Shown here: positions 1 to 64,000 of the stretch, one piece after another
Layout: every line of letters begins with the position of its first letter
Numbering within the stretch: position 1 is the first letter of the stretch
Assembly (NCBI GenBank): GCA_010093605.1
Contig: MU004202.1
Coordinates: 73,560-137,559, forward strand
Length of the DNA: 64,000 nucleotides
Origin: Lophium mytilinum
Taxonomy: Eukaryota
Direction: 5' to 3'
Made by a program: the position numbers and the translations under genes
Notes under the pieces: model-generated
What the model saw: only the letters and a program-made list of their open reading frames with translations
Told to the model about the DNA's origin: nothing
The model's database searches: none

Positions 1-160
1 CCCTACTCGAGTCATAAGGGGGATCGAAATCAAAAGACTTTGTACATATGCCAGCCAATACCATTTTCCTTGCCGTACGCCATCCATAGTTCGAACAGTG
101 CAGATCAACGCCTGTGGATGCATTCAAACTCGTATCTCGCCATCCAGAAGAAAAAGCTTG

Positions 161-768
161 TTAAGTGCCGCTCGCCTTCTGAGCATTGAATTCGTCCCGT
201 GCGATGGTGAACTTGTCCATCACGACGTCGCAGAGGTCCGAGAGGTCGTTCAGCCCTTTTTCGAGGACATCGTAGACGCTTACTTTATCTTTCTGCAGTG
301 TTAGATGGAAGAAGAAGATGCTATGGGAAACTCAAAGGAGCTTGTACGAACCATATGTCTGGATACGGAGATGCATTTTTGCTTCTGATGGATGTGGAAT
401 AGAGTAGCCACAGAACTCGACATCGGGGCTTGGTGGTGTTAGTAGCTTCTTTGGCTTGTAGTAGGAAATGAATGGAGATAGAGCACTTACTTCTTCATGA
501 TGATATACCGCAGCGCATTGCCCAACGTGTGATCCTCGTTCTCGAATTCGAAAGAAGCTGCCTCTTCTGTTGAACCGGGAAGCTACAACGCGTCTCATCA
601 GCCAAAGTGCTCTTACATTCAAACTGCAATAGATCTTCTTCATTTGTAGTCACGTACCACCCTAACCCGCTGCTCCTCCGCCTCTTCCGGTGCTGGACTC
701 TCCACCGCGCCCTCCTCCGCCGGCGCATCTACCATAGTCGCATCGGTATCACGAGTGGCTGACGGCAT
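161..768 (-). CDS. RPC19: RNA polymerase I/III shared subunit AC19 (4 exons)
   Basis: Spliced translation MPSATRD...RVRV/LPGSTEEAASFEFENEDHTLGNALRYIIMKN/PDVEFCGYSIPHPSEAKMHLRIQTY/...VLEKGLNDLSDLCDVV. EDHTLGNAL and GYSIPHP are Rpb11/AC19 hallmarks; three GT-AG introns; TAA at 161-163. Confidence 0.95.
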
Positions 769-1013
769 TTCGAGAGAATATCGTAAGATCGTTACCCCGC
801 TATATTGTTGTACGAAGGCAGTGGTGAAATCGTGGGTAGTGGTTGTAAAATTTAGAGCTTCTTATCTAATCAGGTCCCGCGATTCATTCATTCGTCACCA
901 GTGGAAAAAGTTCCCCGCCGCCACAAAGAACCTCACCCCCATCCCATACACAACCGCAATTGCTCCTCGAACGTCTCCTAAGCCTCTCCGAATACCCTCG
1001 CGATACTGTAAAT

Positions 1014-1757
1014 ATGGCTTCCGAACGGAGAACAACGACGCTGAAGCGCGACACAAACGAAACGAAGATCTCCCTCGCGCTTTCGCTGGACGGCGGTCCC
1101 GTTCCATCGCTCGACGGGGAGGAAGAGGCGGCAAGCACAAATGGCGAGGCTAAGGGCCATGCGGCACAGGTCTCTAAGAGCCAGACGATAGATGTAGACT
1201 CCGGTATCGGCTTTCTGGACCATATGATCCATGCGCTGGCGAAGCATGCGGGATGGAGTTTGAGAATTAGGTGTCGGGGAGATTTGCACAGTACGCTTGA
1301 CAGGTTGATACTGATCATACAAAGACTCTGACATAGTACGTGTGCAGTCGACGACCACCACACAGCCGAAGACACCTTCATCGCGCTCGGCACCGCCTTC
1401 AAAACCTCCCTCGGCTCCTCTACTGGTCTCGCCCGCTTCGGTAGCGCGTACTGTCCGCTTGACGAAGCCCTTTCTCGCGCCGTTATTGATCTATCGAATC
1501 GCCCATACTCCGTAATAGATCTTGGCTTGAAGAGGGAAAAGATTGGGGATCTGAGCTGCGAGATGATACCACATTGCCTTCAGAGCTTTGCGCAGGCGGC
1601 GGGGGTTACGCTGCATGTGGATTGCTTGAGGGGGGATAATGATCATCATCGCGCGGAAAGTGCGTTCAAGGCCCTGGCTGTTGCAACGAGGATGGCCACG
1701 ACGAGGGTCGTGGGGCGAGAGGGGGAGGTGATGAGTACAAAAGGGGTGCTATATTGA
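1014..1757 (+). CDS. HIS3: Imidazoleglycerol-phosphate dehydratase (1 intron, 1291-1347)
   Basis: [17 protein letters not shown], spliced [27 protein letters not shown] and [14 protein letters not shown] motifs. Divergent from RPC19 across 245 bp. Confidence 0.97.
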
Positions 1758-2203
1758 TTGGAGATGGATTGGGGGATTCTCTATATGAAAAGGGCGTTAT
1801 GACAGGTACTTCTTGGTTACCGGCATTGCAGAAAAAGGATGGGTGGATCTGGGCCGGGTATGCACATAGCGGGATTGTAGATAGGCGGATTTAAGAACTG
1901 ATATACCAACTTTGGTCATAGAGTCAAAGAATTGACGAACTCCAGACGATATCAACCTAAGATCACAGGAAATAGAAACACGACTCAATTCATGCGATTA
2001 ATATCTGGAAGACACTGTCAATACTCGAGCAGGCATCTGTTAGAAATCACGGCTAAGTAGAACAAGGTGCTGTGTAAAGCTTCTTGAGAAAGAAAACTGT
2101 AAGTCAAGACTAATTTTAATAGGAGAAAATTTGCTGCTGACTAGGAGGCAGCGTAGCATCGCAGAAAAATCCTGCGCCGAGCAATGACTACTCTCAACGT
2201 CCA

Positions 2204-5089
2204 CTATCGGGCAAGCTGCCTGTATCCCCTTGCCCTTCGTCCTAAGCAGCTCATGCACTTCCAAGATCTCTCTCGTCTTCTTTCTAATTCCTCGTCGTCT
2301 ATTTCGATCAAGCGGTTTACGTGCTGCTCTGGCAATGCCATTCTGAGCAGATGTAGCGGCACCACATCGCTAGCTTGCGAATCCCTTCCCAGATCAACTC
2401 TGCACTCGGCCCTTAAGTTTGCGCCATGGCGTAAGAATGCCTCGACTACCACGATCACATTTCTGCATTTGTCTGCTTTGACAAAGCATGGGTCGTATTT
2501 TCTCCCACGACCGAAGAATCGTAAAAGATGCTCCCACGGAGTTCGTCCCAGGTATCGCTCGTTCGGGTCCGCGCCATACTTCAGTAGCGTACGACAGCTA
2601 GATACGAATTCAATGCTACCGACGTAAGACGACGCAGCTATGTGCAAGAGTGGAGGAGCTCCATGCAAGCTGTGGACTAGCTTTGGGTCTTTTTCCAGCA
2701 TCGCTTCGATATATCGGATGTTTGGAACCTCGACTGTCTGGTGCAAGATTGTGATTCTGCATGGAGGAATGGATTGCCCAAAATCGCACATGTAAAAGAG
2801 AACATTGCAGCTAGAGGCAAGGCCAAGAGCATGCTTCGTGTGTTGCTCAGCCACGACTTCCAGGTCCGCCAGAAGAGATATCTCTTGATCTATGGTAATG
2901 TCCGGGGCTTCTAGGCACAAACACCATATGATATCTTTCATAGAGACTCCGCATTCCATCGTTTTTAGATGACTAGTAAGACCAGACGCATGACCAGACA
3001 CGTCTTCAAAATTCCATGGAAGTACTTTCAACATGGCAAGATACCCTTGTCGGATGAACCAACCCGGATTGAACTCCGGCTTTGCCCAAGTGACGAGGCG
3101 ATCACGGACTCTTGTTTTGGCCAGAAACTCTTTAGTTGAACGATGTAAGAATGACACATAGCACGGCTTACTGATGACGGCCTGAGCCCATTCTTCCTCC
3201 TTGAGGTTGGAAGGTATCGGGTGGGCCTCAATTAGTCCCCTAGAGACTGAGTTCACTCGTCTTGATGTCTCCTCATAGCGAGCCCGGAGGAGCTTTCTTT
3301 CCAGAGGCCTTGTAGATAAATCGATGCCATAGTCAAGCTCCTTTTGGTCAACATAATAGAACAACATCGTTGGGAGGTATTCATCAAATGGGCGAAAAGT
3401 TCCCATCGCGACCAGAAGGATGCGGGCTAAGTATTGCTGAAGCATCGGTGGCGTTGTAGTCAATATACGATCATATAGGTCTTCCAAGTCGCCCGGAATG
3501 TCGTGGAGAGCTGATCTCAGATCATCTATGCGAGCGCCGATGGAGATACCCTCCAGAAGCAACCGCACTACCAACGTAACCCAGAGGAACACTCCTCTGG
3601 CTTCCTTCACTACGTCCGACACAAGGCTCTGATACTCGACTTCTTCAAACATTTCGCCAAATGTAGCGTTGCGTATCAAGGTATCTTTCACGAAGACTTT
3701 GATATCGTTCACTGTGTGCTCATGAAGTTCGACTTTCCATCTCTCGTTCGTTTGGAAGATTGTGGTCAACGGACCCAGAGGTCGACTTGAAATGCACAAT
3801 TTGACGTTTGGCGGCTTTGCAAGATCCAGGATAGTTTCAACTATCTCGTAACCAATACCCTCGTATTCGTCGAGGGCATCGATGAAAAAGAAGAAATTTG
3901 AGTCGATACTTCCAAGTCTTTCAATGATCGAGGTGAGCAAGCGTTGAAGTTCTGGCTCTTCCCATTCGGCGGCGTGATACATCCTTCCAAGTTGAGCTTC
4001 CCTTTTCAATTCAGTCACTTTCGTGTCGCAAACATCTTCTATCATTTCCGGATGTCTTCGAAGCACTTGATAAATAATGGCACGCAGCAGCCCTTTCTTC
4101 GATCTTTCCAAGGAGGAACCAGCGGCCCAGAAGAAGTAATTCGCTTTCACCAGCCTTTTTCCCTTTGCCCATTTACACAGTATCTTATCGACGTCAGGAT
4201 TTTGCCATATGTACTTCATCAAAGTACTTTTACCACTGCCGGGCTTCCCTGCTACCCAGAATATCTTACTCCCTGGCTGATCAGCCTCGAGCCACTCTCG
4301 GAAATGAACTTCTGATCTGCTATTCTCTTGATTCTTGTCTTCCGGGCTGAGTATCCACTTGAAGGTATCCGTATGCGATCCTTTCACCGCTCTAAGTCTC
4401 TGCTCCATCTGGTTGAATTTCAATGAGTTGAGAATCCAGTGTTCAGCTTCTCGTCTCAGATGCAATTCCTCTTTTTCTCTCGCTAGTACGGCAAATTGAA
4501 GTAACGTCCTGTTGTCACTTCGATTGCTCTCAAGCTGAAACTTGAGCTCGTTCAACGTCTTTTGCATCTCAAATCTTAATCGCTTGGATTCTTCCGAATG
4601 AATCTGATTATATTCTTGACTGTCCCGATTGGTATTCTGAACCTCATGAGTGAGACTCTTGATGGCTAGCTGAAAGTTGATTGTATTCTGACCAGTTATC
4701 GCCCCACGTAGAGAATCCAGACGTTGCTGCAGCTCTTTCAATTTCTCCCTTTTCAATATCTTTTTCATAGCCACTAAGAAAGCCGCGGAGCGCGAACGAT
4801 CCTTCGTCATCTTTACCGACTTAACGGTTTCCATGCATTCATTTGTGAGCGTCTCGCATTGCGCCGCAAGCTTCAGCATGACCGAGCCAGGTTTCGAAGT
4901 CGCAGACTCAGTCGCGATCTTGTCCATAATGTCTTTGAGGCTTTCTGCTTGTGTCTCGATCTCTTCATCTTCTCTAGAGGTGCCGGAGGTCGACTGGGAT
5001 ACTTCGTTGAAAGTGGAGACGAGTTTAAGGCCACATTCAATAAATTGAATGATGCTACCGGCTAGCGAGATTGCCGTGAAAGGATCCAT
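2204..5089 (-). CDS. Fungal NLR-like NACHT NTPase with helical (SesA/HeLo-like) N-terminus and degenerate C-terminal ankyrin-like repeats
   Basis: Intronless 961-aa ORF. N-terminus MDPFTAISLAGSIIQFIECGLKL is typical of fungal STAND proteins; Walker A GKPGSGKST; Walker B FFFFIDALDE; KLCISSRP; GVFLWVTLV; LLKYGADPN and FLRHGANL ankyrin-like segments. Confidence 0.9.
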   Translation of the reverse strand: MDPFTAISLAGSIIQFIECGLKLVSTFNEVSQSTSGTSREDEEIETQAESLKDIMDKIATESATSKPGSVMLKLAAQCETLTNECMETVKSVKMTKDRSRSAAFLVAMKKILKREKLKELQQRLDSLRGAITGQNTINFQLAIKSLTHEVQNTNRDSQEYNQIHSEESKRLRFEMQKTLNELKFQLESNRSDNRTLLQFAVLAREKEELHLRREAEHWILNSLKFNQMEQRLRAVKGSHTDTFKWILSPEDKNQENSRSEVHFREWLEADQPGSKIFWVAGKPGSGKSTLMKYIWQNPDVDKILCKWAKGKRLVKANYFFWAAGSSLERSKKGLLRAIIYQVLRRHPEMIEDVCDTKVTELKREAQLGRMYHAAEWEEPELQRLLTSIIERLGSIDSNFFFFIDALDEYEGIGYEIVETILDLAKPPNVKLCISSRPLGPLTTIFQTNERWKVELHEHTVNDIKVFVKDTLIRNATFGEMFEEVEYQSLVSDVVKEARGVFLWVTLVVRLLLEGISIGARIDDLRSALHDIPGDLEDLYDRILTTTPPMLQQYLARILLVAMGTFRPFDEYLPTMLFYYVDQKELDYGIDLSTRPLERKLLRARYEETSRRVNSVSRGLIEAHPIPSNLKEEEWAQAVISKPCYVSFLHRSTKEFLAKTRVRDRLVTWAKPEFNPGWFIRQGYLAMLKVLPWNFEDVSGHASGLTSHLKTMECGVSMKDIIWCLCLEAPDITIDQEISLLADLEVVAEQHTKHALGLASSCNVLFYMCDFGQSIPPCRITILHQTVEVPNIRYIEAMLEKDPKLVHSLHGAPPLLHIAASSYVGSIEFVSSCRTLLKYGADPNERYLGRTPWEHLLRFFGRGRKYDPCFVKADKCRNVIVVVEAFLRHGANLRAECRVDLGRDSQASDVVPLHLLRMALPEQHVNRLIEIDDEELERRRERSWKCMSCLGRRARGYRQLAR

Positions 5090-5586
5090 AACGACGTCTC
5101 AGGTCCACTAGGACGAAAGACTCGCAAGATATAGATGTGAGAGTGGAGAAGATATGAGTAGAATCCAAGACGCGGGGAGAGAAGACTCCAAGCATGTGTG
5201 ACCTTTCCACCTGCACCGGTTTCTCGTGAGTACGGAACACAACCAACGAATCAGTAGTACACGACCATCTCACGACGGGAAGCTGCATTTGCCATCACAC
5301 AAGCTGATAAGCTAACCGGTTTTCTATCAATTTGAGTGCAGCAACGCGAAGGAATCATGATCAGCCAATGGAAATCTTTATCTTGATGCACTAAGTTCCC
5401 TAAAGCTGTTGGAGCCGAGTGCAATAGCTTTGAGACCGCCTGGGGGGGGCTCAGTGTCGTCAAGTGTTTGCCAAAGAGCCCCCAAACTTTTCACAATTGA
5501 AGTTCGACGACCAAAGACGGGCTGATTCAGCTACAAAAATGTATATCCAAGCATAGTTCACGTTATATGCCAGAAGTGCGTGAATA

Positions 5587-6252
5587 ATTGCACAAGGGGA
5601 GGGGTTCTAACACACCCCCTTTTCACTCTATATACACCTCCTTCTTACTCAACGCACACTACCCTTATGTCTGATCTTCTAATTAGCCTAGAGGGTCGCT
5701 CCAACGCCTCTAATTCGCTTACTCAAGTTGCTTGTAAACTATAATTACTCTCTCTAAATGCGGCGTGGCTATAAATAATTACATTCTTATCCTCTACTAT
5801 AATATACTTACTATAGACCTCCAGCGCTACTGCTAGAGGCCTATAACTTCTTAAAGCACTATAAAGAAGGCAGTATAGTAGTAGAACAGCGCTTATTCTT
5901 ATCCTTAGCCATATCCTGCCCTAAGCGTTACTGTAGGGGGCTACACTTAATGCGGAGGAGCCGTAATAAGGTAAGGTTTTGACTATTTTAGCATGCTCCT
6001 AGGCACGTAGGCATGTATGTAGCAACATAATAGCCTATATATATAGGAAACGGGAGGTATATCTAGTAAAGTAGGTATACTGCATAGCCTTACTATATAA
6101 CATGGATGCGCGTAAGAATTATACGCCGGACCAGTAACCCGAGCCCTTCGAGCCAATTAGAAGATTAGACTGAAGGGCGTGTGGATGGATCAATGAAAGG
6201 GGTGTGTTACGAGCTAAAAGGGGGTGTGTTAAAACCCCTCTCCTTGCACAAT
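5587..6252. mobile_element. Non-autonomous DNA transposon remnant (666 bp) with ~110-bp imperfect terminal inverted repeats, TA flanks and RIP-like interior
   Basis: Left end TA|attgcacaaggggaggggttctaacacacccccttt matches the reverse complement of right end aaagggggtgtgttaaaacccctctccttgcacaat|TA. Similarity continues inward (gtctgatcttctaattagcc vs gtctaatcttctaattggct). Interior is TpA-rich with no ORF. Confidence 0.85.
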
Positions 6253-6779
6253 TAGAAAACCTGAGATAAGAATCCTGTGGAAGATAGGACAAACACTTGT
6301 TTCAGACTGGTTATGAGCACGACAGGATTAAAAGCAGTACAAAATATCAGCATCTGATAAACATCAACTTCTCTTCTACTTCTCCTTCAGAATAGCGGAG
6401 TCGCAGTGCTACGGTATTTGCGCGGCCATATTAGATACCGACAAAGACATTATATAATTTTTTAGCTGTAAAGCCAAGGGTGAAGTTTCTCAGTCACGAT
6501 TTTAAACAAGACCGAAACCTGTATTGCGTGGGAAACAATGATTCAGACACCGAATAATCTAAATACAAAACTTAAAAAGAAGGAGACTGACGGTCAGTTT
6601 GGCGCGACATGAAATGTGATTTCAAGAAAAGAAAATTCCAAGTACCGGAAAATTTAAATACAAAAGTTAGGAGAAGAAAGCCTTGCCAGTCAGTCTGGTT
6701 CAACAAGAATTCAAACCCGGACAAAGAAGAATACTCGGTCCAAGTTCCGCCTGAATCTGAACTGACTGCGCAGAAAGGC

Positions 6780-7175
6780 ACCTTTGCATTCCCACACTCA
6801 ACTGCTGTAACTGTCGCTGATGACAACTTATAGTATCCTTCTTGAACACGTTCTTCATCGCCGTGATTAGCACATTCTAAAGAGTCCCCTTCCCCTGGAC
6901 TTTGAGTTTGTACAACACTAGTGTCATCTCGTCGTTCAGCCTCTTGAATTCTTTGGCGAGTTTCATTACCGCGAGAAGAAGTTTCGTAGAGTTGCTTTTG
7001 GTCGTGATTTTCGAGGTTTGCGCGGACAGGTTCGTGACGAGCGCTTCCAGTTCATCGTTCCGCCACGAAGTTCCGGAAGTAAGTCGTGCATGTCTTTGAA
7101 TATGGCCACGATTTTCATGCCGAGATCGACGAATTGGATGATGTCAGATGTGAGGCCGAGTGCTGCGAGCTCCAT
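6780..7175 (-). pseudogene. Decayed N-terminal fragment of a tandem paralog of the 2204-5089 NACHT gene
   Basis: MELAALGLTSDIIQFVDLGMKIVAIFKDMHD, frameshift near 7080, then TSGTSWRNDELEALVTNLSAQTSKI...VMKLAKEFKRLNDEM...L*NVLITAMKNVFKKD. This aligns with TSGTSREDEEIETQAESLKDIMDKI...MLKLAAQCETLTNEC...FLVAMKKILKRE. In-frame TAG near 6878; 3' limit approximate. Confidence 0.8.
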
Positions 7176-8025
7176 TTTGCTTCGGTGACGCTGGATGTTA
7201 AGTTTCAGGAGCAAGTGATGGGAGAAAGTGGGAGGGTTCGCTCAAGATGCCGTGTGCTCCCACGTAAAGAACCTAAATTAAGAGCGCACTGTTCGTATCA
7301 CCGTTTGTTTAACGATATACAGTTGTATGGGCTCATTTCAATTAGTGTGGGTAGCTGCACCTATGTGGAAACCCAGTGCTACTAAGGATTCCCCGGTTAG
7401 CCAATATTTGCACGCGTATCAGGCACGAGAACGCATGAACGGTCGCAGTGCAACCCGACTTGGGATCACGAACTTCTGGACCATTCCTCAGTAGCACTCA
7501 TACTAAACCATGGGATATTTGTCCTGTTGTGACGCACCTCCTGCATCCCTGATGAGGCTCGAACAATGATAACCCACGGTCAGTCGTTTGTGCACTCCTG
7601 CACGCCGCCGTCCGAGGTCCCTCAATGCGTTATTAGAAATCTAGATGAGATGTGAAAGTCCAGAGTGTACAAATTGAAACGGTATCAAAGCTTCTGATCG
7701 ACTGCGGTTCGGAGTGCTTCAACACCTAATTAGAAAGTAGCAAAAGGAGTCAGAACGTGGGGCAAGAGCAGGTGAAAGACACGGTTCAGCTAACGAGGAC
7801 AAGCCTCACTGCCGCATATTCGATTCTACTTACATATCCCACCGCGCCGAAACGCAGTCCGACCCGCCAAGATATGCTCCCAGTCAAGAAAGCCCGTCTT
7901 CGCGCCATAAACCGATTCGCCGCAGTCGCCGCAAACTCCCCGATAGAACCCGCTGAAAGGATTGCCAGATCAGTATACCCTGCGCACAAATACAGTTGAA
8001 TTGCTCCTGCAACTTCATCCCCACC

Positions 8026-9686
8026 TTACTTGCCGCCGTATGTAAAGTTGCCGAACGCACCACCCGGCGTCATCAGCCCCCCGTGCGGACCCGGCGTGCC
8101 AGCCAGCCCCGCGGGATTCGTCGTTGGTGTACTCGGTCCGTCGCCGCGATGTGTTCCAGGTGTGCCGCCAGTGTGGAAGCTCATCATGCCCTGTCCGTTC
8201 ATTCCTTGCTGGTATGCGGCTCCGCCTGCTGCTAGCGCCGCCGCTTGAGTTGCCGCCGATGCAGGGGGAGCGACGCCGGTGAGACCCCACATCTGCCCGT
8301 TCATGTCCTCCGGGAGGTTGCCGTCGAAAACCTTCTTGCGGAGCTCCCAGAAAACACTGCCAGTGAGCCAGGCATCGGAGCCGGCGGAGTGCTGTGTGCC
8401 TACCCTCTGGCAGCCTAGCTCGTCGGCGAGGTCTTGGAGGCCGGATTTCTGGCCGAGGTTTGTGAGGATGGTTGCTGCTTGGCTATTGATAACGCCCTTG
8501 TTGAGCATCTTGTTGGCATGGCGCCAGAGGAACTTGACATCGAGAACATTGGGGAAGAAAAGGTTGACGAGATGGCGGTAGCTGTCTTCGTCCGCGGGCA
8601 GTTGCTGACACCAGAGCATCTTGACAAGGTAGGCGAAGTCGTAGCCAGAGTGGAAAGATATCCAGTTCACGTCGGTGTCGAGGGTAAGACCAGATGTTAA
8701 CAGCAGCGAACCGAACTCCTGCGGGTCAATGCCATCCTTTGCATGCTTTTCGAAATCCGCCCCGCTCTTCTTGAGAATCTGTATAGACTCTTCATTGTAC
8801 ATGTCGTTTTCGAGTGAAAATTGGAAATTAAAGGTCCAAGTGCATGGGCACATGATGAGATTGTTTGCGTATTGTGGTCGACTAGCAGACTCGATGGCGG
8901 AGGACTCGAGCTGGTTCGGGGGTAGATCGCCGTTGACGGAGAACAGTGTTATGCCGAGTTGTATTATCTTGAGGAGGTCGACGTTGCAGCGGACCGTCTG
9001 GTAGTGATAGGATGCCTTGGTGTGAAAGTCGCCCATAGGTCGGGCGACTACACCAGGGAACTCGGTGTCCTCCAATTCAAAGGCGTTAGTATAGTGCTTG
9101 AAATTTCCACGTCCCTATCCAAAGAAAGAAGGTTAATACTCCACCTGAAATATAATGCAGAAATCGAGGCAGATTACCCAAGATGCATATTTTTAAAGCT
9201 CATTTCAAATCGCGTGCATCTTGGACTCACCATGCTGATATATGGATATCGCTCCACTAGAGCCCTCAGAATCTTCATCTCTTGCGCAAGATTCGCCTTC
9301 CACACCTCTCTTATCCGCTGGTTGATGCCCTTGCCTCCGTCCTGTGCTCTCCCCATCGCCGCCTCTTGTTGCAGCTGCGCGCCGTGCGCGAAGCCCATCT
9401 GTGCTGCATGGCTCGCCAGACCGGTCCCTCCGCCTCCTAAGCCCCCAGCTCCGCCTAGGCCACCTGCACCGAGTGCTCCTCCTAGCCCGGGATTCGCGCC
9501 GGGGAAGTTATTCTGAGTGGGTCCGAAGAGGTTGATGTTGTGAGCTTGACCAGCTGCCCCCCCAAAGCCTGGATGACCGAGATTTTGCTGGTGCTGCTGG
9601 ATATGCTGCTGCGGGTGTAGTTGGTGGTTCGAGAGGTGAGAGAACGGGTTCGCCTGGCCCTGGAAGCGCGACACGGTGGGTGGCAT
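8026..9686 (-). CDS. CAF1: CCR4-NOT deadenylase subunit Caf1/Pop2 (1 intron, 9230-9070)
   Basis: IREVWKANL...YPYISM/DTEFPGVVARP, RCNVDLLKIIQLG, WISFHSGYDF and HSAGSDAWLT DEDD nuclease motifs; Q/G-rich N-terminus. Confidence 0.96.
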
Positions 9687-10074
9687 GTTGCTATCGCGAA
9701 TGTAGCTGTGTGGTCCGTTGGAGGCTACGAGGCGCGTTCATCCGGAGTAATGAGGTGTTCGTGCTCGGTGAAATCCAGTTCAAGAATGCAGATTGCAGTG
9801 AAGGTGATTGCACTCAACGTGATGGGAGCAGACCGTGTGGTTGGTAGGTAGAACTGTGATGCTGTAGGTGGTGTTGTAGGGCTCAAAGTTCGAGGTCTGG
9901 AAGTCGCGGAATTTGCCAAGCCCGAGCTACTTGGACGACCGCAACTCCCCTCCACGACACCCTCTCACTACGCAGCCATCTAGAGGACAAGTAAGTGAAT
10001 GAGTTGGCATGGACAGAGCCGATTTTGTCTATAGCTCGTGCTGAACAGTTGCTAATCGTGCCTGCAGCTTCACA

Positions 10075-10391
10075 ATGGCTCCAAAAGGACCCTCCATCAC
10101 CGGCTTCGACCCCAAGAAGTTTGCGGCGGCTTCGGGACAGCGAGCGGGCGATCCCTGGAGCAGAGCGTATGTCTCGAGTCTATCATTCCTCCCTGCGACC
10201 TATATGCAAGCCGTGGCTGACCTTCATACAGAGAAGCATGGCGATACACCGGCCCCTTCACTCGATTCAACCGATTCAAGAGCGCTTTTCCCGGGCTTGG
10301 CATAGCTACCGTCGCATTCGCAGGATACGTGGCTGCAGAACACTTCTTCTTCAACACAGAAGAACACGGCCATGGCGAAGAGCACCATTGA
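10075..10391 (+). CDS. NDUFB3: NADH:ubiquinone oxidoreductase B12 subunit (NDUFB3-like); intron 10167-10231
   Basis: Spliced MAPKGPSITGFDPKKF...DPWSRA/EAWRYTGPFTRFNRFKSAFPGLGIATVAFAGYVAAEHFFFNTEEHGHGEEHH*. DPW-R-EAWRY and FPG motifs, single TM segment, His-rich tail. Confidence 0.9.
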
Positions 10392-12212
10392 GGGGCCCTG
10401 TGGAAGACGGACTGATTGGCGTGGACACGACATGGACGTGACGCTGGCTGTACATATTGAAGAGCATACCACGCGCCGAGATCTACGGTGTCACGAAGCG
10501 AATGGTTCCAGGCTCTGGAGCTTCTCCGATAGGGAGAGGCCTGTATCATTGAACTACGGCACTGTTTAAAATCAAAGAGATCACCACCAACCTAACCGGT
10601 CCTCAGTACGCGACGTGAATGAACGTCGCGAGACTAACGAGCTTGGGAACTATAATCCTACGACCAGCTACCTTTTAGCATACCAATCGTACGGATTCGG
10701 ATACTTCTAAGTTCTAGTTGACGAGATGGGATATTCTGAATATCGCCCGGCCCGAGCTGAGGAAGCTCCAGAGTATATACGAGATTCTACAACCGGGAGA
10801 TCTCACCGTTCAAGCAGAAATTCTGCAGTCGTGGTAAACACACAGAGACATCCCATGGGGGTGGAAAACTGCTTATCGTCGACGTAGAGAGGTCTGCACA
10901 CCACGAATTAGCGCCTTGGATATATATGCCCCGACTACTCTTCAAATCGAATATAGTGAAGCATTAGCGGGTCACAGATTGAATAAGATGTCTGGCGCCA
11001 GGTCATGCAGCTTGCGCGCCAACAACTCGCCGGATACAGGCACCGCTCAATTTAGTTTTGGCGCGTCTGCGATAGGTAGTATGTTCAATCCTTTGTCTGC
11101 GCCAGCAACCCCGACCTATGAGTACAATATCATCTAATGAAGTGGAAATAGAGTGCTCTGGACTTTTTGGAAGGGAAAAATGAGGTGAGTTTCATACTTT
11201 ACTTTTGTTGTACGCAAGCGGCTAACTGTTTATGCAAATCAAAGTTTGCCCTCTTCGATCCTCTCTCTGCTGTCCGGTCGAAAACTTACGGAGATCGCCA
11301 AGCTCATGGAGATCTAAACATAGGATAAGCTTGTTGGTGATGCGTAAGCTTCAGTCTATGCATGGACGATTCCATGTCTGACTTGAGGTACGCAACACAG
11401 CTCCGAACTACAACCGCATCTCCGAGCTTAAGATCACGTTGCTAACATCGGGAGGACCGCGCTTGTGGCGGCGCTTATGGTGGCGCTCTGTCTAGTGGTC
11501 ATCCTGAGCATTCTTCGATAGGCCATCAGTTGACGCGCAATTGAAGAGAATCTCACTTGCGACGATACCTGCGGCCATTCCATTATCGGTCTCAGGAGAC
11601 TTTGTGGGCCTAACAAGATACCGGCCGGTAATTTCGCTTATTTCGCTTGTTCTTCGATTTCATGGAGGCTGATATGTCCGCGGACTTTAGGGTCTCAACT
11701 CCGGTAGAACCGTGTTATTCTCCGTAATGCTGTGGAGTGTTGTACGAACTGTCCCTGCATCTCGCTTGCGAAGCGTTGGTAACGACGGGCCACTTCATCC
11801 TGTTTTTCTGTGTTTGTACTCTCCATTCGTTTGTCCTCGCAGGACAAACCCATGTGAGTATGGAGTACGTACGCACTAAATATGCCTCCCTGTCATCCAA
11901 AGCCAAAACCAAAACATGGTCTCCCCACGATTTACCGACCATTTCGGGTATAGCTGTGCTTATCGAAAATGGGCGGCCTGATTAGTACTGGGCCTAACAC
12001 CTACCCCCGCATCAGCATGAATATCAGCCATAAGCGCTAGCGGCTGAGTATGAAACTGTTATAGGCAGCTTGTAGCGCTTTCTAAGTGCAACCATCGCGA
12101 TCAGTACTCTTCACTTCCTCCATCAATAAACCTTGCCTTTCCTCGCAAATCTCAATCGAATATCACTCAGCCTTAATTCCGGCTTTGCTTTTTCTCAAAT
12201 ACTTCAACCAAG

Positions 12213-14064
12213 ATGGCAGTGAACGGAACCAAAAGCCACATCCACAAAGGACTGTTCATCAACAACGAGGTACGGATCAATTCTCTCTCATGAACAGGCT
12301 TGCTAAATCTGTGTGCTCCGGAACAGCTTCACTAACATCTCGCAGTATGTTGATGCAAAGAACAAAGAAACAATCACTGTCTCCAACCCCGAAGATGGAT
12401 CGATAGTCGCAGAAGGCATTCAGGTAGCAGGCGAAGCAGATATCGATGCCGCTGTCGAAGCTGCCGAAGCTGCTTACTACAGCGGGCCTTGGTCTACGTG
12501 GACCGCTAAAGAGAGGAGCAAAGTCATGTTAAAGATGGCCGACCTGATTGAGGCCAACGCGAAAGATCTTGCTCCGCTAGAGACACTTGCCATGGGGCAG
12601 CCAGCCTGGGTGGCAGGTTTCATGACTAGCGTGAGCGCGGATGCTTGGAGATGTAAGTAGTATTTTCTTTTGTTGGGTGAGATGTAGTTTGGCTGACATG
12701 TCGCAAGACTATGCAGGATGGACGGATAAACTCCCCGGAGAGCAGTTTCCCGCCGATGATGGCAATTACAAGATCGTACAATACGAGCCGCTTGGTGTTT
12801 GCGCAATGATTGGGGCTTGGAACGGGTCTATGATGTTTCATGCAATGAAGACGTCGGCTGCTGTAGCATCTGGGAATACGGTAGGTTTGGCTTTCAACCT
12901 TCGCTTCGCTTCACAACCTTGACTAACGGGGAACTAAGGCCATCTATAAAGGCTCAGAGAAGTCGCCGCTGGGCGTTTTGGCTATGGGAGCTCTGGCAAA
13001 GGAAGCAGGCTTCCCGCCCGGAGTCATCAACATCGTGACAGGAGCCGGCCCTACAGGAGCTATGCTTGCATCGCACATGAAAATTCGCAAGATCAGTTTC
13101 ACCGGCTCTGTCGGCGCTGGAAAGAAAGTACAGGAGCTAGCCGCGAAGAGCAATCTCAAGCGTGTCACTTTGGAGCTTGGAGGAAAGTCTCCATCCATCA
13201 TTTTCGAAGACGCAGACATGGAGAACGCACTCACGAAGTAGGTCTCCCCATGACTCGAAAGCCTGCCCCATACTAACCTGGCATTGCCCAGTCATTCTCA
13301 GAACTTCCTAATGAACTCAACTCAAGTTTGCATTGGTGAGTGCCTCAAAGACGTTATATCTCAGATTTAAACGCCTTACTGATCCTACCAGCCGCTTCAC
13401 GAACCTTCGTCCACGAATCCATCGCCGAGAAGTTTGTCGAGGGACTGAAAGCGCGCTTCGAAACTCTCGGCGACACCCCCGGCTTTATGGGCCCCCTAGT
13501 TGACAAAGTCCAATTTGACCGCGTCAAAAGCTACCTCGAAATCGGCAAAAAAGAAGCTGAGCTCATCACCGGAGGCTCGCAGAAGGGCAAAGATGGCTTC
13601 TTCATCCAGCCCACTATTTTCTTGAATCCTGCCGAAGACGCGCGGATCTACCGTGAGGAGATCTTCGGGCCCGTCATCACTATCAAGACGTTCAAGACGG
13701 AAGAAGAGGTTTTGAGGATGGCGAATGATACCGAGTATGGTCTGGCCGGTGAGTGATAACTTTCGGGGCGTTGAGGGCGGATTGCTGATCCGAGAACAGC
13801 GTATGTCTTCACGAGTGCAATTAGTCGAGCTTTGCGCGTTGCGGGAAAACTGGAGGCAGGACTAGTGAACATCAATACGTCGAACTCGTTTTCGATGAAC
13901 GTCCCTTTTGGAGGCTACAAGCAGAGTGGGGTCGGCAGGGAGTCTGGTAAGGCGGGTCTTTTGGCGTTCATGGAACCCAAGACTATTATGATTAAGTGAG
14001 TCTCTAAAAAATTACTCTTTGAAAAACAAATCTAAGCTAACCAAATCGTAGTATGAAAATTTGA
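12213..14064 (+). CDS. Aldehyde dehydrogenase (multi-intron)
   Basis: LFINNE, EPLGVCAMIGAWN, KISFTGSVGAG, VTLELGGKSP, NSTQVCIA (catalytic Cys), EEIFGPV and PFGGYKQSGVGRE motifs across about 7 introns; final mini-exon ends MKI*. Confidence 0.93.
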
Positions 14065-14359
14065 GAGGCGGATGCCACTGCAGTGATGTGGCTCCCCCTT
14101 AATTCACGATAGTCAGCAATAACACACATGTTCTGTCCTATTGCTGTGCATATGTCTTGAAGTTCTACGCCGTGTTGTACTACTAGAGCTCCTACGCGTG
14201 CACACATTTGCAGCAAGTAAGGGTGATGTAGCTATACGGAAATTCAGATATTGTACAGCCCGGTGGGAATATGTTTCCCGCCATTGCCTGTGGTGCTTTA
14301 AGGGGATCAACAAAGCATAAAGCGCCTAGCTACGTATCTAGCTTGTTCACACCTCTCTA

Positions 14360-14579
14360 CCACCGCCCAAGGGACTAGGTCTGTCGACTGCTTAAGGTAG
14401 CCTGATAGGCTATTGAATATCTAATTACGATGTAAAGGCCAGAGCAGTGGAAATTAGACTACCTTCTGACGAGGGTGTCGCCTACTGCCTGGGGGACCCC
14501 TCACAGTGGTGTTAGTCGGGCAAGAGTAGCGCGAGAGCAGTGAGATATCCATGTGCCCAAACTTATGGCCTGGAAGCTG
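14360..14579 (-). mobile_element. MITE copy A (~220 bp, one end eroded), subfamily A/C/F
   Basis: Reverse complement (ggccataagtttgggcacatggatatctcactgctctcgcgctactcttgcccgactaacaccactgtgaggggt...) aligns along most of its length with copy C at 19393-19617. Confidence 0.8.
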
Positions 14580-15191
14580 GCTTGCATCGCTCGTTCCGCG
14601 CGCTGACCATCTGTTCTAAAGGCATGGACAGAAGTTCTTCGTAACGTTCGGGTGTTTTGCACAGCTCGTCTCCAAGCGGGATAGATGGAAAGCTAAGCCC
14701 CATACAGAAGGTCCATCCGACGACCACCATCATTCCGTCTGACCTCCATCGACGACTTCCCCTCCTTTCTATGACCAACCAGTTCATATCGACCAGATTG
14801 CGAGTTGCCGAGCTTGCCATGAAGCCAGTTGCCGTTATTGGACTTTTCCAAACCTTGCAAGACCTGCTCTCGAGGGTAGAAGGTCCATGCGAAATCACTC
14901 AACGCGCCTTGACGCTCTCCTTGCTTCCGCCTTCATTCTATGCAGCCCTTTCGCTTTAGCCACTCCATAACAGTCTTATCATGATAGCAAGTCACAGTGC
15001 CACAGTGGGGGCCTTTCTGTAGGCTGCCGAGTCTGTCTTGCTCACGCCCTAACATGGACTAATATTCATCGGACACACATTAGCGCAAAAGCAATTAGCT
15101 GATCGATTCATATAATAAATCCGAACGCCCCCAAATTGAACTTTCATCTCTGAATATAGTTCTCCATAACCCAGGAAACCGACATCCAACC

Positions 15192-17271
15192 ATGGCGCCA
15201 CATCCCTTCAGCACGTTGTCGATAGAGGAGACTCGTAGCGCACGAGATGTCATCCTTGCCTCCCACACTGGTGCTGTCGTTGACTTCCGCGAAATATTCC
15301 TCCAAGAACCAGCAAAAGAAGAAGTCAAGAAGTACTTGAACCTGGAGCACTCAGCCCGCCTATCGCCAACCTCACCTCGCCCACCTCGCCTTGCAAAATG
15401 TCAGTACGACATCATTGGCAGCGATAGGGTGCCAGAGTACCACGAGTCCATCGTCGACGTTGAGTCTAAGAAAAGAGTGAAGCATGAAGTCATCGGGAAA
15501 GAGCATCAAGCAGGTCTGACGCTTTGGGAATTCGATACCCTGGTCAAAACCTGCAAGGCCTCGCCACTATTTCAGGAAGCCGTTGCCGAACTGAAGCTGC
15601 CGGAAGGTTTCGAGCTTGTGGTGGAACCATGGCCGTATGGTGGGATGGATCTTGAGCACGAAAACAAGCGTTACTTTCAAGGACTGTGCTTTGCCCAGGA
15701 CACCAGGTCGAAGAATGCGGATTCGAATTTCTACGCCTATCCTCTGCCACTAATCCCAATCATGGATGCTCACAAGAAAGAAATCGTTCGAATCGACAAA
15801 CTTGCCACAGGCGGGAAGGGTGATGGCCTTTCAGAGAAAACGCACGCGGAGAGAATCATTGACCATTGCCAGACATCAGATTACGTACCGGAGCTTCTGG
15901 AAAATGGAACTCGAAAAGATCTCAAAGTTCTAAACGTGCTTCAACCAGATGGGCCATCTTTCAAAGTCACGAATGAGAATTTGATAGAATGGCAGAAATG
16001 GAGATTCAGGGTTTCTTTCAATCCGCGCGAGGGAGCCGTCATCCACGATGTCCACTACGACGGGAGGAGTATTCTCTACCGGCTAAGCATCAGTGAGATG
16101 ACCGTTCCATACGCCGACCCTCGACCTCCGTTCCACCGGAAGCAAGCATTCGACTTCGGAGACGGCGGAGCAGGAAACTGCGCGAACAACCTTTCACTTG
16201 GCTGTGATTGTCTCGGTGTCATCAAGTATTTTGATGGCGTAGTGATCAGCTCCGATGGAGAACCAGAGAACCATCCAAACGTCATTTGTCTCCACGAGCA
16301 GGACAACGGGATTGGATGGAAACATACTAACTGGAGAACCGGACGTGCAGTCGTGACTCGTAATCGCGAGCTCGTCGTCCAGTTCATCATTACTCTGGCC
16401 AACTACGAATACGTCTTTGCGTACAAGTTTGACCAAGCTGGAGGCATCACAATCGAAACTCGAGCCACCGGCATTGTTAGCGTTGTCAACATCGACCCGG
16501 GAAAGACCAGCAACTACGGAAACGTCGTCTCTGGAGGTGTACTTGCTCAGAACCACCAACACATCTTCTGTGCGCGCATTGATCCCGCTATCGATGGCCA
16601 CAACAATACGGTCTTGCACGAAGAATCGCACACCATGCCATGGGATCAAGCCACAAACCCGCACGGAAACCTCTATGAAGTACGCAAGACGACCGTCCAT
16701 CGTTCTGCTGGACTTGACGCCGCCCCACAACACAACCGCACCTTCAAAATTATCAATCCGAACAAAACAAACCCTGTCAGCGGAAATCCTGTCGGCTACA
16801 AGTTCGTCCCACCACCAACGCAAAAGCTTCTCGCATCCCCGGGTTCCATCCAGGCCCAAAGAGCGCTCTTCACGCAACACCACGTCTGGGTAACCAAGTA
16901 CAAAGACAATGAGCTCTACGCTGGAGGGCGGTTCACGCTGCAGAGCCAGCTCGAGGTCGATGGAGTGTCAGACGCGGCGAAGAGGAACGATCCGGTGACG
17001 AATGGGGATGTGGTTATCTGGAGTGTGTTTGGGCTTACGCATAATCCGAGAGTTGAGGACTGGCCTGTGATGTGAGTTCTTCTATATGAAAATGTCTACA
17101 ACGCCAATGCTAATCTTCATGTGCTTCAGGCCCGCCGATATCTTCCAGGTAAATCTCCGGCCATCAGACTTCTTTACGGCGAATCCGTCTATCGATGTGC
17201 CCTCCACCAAGAATCTGTCATCCCAGCTCGTGACGAATGATTCCTGCTGTGCGGAGCCAGGGAAGCTGTGA
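15192..17271 (+). CDS. Copper-containing (TPQ) amine oxidase; one intron near the 3' end (17072-17129)
   Basis: TLANYEY (TPQ precursor), NHQH and THNPRVEDWPVM Cu ligands, AFDFGD active-site Asp; last exon ends ...CCAEPGKL*. Confidence 0.95.
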
Positions 17272-17342
17272 GCTTGGGATGGGCGAGCCCAAGTGCAAGA
17301 AATCTCAGTAGACATGTGTAACTTCTCATTTCTAGGGTTCTA

Positions 17343-17568
17343 CAGTGATGGGCCACAAGTCTGGGCACACTAGCTCGATCCTGCTTGGGGTTTCCCACAG
17401 GATTTCGAAGATCCAAGGGTGATATCGAGGTTCAAAGAGTGTAAATTGGACTACCTCTTGGCTAATTAGCGGCTCAGCAGCCAGGCTACCCCGAACAGTC
17501 TTGGGGAATAAGCAAGTTGGAGCCAAGGTGTAATGAATCTATGTGCCCAGACTTATAGCTTGGTACTG
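17343..17568 (-). mobile_element. MITE copy B (226 bp), subfamily B/D/E
   Basis: TA|cagtgatgggccacaagtctgggcacac ... atgtgcccagacttatagcttggtactg|AA. ~28-bp imperfect TIRs; reverse complement aligns with copies D and E (cttggctccaacttgct, ctgttcggggtagcct). Confidence 0.88.
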
Positions 17569-17766
17569 AACACTTATTGTCTGTATATATATGTTTTATA
17601 GCATTACCTTTTGTGCTCCGACCAATTTGGAACGAGCTTACCTAAGCGGCTCATTATTATTAGGCTTCCATGCTTCCAGCTTTCATCTCACCACCTCTAC
17701 CACAAATCCCTACTCTACAAGTTAGCGCGCTTTACTCTTTTACACACAGAACTTTTGAGCAACCCG

Positions 17767-19260
17767 ATGGCCCGCAGTGGCGATGCCTTAAACTCAATAG
17801 ATGGTTCATCAGCGCTGGTCATGGCAACGCCGGTGTTTGAGCTCCCGAACGAGCTTATGCTTGAGATCTTCGATGAGGTCCGTAGAACATCAACTACGCC
17901 AAACAGCGACCTCTTGTCTTGTATGCGCTGCTGCCACGATTGGAACGACCTTATCATCAATATTCTCTATGAGCACGTTTCCTTGCTCTATAGGCTTAAG
18001 GCCGTCTCAGCGGTTCCTCTCTTCCTCAAATCCAGCAAATACGACCAAACTACTTCTCTCAATCTGACCATACATCCCACTTTGCTCAGCGGGTTCCGCA
18101 TTGAACACAAAAATGCTTTTAAGTCCTTGGATGGCCTCCTCAACGTCCTTCCTGGTATGAAGCGGCTCGAGACATTTTCCCTTACGATGGACTCCGAGCT
18201 AGACAGAACCCAGTTTCAACATATTCCAGGTTCCGTAATTTCAAAGCTTGTCTTAGCCCTCCCAGCCTCGGTCGTCAATCTGGAACTCGATTCTAGAGGC
18301 GCTGAGGCGAACCGTCATGGAAGCGGCTCCGCCCAGACCACGAGCCATGACATCTGCGACGCTGTAGCTCAGCTTTTTCCTCGCCTACATACGCTTGCCC
18401 TCGGCCTGGATCATATTTGCGAGATGATCTTGGGCGCATTCAACGACGCGATTGGCGGCACAGAAACGTCTGGGAAGCCTATAAAGACATCCAATCAAAC
18501 CACTATATTTCCTCTCCGCCATGCCCTCCTTTACCCATACCGCAACTATCCTTCCGGCACTCCCCCTCCCAGATCGTACTGCCCCGCCGATGTCTTGGCT
18601 AAAAAAGCCTCTTCTTTCTGTCATCTACACCAGTTTCCCCATCTCCAGTCCTTCATCGTTATTCAGCGTCAGCTGGCAGAGTATACGCCCCATCCCGACC
18701 GTGACCTATTCTGGCACATGTGGATTATTCGAAACCTCATAAGCAACACCACCTCTCTAATTCCGTACAACGAAGTCAACGTGACTGGGTGCAATCCGCT
18801 TTTCACGGTGCGAGATACTAGTGGTAATGATCACCTACTCAGTCGTTCTGATCTACACACCGCGATGGCAGGAGGACAGTGCCCTTGGACGACGGGCCAC
18901 AGTGGCGTGAGAGTGCCGCCTGAGTTTGGAAATACTGCTCAGCGAGCGAAAATTGGGGTCGAAGCCCGAGTTCCTCACGGAGCCATTAGGAGAATCTCTG
19001 ACCTAGACCTTGGCAACGGGAAGAAGATCAGGCTGCGAGCTGCCCTGGATAGGGAAACCGCGGAAGCTGAAGTTGGTGCCTCGATGGGAACGTGGGAGTG
19101 GGAGGCTACTACAAGATGTCCACTTCTGAAGGCCCATTGTACGCCCGGACTTATGGATAAGGTTCGATGCCTCGCTGTCACACTGCCACCAGGATGGGAG
19201 TGGCAATGGGACCAGCATGCAGATGATGGACCAAAGCGAAAGCCAGTATTCACGGGCTAA
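17767..19260 (+). CDS. F-box protein with degenerate LRR-like region (paralog 1); alternative start at 17821
   Basis: FELPNELMLEIFDEV...DLLSCMRCCHDWNDLIINILYEHV F-box motif; intronless; colinear with 21509-22882. Confidence 0.8.
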   Translation: MARSGDALNSIDGSSALVMATPVFELPNELMLEIFDEVRRTSTTPNSDLLSCMRCCHDWNDLIINILYEHVSLLYRLKAVSAVPLFLKSSKYDQTTSLNLTIHPTLLSGFRIEHKNAFKSLDGLLNVLPGMKRLETFSLTMDSELDRTQFQHIPGSVISKLVLALPASVVNLELDSRGAEANRHGSGSAQTTSHDICDAVAQLFPRLHTLALGLDHICEMILGAFNDAIGGTETSGKPIKTSNQTTIFPLRHALLYPYRNYPSGTPPPRSYCPADVLAKKASSFCHLHQFPHLQSFIVIQRQLAEYTPHPDRDLFWHMWIIRNLISNTTSLIPYNEVNVTGCNPLFTVRDTSGNDHLLSRSDLHTAMAGGQCPWTTGHSGVRVPPEFGNTAQRAKIGVEARVPHGAIRRISDLDLGNGKKIRLRAALDRETAEAEVGASMGTWEWEATTRCPLLKAHCTPGLMDKVRCLAVTLPPGWEWQWDQHADDGPKRKPVFTG

Positions 19261-19392
19261 TGAGGCCAGATAACGCTTATGGAGGTATTCTGCGAGTTCG
19301 TACACTGTCTAAGACCACAAGTGTACATTGTTTCTAGATTCTTAAGAGTGTGTTGAGGTTTCTTCCGATTTTACCCACCTCATGTCTTGGTA

Positions 19393-19617
19393 CAGTACCA
19401 AGCCATAACTTTGGGCACGTGGATATCTCACAGCTCTGGCTTTACTCTTGCCCGACTGACACCACTGTGAGGGGTGCCCTAGGTAGCACGTGACACTTTT
19501 GCTAGAAGGTTATCTGGTTTCCACTGCCTTGGCCTTTACATCATATTAAGGATTTAACAACCTATCAGACTACCCCAGGCAGTCGCAAGAGGTGCCCAAA
19601 CCTATGTCTTGCTACTA
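19393..19617 (+). mobile_element. MITE copy C (225 bp), subfamily A/C/F
   Basis: TA|cagtaccaagccataactttgggcacgt ... ggtgcccaaacctatgtcttgctacta|TA; TIRs and TA target duplication. Confidence 0.88.
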
Positions 19618-19877
19618 TAGTATCTAATTCTCATTACTTTGAGCTTTATATCACGTTCAAAGCCTATCGGCTACTACAAGCAGTGGCAAAGAGCTCTAAT
19701 ACTTATGTCTTAGTGGTGTATATCTGCTACAAGGTCATGTGGAAGAGTTGCTCTTTGGACATGTTTTCGCATGCTCTCTTCCCTCTGAGCCCTCTTCTTC
19801 CTCTGTAAGCTCGCCCACCACGGCGGCCTACGGCCCTTCGGACGAGTAAGAAATTCTTCAATCTTTGTGAAACCATA

Positions 19878-20558
19878 CTAGTCGTTCTCACGCTGTGCAA
19901 GCTTGCAATCCTCGTTCGTCCAATCCTGAGTACCTGCTTTAATCCCGAGCTTGTCCCCTTCGAATGCGCATGAATCAAAGTCCCCGACAACAAAGGTTGA
20001 TTCGTCCAAGAAGATATTGTGCGGTTTGATATCGCAATGGATGATGCCTAAGCTGTGAAGATGCTCGATGCCGGCTTTGATATCACTCAAACACTTGGGT
20101 AGATCGAGTGCTTCGTCAGCTTCGACCAGCTCATCCAAGGTTTGGCTGTACTTTTTGAAGCATAGGCCAACGATCGAACCGCTCTCGTCGATGTGACAGC
20201 CGAAATATCTGGCGACGTTGGGATGCGGTGACCTCCTTGTTCTCTCGCACATTTGCGCTTCATGCATGATGAGATTGCTGACATCCGTTAAGCCTGGGCA
20301 ATCGCCGTATTCGAATATGTTCGGGCTTTTAATGTAGACATCGACGGAAAGTGAGTTGGGAGCCTGAGTAGGAAGCATGGGGTAGATGTGCTCCAGAGGA
20401 ATTGGAGTTGTCTCAAGGTTTGAAGTATCGATCTCTTCTTTTCTTTCAATTCGCGGTTCGACCGTGGCAACGAAAAATTGTCTATTGCGCTGCAAGAGAA
20501 CCTTGGCATGGGAGTAATCGAAGCCATCGTCCTTCATATTCCACATTCCGCTAAACAT
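19878..20558 (-). CDS. Small atypical Ser/Thr kinase-like protein, probably truncated or pseudogenising
   Basis: VYIKSP, HEAQMCE, HPNVARYFGC, HLHSLGIIHCDIKPHNIF and GDFDSC motifs, no Gly-rich loop. Protein-like sequence continues past the TAG (END*YGFTKIEEFL). Confidence 0.75.
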   Translation of the reverse strand: MFSGMWNMKDDGFDYSHAKVLLQRNRQFFVATVEPRIERKEEIDTSNLETTPIPLEHIYPMLPTQAPNSLSVDVYIKSPNIFEYGDCPGLTDVSNLIMHEAQMCERTRRSPHPNVARYFGCHIDESGSIVGLCFKKYSQTLDELVEADEALDLPKCLSDIKAGIEHLHSLGIIHCDIKPHNIFLDESTFVVGDFDSCAFEGDKLGIKAGTQDWTNEDCKLAQREND

Positions 20559-21022
20559 CACAACCTCAAGATCCTTCTACGATCAGTGCTCTGTCTATTG
20601 AGATAACATCAAGGGTCGCTACCTTTTCGTCAGAATCGACTCCATCTTTACTGAATCTTTATTCACATGGTCCAAGCTATCATCGGTTGGCTTCTGGTTT
20701 GCGATAGGCTGAGCCTGAGTAACTCCGTCTTTCGCCGATTCTTTGTTCGTAGCCGCCGAAGATGTCTCGGTCGTCCTCTGCTTTTTCGGAGACTGCTCGT
20801 CAGATAGCCCATCCAACTGTAATTGTCTCTTGGGTGCGCTTCTCTCGGGGGTAGTCAAATCGCTCATTATTGCTTCGAACGCAGCGTTATTCCCTAAATG
20901 ATGAGCGATGTTAAGTTTGACTGTTAGAAGTTCCCTAATTCCACAGAGTCTTTCAATCTCCAAAGGCGGCCATGACAAAGGATGTCGAGCGCTAGAGCTT
21001 CTTCCGGCCAGCTTAGGTCGTA

Positions 21023-21250
21023 CAGTACTAGTCCATAAGTCTGGGCACACGAACTGTCACTGTTTGGCTGCAATGTTGCTCACTTGACACCACTGTAGGG
21101 GGTAACCTGATTGCTGAGCAGCTGACTAGTCAAGAAGCAGTCTGATATTCATTGCTTGGAACTTGACATCGCCCTCTCGAATCATTGAGATCTTGTCGGG
21201 GTACACAAGCAGTGGTGAACCAGGGTGCCCAGACTTATGGCTTGTCACTG
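21023..21250 (+). mobile_element. MITE copy D (228 bp), subfamily B/D/E
   Basis: TA|cagtactagtccataagtctgggcacac ... ggtgcccagacttatggcttgtcactg|TA; intact TIRs and TA duplication. Confidence 0.92.
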
Positions 21251-21508
21251 TACGCTGGGTCACCGTCCACATTTCATTGTAGCCACACAGACTAGTGCCT
21301 CGGCACCCTTAGCATACCTACTTTGATGACACTATAATCCAAATCCAACCTATGATTCAAGTGGATTTATGGACTTGAATATTAGTCATGTGCTGGATTC
21401 GTACCGTACCTAACGGGCATAGACTCGATTCTTAGCGTCTAGCTGTAGGCGCTACCACCCAACCCCTCAACTTTTGACATCGCCTTCCATCCACCCAGGT
21501 GCGGCGCT

Positions 21509-22882
21509 ATGGCGAGCCCACTAGCACAGCTCCCGAACGAGCTTTTGCTAGACATCTTCGAAAAGCTTTTAAGTGTCCGCCGCGACCTGGTCTCGTGTTT
21601 GCGCTGCTGCCGTCGTTGGCACAACATCGTCGTAGACATCCTATACACACATGTCTATCTAGCTTATCGCCGACGAGGGACCTCATCCCTTCCACGCTTT
21701 GTAACCCAAGCCACCAGAATGCAGCAGGTTGTGTCACTCACCCTCGACGTCTGTCCCACTCTATTTAGCAAAGAGCGCACATCCCCCTTCAAGGGAGACA
21801 AACTCTTCAGCTTTCTTCCCCAGATGACAGTTCTGCGGACCTTCTCCCTTACGATTTCTGTTTCAAAATTCTCCAAAAAGCTGTACTACGTACATACGCC
21901 TAGTGCAATACTCTCTAAGATCGTTCTGGCCCTCCCGGATACCGTCGTGAACTTAGAGCTTCGTTCCTACACATGGGATGGGCGCAAAGACTACCGCGAC
22001 AGTGTCGATCAAAGAGTTGATGATCATAGTCTTTGCATTGCCTTGAGAGTACTGCTGCCACGCCTACGTACGCTCCGTTTGTGTGTATCCCACATCTGCG
22101 CCAAATTCCTGGCCGCACCCGGCAGCGGTGCGAACATATCATACCCGCTACGCCAAGTCACTCTCCATCCCGAGGAAAAGATGTGGTCGGAAAAGTGGGA
22201 TGACGACAACATCCGTCAAATGGCATACTTCTACCAATCGAAGGTTTTCCCGCATCTACAGTCTTTCAATATAATCACCCATAAGTCCCCATGGTCCTCG
22301 GAGATTACTTGGAACACATGGGTCATCCGTGACATTGTGTCTCATACCACATCACTCGTCCCGTACAAATGCCCAGTCAAGACCAAAGACGAGGACTTGG
22401 AACTGTGGGTCCTGCGTGATACTTCTGGTAAAGATCATATGTTCCGTAATCGGTATCGGGCGCACGACGCAGTGGAAGAGGGGCTTTCGACATGGGTTTC
22501 AGGCCACTACTTTGTGAGATTACCTCGTGGCGAAAAGACAGACGAAGAGCGACGGAAGCTGGGACTAAAAGACGCAATTGAGAAGACCAGCAGCGTTGAG
22601 TTTGGGAGACATATTATCCAGCTGCCACAAAGCGGTTCGCTGGATAGGCAGACTGCGGTGGACAAATATGGAGCTCATATGCATCTTTGGAAATGGGAAT
22701 CTGCAACAAACTGCACCCTCATGAGAGCACATTGTCATAACGGGTTCCTGCTTGGGACAGATTTGGTCGCATTGGAAGTCACTTTACCCCCAGGCTGGGG
22801 GTGGTCTCACGACATTGATGTAGAAATCGAGGACCAATACGATTTTGACAATGCTCTCATCCCAGTCTATAAGGGCATATAA
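21509..22882 (+). CDS. F-box protein (paralog 2)
   Basis: AQLPNELLLDIFEKL...DLVSCLRCCRRWHNIVVDILYTHV. Shares VLALPxxVVNLEL, FPHLQSF, TTSLxPY, RDTSGxDH, LDRxTA and VTLPPGW blocks with paralog 1. Confidence 0.82.
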   Translation: MASPLAQLPNELLLDIFEKLLSVRRDLVSCLRCCRRWHNIVVDILYTHVYLAYRRRGTSSLPRFVTQATRMQQVVSLTLDVCPTLFSKERTSPFKGDKLFSFLPQMTVLRTFSLTISVSKFSKKLYYVHTPSAILSKIVLALPDTVVNLELRSYTWDGRKDYRDSVDQRVDDHSLCIALRVLLPRLRTLRLCVSHICAKFLAAPGSGANISYPLRQVTLHPEEKMWSEKWDDDNIRQMAYFYQSKVFPHLQSFNIITHKSPWSSEITWNTWVIRDIVSHTTSLVPYKCPVKTKDEDLELWVLRDTSGKDHMFRNRYRAHDAVEEGLSTWVSGHYFVRLPRGEKTDEERRKLGLKDAIEKTSSVEFGRHIIQLPQSGSLDRQTAVDKYGAHMHLWKWESATNCTLMRAHCHNGFLLGTDLVALEVTLPPGWGWSHDIDVEIEDQYDFDNALIPVYKGI

Positions 22883-23144
22883 GGGGCATACAAGCTCGGA
22901 TGTATCATGAAGTGCAAACTGGGTAGTCTACTTATGAGTTGTCTCTTGTCTCTTTCCAAGCTGTCGCAAAGGTAAGTAACCAGTCTATCCTCGACAAAAA
23001 CAGACTCATCTCTCATCCAGAAGTTCTAAATGGTCTATGAACAAGACAGTGGGAAAGGATTATGCATAGGAGAAGTTTAGCCAAAACGCAGTATGTGAAA
23101 CATTTGTAGGAAAAGCAAACATCGTCAAAGACTATCCCTCGCAC

Positions 23145-24235
23145 CTATATTCCCTTGCCTGCTCCAGTAATACGCTCGAACTCCCCCTCCGTGTGCTTCC
23201 AGACCTCCTCCACCAACCCTTTCTCCCTCATCCCAGCCAACAGCTCAACCACCGGTGGGCCTGAGCTCTCACAGTCCCACCCCACCGAGTACACTCCGCT
23301 TCCCACCTCCCCCGTACTACCTACTGCCACCTCAGCCCCCTCTTCTATTCCAGCCTCTCCTTTGGCGCCTCTGGCTGGCGGATACCTCGCACTTGTCGCC
23401 ATATACAACTGCCTCTCCCCGCTCTCTTCAATAGGCACACAGACCCACCTCCCAAGCAACGTCACATAAGTCCGAATGAGGAACCCAGACACGCCAACCA
23501 TATGATTCAGTAGCGGCGTCTTTACAGTGCCCGGATAATCATGCACGAAGGTTACCTCGGGCGCCATCTTAGCAATGGCCTCGAGGCCTAAGGTGGCGAG
23601 CGAAATGATGTGCCCTCGGATTTGCAGCAGAGGAACGCGTAAGGCCTGAAAGTCGGTAGCGTCGACAGGCCCCTCTCTGCCTCCGCCAGCAACGTAAACA
23701 ACGCGACGGAGAGGAGAGGGCGAGTACCTGAAGAGCGGTAGGAGATTGACGATGAAGCGGAGTCGAGAATAATATTGTACTGCAACCAAAAGATGAAGAT
23801 TCTCGGACGTCACTACACCACGCGGCAGTCAGAAGTCCTTAGTTCTATCTCAGCATCTTTCATGTCGAGAGGACACTTACAACTTCGATCCATTGACGGC
23901 ACCCCCGCGCTTAGCACCATTACATTGATCATCTTCTCCTTCGCTTTGATGTCCTTACACACCACATCGACATTACGCATTAAGCTCACATCTGCTTTGA
24001 TGAAGATGAACTCGCCGACTGGGTTGATGGATCTGCACTCGGCAAGGATGCGGTCGGCGGCGGTTTGAGAGCGGCCGACGAAGTAGGCGCGTGGTTTTAC
24101 GGCGTGTTTTGCGAAGGCTAGGAGGGTGGCTTCGCCAATACCGCTGGTAGCGCCGACGAAGAGAGCGATGAGCTTGGGAGGGAGAGTAGAGGGGATGAGA
24201 GAGTTGGAGCGTAGGACTGCAGGGAGGGAGACCAT
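23145..24235 (-). CDS. Short-chain dehydrogenase/reductase (intron 23880-23813)
   Basis: ALFVGATSGIGE Rossmann motif, FIKADVSLM, VLSAG, YYSRLRF, FVHDYPGTVKT and ESGERQLY; typical fungal atypical SDR. Confidence 0.9.
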
Positions 24236-24608
24236 TTTGAGCGGAAAGGGAAAGGTATGGAAGGCGTCTTTTCAGATGAACGATGGGATGATGGAAAGGC
24301 TTTATGGGAGAGGAGATGTTTTACAACCGGAGTATTATGGAAGTCATTTTTTCTACCCGTACTTACGACTGATTATAAGGTCGAGTGATGCAAAGGGAAC
24401 TGTGAGTTTAGGAGATATATCTCGGTTGCAAGGTGACTTAAACTCTCTATTGAAATACGCCGAACGTGCATGATGCCGCCGCACCTGCATATCCTATTCT
24501 AAAACAGCTCTAGCTCAGCGCTATGCTCTTACCAACCACTACTCTCTTTTTCGTTCCCGGTCTTTACAGCTTGTTTGTTTCAATCTTTGATCTCGACGTC
24601 TTCTGATC

Positions 24609-26109
24609 ATGGATTTCCACGTAAATTCTGCAGATCCAGCTTCAGCATCATCCCGAGCCTACTCTAATCCCACCAGCCGGTCCGCGAAAAGCCGCTCAGC
24701 CTGCAACCGGTGCCATTCACAAAAGCTTCGGTGTGTTCGGAGACCAGGATATGACATCTGTGAGCGGTGCTCTAGACTGAAAATAGCATGCCGATACGGT
24801 CCTCGTGCGCCAAGATCGTCTTTGAGACCTCTAGAACAGATCACAGACTGGCAGTCTCTTACCGTACCTCCATTGACCCCAACGCCGAACGCAGATCCAG
24901 ATACTCTATTCGGTGATATGCTTAACAACGACTGGCTTTCTAGCTTTACGCTAGAGACAAGCACTGCCGAAGGGCTAGGTTAGTTGTGTCACGCATTCAA
25001 AGTTCAATAATAGTAACATTGACCTGGTGTTTGTAGCGGCTATGTATCCGGATCGTTGCTATCCCCAAGAAGGCAATTGTGCAAGTATTATGGAAATGAG
25101 CTGGCCGGGCAACTATGGCGATATGAGGCCTCTGGACCCAATGGTCGATCCAAATCTCACGACTGTCAGCGAAGACTCCATGATCTACGCGGGCAATCGT
25201 CCCTCGCCTGGCATATCGATATCGGATTCTAGGATCGAGTATCAAGACACTGAAGACCACTCAAAAGCCTCTCGTAGATCCGCCGTCCACAAGCTAGCAA
25301 CCCTCAATGTCGCGCTCTACGAATGTGCTGCGCAGCTCCCATCCTCGAGCACAGGAGACCCCGTCGCCACCGGCGAAGACCCACCCAGATCACGTAAACC
25401 AACCGTGTTCGCTTTCGACGAATTATTCCGGCTCACGACGGACTTCATCGACATCGTGAAGGACCTCTCTGCAGAAGAGCCCACGACACATCTTACAGCA
25501 TCCGCTGCCAACCCTGCTCTATCCTCGTCAAATCCAACGCAATCTTCCACTCAGCCATCACTCCCACTCGTCACCTACACCCGCCCACTCTCCCCCTTCT
25601 CCCACACATCCCTCAACCCCAACACATCCCCTACTATAGCTTCATTACCCACCACCCTCCTTGCCCACATCGACGAACCCACCCTCCTCCTCCTCAGCTC
25701 ATCTCTCACCCGCCTAACCACCATCTACGCCTCCATCTTCGAAAAAATACACCTCTGTCTCAAGCACTCCGCCGTACCAGTCATAGGCCGCGACTGGGCG
25801 ATCGTCCTACCTCGTCTTTCCGTGGGTTCGATCGCGTCCCCGCCGGTGCGGGTCGATAACGCTACGCCACTTGTGTCGAAGACAGAGAGTTCGTTGTATA
25901 TGCTTGTTTTTACCATGTTGGCGGGGCAGTTGTGGGGGCAGGTGGGGGAGGGGATGGGCTTAGGTGAAGGGAGGAGGGATGGGGATAGGGAGACTAGGGA
26001 GGGGAGTGGATTGTTGGATGTGTTGTGGGATTCTGTGAGGGAGAAAGTGGATGGGATGGTGAGGATGGTTGAGGAGACCAAGGGGTTGTTGCAGAGGTAC
26101 TCGGCATAG
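24609..26109 (+). CDS. Zn(II)2Cys6 transcription factor (intron 24979-25036)
   Basis: ACNRCHSQKLRC...ICERCSRLKIAC binuclear cluster; in-frame splice to the 25027-26109 ORF; divergent from the SDR across 373 bp. Confidence 0.9.
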
Positions 26110-26692
26110 TTTGAGATATTACAGGGACAATGTTCTGGGACATGAAAGCATGCTACACACGTGACTGCTGTCTTCGCTGCGTATATAAGCTTTTCTACGG
26201 TCCCGTCGTTTCTGTTCTTCATCAGAGATCAAGCTGTGCGAGAAGGGTGGAAAATCAAAAAGTATTCTTCATAATGGCGATGGTGTCGAAATTGGAGGAA
26301 GCGATATGGTGGCAGCCACCATTCGATGTCGTGGCTAGATGCTCGGGAATGATGACAATCTACATCTTCAAGACAATCATATGATGTTCAACGACAGTGT
26401 CTCGAAAGGAATATCATGTTGAGAGAGTTGTGGTTCGGAACATCAGTGGTGGTTCAGGATAATTCGTGAGATCAAATGGCGAAACCAAAATCCACCACCA
26501 TAGCACTTCCGTCCCAACATTTGGATCCCCCAACGCCGTTTCCAGAACCGCGACATAGAAGAAGTGAAGCAATGAATTTTGCTCAAACCGTGACTGCAAC
26601 GCCCTGTGCACTGGAGCAGAAGTTGTTGAGGGGAGGGAACAAAGTACTTATATGCTGCCGTCACGTGTACAATTACGCTTCCCGCTAGACTA

Positions 26693-26923
26693 CAGTACTG
26701 GGCTATAAGCCTGGGCATATGAACTCAATTTTGCTTGGCTCCAACTTGCTCACTCAACACCACTGTTCGGGGTAGCCTCGTTGCTTAACAGCCAGATGAT
26801 CATGAGATTGTCTAACCTGTAGGTAGTAATTGAGCCTCGACATCGCCGCTCGATCTTAGCAATCTTGTGAGGGTACTCCAAGCAGTAGTGAACCAGTGTG
26901 CCCAGACTTATGGCCTGTCGCTG
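26693..26923 (+). mobile_element. MITE copy E (231 bp), subfamily B/D/E
   Basis: TA|cagtactgggctataagcctgggcatat ... gtgtgcccagacttatggcctgtcgctg|TA. Confidence 0.9.
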
Positions 26924-27017
26924 TAAGCTAGCCGCAAGCGATGAAAAAAGATATAAGAGGAACGAAATGAAGTGCGATGCGCATTTTGATACTATACATA
27001 TATTACACCATCCTAAA

Positions 27018-29574
27018 TCATGGCACGAATCCCTTCTCACCGCCCATCTTCTTTCCGCCCTCGTGCGCCTCCACGGCGCGCTCGAATAGCTCTCGACACC
27101 TCACCTGTGCACCTAATCGTGCGCACATCAAGAAAGCGCCACTCAGCTTCCGATGAAGACTGTACGTCTCCTCCGGCGGCGGGCTTAGCCGCTCCCGCAC
27201 CATCACCGGGATGAAGCTTCGTACGCGATCCGTGATGGTCTGGTCCCTGAAGTCGTATACCTCCGGACCGGTTTCCATGAACGGCTCCGCGAGGGTAAGC
27301 ACAGACTGTGTGTGCGCTTCGAGCATGGCGGGTGACTCGCCGCCAGTGAGATACCCGAGGGTGAGAGAGAGATCGTGAATGAGAGGTTTATCCTCGCGGG
27401 CAGCGGCTTGCAGGATGCGGACGTATGGATCTATGAATTCGTCTGGGAAATCTCGGGATGCACCAAAATCTAGCAACTCAATTTTGTGAGTCTTCTCGTT
27501 ATAGAGGAAATTCGTCCAATTAGGGTCCGTCTGCATGAAATGGAATTCGCAGATCTCGCGTAGACAGAGTCGCAGGATATGGGTGCCGATAAAGTCACGC
27601 TGGTCCTGTGAAAGAGTCGTGATTTTGGTGACCCCGACGCCGGACATGTACTCGGCGGTGAGAACAGCTGGGCCGGAGGCAGAGGTGACTACAGCAGGGA
27701 CGGAAAACACCTCAGCATCGTCCGCTAGGAGGTCGTGGAAGCGAGTTTGGCACTCAGCTTCGCGGGCGTAGTCGCATTCCCAACCGAGCTCGGTACGGGC
27801 GTTAGCGATAGTCTTGTCGAGGTAGAGGCCCTTCGGGAGGAGGCGAGAGGCGGTGAGGAGGATAGAGAGATTAGAGAGATCTGAGGAAATGGAGGAGGCG
27901 ACTCCGGGGTACTGGACTTTGACTGCCACTGTCTGGTCTGTGGAGCGGAGAACAGCTTTGTGAACCTGGCCAATAGAGGCGGCGGCTATAGGGACTTCAT
28001 CGAACGAAGAAAACAGGTCGCGCCAATTTGGTCCTAGATTATCAACAAGGACTTTGTCACGTTGAGAGGCGGGCATGTAGTCTGCACTGTCTTGGACCCG
28101 CTGGAGGACTTCGTGGATTGGTGGTGGGAGCATTTTTATGTCTACTTGGTGTTAGAAGAACAACCTGATATTCTATGATCGGAACTTCATTACCCTGGAA
28201 GCTGATCATTTGCCCAAGCTTCAAAGCAGCACCACGCATGCGAGAGAGCTTTGCAACCAGAATCTCCATGTTACCCGGGCTCAGCATCAGCGAGCCTCCT
28301 GTTGCTGCAGCAGTACCAGTCACACGCCTGAGACTCTCTCCCACAGCACCAAAGGCCATACTAGTTGCTAGGCCACCATACTGCCAGAGACGACCAAATC
28401 TTGACGACGGCACTCGAGACTGGCGTAGCTCGTATGGCGCTTTTTCATCTAAGGTTACCTCAGACATGGGTGTGGAAGCAACTTCGGCGTTTTTGGCAAG
28501 TTCAGAGGCAAAATCATGCATTTCCTTCTCCGCAATTGCTTGGGTACTACCTAAGGCCTGTTCTGGCTCCGTAGGCTTCGTTTCTTGTGATGTACGGACA
28601 TTGAAGGTGGCTTGATCTATTCCAGAGGCAAGTTTCGTATGATCAATTGGGGCTTTACGAGCGCCTTTCAGATCCAGACTTCGCCTGTCCTTGTAGGGGT
28701 TCCCACCCAACATCTTTGCCACCCTTGTAGTGCGGAACACATCTGTATTGATTCCTTCCGGCACCTGGTCTTGCTCCGGAACAGCTGCCTGTTGTGGTAT
28801 GTGATCCTTTTGTGCCTCCTGTTGAGCCCGCTGTGGCGTAGCATAAAACACGTCCTGGTTCAAATTCCCATCTTGAACGTGCTCGTCGGTTGCTTGTGTA
28901 TCTTCTGTATGCTTTGGTATCTTAGATCTCGGCAATGAGGAGTATTCCGGCTTCGTCTCCACAGATCTGTCGTAGAAAACATCACGATCATGTCCCTCGG
29001 ACAGCTTTTCTGTTGCAGATCCTGATGAAGGTTGAACTTCACCTGCCCTCGCAGGTATTTGAGACTCAAACTCCCGCTGAAGCCTGCGAGCCTCTCCAGA
29101 AGTCAATCCTGGGGTCTTGGATGGTATGGGTATAGTTCCATCCGGCAAAGGTGGCTGCTGTGCCTCTTCTTGCTTTACTTCGAGCTCGTCCTCCGCCGGC
29201 GGTTCCGCCTGTGTACTTTGACCAGATCGATAATGTTGATGGCCCTGCTCAGACTCCCTCTTTACGTCCTTACGTACCCATTCGCCATTTACCATCTCCT
29301 TCCGCGCGATGTTTCCATCCTGGGCTGGCGGATTCTCGTCCGATGTGGTAGACTTGGTGTACGAAGGCGGAGGTTCATTGAAGCGTTGGGACAGTGCTAT
29401 CGCAGCTTTCGCGGTAAGGGTTATCCGATCGGTCTGGTTTTTGACGGCTTTCGCGAGTGTGGAAGTCTTGTTGAATGCATCTAGCTGCTGCGAGCGGAGG
29501 TTTACGTGCTGCTTAGCTACAGATTTGGAGGCATTGTATAGCTTCGCGGCGTCGATTAGTCGCCGGCCTGCCAT
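27018..29574 (-). CDS. COQ8: Mitochondrial ABC1/UbiB atypical kinase Coq8 (intron 28193-28142)
   Basis: [15 protein letters not shown] (KxGQ), [35 protein letters not shown] and [15 protein letters not shown]. Confidence 0.96.
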
Positions 29575-29999
29575 TGAGCTGATGCCAATTGCTATGATAG
29601 TCGGGACATGTTTCTAGAAGATTAGCGCTCGAAGAGGACGGACGATACCATCGATTGTTGAAGCTTGAAGAACGAAAGCGTCATCGCCAACCGAAGCTTA
29701 GGCGCGAGAATGTACCCCACGTGATTCGGCTTTATGGGCCCAACTTCAAGCGCGTCCATCGCAGCTTCATCAACAGTAGAAAATAGAGAGCGCCTGCTGA
29801 TGTGTTCGATCCACTAATTTCCACTGCGAACACATCCAGTAAGATCACTTCAAGATGTACTCGCCATAAGCTTCTGTCAATCGCTCCATAGAACACTGTT
29901 GAAACAAGCAATCTTTAAAGTCTCTGTAGTCATTGTCACCCTCTTTTCGTCTTCATTTCCTCCTTGAATTTCGAATTTCTCAGATCTGGTTCTGTCATC

Positions 30000-31209
30000 A
30001 TGAAGATAGCATGTCTCCAATTCTCGGCCGAAATGGGCCAGGTGGAGACAAATATGCGGCGAGCAGACGAGATTCTTTCGCATACAAATCTGCCATCGAA
30101 CCTAGACTGGCTTATCTTGCCTGAATGCGCGTTCACAGGTAAATATGATATGATCCCTTGACTCACATTTCTATCCCGTTCTATGGACGGTGGACACGAT
30201 GTAACATCGTCCCGACGTCTCAATGTCAATATATGAGTCTAGGTTTCATTTCAGAAGGCGGCATGATCTCAGCCCGTTCTACCGAGAACCTTCAGCACCC
30301 TCCATTGTCTCATTTCCATGATTTCCACGTTCAACGTCATCGTCTAACTCATACCTAGGCTACAACTTCGCCTCGCTCGACGAAATCCGCCCCTTCCTCG
30401 AACCAACCGCCTCCGGCCCTACCGCCCAATGGGCCATCCACACCGCACGCCGTCTCCACTGCCACGTAACAGTCGGCTACCCAGAGCGCTCTTCCGAGCC
30501 GTTCTCCAGCCCCTCCCCCAGCCCAGCGCCCATGCTCCCAACCACCACGACCCCCTCCCCCGGCCCCCAGGAATTCAAGAACTACAACGCCACCCTCACC
30601 GTCTCCAACAATGGCGTGGTACTCCTCAACTACCGCAAAACCTTCCTCTACTACACCGACGAGACCTGGTCCCTCCCCGGCTCCGCCTTCTACTCCGGCC
30701 CCCTCGGCGGCCTAGGCAGCGTCACGCACGGCATCTGCATGGACATCAACCCGCACAAGTTCATTGCGCCGTTCGAAGCCTACGAGTTTTCGAACCAAGC
30801 GCTCGCGGCGCGCTCGCCGCTGATATGCGTGAGTATGGCGTGGATCTCGGCGCTGGCGCCGGATGAGCTGGCTGCGGAGGAGACGGCGAAGGAGCCGGAC
30901 CTCGCGACGCTGAGTTACTGGGTGCAGCGGTTTGTGCCGGTGGTGGATTGGTGCAGGGGTTCGGGTGCGGCGGTGACGATTGTGCTGGCGAATCGGTGTG
31001 GGAGGGAGAGGGAGACGGGGTATGCGGGGAGTAGTTGTGTGTTGAGGGTGGATGGGGAGGGGGTGAAGATGTATGAGGCGTTGGGAAGAGCGGAGGAGAA
31101 GTGCTTGGTTGTGGATACGAATATGGTGAGTGGATTATCGTTGAATTCGGATTGGAGAGTGCTAATGGGAATGCAGCGACCGAAGTTCCAGCTAGCGACT
31201 AATAACTAG
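30000..31209 (+). CDS. NTA1: Protein N-terminal Asn/Gln amidohydrolase (nitrilase superfamily); introns 30139-30358 and probably 31126-31176
   Basis: MKIACLQF, LILPECAFTG/YNF, YRKTFLYYTDETW and GICMDINP (Glu-Lys-Cys triad), SMAW, ANRCGRE...YAGSS. Confidence 0.92.
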
Positions 31210-31668
31210 ACATTTCCTGATTGTGCGAGGCGGGTCTCCAAGGACGCCTCAGCTATCTATATGCGCGTGTTCCTAATGGCGGAGAGGAGAGGTTATGCCA
31301 CAATGCTTCAATGAGATACGGGAGCATCATCGAGTAGGCGCCTGTAATATGGCATCCGAGCCAACATGTCACATATCAAATATCCAACTACAGTATACGG
31401 ACAAGCAAGTGTATGACATTCATTGCCTAGCATCCGGTATCATGTCTCTGTCCGCATCCCAAGCGCCTCCGTTTCGAATGACCGAAGTGAAAATGCCATC
31501 ATCGCCACATCCCCTCGTCCCCTCATCCACATTTTCTGCTCCCCGCATCCTTCAGAAATTGACTGAATCGTTTGCCCGCTTGTCGTAAAACTTGCTCATT
31601 CCCCTGCCATTGACGAGAAGGTTGGTTGAGGGATCGATGTAGAGGAACAGGTTGGAGGGGCGAGTCGT

Positions 31669-32099
31669 CTATATGCCGATGCGGGTCTTGCGCCAATGTC
31701 GTCGCTTGGCGTTGTATCTATAGAGAGGAATCTCGTTAGCTAGCTGTCCTTGTGCCTCGCGTTCCATTACTCCATGTGCGCACGCCCGGGGTGAGGTCTT
31801 GGTGTCATCCAGCCCCTCAATCCTCCGCTCGCAAGTCCTCGTGTGTGGGTAGATGCTTGGAATCGCCGTACCTGATGGTGTTGCCCGTCCGCAGGCGGAT
31901 CCACTGGGGAATGGGCCTGTTCTGCTTCTGCGCCTTCGCAAGCTTCTGCTTGGTTCGGAATGACTTGTGGCTCTGTAGGTTGGCTATTAGCAATCATATT
32001 CCGCATATCCATCCACTCCTCTAGCCGACAATTTCAATCCGGTGCAGTCGACGAGAGGAAAGGACAGCTCCTGGGAATCGGGTTCAAGCATACCGGCAT
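31669..32099 (-). CDS. RPL39: 60S ribosomal protein L39 (2 introns; 6-nt first coding exon)
   Basis: [51 protein letters not shown]. Confidence 0.98.
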
Positions 32100-32531
32100 C
32101 GTGAATGTCCGTGTCGAGATGGGGTTGTTGTCGATGAAGTGGAGTGAGGCCGCGGGCAAGAATTTCGGTTGTCTGTGGGCGCGCCAAGACTTACTGACAA
32201 GCTAGACCCAATTTGGCACGCTAGTGTCGACGTCAGCTCTTGCGGAGGAGGATACCTTCCAATGTTTCCACCAGTCAGCCATTTTATCCCTGAGGCTCCG
32301 GTGATGTTTCCAAGGATAGGAAACCATGTGAAAATTTATTGTCACATCATCACGAGTTGCGCTACGAGCAGGCAGGTCCTATTCCATTTGCTATCAGTCT
32401 TCTAGGTATGTTCGTCAATCGGTTTGCTAGTCTCTATACAAGATAGACATGAATGGAAGTTTTGCTCGAATACTCATTCTTTCGAACGAAAGTTCCGTGG
32501 AACAACGCGCTCGTGTGCAAAATAAGACGAT

Positions 32532-33235
32532 ATGCAGGATTCTCGGAAGATGTTTCAAGTCCGTATGAAAGACGACGAAAGTGATTTCTTCGAAGACTTC
32601 AGTTTCGAGAAGCCGTCATTCATGGGATGCATCCGTCCATTCAGTCGTCCCGGTTATCGAGATCGGGATTCGATTACCATAACGGCCTCGCAAAGCACAT
32701 CTCATCGATTTCTAAATTGGCTTCGTGGCGACGACATCTATCAGAATCATCAGGATGAAGCATATGAAGCTGAGCTACTTAAGCTCTATGAGCCGGGCCA
32801 AAAACACAACATTCTCCGTCTACAACGCGACGTCATGAACTGCTTTCTCCAACGGTTTCAAGATGGTATCATCCCAAGCGAGGATGCTCTTGTATTCACT
32901 TCCAAATCAGTGTGCCCCCGGGAAGAACTATCCCGTTTCATGATCCATATGGAAGTGTAATTCATGCTACATGGGCTCGTTGAAAACCGGTACGAACTTG
33001 AGAAGAACTTCGCTCACGATATCTACTGGCTCCACCAGATGAGATCAAGAAAAAATATATGCAGGGTCATAGAGTGATCGTTGTGGAGGGCTGCTACAGC
33101 AAGAGAGCTCCTACTTGTGTCTTGGCATGATTGGCATGAGTGCGATACTCAACCTGAGAAAGATGAAGAGCGTTGTAAGCAGGAAACGACGGCGCAAAGG
33201 GAGGCTTGGAGGGTGGGCATATTTTGGGGGTAGAG
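32532..33235 (+). pseudogene. Decayed tandem paralog of the BTB-like gene at 33814
   Basis: LLKLYE...LRLQRDVMNCFLQRFQDGIIPSEDALV...RFMIHMEV*FM vs LLKLYD...KLRRDAMNCFLQRFEDDLIPGEDSLV...RFMIHMVLYFM. Homology resumes after the stop (RCKQETTAQREAWR vs TCKKETMAQRETWK). Confidence 0.82.
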
Positions 33236-33306
33236 TTAGACTGTGTACCCATTTCTTACGTTCCACCAGCCAAGACAAAGATAAAGAGCATGATGATACT
33301 TTGATA

Positions 33307-33532
33307 CAATCCTCGCTCGTGATTCCAAGCATGCGGATGTACGACTGCTCCAGCTCTACTCTTGCTTTCTCGGCGTCACTATGAGGAGTGCCCTGCATAT
33401 CAGATTTTCAGTTAGTAAAAGGGTAGTCAAACTTGCACTGCATTGACTTGTGCATCGTATCAGGAGTTTCTGAAGCCCGTCGGAGTACCCCAAGCAGTAC
33501 TAAGGAGCCCCCAAACTTATGCCTCAATACTG
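33307..33532 (+). mobile_element. MITE copy F (226 bp, most diverged), subfamily A/C/F
   Basis: Interior ggatgtacgactgctccagctctactcttg...gtcactatgaggagtgccct matches copy C; right end ccccaagcagt...cccaaacttatgcctcaatactg; TA at the left end; same length as the other copies. Confidence 0.7.
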
Positions 33533-33813
33533 TGATATGCCATTTCGTTTGTGTTTTATTAGGTTTCCGATAAGAGCCAGCAATCGAGAATTCCACTACC
33601 TGCTCCTACTTATGTTTGCGCAATTCTCTTTGTTGTGCTCTATTTGTTTTTATCAATCATGGGGCTAGTTTTCTGTGCCATATATCCGTATCCGCTTCAC
33701 GCCTTTTCAGGTGCCTTGTACACCAGCCTTTACTCCTCTTCGGCTACTTTTCCAAAAGCTTAACGGTTTTTCAGCGGGTCTTCAAGACTATCAAACGACG
33801 TCCTGTATTGGAA

Positions 33814-34941
33814 ATGGAAAACGAGCAGGGCAGCCGCGGTACGAAACGTCGACGACTAAACGAAGGCAGCAGCAAAGTGGCCATCAAATCAGAACAGGAT
33901 GATGTCATGAAGGTCATAATCAAAGTGGAAGATAGCGACGATGCAAAGAGCCATTTGCAAGAGGAAGAGGCAAGTGAAGAGAGAGAGAACGACGAAGACA
34001 TGAATGACGACGAAAAGGATGAAGAAGATGACGAATGGGAAGACGCAGACAGTGAATCTGACGAAAATCCACTGTCCCCGGAAGGTCCCATACGTTTCTT
34101 CGTCCACGTAGATGATGCGATAAATGGTCGAAAAACATTCGAAGTCGCGAAACACCCGTTGTGGAGTTGTTCAGAGGCGTTTCGGGGGCCAATGAAGGGG
34201 TTGATGGCCCGCACTCCGACCCATCTCATTGTAAAGACAGCACACAAGACATTTGCTCGATTCCGGGAGTGGCTCCATGAAGATGGTGTTGGCTTATACG
34301 AAGACCACCGCAGACCGGAGAATGACATTGACCTCCTCAAGCTCTACGATTTCGCTGTAGACTATTCGATTTCAAAGCTTCGTCGGGACGCGATGAACTG
34401 TTTTCTGCAACGATTCGAGGACGATCTTATTCCAGGCGAAGACTCGCTGGTGTACTTTATTCAAATGAAACTACCGCTAGCCACACCTGACATGATAGAC
34501 CCACTCTGGCGCTTCATGATCCACATGGTACTATACTTCATGGGCAAACTTTCTTACGACACTTGGGAAAAGCTCACCGAGCATGATAACCCCTTCGCTC
34601 ACACGTTGTATGACAGCTTCCGTGAACATTCAAAGGGGGTCTTCTTCGAGGGCCCGGTCCCAGTGTTCCCTCCGCCCGACCCAAACCTGATCTGGATTAC
34701 TAGAGACGCGGAGAGCGCGCGGCAATGCATTCAATCACACTGGTGCCATTGGCACGTTAAGGAACCCGATGGGCCCTGTCACAACATTGCAGATGGATTT
34801 GAACGCGAAGACACGTGCAAAAAAGAGACCATGGCTCAAAGGGAAACTTGGAAGTTGATGAGAGAAGTGATGAGAGAAGAGTGGCAAAAAGAAGAGCGGC
34901 GAGAAGAAGAGAAAACCGGAAGCAGGAGAGCCGCGATATAG
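33814..34941 (+). CDS. Lineage-specific protein with BTB/POZ-like domain, acidic tract and NLS-like KRRR
   Basis: KTFEVAKHPLWSCSEAFR...TFARFREWLH...LLKLYDFAVDYSISKLRRDAMN resembles fungal BTB domains; terminal WCHWH resembles the C-x-x-H-x-H tail of such proteins. Confidence 0.65.
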   Translation: MENEQGSRGTKRRRLNEGSSKVAIKSEQDDVMKVIIKVEDSDDAKSHLQEEEASEERENDEDMNDDEKDEEDDEWEDADSESDENPLSPEGPIRFFVHVDDAINGRKTFEVAKHPLWSCSEAFRGPMKGLMARTPTHLIVKTAHKTFARFREWLHEDGVGLYEDHRRPENDIDLLKLYDFAVDYSISKLRRDAMNCFLQRFEDDLIPGEDSLVYFIQMKLPLATPDMIDPLWRFMIHMVLYFMGKLSYDTWEKLTEHDNPFAHTLYDSFREHSKGVFFEGPVPVFPPPDPNLIWITRDAESARQCIQSHWCHWHVKEPDGPCHNIADGFEREDTCKKETMAQRETWKLMREVMREEWQKEERREEEKTGSRRAAI

Positions 34942-35534
34942 CTAACGGGTTTGAACAGGCACTCTAACCTTCCTAAGGTCCTAAGAACAGGTGATGACGG
35001 ATGAGGAGACTAGGGGTGGCAAGATAGATGAGACGGATTTGTAGTGTGTCGACGTGCTGGGGCTAATGTCGAGTGTATGTATTTCTGGGGTGTGAGCCTT
35101 GGACAGTGCATGGCAGATATAGTAACAGTCGAGAAGCTTTGCACTTGATCTTTATAAACCTACAAAGATGGAGTGACGCAAAGGAGTCAAGCTAGACCGT
35201 ACCTGGAATATATGGACGCCAGTTCAGTATCTGGGCGGAGCTCTCTTCGCACTTTCTCGCCTCCGTTTGAGGTTTCCGGTTCGTTGTGAGGAAGTCAGAC
35301 GAGACGTCAAAGTCCTGAGAGTGGGAATCTGAGCTTGTTCAGGCGTTTCTCATCGACCTACGTTGCCGTCATCTAGGGTACTTCATTCTAGATACCAAAA
35401 TCCAGTTGGGTATAAAATCAAGTTTGCTAAGCAACTAGAATATGAAAACCTCAACACCAAAAGCCCCGCCAAGACACCTCTCCGCAACCTTCGCCATCCA
35501 TTTCCGCAGCACAGTTCCACACCCAGCACCTAAA

Positions 35535-36621
35535 ATGTCCAAAGCGAAGGCCCGAAAGGCTGCCCGGTCGACCAAGGCTACCTCAAAACATACCTCAAAG
35601 CCCAAACCGCCCCCGACATCAAAAAACCTAAAGCGCAAACTCCTACCAACAGCAACCGGCCCAACCCCCAAGCAAGCGAAAGCCTCCAAACCCTCTCCCC
35701 AGATCGTAACACCTACAATACCATTCAACCCACACGACAGAGTCCTCTTAGTTGGCGAAGGCGCGTACCCCACCCCAATCCCTCAATCGCAGCTTCTAAC
35801 TTTCTACGTCTCCAGGCGACTTCTCCTACGCCGCCTCCCTAACTACAACATACCATTGCACCTCCCTCACCGCCACCAGCTTCGACTCCTCCCCCGCACT
35901 CCTCTCTAAATACCCGCACTGCGCCGCGCATCTCGCCTCCGTAATCGCCGTGCCTACAAGCAGCGTATACCACGACATCGATGCTACCGCCCTTTCAAAA
36001 ACCCTCCCTCGCTCCGCTAGAACCCACAAATATGACCGTGTCATCTTTAACTTCCCACACACGGGCGGCCTTTCTACAGACGTGAACCGGCAGGTGCGCT
36101 ACAACCAAGAACTCCTCGTCAAATTCCTGCAGTCGGCGAAAAAACTGCTCTCCACAGCCCCACCACCCCGACGCCCTCGCAACCATTCTCTCGATGAAGA
36201 CGAGGATGAGGACACCTACCCCGAAGACCCCGAGGAGCACGCAGAGGTCGAAGAGACACCGACTTCCAAGCTCGCGAAGGAGAGCAGTACGATCCTCGTC
36301 ACGCTATTCGACGCGGAGCCTTACACGTTATGGAATATCAAGGACCTTGCGCGGCACGTGGGGCTGAAGTCGATCACGTCGTTTGCGTTTCCGTGGGAGG
36401 CGTATCCGGGGTATCGGCATGCGCGGACGGTGGGAACGATTGAGGGGAAGGGGGGTGCGTGGAAGGGGGAGGAGCGGGCGGCGCGGACGTATGTGTTTGG
36501 GTTGAAGGAGGAGGTGGTGGAGGATGGGAGTGGAGCGTTTACGGGGGCGAATGCGGTGGGGGTGAAGAGGAAGAGGAGGAGGGGGAGGGAGAGTGAGAGT
36601 GAAAGTGGGGATGAGGGGTGA
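35535..36621 (+). CDS. BMT5: 25S rRNA uridine-N3 methyltransferase Bmt5-like (DUF2431); GC-AG intron 35761-35815
   Basis: VLLVGEG/DFSYAASL, ATSFDS, IDAT, IFNFPHTGG, NRQVRYNQEL, PYTLWNI and YPGYRHART. Confidence 0.9.
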
Positions 36622-36868
36622 GGGATGATGGGATGGGTGGGTTTGATGGGATGGAGCTTGATGTGGAAGGATAGGTTGTGGGTTCTGGGAGAGCGATTTG
36701 ATACCCATGCTGAGATAGGGATGTAAAACTGTTTATGCTCGATTGTGATGAGCCCGATTGATATGGCACGCCATGTTTGCTTGCTATAAAAAGCTAAACT
36801 CTCCCCATCACTAACGCCATCGCTAACCCAAACACTTCCAAAAACGCCTCAAGACGCCGCAAGTGCCT

Positions 36869-37890
36869 CTACACCTCTTCCTTCCCTCTCAAACCTCTAT
36901 CCTCACTAGAGCTCTCAGCCAACCCCCAACTCCCTCCATCCTCCTTGCTCGACACAACAGTACACTGCGCGCTACTCGCCCCAGAAGCCCTTCTCGCCCC
37001 ATCCACAACCCCCTTTCCCCTCCTCAGCCTCTCCCCGAATCTCTCTAACAACACCATCTCCTCCACATCCAGCACCAGCCAATCCGGTACCTGCATCCCG
37101 TCCCTCGTCACAGTCACCTTAGCCCCCTCCTCTTCCGCCTTTTCCACATCCCGCTCCTTCCCCTTCTCACCCCTCAAATCATCCGGCGTCCACCAATACA
37201 CCGGAAAGCGGCGCATAAGATTATTCGTAACCAAACCCACCGCCAGCATAACCGCGCTGCCCAACGTAACAAGGCCAACAAAAGCCCAGCCCATGTCCAC
37301 AATCTCCGGCAGCGTAGCAGCCAAAACAGCGCTCGCGCCCCCCGGCGGATGCACCGTGTTAGTCAACAGCATCGCAGCTGACGAGAGGGCGCAAGCGAGC
37401 GCTGCGGGGACGAAGGCGAGGCTGTTGGAGAAGGAGTGGGAGAGCGAGGAGAGGGCGAAGAGTTTCGTAATGCCCACCCCGATAGTCGCGGAGAGGGCGT
37501 GGCCGAGGAGGGTGTTGCGGGGTTGGGCGAGAGGGGAGGCGAGGGTGTTGTATTCTAGGATTGCGGAGGCGCCCTGGGGCATGTTAGACTGCTGATAGTG
37601 GGGTGTTGGAGTGGAGTAGGCATTCTTACGAAGGAGGCGATTAGGACGGGTCCGTTTAGGTTGTTGATGGAGGTGTAGTTGAAGAGCCCGGCGATGGCGA
37701 GGAGGCCTACGAATGCGCCGATGAAGGCGAAGATGGCGCCGAGGATGTTCCCGACGTCTTTTGGGGGTGTTTTGCGGTAGCCGAGGAAGTGTGCTATTGG
37801 ATATGGCATGTTGTGAAGGGGTGAGGGGGGCACGAGGCGGTTGAGGTAGCGGTCGATGTTGAAATTCCTGGTGCGTAGTGAGGAGGGCAT
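36869..37890 (-). CDS. HPP-family membrane protein (intron 37629-37574)
   Basis: LIASF/GASAILEY, SPLAQPRN and VHPPGGASAV motifs; several hydrophobic helices. Confidence 0.9.
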
Positions 37891-39374
37891 GTTGACAGTG
37901 CGACTGACTAGAGCCAGATGAAAGATGAAAGAAAGGCTCGAGCCTTGTTCAGAAAGTTATAGCCTGAAGATTTTCAGACCATGAGGGGAGTGTCTGGTGC
38001 AAGGAGAGAGAGATAGCAGCGTCTTCCGGTATCCCACGTCCCCCCTCTTTGCACATACGGCACAGACAGTTCGTTCTCGTGCTACCTTCAATGTATCCAC
38101 GCAAATTCAGTATGACATTGTGTGTAGATACATAGGAGTATCGCGAGTCAACAAACTCCGGCACGCGAGGATGTCTCTAGTAAAGCGAAGGTAGAGTGAC
38201 GATATGGAACTCGACTTCAGCCAGTCTTTAAAGCAATAAGATTGCACCCGCGCGCGATTCTCTGTTACGAGTGCCATGGTGCTGAAGCATCTGGTGCCAG
38301 AGCACGTCTTGCGGTATGACGATGATCATTGAGGGGGCCTGGTTCGCTATAACGTAACGATTAGGTACAACGCGCCATCGTGGTGAAGCATCTCCTCGGG
38401 ACGCCATGATTTATATACTTTGTAGCACGGCATGTAGATGGAAGTTTCGACAATGAAAGAGATGATATTGCAAGGAAATGTATGTTTTGGCAGAACAGAA
38501 ATAAAGTGATGGATGCGAGCAGTCAGATGGCTCCGACTGTAGTAGAAGAAGCTGCGGAGATAAATGGAATCGGTCTTCAAAGAAAGCAATACTCAAGCAG
38601 CACCAGCTGTCCTAGTTGGGGACTGTCAGGGTCTTAGTAATCGTGATGGCTGCCCGTGATGGAAGGACGAGGAATGCGGAGAGGAGTCGCCTCAGCCCTA
38701 TAAGTTCACTAGCGCCGATCTTGTCTGCTTACGGTCCGGTTGAGAAAATTTCAGCCCTGCATCTCGAGGTTGTAGACTTTACCCCTAAACCCATGGCAAC
38801 TATTTCTGCCGTCTTTGGCCTATTCGTAAAGTGCAGTCTTTGGATGCAGTATAGTATTGCATACGCCAGTGCCTCATTACAGACTTCCATACACACTTCT
38901 ACCGCTACTTTTGCTATACCTTCCTCGAAGGATCCAACCAGAATCGAAGTTTCTTAGTTGTTCAGTCTGCCAGCTCGCGAAGCCAACGCATTAGTATGCT
39001 GCGTCATTTGCATACCACTTACAGAAGTACAGAAACTGGTGAATGACTGTAAGATGGCGAAAATGTAGCTTCTGGGGTCCTGAAAGATAGAATGAATGAT
39101 AGTATTTCAGACGGACTTGAGGTGGGTAATATACTGACCTCTCTATCTCCTCGATTCTCGCAGAGTTGGTAATATAACGAGGTAAGAAAGTGCTACAATG
39201 CCACGCCGGTGAATGTGTTTTCCGATTGCCCTGACGCCCATCTGATTGGCCGGTCGCGATAACGGCCCACATGCCCCGCCACAGCCCACCTTGAATACTC
39301 TTTTTCTTCCTCGCCTGGTCCTACAAAGCACTTCTGCTCAACGATTTTCCCTTACACCTCACCCATCATTCATC

Positions 39375-41342
39375 ATGGTCTCAGCATCGAAAGCGGCCCG
39401 CATGGCCAAAAAGGTCGCTGACGGCAAGGAACCCAAGAAAACCGCCGCCTCCAAGGTCGGCTCCCGCGCTGCCTCGAAGAACGCCTCGACTGCCTCGTCC
39501 GTCAACGGGGACGACGACGACGAGGTCGACCAGCAGAGCGAGGTCCTCTCGAAGCTAAAACTCCAAGAAGACAAAGACGGCATCTCGGACCGCGTGACCA
39601 CCGGTGTGCTTTCGTCCCTCGAGGCTTCCCGCGATGTGAAGATCACGTCGGCCTCGCTCGTGTTCCACGGCAAAGTCCTGTTCAACGACACCACTCTCGA
39701 GGTCAACTACGGCCGCCGGTACGGTCTCCTCGGTGAGAACGGATGCGGAAAGTCGACCCTCCTAAAGGCTATCGACAAGCGCGAGTACCCCTTCCCTGAG
39801 CACATCGACATCTACCTACTGAACGAGGGCGCCCCGCCCTCGGAGTTGGGTGCGCTAGAATGGGTTGTCAGGGAGGCCGAGAACGAGTTGGCGAGACTGG
39901 AGAAGCTGGCTGAGGACATCCTGGATAGGGATGGGCCTGACAGCCCGATCCTGGACGAGCTCTACGAGGTACGTCTTCTCCCACTCCAAGGACTGTATCA
40001 CAAAGCTAATGCACTTATAGCGCATGGAAGGAATGGATCCCTCGACTTTCCACACCCGCGCCTCTCTCATTCTCACCGGTCTCGGTTTCGACAAGGTCAC
40101 TATTCACAAGAAGACAAAGGACATGTCCGGTGGCTGGAGAATGAGAGTAGCACTCGGCAAGGCTCTCTTCGTCAAGCCTTCCCTCCTCCTCCTCGACGAC
40201 CCCACCGCACATTTGGATCTCGAGGCCTGCGTGTGGCTAGAAGAATACATGAAGAAGTGGGACCGTACCCTGATCTTGGTGTCGCACAGTATGGATTTCC
40301 TGAACGGCGTGTGCACAAACATGATCGATATGCGTCTGAAGCAACTTCTGTACTATGGTGGTAACTACGACTCGTACATGAAGACTAGGACTGAGCAAGA
40401 GATCAACCAAGGCAAGGCCTACGAGAAGCAGCAAGATGAGATCAAGCACATCAAGAAGTTCATCGCCTCTGCTGGTACATATGCCAACTTGGTTAGGCAA
40501 GCAAAATCGCGACAGAAGATTCTAGACAAGATGGAAGCCGACGGCTTCATCCAGCCCGTTGCTTCCGATCGTGTCTTCACCTTCCGCTTCGCCGATGTTG
40601 ACAAGCTCCCACCTCCTGTGTTGTCGCTGGACGACGTGACGTTCTCTTACTCTGGAAACAAGAAAGACAACCTCTACGAAAACCTGGACTTCGGTGTCGA
40701 CATGGACTCCCGAACAGCTCTCGTCGGACCCAATGGTGTCGGCAAATCGACACTCCTCCGTATCTTCACAGGCGCGCTTTCCCCCACCCAAGGAACCGTC
40801 TCCCGTCACACTCACTTGAAGCTCGGTGTGTACACACAGCACTCCTCCGAGTCACTCGACCTCACCAAATCTGCCCTCGACTTCGTCCGCGACAAATACG
40901 CGGACAAGAGCCAGGACTACCAGTACTGGCGCCAGCAGCTAGGCAAGTACGGCCTTAGCGGAGAGTCGCAGACTGCCAAGATGGGCACGCTTTCCGAAGG
41001 ACAGAAGAGCAGAATCGTGTTTGCGCTGTTAGCGATCGAGAGCCCTAACATGCTGTTGTTGGACGAGCCGACCAACGGTCTCGATATCCCGACGATCGAC
41101 AGTCTGGCTGATGCTATCAACGCGTTCAACGGTGGCGTTGTGGTTGTTTCTCACGACTTCAGGTAAGCTTCAGCCCCCGTTTCACGAAGAATTTTAGCTA
41201 ACATGCTTCCTACAGGTTGCTCGACAAAATTGCGAAGGATATCATGGTGTGTGAGAACAAGACTATTCGCCGCTGGGATGGCAGCATCGCCGACTACAAG
41301 AAGCATCTCCGCAACAAGATGGTCTCGACTGGTGCTGTTTAG
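39375..41342 (+). CDS. ARB1: ABC-F ATPase Arb1/ABCF2 (2 introns)
   Basis: Two NBDs with no TM segments: [51 protein letters not shown]-terminus MVSASKAAR. Confidence 0.95.
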
Positions 41343-41788
41343 CTCTGGATAGATTAGACCATTAATTTCTTTGCTTTGTTTGACTGCATTGGGCTTAGAG
41401 GCGTTCGTGTAATAGGTAAAACACAATGAATGATTCATGGCCACTTTGCTGGAGCATTGATTTAGTGAAGCTGTTGTGACTTTGACACGTGTTTGCCACT
41501 GCTTAGGGTATTTCAACTATAACTCAAACGTACGGACCGAAATTCGGTTATGAACGGCGTATGTACATTCGACTGCTTTATTAAATATCGACTTCGGCCT
41601 CTAAAGGGATCCTAAGCTGGGTAAGGTAAAACTAGTTCTACGCCACGGGCCGATCACGAGCTCTAAAACAGCCCCACCACCTCAACCTTGGAACTGTCCA
41701 ACCTCACCTCTAGTCTTCGAGCTCTACACGCCGAGGGTAGCTACAAATAGGTACTCTTTCAACTTTTTTTACTCACTCGCTCAACACC

Positions 41789-43291
41789 ATGGCCGAACTC
41801 ACAACCACAAAGCTAAATGCTGAGAGCCACCTGCTGCTCGTACGTCTCCCTCCCTTCAAAGACCTCTAGCTCCATCAAGCTTCCAGGCCAGCCATACGCT
41901 TCACAACTTCCACTTTACGTACCTCTTCATGCCACTAACCATGTCACCGAGTTCTAGGACCAGCCCCTCCTCCGCATGCCCTACGAACAATCCCGCAAAA
42001 CCTTCAACCAAGCCCGGAAATACATCCAACACGAGCAAACCTCTGTGCAGAAGACCCTCAAAGCCACCGCCTCGGCCGCCCTCAAAGCCTCCCAGAACCC
42101 TTCATCCCCTCCCCCAACAGACGTCCTGAATAACCTCGATGCTATGATAACGAAGATGCAATCCTTAAAGCGCAAGCTCGTGGATTTGAACACCGCTGAG
42201 CTCGCCACTCATGCGTCGACCCAGGCCCGGCTGGCGCATTTGCAGAGCTTGCATACGATTCCGAGCCTGGCGGATGTCAAGTATGAGGAGTGGAGTCGGG
42301 TGCGGTTGAATAGGTTGTTAGTGGATTATCTGCTGCGGAGTGGGTATGGGGAGAGCGCAGCGCAGTTGGCGCGGGAGAAGGGGATAGAGGAGTTGGTGGA
42401 TCTGGAGGCGTGGGGGCAGTGTGCGCGGATTGAGAGGAGCTTGAGGGCGGGGAGGACGCAGGAGGCGGTGGTGTGGTGTGCGGATAACCGGAAGGGGTTG
42501 GAGAAGCTTGGGGTGAGTGCTGTCAATTTTTTCCTTTCCCGTTGCGAGACGCGGTGGGGAGTTGGTCTAAGATTCTGAGAGGTTATGATGATGAGTGCTA
42601 ATATATTCTGACAGTGCAACCTCGAATTCGAACTCCGGCTACAGCAGTACATCGAAATGGTACGCAGCTGCGACACCAAGAAGCTGATCGAGGCCCGGAC
42701 ACATGCGCGGAAATATCTAGCATCGCACTCAGATACCAACTTCGCGATTCGAGCAGCTGGTCTGCTCGCGTTCCCGCCGGAGACAGAAGCAGAGCCATAT
42801 AAGGTATGTCCAACTCCTTCCGTGTCATTACTGTTTCATCGAAGCTAAGACTTATCTAGTCCCTCTACTCCCCCAACCGCTACTCCCACCTCGCCTCCCT
42901 CTTCCTAACCACCCATAACGCTCTCTACTCCCTCCCATCCCGCCCTCTCCTCCACATCGCCCTCTCCGCCGGCCTTTCCGCCCTCAAAACTCCTTCCTGC
43001 CACTCCGCCTACGCCTCATCCTCTTCAAATGCCTCTTCCTCTACGACAACCGTCTGCCCAATCTGCAGCACCGAGCTCAACGAGCTCGCGCGGAATGTGC
43101 CATACGCACACCACACGAAGAGCTACGTCGAGAACGACCCGGTAGTGTTACCGAACGGGCGGATCTACGGGCGCGAGCGATTAAAGCGCTTGAATGAGAA
43201 GCTCGGGACGGAGAGGGGGAAGGTGCGGGATCCGACGGATCTGAATGTCATATTTGAGGAGAGGGCAGTGAAGAAGGTTTTCATTTCCTAG
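41789..43291 (+). CDS. FYV10: GID/CTLH E3 ligase subunit Fyv10/Gid9 (3 introns)
   Basis: HLLL/DQPLLRMPYE, LisH WSRVRLNRLLVDYLLRSGY, LEFELRLQQYIEM, AGLSALKTPSC, CPICSTELNELARNVPYAHHTKS. Confidence 0.94.
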
Positions 43292-43564
43292 ATTGACTCG
43301 CCACGAGAGCCCGGTCCTCCTATTATAGTGATTCGTTTTAGCGTGAAGGAGTTTAGGAGTTGGGAGTTTCGTATTTCATGCGATAGGGATATGGGGTGCA
43401 CCTAGACGCCCGGGGCTTGTACGATTCATGAAGGGAGTATTGGGATAAGTGCGATATCTGCTCCTCTCGCTATGTATAAATTGGAATATATTTTCAACGC
43501 CTTTTGACACATATCCAAATTGCTTCAGCCGCTTCGATGTTATATGCGTATATCCATCCTCCTT

Positions 43565-46500
43565 TTAGTCCTCAAAAACATCCTCTCCTTCCAACCACCC
43601 CAGCGCCTCCCAGTCCTTACTCCTCTCCTCGGCACTCGCTTTGCTCTCAGCGCTCGAATCAACCCTCTTCGGGGTCTTGACGCCCTCTGCTCTTGAGTCG
43701 ATTCTGTGAGGCGTTTCTCCGCCTATGCTTCCATCGCTACTCAAATCCGTGCTTTTCTGGACCGATGTGTCATCGCCGTCCTCGCTCTCCTCAGACGCTG
43801 AGCTGTCATCTGCTAGGACCGGAACGGTGCTTGGTTCTGGCGGGTGGTAAGGCTGGTCGAAAAGGGGGATAGACTCGACGTTCCATGGCATAGGCCATTC
43901 AATGTCTTTCTCCTCTTCTTCCTCGTCATGGCTTTCCCCTTCCTCCTCTTCCTCATCTTCCTCCGCGTCGTCGTCGTCATCATCATCGTCCTCATCGTCA
44001 TCCTCCCACTCCTCATCCTCATCAATCGTATCCCGCACCTGCTCTAACAACTCATTCGCCGCCTCCGCCGAATTCCGATACGCCTTCTCCGGATCAACAA
44101 CACTCCAAACAGCACCACTCTTCAACAGCAACCTCACGACGTCCTCATCCCCCCTACTCGCCGCCGCATGCAACGCCGTCCCATACAATCCCCCCACAGC
44201 ATCAACCTCCGCACCCCTCTCCACAAGCAACCTCACCAGCTCCTTCGGACTCTCCGTCACACACGCCGCCTGCAACGCCGTCCCATACTTCCCCCCTCTC
44301 TGATTAACATCCGCGCCATACCTCAGCAGCACCAGCACCGATTTCATATCACCATACGCCGCCGCCCCCTGCAGCGGGGAGCCGTACAGCCGACCCTTCT
44401 CATTCGGATCGCCGCCGCTTTGCAGCAAATACTCGAGCATGCGCGCATCCACCCCTAACACAGCCGCGTTCAGCACACCCCCGTGCTTCCCGCCGCGCGC
44501 GTTGATATCCGCGCCGTGGTTGATTAGGTAGCGCGCGACCTCCACACGGCCGAGTAGGACAGCGCTCTGGAGCGGGCTGCCATCCTCTCCACAGTTGGAG
44601 ATATGGATAGACGCTCCGTGCCGCACGAGCGCGCGCACGAAGCTGAGGTGGCCGTGGCGGGCGGCGAGCATGAGCGGGGAACCGAATTTGTGACTCGCGA
44701 CATTAACGTCTACGAGGTTCTCCTGCAGGATACGCTCGAAGATCGCGCGCTCGTTGCCAATGATCGCGGCGTACAGCGCGTTTGGGAACCTCCCGCCGCC
44801 CAGCGTCGGATCCGCGCCGGCGGCGAGGAGCTCCGCGAAGGTGTCTACGTAGCCCATGTACGCGGCCGCGTTGAGGGCGGTACCGCAGATGCCGCCAACA
44901 GCGTTGATGTTCGCGCCACCGGCGATAATGCGGGCGATGATGTGGGGTTCGTCGCGGTCTTTCGCGATGGCGTTTTGCAGCGCGTTTGCATATTTCCCGT
45001 AGCGGAGGTTTACGTCGAAGTGGTGCTGGTTGAGGAGGCCGTTCACCACCCCGGCGCAGGCGCCCGCGAGCCCGGAGCCCATGGCGCTGCCGAATTCGCC
45101 GCCGACGAGGGAGTTCTGGGCGCCAGCGCGGTAGAGCTGGGCGATGACGACGTAGTAGCCGTTTGTGTGGGCGGCTTGGAGCGCAGTGTTGTACTGGCCG
45201 CCTTGGATGTTGGGGTCCGCGCCGTGCTGGAGGAGGGATTTGCAGATGTCGTCTTGTCCTGTGCTGGCGGCGGCTTGGAGGGCGGTCCAGTAGCGGCCGC
45301 CGGTTGCGTTGACGTTGGCTCCTAGCTCGAGCAGGAGGTTGGCGACTTCTTCGGAACCATCGCGCGCCGCTGCTTGGAGCACGAACTGGTGTTCATAGCC
45401 TTTCCCAGCGGGCTGGTTGACGTCTGCGCCGCGTCCGACGAGTACGCGGACGGCGGTGGGGAAGTTCTCCTCTACGGCGGCGAAGAGGGCGGTCGAGTGC
45501 TCTCCGACTTGTGCGTGGTGGACGTCTGCGCCGGCGTCTAGCAGAAGGGTCAGAATCTCATCGAAGCCTTGAGACGCTGCAGCTTGTAGGGCGGTGCCAT
45601 ATTCTCCTCCGACGTCGTTTGGGTCGCTCCCTAGCTCAAGAAGTGCCTTCACAACGTCAGTGTCTCCGCGGATACTCGCTACTTGAAGTGCTGATTTGAA
45701 TCTGGTGTCGTCCGCCTCGACGGAGAGGGAGGCTCCTAGGCTGACCAATTTGCGGACCGCTTGCACGTTACCGAACCATGCTGCTTCCTGGAGTGGAGTT
45801 ACCGCACCATCGCCAAACGGATCCGCGGGCTCTATGGCTAGATTCACGTCGCCGCCTCTTTCGATCAAAAGATCTAGGATCTTCATATCCTCGTGGCGGG
45901 CAGCACCCTGCATGCTTGTCGCAAAAGAGCCATGGACGAGATTGATATCGGCGCCGCGGTCAAGGAGCAGGCGGGTGATGGCCATGTTGTTCGTAGATGT
46001 GGCTGCGGCCAGCGCATATCCGTATTTCGGATCTTCAGCGTCTTCAACGGTGCCATTGATGTCGACCCCGGCCTCTAGAAGATACTTGACCATCTCCTCG
46101 GTCGGAGAGGTGGCATCGATAGCAGCTATGAGAGCCGTGCCGTAGTATCCTTCGCTAATTTGTTCCAGATCCGCTCCGAGGTCAATCAGGGTTTTGACGA
46201 CTTCTAGATGGCCGCGGGCAGCTGCAGCCTCTAGGGGGGAAGAGAGATACCGGGAGGTCATATTGCTAACAGAGCTGATGTCTGCGCCATGCTTGGCTAG
46301 GAGTCTCACGGCGCTTTCTCGCCCTTCCGTCGATGCAAGTACCAGGGCATTTGTCATTTCGGCGGTTTTTCCGTCCTCTACACCGAGTTCAAAAAGGAGT
46401 TCTAGGATGTCGTCGTGCCCATAGGTTGCTGCGCAAACCAAAGCACTGCCTTTGTCGCCGCCTTCGGCGTTTACGTCCATGCCTGCTTTCGCCAGGGCTG

Positions 46501-49500
46501 CAACTATTTCTGTATGCCCTTGTTGTGCAGCAGCCTGCATGGCGTTACCGTAATGATCGAAGACATACTCCAGATCGGCACCTGCCTCTATGAGGCGTAA
46601 GAGAATATCCAGGTGCCCTTCGTAACTAGCTGCGTTAAGAGCGCAGCGGTGCTTCCCCCCTTTTGCATTGACGTCAGCGCCATGGTCAATGAGTAAATTG
46701 ACGAGGTGTAGATGCCCCGATACAGTAGCTGCGTACAACGCGTCGGCTCCTTTGTCGTCCATGTCGTTCACTTGCGCTCCGCGGTCTATCAGCAGCTGCA
46801 CCAGTTCGGTCATTCCAAACGAAGCGGCTGCCATTAGCGGGCATCCATGCCTGCCGCCGAGGGCGTTCACGTCGGCGTCGTGGTCCAATAGAGCGTTGAT
46901 GATGTTGGTGTTCTTCCCGACGATGGCTGAAATAAGAGGGTAGGCATACCAACCTCCCTTTCCGTTGGTATTCGCCCCGTGATCTAGAAGTATTTGGACA
47001 CACTTTTGATGGCCTTTCTCGGCCGCGGCAGCAAGAGCAGTACCAAACCTCTTGAAAGGAAATTTGTGGTCAGCGCCATGATCGAGGAGGACCGATACCA
47101 CTTCAGAATGGCCCGCAAGAGCGGCGACTTGAAGCGCATTCCCATCCTTTCCGGCTCTGACGTTAATATCGACGCCATGTTTGAGTATTATCTCAACGAC
47201 TCCGACATGCCCCTTTGAAGCTGCGTTGTACAAAGCTGGGCCTAGGGGCAAGGAGCCTTTGATTTCGTCTCGGGAGAGCAATAACTGCACGACGCTGGCG
47301 TGGCCTCCAGATGCCGCAGCCTTCAAAGCGTCATCGTAAATTATATCGTCGCCATTGCCACAGCCTTGATCGAGGAAGCTTTTAACGACGTCGGGCAGTC
47401 CGAAGTCCGCCGCTGCATGCAACGGGTTGTAGCGGGTGAGATCCTGGAATCTCTTGAAACGCCTGTGGTAAAATCGACTCCAGCGTGCAAAATTCTGGCG
47501 CTCGCCGTTCCACGTATTGAAAAGCTGCCAAACGGAGTCAAGAACTCTTTTATCGGCATGATCCTCGATCAGGCTTCGATAAGCGTGAACTCCCCACCAC
47601 TGGGTTGCGTATGCTAGTAATCTGTACTGCGCACACTGCTCCTGGTATTCTTTGGTATTTGTTGAGAATGGGTCCTTGAAATCGTCGAAGCAGATATACT
47701 TCAGGCAGACAGTGGCCAATTCAGACTCGACTTCTTCGTTCCCGACCCAGAACTTTGACATCTTTTCTTTTGTACTCGTCGAGACGAGAAACTCCTTCAC
47801 CGAAAAATGTGCTAGCGCAACGTGACGATCTGCGGATACCACCACGAGGCTACCGCAAAGCTCCAGTATGTCTTCCGGGTCGGTGATGACAGCGTCAAAG
47901 TCCATTTGGGTTATTTCGTCATCGTCAGGATCTATCGAGATACACTCGGCTAACTCGTCAAGAGACATGTTCCGGCATCCACGAACAAGCCATCGGAGTA
48001 GCCTTTGTACGCTTTCAATATCTTCCTCTGTTTCTTCTTCGATGCGCTGCAGGATACGAGTGTAAGTATCGTAAAGCGTCTTCGGGAGGTCCTGCAGCGC
48101 TCCGCGAATTGCTTTGTCATTTCTGAGCTTGCAAAGATGCTCGATTTGGCATTTCACCCACTGAAACATGCCTTGTGCTCCCTTCACGAGGCTTTGGCAT
48201 ATCTCAACTTTTAGTTTGGGGTCGCGGAGTTTCAGTCGCTTCTCGGACATTTTTCTATCCAGCTCGGCGTTGATGTATGTTTCGATGTCGCCAGCTACGT
48301 CCGCTTGTGCAATCGTTGAATCCGGAAGACCTTCAAAGGTCCGAGAAATATCGACTTCGTTCCTGCTCGTTACGAGAATTTTGATTGAATTGCACCGAGC
48401 TGCCAAAGTTTTGAGAGCCCCAGCTAGACACTCACGATTCGCGCATTCGTCCAAAGCGTCGATCACGATATTGATATGTCGAAAATGATCACAAATGAAA
48501 GCGTTGAAGTTGCTTAGAAGTTCGTCAAATTCGGGGACATATGCGGGATTCTCCTTTAATTGGCGTTCAAAATATGACTGCATCTCAAGGAACACTGCCT
48601 TGTTCTGGGTGCCTAACATGGATAATAGAGTACCGAGGACTTTCGAAGGGGATTGTTTTGAAGGATCGGTGTAATCGCAATAAAAGTACGCCACTCCGGT
48701 GTCGCTACTCTGAACATTATCGCGTAGGTAATTGATAGTGCTTGATGCTAAAACAGTTTTTCCGGCGCCGGGAATGGCGTGGAGCCATAAAAAGGAGTTT
48801 GGGGTAGTGAGCCAATGTTGGAAAGGCTCTCCTTCGAGAAACCAGAGGCCTGTGCCTGCTTGACGGAGCTTAGTTGCGGCATTATGGTTTGCAGCAACAT
48901 TTGCGGGGGCCAACCAGCCATTGACCTTTGCGATGCTTTCTTTGTCGATGAAATCCGTTATAGTCCTTTGCGAGTTGTCCATTTTAGACCATCGGAACGA
49001 ATCCAGATGCCGCTCAACTTCAGCAACTTTTCGCTCCTGTCCCGCTAGCTCTTTCTCTGCAATATCGACCTCTCTCTCAATAGCATCCATACAGCTCTCA
49101 ATACTTTCTATGATTCCGCCAAACTGAATCTTAAAAGGCTTCCATAACAGCTTGAGGGCGGTCTGCAGTCCGACTGAACGTAGCGACAGCATCGAGTGAT
49201 TCTTTGATTTCCCCTGGTTGAAGACATCCTTTGCTTTGCAACAAAACTTGAAGATAGCCTGGTATATCGCCACCATCTGGTCTTGGAGTATCTTGTTGTT
49301 CGGATAGAGGTTAGGATATCTTCTCAAAGCACTGAGATGCCGTCCGATTTGTTCGAACATCGAGGAGAGTTTGTCGAAATAGGTCCCGAACTCAGAGCCG
49401 AGCTGTAGGTAAATTAGCAAGTGGTACATAACATGAACAAGAGGTGGTGCTTGCGCTGAGAATAATCCTCACACCACCCCATATTGGACAGAGGAACTCT

Positions 49501-49820
49501 GAGCTGTTGGCGAACACATCGAGTGCTTTGCCATATATCTCAACCCCAGCCACGAATCGCTTCAAGGCGGACGCGATCTTCCTCGAGCTGGCATTGTCCT
49601 TGTGCTTCGCGTCCGCATCTGCGATGTCTGCTAGTATCTGCTCCGAGAAAGTAGTGGCCTTGAACAGGGCTTTGTCATTTGCACTTAAAGTATCGAAAAA
49701 GTCCTTGATGGTGGCATCGCGGGTAGGGTCGAGAGCGTTTTGATCTCTGAAGCGGTATTAGTATAAATCTGGAGAACTGCACGATGGACTATGAACTGAC
49801 GATGCTTTCCGACGCGACAT
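43565..49820 (-). CDS. Large fungal NLR: N-terminal helical domain, NACHT, long ankyrin array and acidic tail (~2060 aa, 2 introns)
   Basis: Exon 1 MSRRKAS, exon 2 ...LCPIWGGVRIILS, GC-AG intron 49454-49403. GTGLWFL, AIPGAGKT, IVIDALDEC, ILVTSR, GMFQWV, then about 30 GxALxAAA..G....V..LL..GADVN repeats. Confidence 0.92.
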
Positions 49821-50604
49821 ATGTATAACTTGTAGTATTCGAGCTCTTGTAAGTACAAACCGCACGAGAATCGTGTCAATACATGCAGTAGAAATGCGGG
49901 GAAGTAGTCAGCTCTACGGTTTTTCGATGGAGCGCGAATAGTCAAGGGGGAAACCACTGCGGAAAAGACAGTATTCCTGGCAATGGACTTCGATCAAAGG
50001 TCATGGCGGGTATTTGAATGGGCAATCGCCCTCCCCATGTACTGTAGTGCGCATAGCGCGCCCAGGTGCATGGTGGCTAGTCTGAGGCGAGTGGGGGCCG
50101 AAAGATGAGTCTCTGGTTGGTGGTGAACGATGACTAAATCGTGGCTGAATCCCTTATATTACTATTTTAATCGCCCCTGGAATACTATAGAAGATGCTTA
50201 CTGACAGCCTTCTGACGGATCAGTTGAATTTACGTGCACGTTGAGAGAAGCTGAAGGAGGAGAGGTGGGATCGTATTCCGGAAAAGGACCGAGATCCTGA
50301 TGAACTACAGGAGACTCTAAAGAACGGAGACGATAACGTGTAGAAGACGAGATGCATCGATGTCTTTCTGGAATATCAAACTGCGATTGTACAGGACTTA
50401 CATCGTGGGGCGGCGGTCCAGAAATCCGCCCGCATGAAGTTTCGAGGGCTTGGCGCGCTCGGGCCACCCGGGCAGCTTGGACATTTTTGAGACGCAATCA
50501 ATTTAGGCATTTGATGAAAGAGTCACAACACGTCCTGGCAAGACGCACGTATCCTCTATATATCCACTATTCCCTCCATCCGGCGCCAGGAGGACTACAC
50601 GTAC

Positions 50605-53327
50605 ATGCGCCAGCTCCGCAGCTTGCGTCGCCTCAATTCTTTCTTCTCCAGCCCTTTTATTACCCCACCAGCCCTCCGCATCCAAGCACGGAGCTTCAAT
50701 TCGACCACTCCTACCTTCAAATTTCAAGTCGACAAGAAAGACGTCACCATGGCACATCCAACAGTTACGATGAAGGGCGCGCCTTTTGACAGAGCTGCCA
50801 GTGCGTATCCCCGGGCCCTGTTGACTCGATTGACTCTGACATGTTAACAGTGGAAACACTCATGCGCCGCCGCCTGTTCTATACGCCTTCCTGCAAGTCA
50901 CCAATATAACTATACGATGTCTGGATTCTAATTGGCCGCAGTCGAAATCTATGGCGGTGTTTCTGGTCTCGTGAGTCCTCTCCTCCCTTCACACTCTGGG
51001 ATGCATGCTGATATGAGCGTAGTACGACTATGGCCCTTCTGGTAAGTCTACCGAATGAAACGCGGAAACAAGTAGCTGAGACAGGTTTCAAGGGTGTGCA
51101 CTACAAGCCAACATCGTGGACACATGGCGCAAGGAGTTCGTTTTGGAAGAGAACATGCTGGAGGGTGAGTCACAGAGGTTCTATGCGTAGACCAAGGCTA
51201 ACGATTTCCAGTCGACTGCACTATGTTGACCCCTCATGAGGTCCTCAAAACATCCGGCCATGTGAGCATCCCCGCGACGTCATTATACTCGGCATACACT
51301 AACACAATACCAAGGTGGACAAATTTGCGGATTGGATGACCAAGGACCCGAAGACTGGCGAGATATTCCGAGCGGACCACATTGTCGAGGAGATTCTGGA
51401 GGCGCGGCTGAAGGGCGACAAGGAGGCGAGAGGACAAAAAGTGGACGACGAAGAGAAGGAGGACCCCAAGAAGAAAAAGAAGAAGGTCAAGGTTATCAAG
51501 GCAGAGAAACTTGATGATGCGGTCGTCAAGGATTACGAGGAGGTTCTCGCAAAGGTTGGGCCTTCGGATCCAACTATACTACGGACGCTAACGACAACAA
51601 CAGATTGATAATTACAATGGCGAGGAACTTGGCGAGCTCATCAAGAAGTACAACATCAGGAACCCAGCGAACGATGGCGAGTTGGAACCACCAAAGGCCT
51701 TCAACCTGATGTTCCAGACTTCGATTGGCCCATCTGCCAATTCCCCAGCGTACCTTCGACCCGAGACAGCACAAGGCCAATTCTTGAACTTCCAGAAGCT
51801 CCTCGAGTTCAACCAGCAAGCCATGCCATTCGCCTCTGCATCCATTGGAAAATCGTTCCGTAATGAAATATCTCCTAGAGCCGGTCTTCTGCGAGTCCGG
51901 GAATTTCTAATGGCGGAAATCGAGCATTTTGTTGATCCCCAGAGTGGCAAGAAGCATCCTCGATTCGTCGAAGTGAAGGACGTTGAGCTAGAGCTGCTGA
52001 ACCGAGAAGTTCAGCTATCCGGCAAGACTGTGAGTATTGAATTCTCTTCAATTTTATGTTTATCATACTGAACATCTTCTAGGACGTCAAGACTACACCT
52101 ATCGGCGAGGCTGTTGAGAGAGGCATTGTGGACAACGAGACGCTTGGGTACTTCCTCGCGCGCATTCAGCTGTTCTTGCTGAAGATCGGCGTCGACAAGT
52201 CGAAGATCCGATTCCGACAGCACATGCGGAATGAGATGGCACATTATGCTGCAGACTGTTGGGATGCAGAGCTTCTGACGAGTATGCCTCACGTCAATTC
52301 TCCTAGATGAAATACTGATGTTGCTACAGGCTACGGCTGGATTGAGTGTGTCGGCTGCGCTGATCGATCGGCGTACGATCTCACTGTACATGCGAAGCGA
52401 ACCGGTGCTCCGCTTGTCGTGCGAGAGACGCTGAGAGAGCCTCTCCGGATAGAAGAATGGCAAATCGACCTTGACAAGAAGAAGTTTGGCCCTAAATTCA
52501 AGAAGGTAGGAGCACCGAGTCAAGTAATTAGAGCGTCCCATGTTAATAAATACAGGACGGCAAAGCTGTAGAGGCCGCCATCGAGGCACTTACCCAAGAC
52601 GTGCGAGAAAAGTTGGCATTAGAGCTCAAAGAGAATGGCAAGATCACTGTCGATGTGAACGGTGTCGGTGACGGTAAGGTTGACGTGGGCAAGGATCTTG
52701 TTGCGATTGAAAAGCGGACCCGTGTGGAGTCCACGCGGGAGTACACGCCCAATGTGATTGTAAGTTGAGCTCACTTCCCTGCATGTGGTCACATCTCTGA
52801 CACTGCCAGGAACCGTCGTTTGGTATCGGTCGCATTCTGTACGCGTTGTGCGAACACGTGCACTGGACTCGCTCTGGGGACGAGGCAAGGGGTGTTTTGT
52901 CGTTCCCGCCTCTGATTGCACCGACCAAGGTGCTCATCGTGCCATTGTCAGCGCACCCAGACTTCCAGCCGTTGATACACGACCTGAGCAAGAAGCTCCG
53001 AACTCGACGCATCTCAAGCCGAGTGGACAGCTCGAATGCGTCGATCGGCAAGAGATACTCCAGGAACGACGAGCTCGGAACGCCGTTTGGCTTGACGGTT
53101 GACTTTCAGTCCGTGAAGGACAAGACGGTATGGCCCTTATCGTGAGACCATTGACATGTTTTTCTGACCGTATTTAGTACACGCTCCGCGACAGGGACAC
53201 GACGAAACAGGTCAGGGCGGGCGAGGATGCCATCTTGGAGGCGATCGTGAGTCTCACAGAGGGCACGGAGTCGTGGGAGGACGTGGCCAAGCGGTTACCA
53301 GCCTTCGAAGGCCAAGAGGTGGACTAG
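50605..53327 (+). CDS. GRS1: Glycyl-tRNA synthetase with upstream mitochondrial presequence (about 12 introns; cytosolic start 50749)
   Basis: Spliced [81 protein letters not shown] and [13 protein letters not shown]. Confidence 0.96.
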
Positions 53328-54989
53328 ACGCGCTGGCACCGGTGCTTCCGCCCACTGTGCGAGTTCCTGCATTGGTTTCCCTGGGGTTGTGGTGCTGGAC
53401 AGACTTGGTAACTAGATAGAGCATCATGCAATCAAAGCTTTGGGCAGGCAGGTCTAGGCGGCTGATCTCCACCACTCCCGTCCGGTTGGCGATGCAGAAC
53501 ATGCCGTGCCGCTGCCGCTGCCGCTGATAATCGCAGCTCTCTGCGAGAAACGCACGACATAGCCCTGGACGTTAGCGCATAGTCAACTCCCTTGGTCGAT
53601 ATAACATGAGGTCTTACAGTATCCCAGCGGTACCTCAGCTTTCACCAATATCACAGCCTCGCTCCGGGCCGAGCGGTAGCTGCCCTGCAGCCGTGCCCCG
53701 TCGTTCCCTTCCCTGTTCCTGGCTGCTGTGCCCCAATCGCGCGCCATGGCGATTGTTCCGGTGGTCCCGCTGGCTGTGATTTGAGGCGCAAAGCCAGTGC
53801 TGGCCCAACGACAGCGGGCCTGACGATTGAGTTCGGGAGGAAAAAGCATGGGGCCAGGTCCCGGGGTGACCGCCGCGGACGAGGGGATTGATAGGATGGG
53901 CATGGGGGAGGGGTCTGGGGAGCACAACCAACGGGCGATGTAGAGTCGCGCTGGCACGACTGGAACGACTAAATAAGTCGCGCAACCCTGCCTCGCTCCA
54001 GCAGGTCCCGGACGAGACTTCTCGCAGAATGTGTAGGTACTGTAAATGGCCTCCGGCATAGCTGTGGGCGAGCTTGACAGGCCAAGGGCTCGTCTTTTCT
54101 ACCTACACCCAGCAGAATCCTCCGCCGTCCGCCCGCGTACCCCTCGAGCATCGCCTGTCTGTCTGTCAACACTTCTGCACCATCCCGCTGCCACCCTTGT
54201 GCTACCATCCGCTGCAGACAGCTACCCAGGACGTGCATCACTCAGAGCCGTTTCCTCTCCAGATAACGCGCCTTTATATTGCTCGCCCCTAGCGTTGCCG
54301 CACATAGTGGCACTGCCCGCTGCTGTTCATTTATCCTGCGTCCACCATTCTCCCATGTCTCTCTTTCCTCTGTCTTCACGTGAATGATATACTAGTCTTG
54401 CATGTATGCCGCCGAGCTTGCTGATCGCGGGCGCCTGGGACCTGGGTAACGGGTGATCCTTTGGATGCAGAGCTTGTTCTACTACTCGACGGGTTGTGTC
54501 ATCCAAATCCTTGCATTTCCAGTTTTCCAGTCCGTGTCTGTCTAGGGCGTCTCCCATTAGGACTATCTATCTCTACATACAGCCTGAAAGTTTCTTTTGG
54601 ATGCCTATGTTCCACACTCGTATCTTTACAATCTACTCTGCATACCTCGCCATACCCTTTTCATCATCCGGGACCAAGCAACACCCAATATCGCCGACAG
54701 ACGGAACCTTTCTCAACCCGTACCTCGCCCGCCTAGGATCAAAGCGAGCGCCCTGCAGGCTACAAGACCCAGCGCATCACGCAGCGCCCGCAGTGTCGAA
54801 TGCCTGCCCATCTACGGCTGCAGGTATTATCGTCAGCTAGGAGCCTTCTCGTCACTCTAGCAGAGTATAGTTTGTAGTGTCGCCAGACTTCGACGCCACC
54901 ACGCTCCCATTCGTATACGACGATCTCTGGCGAACAGTGGAACTAGCTGCTTCCACCGACCACGCTGTGGGAGCAGGCGACCCGCCGCC

Positions 54990-56643
54990 ATGGAAGAGGA
55001 TCCGCCACCGAAACCCGATGACCCGGCAAAGCCTCACACAGACGCCGCCCCATTGCGCGTGAGGGGGAATTCGAACTCATCGAATGCGTCGTCGGGATCT
55101 ATGTAAGGCTGTTGTTCTTAAAACTAGTCTAGCGCCGTTTTGCCATGACCTTACCGTGGTAGCGCTGAGACTGTGTCTTACTGTTGTGTCATCTTCCCGC
55201 AAGCGACCACTTGAACCAACCACCACGTCTTCATCTCAACTATCAGAGAAGAGCTAACAGCTCCCGGCTAGTGTCTCGACCCGCACCCTTCAGTCCATCG
55301 ACCTGACTACCATCACGGAGAATGACCGAACCTATCCGGACGAGCATTACTACATGCCTTGCGATGCAGTCGAGCAAGATCGCCTAAGCATTCTTCATCG
55401 AGTCTACTTAGCTGCCCTTGGAGACAAGCTGACCACCGCGCCAATCACCGCCGCTACCACCAGAATGCTGGATGTCGGAACTGGGCCTGGTGATTGGGCT
55501 GTAGGCATCTCGGAACGCTTTCCTTACGCGGAAGTAGTAGGAATCGACCTAACGATATGGGACGTCGAAGCTGTCGAAGCGGAACGGCAAGGGGGTCATG
55601 GTGCCGGATCTGAACGAGGCGTCCAATGGGAGATTGACGACCTGAACATCTGGCGCGTAGACCCACCAGATCCCATACCCGAACCAGAACCAGAACTCTC
55701 AAAAACGATAGAAAACCTGAAGCTTTTTGACAGTCCCGAAGACGGTCATAATAGCCTGGCGAGTATCTCGCAAACCGCCTCCACCAAAACCACAGCCACG
55801 GCCAGTACAGCGGAAGACACGCCTCCCACAAGCTCCGAGATGCATATACCATCACTCACAACCAGCACAACTAAAGAAAAAGGCAAAGGCAAAGCTGCAA
55901 ACCCTCCTTCCCCAACCCTCACGCATCCCCAACCCCAAGCCGACCCCCCACCCACCAACCTCTACTCCCTAGAGCCCCAACCACCCCATCCCGGCTGGAA
56001 CTTCACCGAGCCCTTCGACTACATCCACATCCGCGGCCTCAAAGGCGCCTTCGCCTCCTGGCCCGCCCTCTACGCCGAAGCCTACACCAGCCTGGCCCCA
56101 GGCGGCTGGATAGAGGTCGTCGACTACAGCTTCGCGCCGCCCGACACCCCGGACATCCTCAACCGCCCCTCAGGTCCTACTAGCGGCGACTCCCCTGGTC
56201 CGGCGAGCGGCCCCTTACCGCCCTCCAGCTTCGAAGCCTTCACCCACCTCTTCGAATCCACCCGCCTCGCCTCCCTACGCGCCGGTCTCAACCTGGGGAC
56301 CGCGCACCTCTCCACCTCTCTCCTCACAGACGCGGGCTTCGTGGACGTCCGAGCGACGCAGGTCAACGTGCCGGTGGGCACCTGGCCCAGCGATGCGCGG
56401 CAGAAGGCGCTGGGGAAGCTGTTCGTCGTGTGTCTGATGGAGGGGTTCGAGAGCGTGTGCTTGCGGCTGCTGACGCGGTACGCGGGGTGGGGGAAAGAAG
56501 AGGTACGTGAGCTAGTAGAGAAGGCGAAGGGAGAGGTGATGCGGGCTTGTGTGAGGGAGGATCAGGGTGAGGGGGAGGTGGAGGGGTGGGTGGCGCCGTT
56601 TCGGTGGGTGGTGGGGCGGAAGGGGAGGGAGCAGAGGCGATGA
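54990..56643 (+). CDS. LaeA-like SAM-dependent methyltransferase (intron 55103-55271)
   Basis: ATG in strong context ccgccATGG; YYMPCDAVEQDRL, MLDVGTGPGDW, VVGIDL, FDYIHIR, LAPGGWIE, AGFVDV, PVGTWP and LTRYAGW. Confidence 0.85.
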
Positions 56644-58652
56644 GGGGCGGGGATTTACGACCTGCTGGGGGCAGTCAGACGGTGGTGTGGGGTGGGCAGG
56701 GGGCGGGTTGTAGAGGGGTGGTATTGGGGGTGGTGGAAAGGGGAGCTGGAAAGGGGAGCTGGAAAAGGGTGGTTGTATGATAGGGTAGTTATGCGTGCGC
56801 GTTACACGCTTTTATGAACTTGACATCGTATTTGCCTCCTTTACAACCTATGGAAACCATCACGCAAAAGAAAAGGGCAAAAGGAAACACCGCAATGCCA
56901 GGGATCGATCTCCCGCCCGCAAAAAAGACATCAGGCGAAGGTCACCTGCGTTTCGATCACCGCCTCCGCGGGCTACTACTATGGCCTGTAGTAACCCTCC
57001 TACTTCCCCCGGGCTGGCCAGCGGCGCCCTGCAATCGTCCCACTGGACAATCTTAAGCTTGCCTCGCTTCCAACTTGGGGTCGCCGAGAAATAAACTAGT
57101 ATGTATGCCATTTGGATAGGAAGAGCGGTGTAGCCTTCGCAACGATGTTTGAGATTCCTTTGCCGAGTTTCTTCTTAGAAGGTCCACATTAAGACATCGC
57201 GAGCAAGAACTATGTTAGGGTTGCTGATAGTCTGAAGACATTTCAAGGCAATAATCAGAGTGTTAGAGGGGTGTATCGGGATGTCGAATAGATATCCAAA
57301 GAAGACTAGCGGATACCAAGCAAAAGGAGCTACCTAATCTCGCTAAGCTTGCCCCTAGCGAGAATATAGACGTCTGATGCAACCAACCTACACTCAAGGC
57401 TCCTTAGCCCTCTCTTCATCACCTTTTGTTATCTAGACTCGTACATGCTTGAACAAATGTAAGTTGAGAGGAAAAGCGTAACTGTAAGGGTCCAATGACT
57501 GGCTTTAGGTGGCATTGCTTCGTAGGCCCACTAGGTATTGTAGGAGCTTCATATCATTTTCACTACTTAAAGTTTCGTTTTCTAGCATTATACAAGAGAA
57601 TTCCATCAGAAGTGTCGTTTATGTCTCCTTTTCTTGATGATGACTATGTCACTGGCTATGTGTTCTCGATATGGCGGCTCCAGCACGAGGTAAAGACTTT
57701 CACGACGGATCACTTGCAGGGATTGGTCACGTGACCGTATCAACCCCAATGACCGCTCGGGGAGCTTTTCATCACTCACGTGTACACCTTGTTAGCGCTG
57801 GCTGTAGTGCTTCCAGCGATCATGTGTACAACTCTTTGGCGCCGGCAGAGGTGCCCTATGAAGGTATCACACCCTCCAAAACGAAGAACTTACGGCCTGA
57901 GCCCCACTATCGGAGCACTCCATACAGTGCCAAACACCTGTACACTGATAGGCATCACGGGATGCTCTGGAGTCGTGCGAATTGTGCATCCCGTTGATGA
58001 TCCTGTGACCTGCTCGCTGGGGACCTCCTGACGGCGGTGTCTTGTGAGCAGTATCAGACTTCGAGCGCTACCTTTTGACAGGTTGGTGACCTACTCATCC
58101 AGATCACACCGCTTTTCCGCCTCGTTAGCCTAACTCCATACTAGAGGGGCCAGATTGAGGCCGGCCCGCTCCGTAGCTGCGCTCGCTCCGTAGTTGCTCG
58201 TCAATTCGACTATATAAGGTCGTCGCCCGGCCCTCCTCCTCCCTTCCTCCTACACTCCACTTCTTGGGTCTACTCTCTTACCCAACACCAAAGGCTTGTG
58301 GTGGCCAGGCGGTCTGGCTGCATAGCGACCGCCTGGCAGCGCAGCATGATGTGCTGGAAGATACCACCTGGTGGTGAGTTTGCGCGCCCGTCCCCAGCCA
58401 CCGGCTATTTCGCACTCTGGCCGCCGCGACTCGGATTTTCCCAATTCTGACATCACTATATAAGGCCACCTCCCACCCACCTTTCTCATCAGGTCTTCCT
58501 CTCCGCGACATCCTCATCAACCTCTTCTCTTCTCGCGCTGCGCGCTCCATTTCGGCTTCAATTCTTCGTCTTATTTCTCATCATTTTTTGCGCTGGACGC
58601 CCTTCTCAACCGCTCCAAACCCTCATCAAAACCTCTCGAATTTCCTTCTGAA

Positions 58653-59185
58653 ATGCCTCCTCGCACCGTGAAGCTCATCCTCCAGGGTCACAATGACGCC
58701 GCCACCCTCAACGCCGCTGCCGCTCCCAAGACCGAGTCGAAGCACCCCAAGCCCGCTGTCGTCTCCGGTCGCGTCGCGAAGCACCCCAAGAAGGCCCAAG
58801 TCACCATTGCTTGTGGTTGCTGCCGTCAGAGCAAGGCGAAAGTACGTCTGATTCGCACCCTGCTGCCAAATGCCACTGCTGACATGCCTGAAAGTGCACT
58901 GGAGCCCGCCCCGTCTGCGCGCGCTGCCTCAAATCTGACCTTGTCTGCACCTACTCTGGCAACGTCGGTGAAACTCGCGAGGGCGCTCTGAAGCGTCAGC
59001 TCGCTGAGGCCAATGAGAAGATCCGCCTGCTTGAATCCGGCCCTGGCGCCAAGATGGAGCGCATGTGGCCCTATTTCAAGAGCTTGACTAGCACTGATCA
59101 CTCCATCACCGTCATGTTGGCCACGTCGTTTGAGGATTTTGTCGAGATGATCGAGGCGGCGAAGGCACTCAAGGAGGTCATGTAG
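58653..59185 (+). CDS. Miniature Zn(II)2Cys6 protein (~159 aa; intron 58842-58894)
   Basis: Spliced IACGCCRQSKAK/CTGARPVCARCLKSDLVCTY, then coiled-coil ETREGALKRQLAEANEKIRLLE; TAG at 59183-59185; TATATAA boxes near 58211 and 58457. Confidence 0.85.
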
Positions 59186-59265
59186 GGGGAAGAGGGGTGG
59201 GCTGGCACTGCCTGGGGGACTTCCATAGCTTTTCCAAATTCTGCACATGAATGAAATTCCATGTC

Positions 59266-59650
59266 TTTGACCACACCGATACCTCGCTGAGCCGCCTCGT
59301 GCAGTGATGAACAAGTGTACATATGCCTTAGTATTCGAGCTAACTAGCGGTTGTATAGTATGGTTTGACACCGTTTGAATGGCCTCAACAGATTATTCTC
59401 AATAGGAATGTGATGGAAAATCATCCTTTTGACCGCCCCGAAACCTCGCTGAGCCACCTCAAGCAGTGACAACCAAATGTATATGTAGCTTCGTATTCAG
59501 GTTGCCTAGGGGCTGTATAGTATGGTTTGACACTGTCTGAATGGCCTCAACAGCTCTTCCTCAATATGAACGCGACGAAAACTAATCCTTTTGACCACCC
59601 CGAAACCTAGCCAGGGCACCTCATGCAGTGACAAACGATTGTATGTATCC
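59266..59650. repeat. Imperfect tandem repeat, 162-bp period, ~2.3 copies
   Basis: tttgacc..ccga.acct.gc...g...cctc..gcagtga begins at 59266, 59428 and 59590; tgtatagtatggtttgacac.gt.tgaatggcctcaacag occurs in copies 1 and 2. Confidence 0.9.
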
Positions 59651-59699
59651 CTCTATCCCGCGATGTCTTCTGCCCCTATTCCAGCGTATTGAAAGCATC

Positions 59700-60222
59700 A
59701 CGACCAATATCAAGACCTTGAGAACTGATTCCTACAGCCTTTGGACACCGTTTGAGCGCCCCCATAGGGTCGTAAACCGTCGACATAGGATGTAAAGATT
59801 GCTCCAGCGTATATTGAGGAGCTTTTTGGAAGCATGGTAACGTTCATGAAGCTCCCTCAACGAATTATGGTGAATAACAAAACGGAAGCGTATACGCTCC
59901 AAATGGGAGTGCTCGGGGTAACGCGCAAGGCGGTGCGCTTGATATTAGGCCTTTCAATATCAAGTTTCAAGAGGTTTGCCACCGTTTGAGGGCCCCTGTG
60001 GGGTTATAAACCATCTGTATAGGATGTAAAGATTGCTACAGCTTATATGGAGGAGCTACCTGGGGGAATAGTAGCGTATATAAAGCCACTTCGACGTGTT
60101 ATAGCGAATAGCAACACCACAGCATATATATTCTGAATGGAAGTGCTCGGGGTGTTTTGCGCGGCAATACCCTCGATATCAGGCTTCTGGATATCACGTT
60201 TCATGGTTTTCGACGCCGTCTG
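59700..60222. repeat. Imperfect tandem repeat, 234-bp period, ~2.2 copies
   Basis: caccgtttgag at 59746 and 59980, variant at 60214; ataggatgtaaagattgct and aatgg.agtgctcggggt duplicated at 234-bp spacing. Confidence 0.88.
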
Positions 60223-60327
60223 GCTTGGCTTGACATGTCTTGCGAAATCTGGAAGTGATAGTTTGGACCAATCTATTACCACGCTGGGCCACCTCAGACG
60301 GTGGCAAGCGAGTCCTACGTACGGCTA

Positions 60328-63300
60328 TCATGCCTCCAAATCGTAAAGCAAGCATCCTTGTGTCCTGAAATTGTAGACAAATGCTTTCCCGCCTTCGCCG
60401 GTCCTGAGACTCTCCTTCTCCTCCCGCCACTTACCAGCATACTTGAGAAGCAAATCGTGCAAGTCCTGCAAATACTTCCGATCCGCCAACGGCAAGCTCT
60501 GGATCGCGCGCCTCCAGCTATCCGGATCGCTCAGCCTCGTGTCCCTCACTAGCTCCATGATCTCATCCTTCGTCTCGATAGCAGCAATGGGCGCTGACTT
60601 GAATGTGTCGAGCAGACCGCTCGAACGGGACCGGGCAGCCTCGATTATCCCCCACTTGTTGGTCTTCTTGGATTTACGCTCCGCGACGAGGACATCCACC
60701 TCTGCTTTGGGCGAAGAGGATGAGGTGTCGTCTTTCCCGCTGATGGTGCGAGAGAGCGCATGGCGTTGTTGAAGACTGGCGCCTTCGCGCTGATCCCGGT
60801 CGCGAATTTCGGCCTTCAGGTAAGAAAGAAGTTCGGTGCTGCGGATGTCCGTGTCTTCCTTCTTATCGATGCTCTTGACTTTGATATCGGGCTTACCGCT
60901 TACGGAGGCATCGTGCTTGATGATGACGACCCAGCTGATGTTGTCGTCTTTGTAGTGCGACAGGAGCTCTTCGGGTGAGCGAGCGTCTCGAGCGAGCTCA
61001 GCATTGAAGCCTTGCCAGATGAGATTCGACACGAGTTTGACGCCAGTGGAGCGTAGGATGGTAGAATCAAAGCTAGCGACTAGCACGTCGCAGCGGCGCG
61101 GTATCCAGGAATGCTCTGGTTCTTCGTCGCCGCCATCCTTTGATGCCGCACCCTTCTTCAGGAAATGACTCTTTGGTGGGTTTTTGAGGTATCGGGCCAT
61201 TGAACCGACAAGTCGATCCCAACCCAAGTTCATACCTACAGCATGGATTCCTGTGAGCTGGGACTGGCCTTTGGGACGATACTCTTCGATGAGCCGGTCG
61301 TATCGTCCTCCAGCCGCAAGGACTTCCCGACGCTTGCTATCGTACAAGCACTGGAACAGAATGCCGCCGGAATAGAACTTCTCGTTTACACTACTAAGCG
61401 GGCATATGTAGGCTTTGCGCTTCACATCCCAGTGTTTCATGTAAGCGATAACAGTCTTCAAGTGAGCAAACACGGCATGTGTCTGATCCAAGTGCTTCGT
61501 GCCTTCGAAGGTTCTTCGTAGCTTGGCGAAAGCCTTCTCTGGCGAGTCCCTCCAATCGAACTTTGCAAGGTCGTCCAGCGATGTCGATGAGACGCCAATC
61601 TCGGGGGCACGGAGTTCATTTCTAATCTTCTGCCAGGTGTAAGACTGGATGTTCAACTTGCTGAGGGCTTCTTTGACGGATGGGCGCAGTGGGACGTTGA
61701 TGCGACAAAAATCCAAGATGAGCTCTAGCAGATCTGAATGATTCAGGTGGAAACACATCTGAGTAGATTTCAGCGAAGGGAAGTCTTGTGTGACTTCGTC
61801 TATAACCTTGATAACCTCAGCCTCTTTCAAGGCGAGATCAAAAGTGTCGTAAGAAACGATGTCAAAATCGGCTTCGCCGTTGCTGCGTGGAGCGCCGATA
61901 GCATAGTTGTCGCGGAAGACCGTCCCTATGGTATATGTCCTTTCGAGAGTCGGTGCTCCTCGGCCGAGACTTCTAGCATACGGCAATGTCAAGTCGTATG
62001 GCAGCTGGACTAATGTGCCAGATGTATCGAACAGCTTGACCACGTTGCTGTTTGAGTAGTGGTCAGACCAAGGTAACAGCAGCTGGCGCTGCGTCTTGAC
62101 CGCACCGTGACTTCGAAAGATCATAGCCAGGCGATCTTCGATGAGGTTTTGCAGCCCTACATCACTAGCCTTCAGGGTGTGCACACCAGTAGTAGTACCT
62201 ATGTCCCATGCGAAATCTTTAACTTGGTTGTCCGGTTTCTGTGAGAATAGCGCGGCCATCATCTTCTGATAATGAGGGGAGTTTCGGTCGGATAGGGCTT
62301 TCAAGGCCTCTTTGATGGCTTCGTCTTCAATTTGAAGAGGAACCTTTCCACTTCGGAGTAATTCCGCGCAACTAGGACGTTCACCAGGCTTGTGGCGGAT
62401 TAAAGACGTGATGATGCTACCTTCCAGTGCCTTATCTGCTCCCTGAAAGCCGTCTGGTAAGGTGTGCTGTTTCTCTCGTAGAGCTCTGATGACATGGTCT
62501 CGCTCCATTGCGGTCTTCAAAGGGTGGCACATTTCAAAGAAGATGATACCCAGCGAATACATGTCGACCTTGTCGTTGTAACTACCACCGGCACCTGAGC
62601 GTAGCTCCGGAGCAACGTATAAAGTCGTTCCAACACTGTGGGTCATATCACCGTCGATGGTGTTGCTCGAGGATGCGCCTTTGTCTACGCGATGGTACTG
62701 GCCACTGGTAGCTAGGCCGAAATCACCGATTTTAGGGATTTTTGCCACATCTATGAAGACGTTGTCTGGCTTGAGGTCACGATGGATAATGCCGTGGCCG
62801 TGAATGTGCGCAAGACCTTCAAGGACTTGACGTAGAAGTCTCCAGTATTCCTCAGGCTCTTCATATAGCCCCTTTCGTATGAGATCGCGAAGCGTCTGCT
62901 TTTCGCAGTATTCCATTTGGATGTATAGGGTCGTCTTGACTGGGCGGGAGTTGGATGTGATACGTGTTGCTTTTGGGAGGGCCTTGGAGTCGCCGGTGGC
63001 GTCTCCGTCCTCTTCTTCTGTATGGAACCGTCAGTGTCGGATTTCTGAAAATTGCATCTTGCTATAACCATCTCGAGGGTGTTGGAGGACTTCATAAGAC
63101 TTCAGAATAGCGTGTGCAAACATGTTAATGTGGTTTTGGGGGGATCTGAAGCTTACCTGTGTTATCACCACTTGTGCCGAATACGATCCCGTCATCTGAC
63201 TCCTCGTCCTCATCATCCGACTCCTCTTCAAACCCAGTCTTGGAGCTTATAAAGTCCAGCCCTCCAGTACTTCCCCCAAACTCGACGAAGTCCCCGCTTA

Positions 63301-64000
63301 GGGACGATGCTGGCGAATCGTTCCCAGTGAACGTATTAGAGGATTCCCCGTCAGTTTCCGACACAGTGGATACCTCCTCCTCTGGCCATGCCGTGAAATA
63401 ACGTACTACGCATGGGTGATTGAGACGAGACAAAAGCATGACTTCGGACAAGACTTCAGTGAGTGCGGCAGCAGAGTTCTGCTTTATTTTCTTGATGGCG
63501 TAAAAGCGCCCATCAAGCTTGTTACGCGCCTTCACAACCTCGCCATAGCCGCCCTTTCCTAAACGGCCGGCTTCCGCCCACTCGCTTGCGTACCTCGAAA
63601 ATGGGTTCAAAGCCCCTGTGGACGACTCTCGGCGTGCTCGCCGTCCATGAAGGGCAAAGGAAGTAGAAGGTGTTCTTGAGTGCATGGGTGAAACAGGCTG
63701 AAAATATACGGGAATATCGTTTCGCAAGAATTCGCATGGTATCAAATCGAAAGCCGACGGCCGCTTTTTGGGGTCTGGTCTGAAGAACTTCCGAGTTATG
63801 TCACCCAATGCATCCGACAGCTGCAGGTCCGTGATGAGCACCGTAGGCGAAGCGTGCTTTTGCGGAGTTTCAAGACCGAAAAGCATCTGGAGGAATACTA
63901 CGCCGAGGTCCCAGACATCAGTCTTTCTTGTACGTCTGGTCGAAACTTCTTGCGAAAGCTCTGATGGTACCCAAAAGGCAGACCTTGGCGTCGAGAATGG
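60328..64000 (-). CDS. GCN2: eIF2-alpha kinase Gcn2 (3' part; gene continues beyond window; intron approx. 63156-63018)
   Basis: LGKGGYGEVVKARN, YAIKKI, LYIQMEYCEK, IIHRDLKPDN, KIGDFGLA and VGTTLYVAPE, followed by a HisRS-like domain (QLPYDLTLP, AAGGRYD) and C-terminal domain. Confidence 0.97.

What the first reader, a model, noticed from the sequence alone, without database searches (positions are those of the whole stretch)
14360..33532. Six diverged copies of a ~225-231 bp MITE family within 19 kb, in two subfamilies
Seen: copies at 14360-14579, 17343-17568, 19393-19617, 21023-21250, 26693-26923 and 33307-33532 share ~28-bp TIRs (CAGTAC-N4-CATAAGTCTGGGCAC), TA flanks (both sides in C, D and E) and almost constant length, despite visibly diverged interiors. 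Interiors split into A/C/F and B/D/E types; A and B are inverted. Established: TA duplication with CAGT ends is Tc1/mariner-like, and repeats this short tend to escape RIP. Inference: an old family, possibly undescribed, concentrated in the accessory part of the window. I saw no copies in 34-64 kb.
Basis: partly seen in the sequence, partly recalled or inferred. Interest (0 to 1): 0.75.

Follow-up and report, generated by a model that had tools for sequence, protein, structure and literature searches.

The report
Old miniature transposon family in fungus
Six decayed copies of a small non-coding jumping-DNA element lie between genes of a fungus; they belong to an old family with hundreds of copies across the genome, an ordinary kind of repeat even though this particular family seems to be uncatalogued.

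Summary
Confirmed, and ordinary. The six ~227-bp copies are real, their interiors are homologous in all 15 pairs, and they fall into two lineages (A/C/F, B/D/E). They belong to a genome-wide family: 659 TIR matches against 4 control in 43.4 Mb, roughly 650 loci by extrapolation. TA flanks both sides of 34 of 55 full-length copies, and a nested insertion shows the TA duplication directly. The ~27-bp TIRs share 16-19 of their first 20-21 bases with TIRs of DD34E Tc1 transposons, both RIP-killed ones in this genome and metagenome elements. They match 13 of 16 positions of the published mimp motif. No cognate autonomous partner was found. The copies show no RIP signature, although RIP is active here. 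The window is locally dense (about 10 times the genome mean), but clustering is general to the family. On this contig's gene-rich part, the six-copy cluster has P = 0.07. 'Accessory' targeting is untested. Faint relics lie in 34-64 kb too. One side feature: variants with internal 117-173-bp tandem duplications. Earlier scan notes describe abundant TA-flanked MITEs in other pieces of this genome, possibly this family (not checked).

The parts
14360..14579 (-). Copy A (A/C/F lineage). Left TIR at the 14579 end; right TIR decayed. Lies between an aldehyde dehydrogenase-like gene and a copper amine oxidase gene
   Evidence: neighbours (the ALDH label is my reading of the ORFs)
17343..17568 (-). 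Copy B (B/D/E lineage), full length, TA on one side; ends 198 bp before the ATG (17767) of an F-box-like gene
19393..19617 (+). Copy C (A/C/F lineage), TA on both sides; starts 132 bp after the stop of the first F-box-like gene
19623..19713 (+).
   Evidence: (z 15.4)
21023..21250 (+). Copy D (B/D/E lineage), full length, TA on both sides; ends 258 bp before the ATG (21509) of a second F-box-like gene
26693..26923 (+). Copy E (B/D/E lineage), TA on both sides; 94 bp beyond the stop of an ABC1/COQ8-type kinase gene on the minus strand
33307..33532 (+). Copy F (A/C/F lineage), most decayed; TA on the left, TG on the right
7586..7675 (-). Decayed fragment of the same family (model positions 123-212)
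   Evidence: z 6.6; 1 of 300 shuffles reach the score
59200..60210 (.). Single-copy intergenic stretch with 162-bp and 234-bp tandem units that weakly match the family model (7-13 bits; the 234-bp units z 4.0 and 4.8). Possibly very old relatives; uncertain

Best explanation
A non-autonomous, non-coding MITE family of the Tc1 type. Each ~227-bp unit carries ~27-bp TIRs beginning CAGT. A DD34E Tc1 transposase encoded elsewhere bound these TIRs, cut the unit out and inserted it at TA dinucleotides, duplicating the TA (shown: TA flanks and one nested insertion; inferred: the enzyme class, from the shared TIR). The family amplified in successive waves (an older A/C/F wave, a larger B/D/E wave with sub-lineages) to several hundred copies. 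Units shorter than ~400 bp escaped RIP, while the 1.3-1.4-kb transposase-bearing Tc1 elements of the genome were RIP-inactivated (shown: mutation spectra; the length threshold is from the literature). The copies have since decayed as intergenic passengers in the GC-balanced, gene-rich compartment. Local clusters like this one come from insertion near or into earlier copies and from tolerant intergenic space (inferred).
For: TA on the left in 41, on the right in 44, on both sides in 34 of 55 full-length copies; background TA frequency 0.08. Nested case L116: old copy 1-123, new full copy, old copy 122-189, TA duplicated. 659 TIR-pattern hits against 4 reversed-pattern controls; 99 exact 14-mers against 0. 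In-genome 1,360-bp and 1,338-bp TA-flanked Tc1 elements (L145-L149, L155) share 16 of the first 20 left-TIR bases, and 94-bp MITEs (L156, L159) share 18 of 20. The L147 protein hits HTH_Tnp_Tc3_2, DDE_3 and Sleeping Beauty 5cr4, with 34-residue spacing. Metagenome Tc1 elements L179 and L180 share 19 of the first 21 TIR bases; L180 has an open 313-aa frame with D-34-E. C>T per site in 44 copies: CpA 0.107, CpC 0.074, CpG 0.149, CpT 0.090; T>C overall 0.072. Tc1 copy L149 has GC 0.26 and 36 stops. All six consensus frames contain stops; the longest stop-free stretch is about 50 codons. No Rfam match in 14-34 kb. No consensus RNA structure.
Against: No transposase-bearing element with this family's full TIR (ending GGGCAC) was found among 14 DDE_3, 7 HTH_Tnp_Tc3_2 and 16 protein matches (the loci were not examined one by one). 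TIR positions ~22-27 differ from every Tc1 element seen. The interior is not similar to five Tc1 elements tested (z -1.2 to 1.5). No empty site was seen in other runs. 21 of 55 full-length copies lack TA on at least one side.
Confidence: 0.93

Rival explanations
1. Same MITE, but enriched for a biological reason near lineage-specific genes, as mimps are near Fusarium effector genes, so that the cluster marks an accessory or fast-evolving region.
For: Window density is 156 TIR hits per Mb against 15 genome-wide and 33 on the rest of C22. B and D lie 198 and 258 bp upstream of two F-box-like paralogues; a kinase-like gene also lies among the copies, and 4 of the 10 window ORFs scanned (9 of them from 15-35 kb) have no Pfam hit. 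Clustering across the genome exceeds uniform: 12 of 70 neighbour gaps are under 15 kb against about 2.9 expected.
Against: Six loci in 18.9 kb: P = 0.03 on all of C22, P = 0.07 in its gene-rich part. Similar clusters lie elsewhere on C22 (4 loci in 10.7 kb at 389-400 kb; 9 in 41 kb at 546-588 kb). Tiles with and without copies do not differ in GC or long-ORF cover (P 0.17 and 0.67, 18 vs 44 tiles, AT-rich tiles included). E sits by a COQ8-type gene. The NACHT-ankyrin-like gene at 43.6-49.5 kb (my reading) has no copy.
Confidence: 0.2
2. The units are a conserved cis-regulatory or structured-RNA element that has been kept (domesticated), which would explain constant length and conserved interior motifs.
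For: Lengths cluster at 225-228 bp in 45 of 55 copies (the set was selected for full-length model coverage). Positions 181-190 are as conserved (0.89) as the TIRs. Contigs of a probable RNA run reach into C, E and F (strand unknown).
Against: Divergence is transition-rich and spread along the unit. RNAalifold finds only one 3-bp helix. No Rfam hit. Orientation relative to genes is mixed. A sub-terminal inverted motif near the TIRs is what a transposase-bound end would keep (inference).
Confidence: 0.05
3. The six copies arose by local segmental or tandem duplication rather than by separate insertions.
For: Two F-box-like paralogues each have a copy upstream.
Against: B and D are in opposite orientations and only 70% identical. 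Window copies are 52-72% identical to one another and sit in different tree branches, each with relatives on other contigs. The flanks share nothing beyond TA.
Confidence: 0.02

Closest known systems
mimp (miniature impala) MITEs of Fusarium oxysporum (PMC3599309, PMC5579170; passages read)
   Same: Uniform small size (mimp 180-220 bp; here ~227), ~27-bp TIRs starting CAGT, TA target, non-coding centre, several diverged subfamilies, no intact partner transposase found in the host. Both consensus TIRs fit 13 of the 16 positions of the published mimp motif.
   Different: Fails the mimp motif at 3 positions (0 window hits). The TIR-related transposases here are DD34E, whereas impala is given as DD37E (PMC7325037 passage). 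The host is not shown to be a Fusarium. Copies are spread over many contigs rather than confined to accessory chromosomes; no effector link was tested.
DD34E Tc1-family transposons (Tc1, Minos, Sleeping Beauty clade; in this genome L145-L149 and L155; metagenome L179 and L180)
   Same: TA duplication; TIR of ~27-30 bp sharing 16-19 of the first 20-21 bases; left/right asymmetry at positions 5-10.
   Different: No ORF; TIR positions ~22-27 differ; interior unrelated. It is therefore not a simple deletion derivative of any element seen.
TA-flanked MITE families of Zymoseptoria (Mycosphaerella) tritici and Parastagonospora nodorum (PMC4522978, PMC8549362; passages read)
   Same: Short, TA target, prevalent in gene-rich regions, no CpA bias, RIP escape attributed to length under ~400 bp.
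   Different: Their sequences were not compared (supplements not read). The P. nodorum families are recently active; no identical pair was seen among 55 copies here.

Membership tests
MITE (non-autonomous class II) | Short (<500 bp), uniform length, TIRs at both ends | tested here: met
   55 full-length copies of 212-232 bp, median 227; TIRs
MITE (non-autonomous class II) | No coding capacity | tested here: met
   All six consensus frames contain stops; the longest stop-free stretch is about 50 codons
MITE (non-autonomous class II) | High copy number, dispersed, unrelated flanks | tested here: met
   659 TIR hits against 4 control; exact hits on 22 contigs; flanks random beyond TA
Tc1/mariner-type MITE | TA target-site duplication | tested here: met
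   Both sides in 34 of 55 copies; nested insertion L116 with the TA duplicated
Tc1/mariner-type MITE | Empty TA site in other strains or species | tested here: inconclusive
   Run X3 is identical to the window in its long pieces; X4, a relative, has no listed piece bridging a copy (tables cut)
Tc1/mariner-type MITE | TIR shared with a Tc1/mariner transposase-bearing element | tested here: met
   16 of the first 20 TIR bases with in-genome elements and 19 of 21 with L179/L180; transposase identity
Tc1/mariner-type MITE | Cognate autonomous partner with the identical TIR | tested here: not met
   None among the matches (checked); these searches score only the best candidates and miss heavily RIP-mutated relics
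Tc1/mariner-type MITE | Mobilisation by the transposase | not testable with these tools
   Needs an excision assay
mimp family | TIR matches the 16-nt mimp motif | tested here: not met
   13 of 16 positions; 0 motif hits in the window (motif from PMC5579170)
mimp family | Sequence cluster with mimp1-6 (>80% over >160 nt) | not tested
   mimp sequences were not fetched
mimp family | Partner is impala (DD37E per PMC7325037) | tested here: not met
   The TIR-related elements seen are DD34E
Catalogued Dfam/Repbase family | Match to a library consensus | not testable with these tools
   No such library on hand; TIR-motif full-text search showed no fungal TE paper among 20 of 25 listed

The most novel reading that the evidence does not exclude
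The family is a natural series showing MITEs turning into short tandem arrays. Interior duplications that keep both TIRs recur with periods of 117-173 bp, 11 of 32 adjacent same-strand pairs at 148-152 bp and 7 at 128-132 bp. Some junctions are shared by several loci, so the duplicated variants were themselves mobile, and they reach three or four units. The single-copy 162- and 234-bp arrays at 59.2-60.2 kb may be the oldest end of this series. The boldest reading is a preferred, perhaps nucleosome-sized, duplication length, with the family also gathering at promoters of fast-evolving genes as mimps do.
Probability: 0.12. Interest if true: 0.5.

Novelty: new member of a known kind. Interest (0 to 1): 0.2.

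Why it matters
Little beyond annotation. It adds an uncatalogued MITE family of several hundred copies (about 0.3% of the genome by extrapolation) that should be masked and that can serve as a neutral, RIP-free decay marker. It shows the usual RIP outcome: short passengers survive while their transposase donors are destroyed. It would matter more only if orthogroup data showed a mimp-like link to lineage-specific genes, or if the tandem-expanded variants proved to be recurrent events of a preferred length.

Tried and rejected
Search for a cognate transposase by DDE_3, HTH_Tnp_Tc3_2, DNA and protein queries: related Tc1 families only. A RIP-tolerant TIR scan of 21 transposase loci gave 9 six-mismatch hits; one is a real Tc1 end (L070), the rest are in AT-rich DNA. 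Interior derivation from Tc1 elements: no similarity above shuffles. Exact family TIR in metagenome and viral contigs: 0 and 0. Empty sites: none seen; no RNA holder was listed on record, X3 is RNA by guess only, and parts without cover are no evidence. Structured RNA: no Rfam hit, no consensus fold; interior folding z of 0.3 to -3.9 in 13 tests (12 different copies) is compatible with the sub-terminal inverted motif. A cryptic internal repeat explaining the 150-bp period: no offset near 150 stood out in the consensus (best 10 of 16 at offset 155). C nested in an older copy: the upstream 1-120 half was not detected (z -1.0). The 59.2-60.25-kb stretch as a dispersed family: single copy by DNA search. 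Seven tiles from other contigs were meant as a baseline: 8 segments in 2 tiles. They are not used as a random sample, because one tile holds a place already listed. Earlier-findings look-ups by sequence, words and nearby place were empty. A paper search for MITE tandem arrays gave 1 listing, on bivalve TRIMs, not read.
Full report
Observation. The six stretches exist at the stated coordinates, with lengths 220-231 bp, A and B inverted, and TA on both sides of C, D and E. They align end to end. A profile built from 51 copies recovers all six at 129-210 bits. A tree of 51 copies puts A, C and F in a 13-row clade (support 97/87) and B, D and E in the large clade. B, D and E are 70-72% identical to each other, C and F 58%, and cross-lineage pairs 52-60% (A was not in that set). 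Copy A has lost its right TIR. Extra pieces lie at 19623-19713 and 7586-7675. Faint matches of 11-15 bits lie at 41.5, 58.0 and 59.2-60.05 kb, against at most 8.0 bits in six controls.

Host and copy number. The window is G000:C22:73560-137559 of a 43.4-Mb, 49-contig assembly. The genes are those of a filamentous ascomycete (my reading; earlier scan notes say Dothideomycete, which I did not test). Copy D gave 299 candidates, of which 40 were scored, and copy C gave 22. The exact inner 14-mer occurs 99 times against 0 for the reversed control, and the TIR pattern 659 times against 4. On C22, 28 TIR hits correspond to 28 loci, so roughly 650 loci genome-wide is a fair extrapolation, not a count.

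Anatomy and mode of insertion. Among 55 unique full-length copies (selected for covering the model; biased to relatives of D), length is 212-232 bp, median 227. TA lies on the left in 41, on the right in 44 and on both sides in 34; flanks are random beyond it. At L116 a full copy interrupts an older one between model positions 123 and 122 with the TA duplicated. This shows the target duplication directly and stands in for the empty site I could not obtain. The TIRs differ between ends at positions 5-7. No coding capacity, Rfam match or consensus fold was found.

Which enzyme. The genome's DDE_3 and HTH_Tnp_Tc3_2 matches (14 and 7) include a 1,360-bp TA-flanked element with four full-length copies and one partial, a related 1,338-bp one, and 94-bp MITEs. 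The autonomous elements' left TIRs share 16 of the first 20 bases with this family, and the 94-bp MITEs' share 18. The least damaged protein (L147, read with X at two stops) hits HTH_Tnp_Tc3_2 and DDE_3 and Sleeping Beauty 5cr4. Its spacing is 34 residues, with the second Asp now read as Asn. A metagenome scan with the shared TIR start gave 8 loci. Three encode Tc1 transposases 39% identical to that protein (two of them nearly identical to each other), three carry ~78-bp TA-flanked units, one has a partner TIR 644 bp away and one has no partner. L179 and L180 share 19 of the first 21 TIR bases, and L180 has an open 313-aa frame with D-34-E. So the mobilising enzyme was very probably a DD34E Tc1 of this TIR clade (inference). 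No element carries the family's last six TIR bases, and the interior is unrelated to five elements tested: the cognate donor is lost, too mutated to find, or was a cross-mobilising relative.

Age and RIP. Nearest-neighbour identity has median 85% and maximum 97% in the 55 copies. The 44-copy main group is a median 15% from its consensus. C>T rates per site are 0.107 at CpA, 0.074 at CpC, 0.149 at CpG and 0.090 at CpT, with T>C at 0.072 overall, so there is no CpA bias (consensus polarisation also counts sub-lineage changes). The Tc1 copy L149 has GC 0.26, a RIP substrate index of 0.16 and 36 stops. This matches passages in PMC8549362 and PMC4522978 that RIP spares repeats under ~400 bp and that MITEs lack the CpA bias and favour gene-rich regions.

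Is the window special? Its density is 156 TIR hits per Mb against 15 genome-wide and 33 on the rest of C22. On C22 all 28 loci lie in the 478 kb of GC-balanced DNA and none in 130 kb of AT-rich blocks (P = 0.001); RIP leakage could also have erased copies there. The six-copy run is the tightest on the contig, with P = 0.03 against uniform and 0.07 within the gene-rich part. Other runs are similar: 4 loci in 10.7 kb and 9 in 41 kb. Selected stretches of C10 and C5 hold several pieces within 7 kb. Genome-wide, 12 of 70 neighbour gaps between exact-14-mer elements are under 15 kb against about 2.9 expected, and 9 of 66 without C22. Clustering is thus a family trait. Neighbours here include two F-box-like genes (B and D lie 198 and 258 bp upstream of them), a kinase-like gene, an amine oxidase, an ABC1 kinase and four ORFs without a Pfam hit, of 10 window ORFs scanned. 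That fits an 'accessory' flavour but is not a test.

Tandem variants. Of 32 adjacent same-strand segment pairs in the fetched loci, 11 have periods of 148-152 bp, 7 of 128-132 bp, and others 51-349 bp. The junction 173-to-24 recurs at L014, L054, L099 and L141, and a similar one three times in a row at L053. L056 and L057 share a junction filler. Shared junctions at unlinked loci indicate ancestral duplications that were later mobilised; whether the ~150-bp length arose more than once is open.

Comparison with known families. It works like mimp: similar size, ~27-bp CAGT TIRs, TA target, several subfamilies and dead partners (PMC3599309 and PMC5579170, passages only). It is not a mimp: 13 of 16 motif positions match, and impala is listed as DD37E (PMC7325037, passages). 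PMC4112212 (passages) reports Tc1-mariner MITEs in another Dothideomycete without detail. 'Undescribed' rests on two searches: TIR motifs in full text (20 of 25 listings seen, none on fungal transposons) and MITE/Dothideomycetes/Tc1 terms (20 of 25 listings seen). Dfam, Repbase and paper supplements, where such consensus sequences usually sit, were not seen and may hold it.

Verdict. A real, old, RIP-escaped Tc1-type MITE family with hundreds of copies; a new member of a well-known kind. The local cluster is dense but not exceptional for the family. Interest 0.2.

Noticed in passing
window 5585-6254: A second, unrelated element of ~670 bp with ~60-bp inverted ends (80% complementary) and an AT-rich, RIP-like interior. 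It matches (70-85%) the long-TIR sequences that flank Tc1 insertions on C21 (L081/L074, L070).
   Followed up: partly
window 59251-60208: Tandem units of 162 bp (2.3 copies) and 234 bp (2 copies), single-copy in the genome, with weak similarity to the MITE model.
   Followed up: partly
L156, L157, L159 (C16:883777, C2:2242233, C20:125317): A 94-bp TA-flanked MITE family whose TIRs match the in-genome 1,360-bp Tc1 element and share 18 of the first 20 bases with this family's left TIR.
   Followed up: partly
L145-L149, L155 (mostly C21): Two RIP-inactivated DD34E Tc1 families (1,360 and 1,338 bp); C21 holds 9 of the 16 protein matches; L147 has only two stops.
   Followed up: yes
L065/L080 (C2:151-152 kb) and L076 (C20): Another DDE_3 element of ~1.3 kb with perfect ~50-bp TIRs starting TACAC, GC 0.57 in L065, little RIP.
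   Followed up: no
L141 (C3:1007145-1008485), L053, L052, L046: Compound arrays of 4-8 family segments, mostly in one orientation, built from internal tandem duplications.
   Followed up: partly
C22 1-20 kb, 328-368 kb, 458-528 kb: Sharp AT-rich blocks (GC 0.24-0.30, almost no long ORFs) alternate with gene-rich blocks: an isochore-like genome.
   Followed up: partly
window 17767-19260 and 21509-22882: Two diverged F-box-like paralogues 3.7 kb apart, each with a MITE copy 200-260 bp upstream in opposite orientations.
   Followed up: partly
L176-L183 (metagenome contigs): The same TIR start occurs on 1.36-kb Tc1 elements, a 644-bp element and ~78-bp MITEs in metagenome contigs, so the TIR clade extends beyond this genome.
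   Followed up: partly
window 29786-32127: Run X3 shows spliced contigs here (GT..AG joints at 30136-30357 and 31124-31176; a CT..AC joint at 31972-32094), marking genes that the ORF list splits.
   Followed up: no
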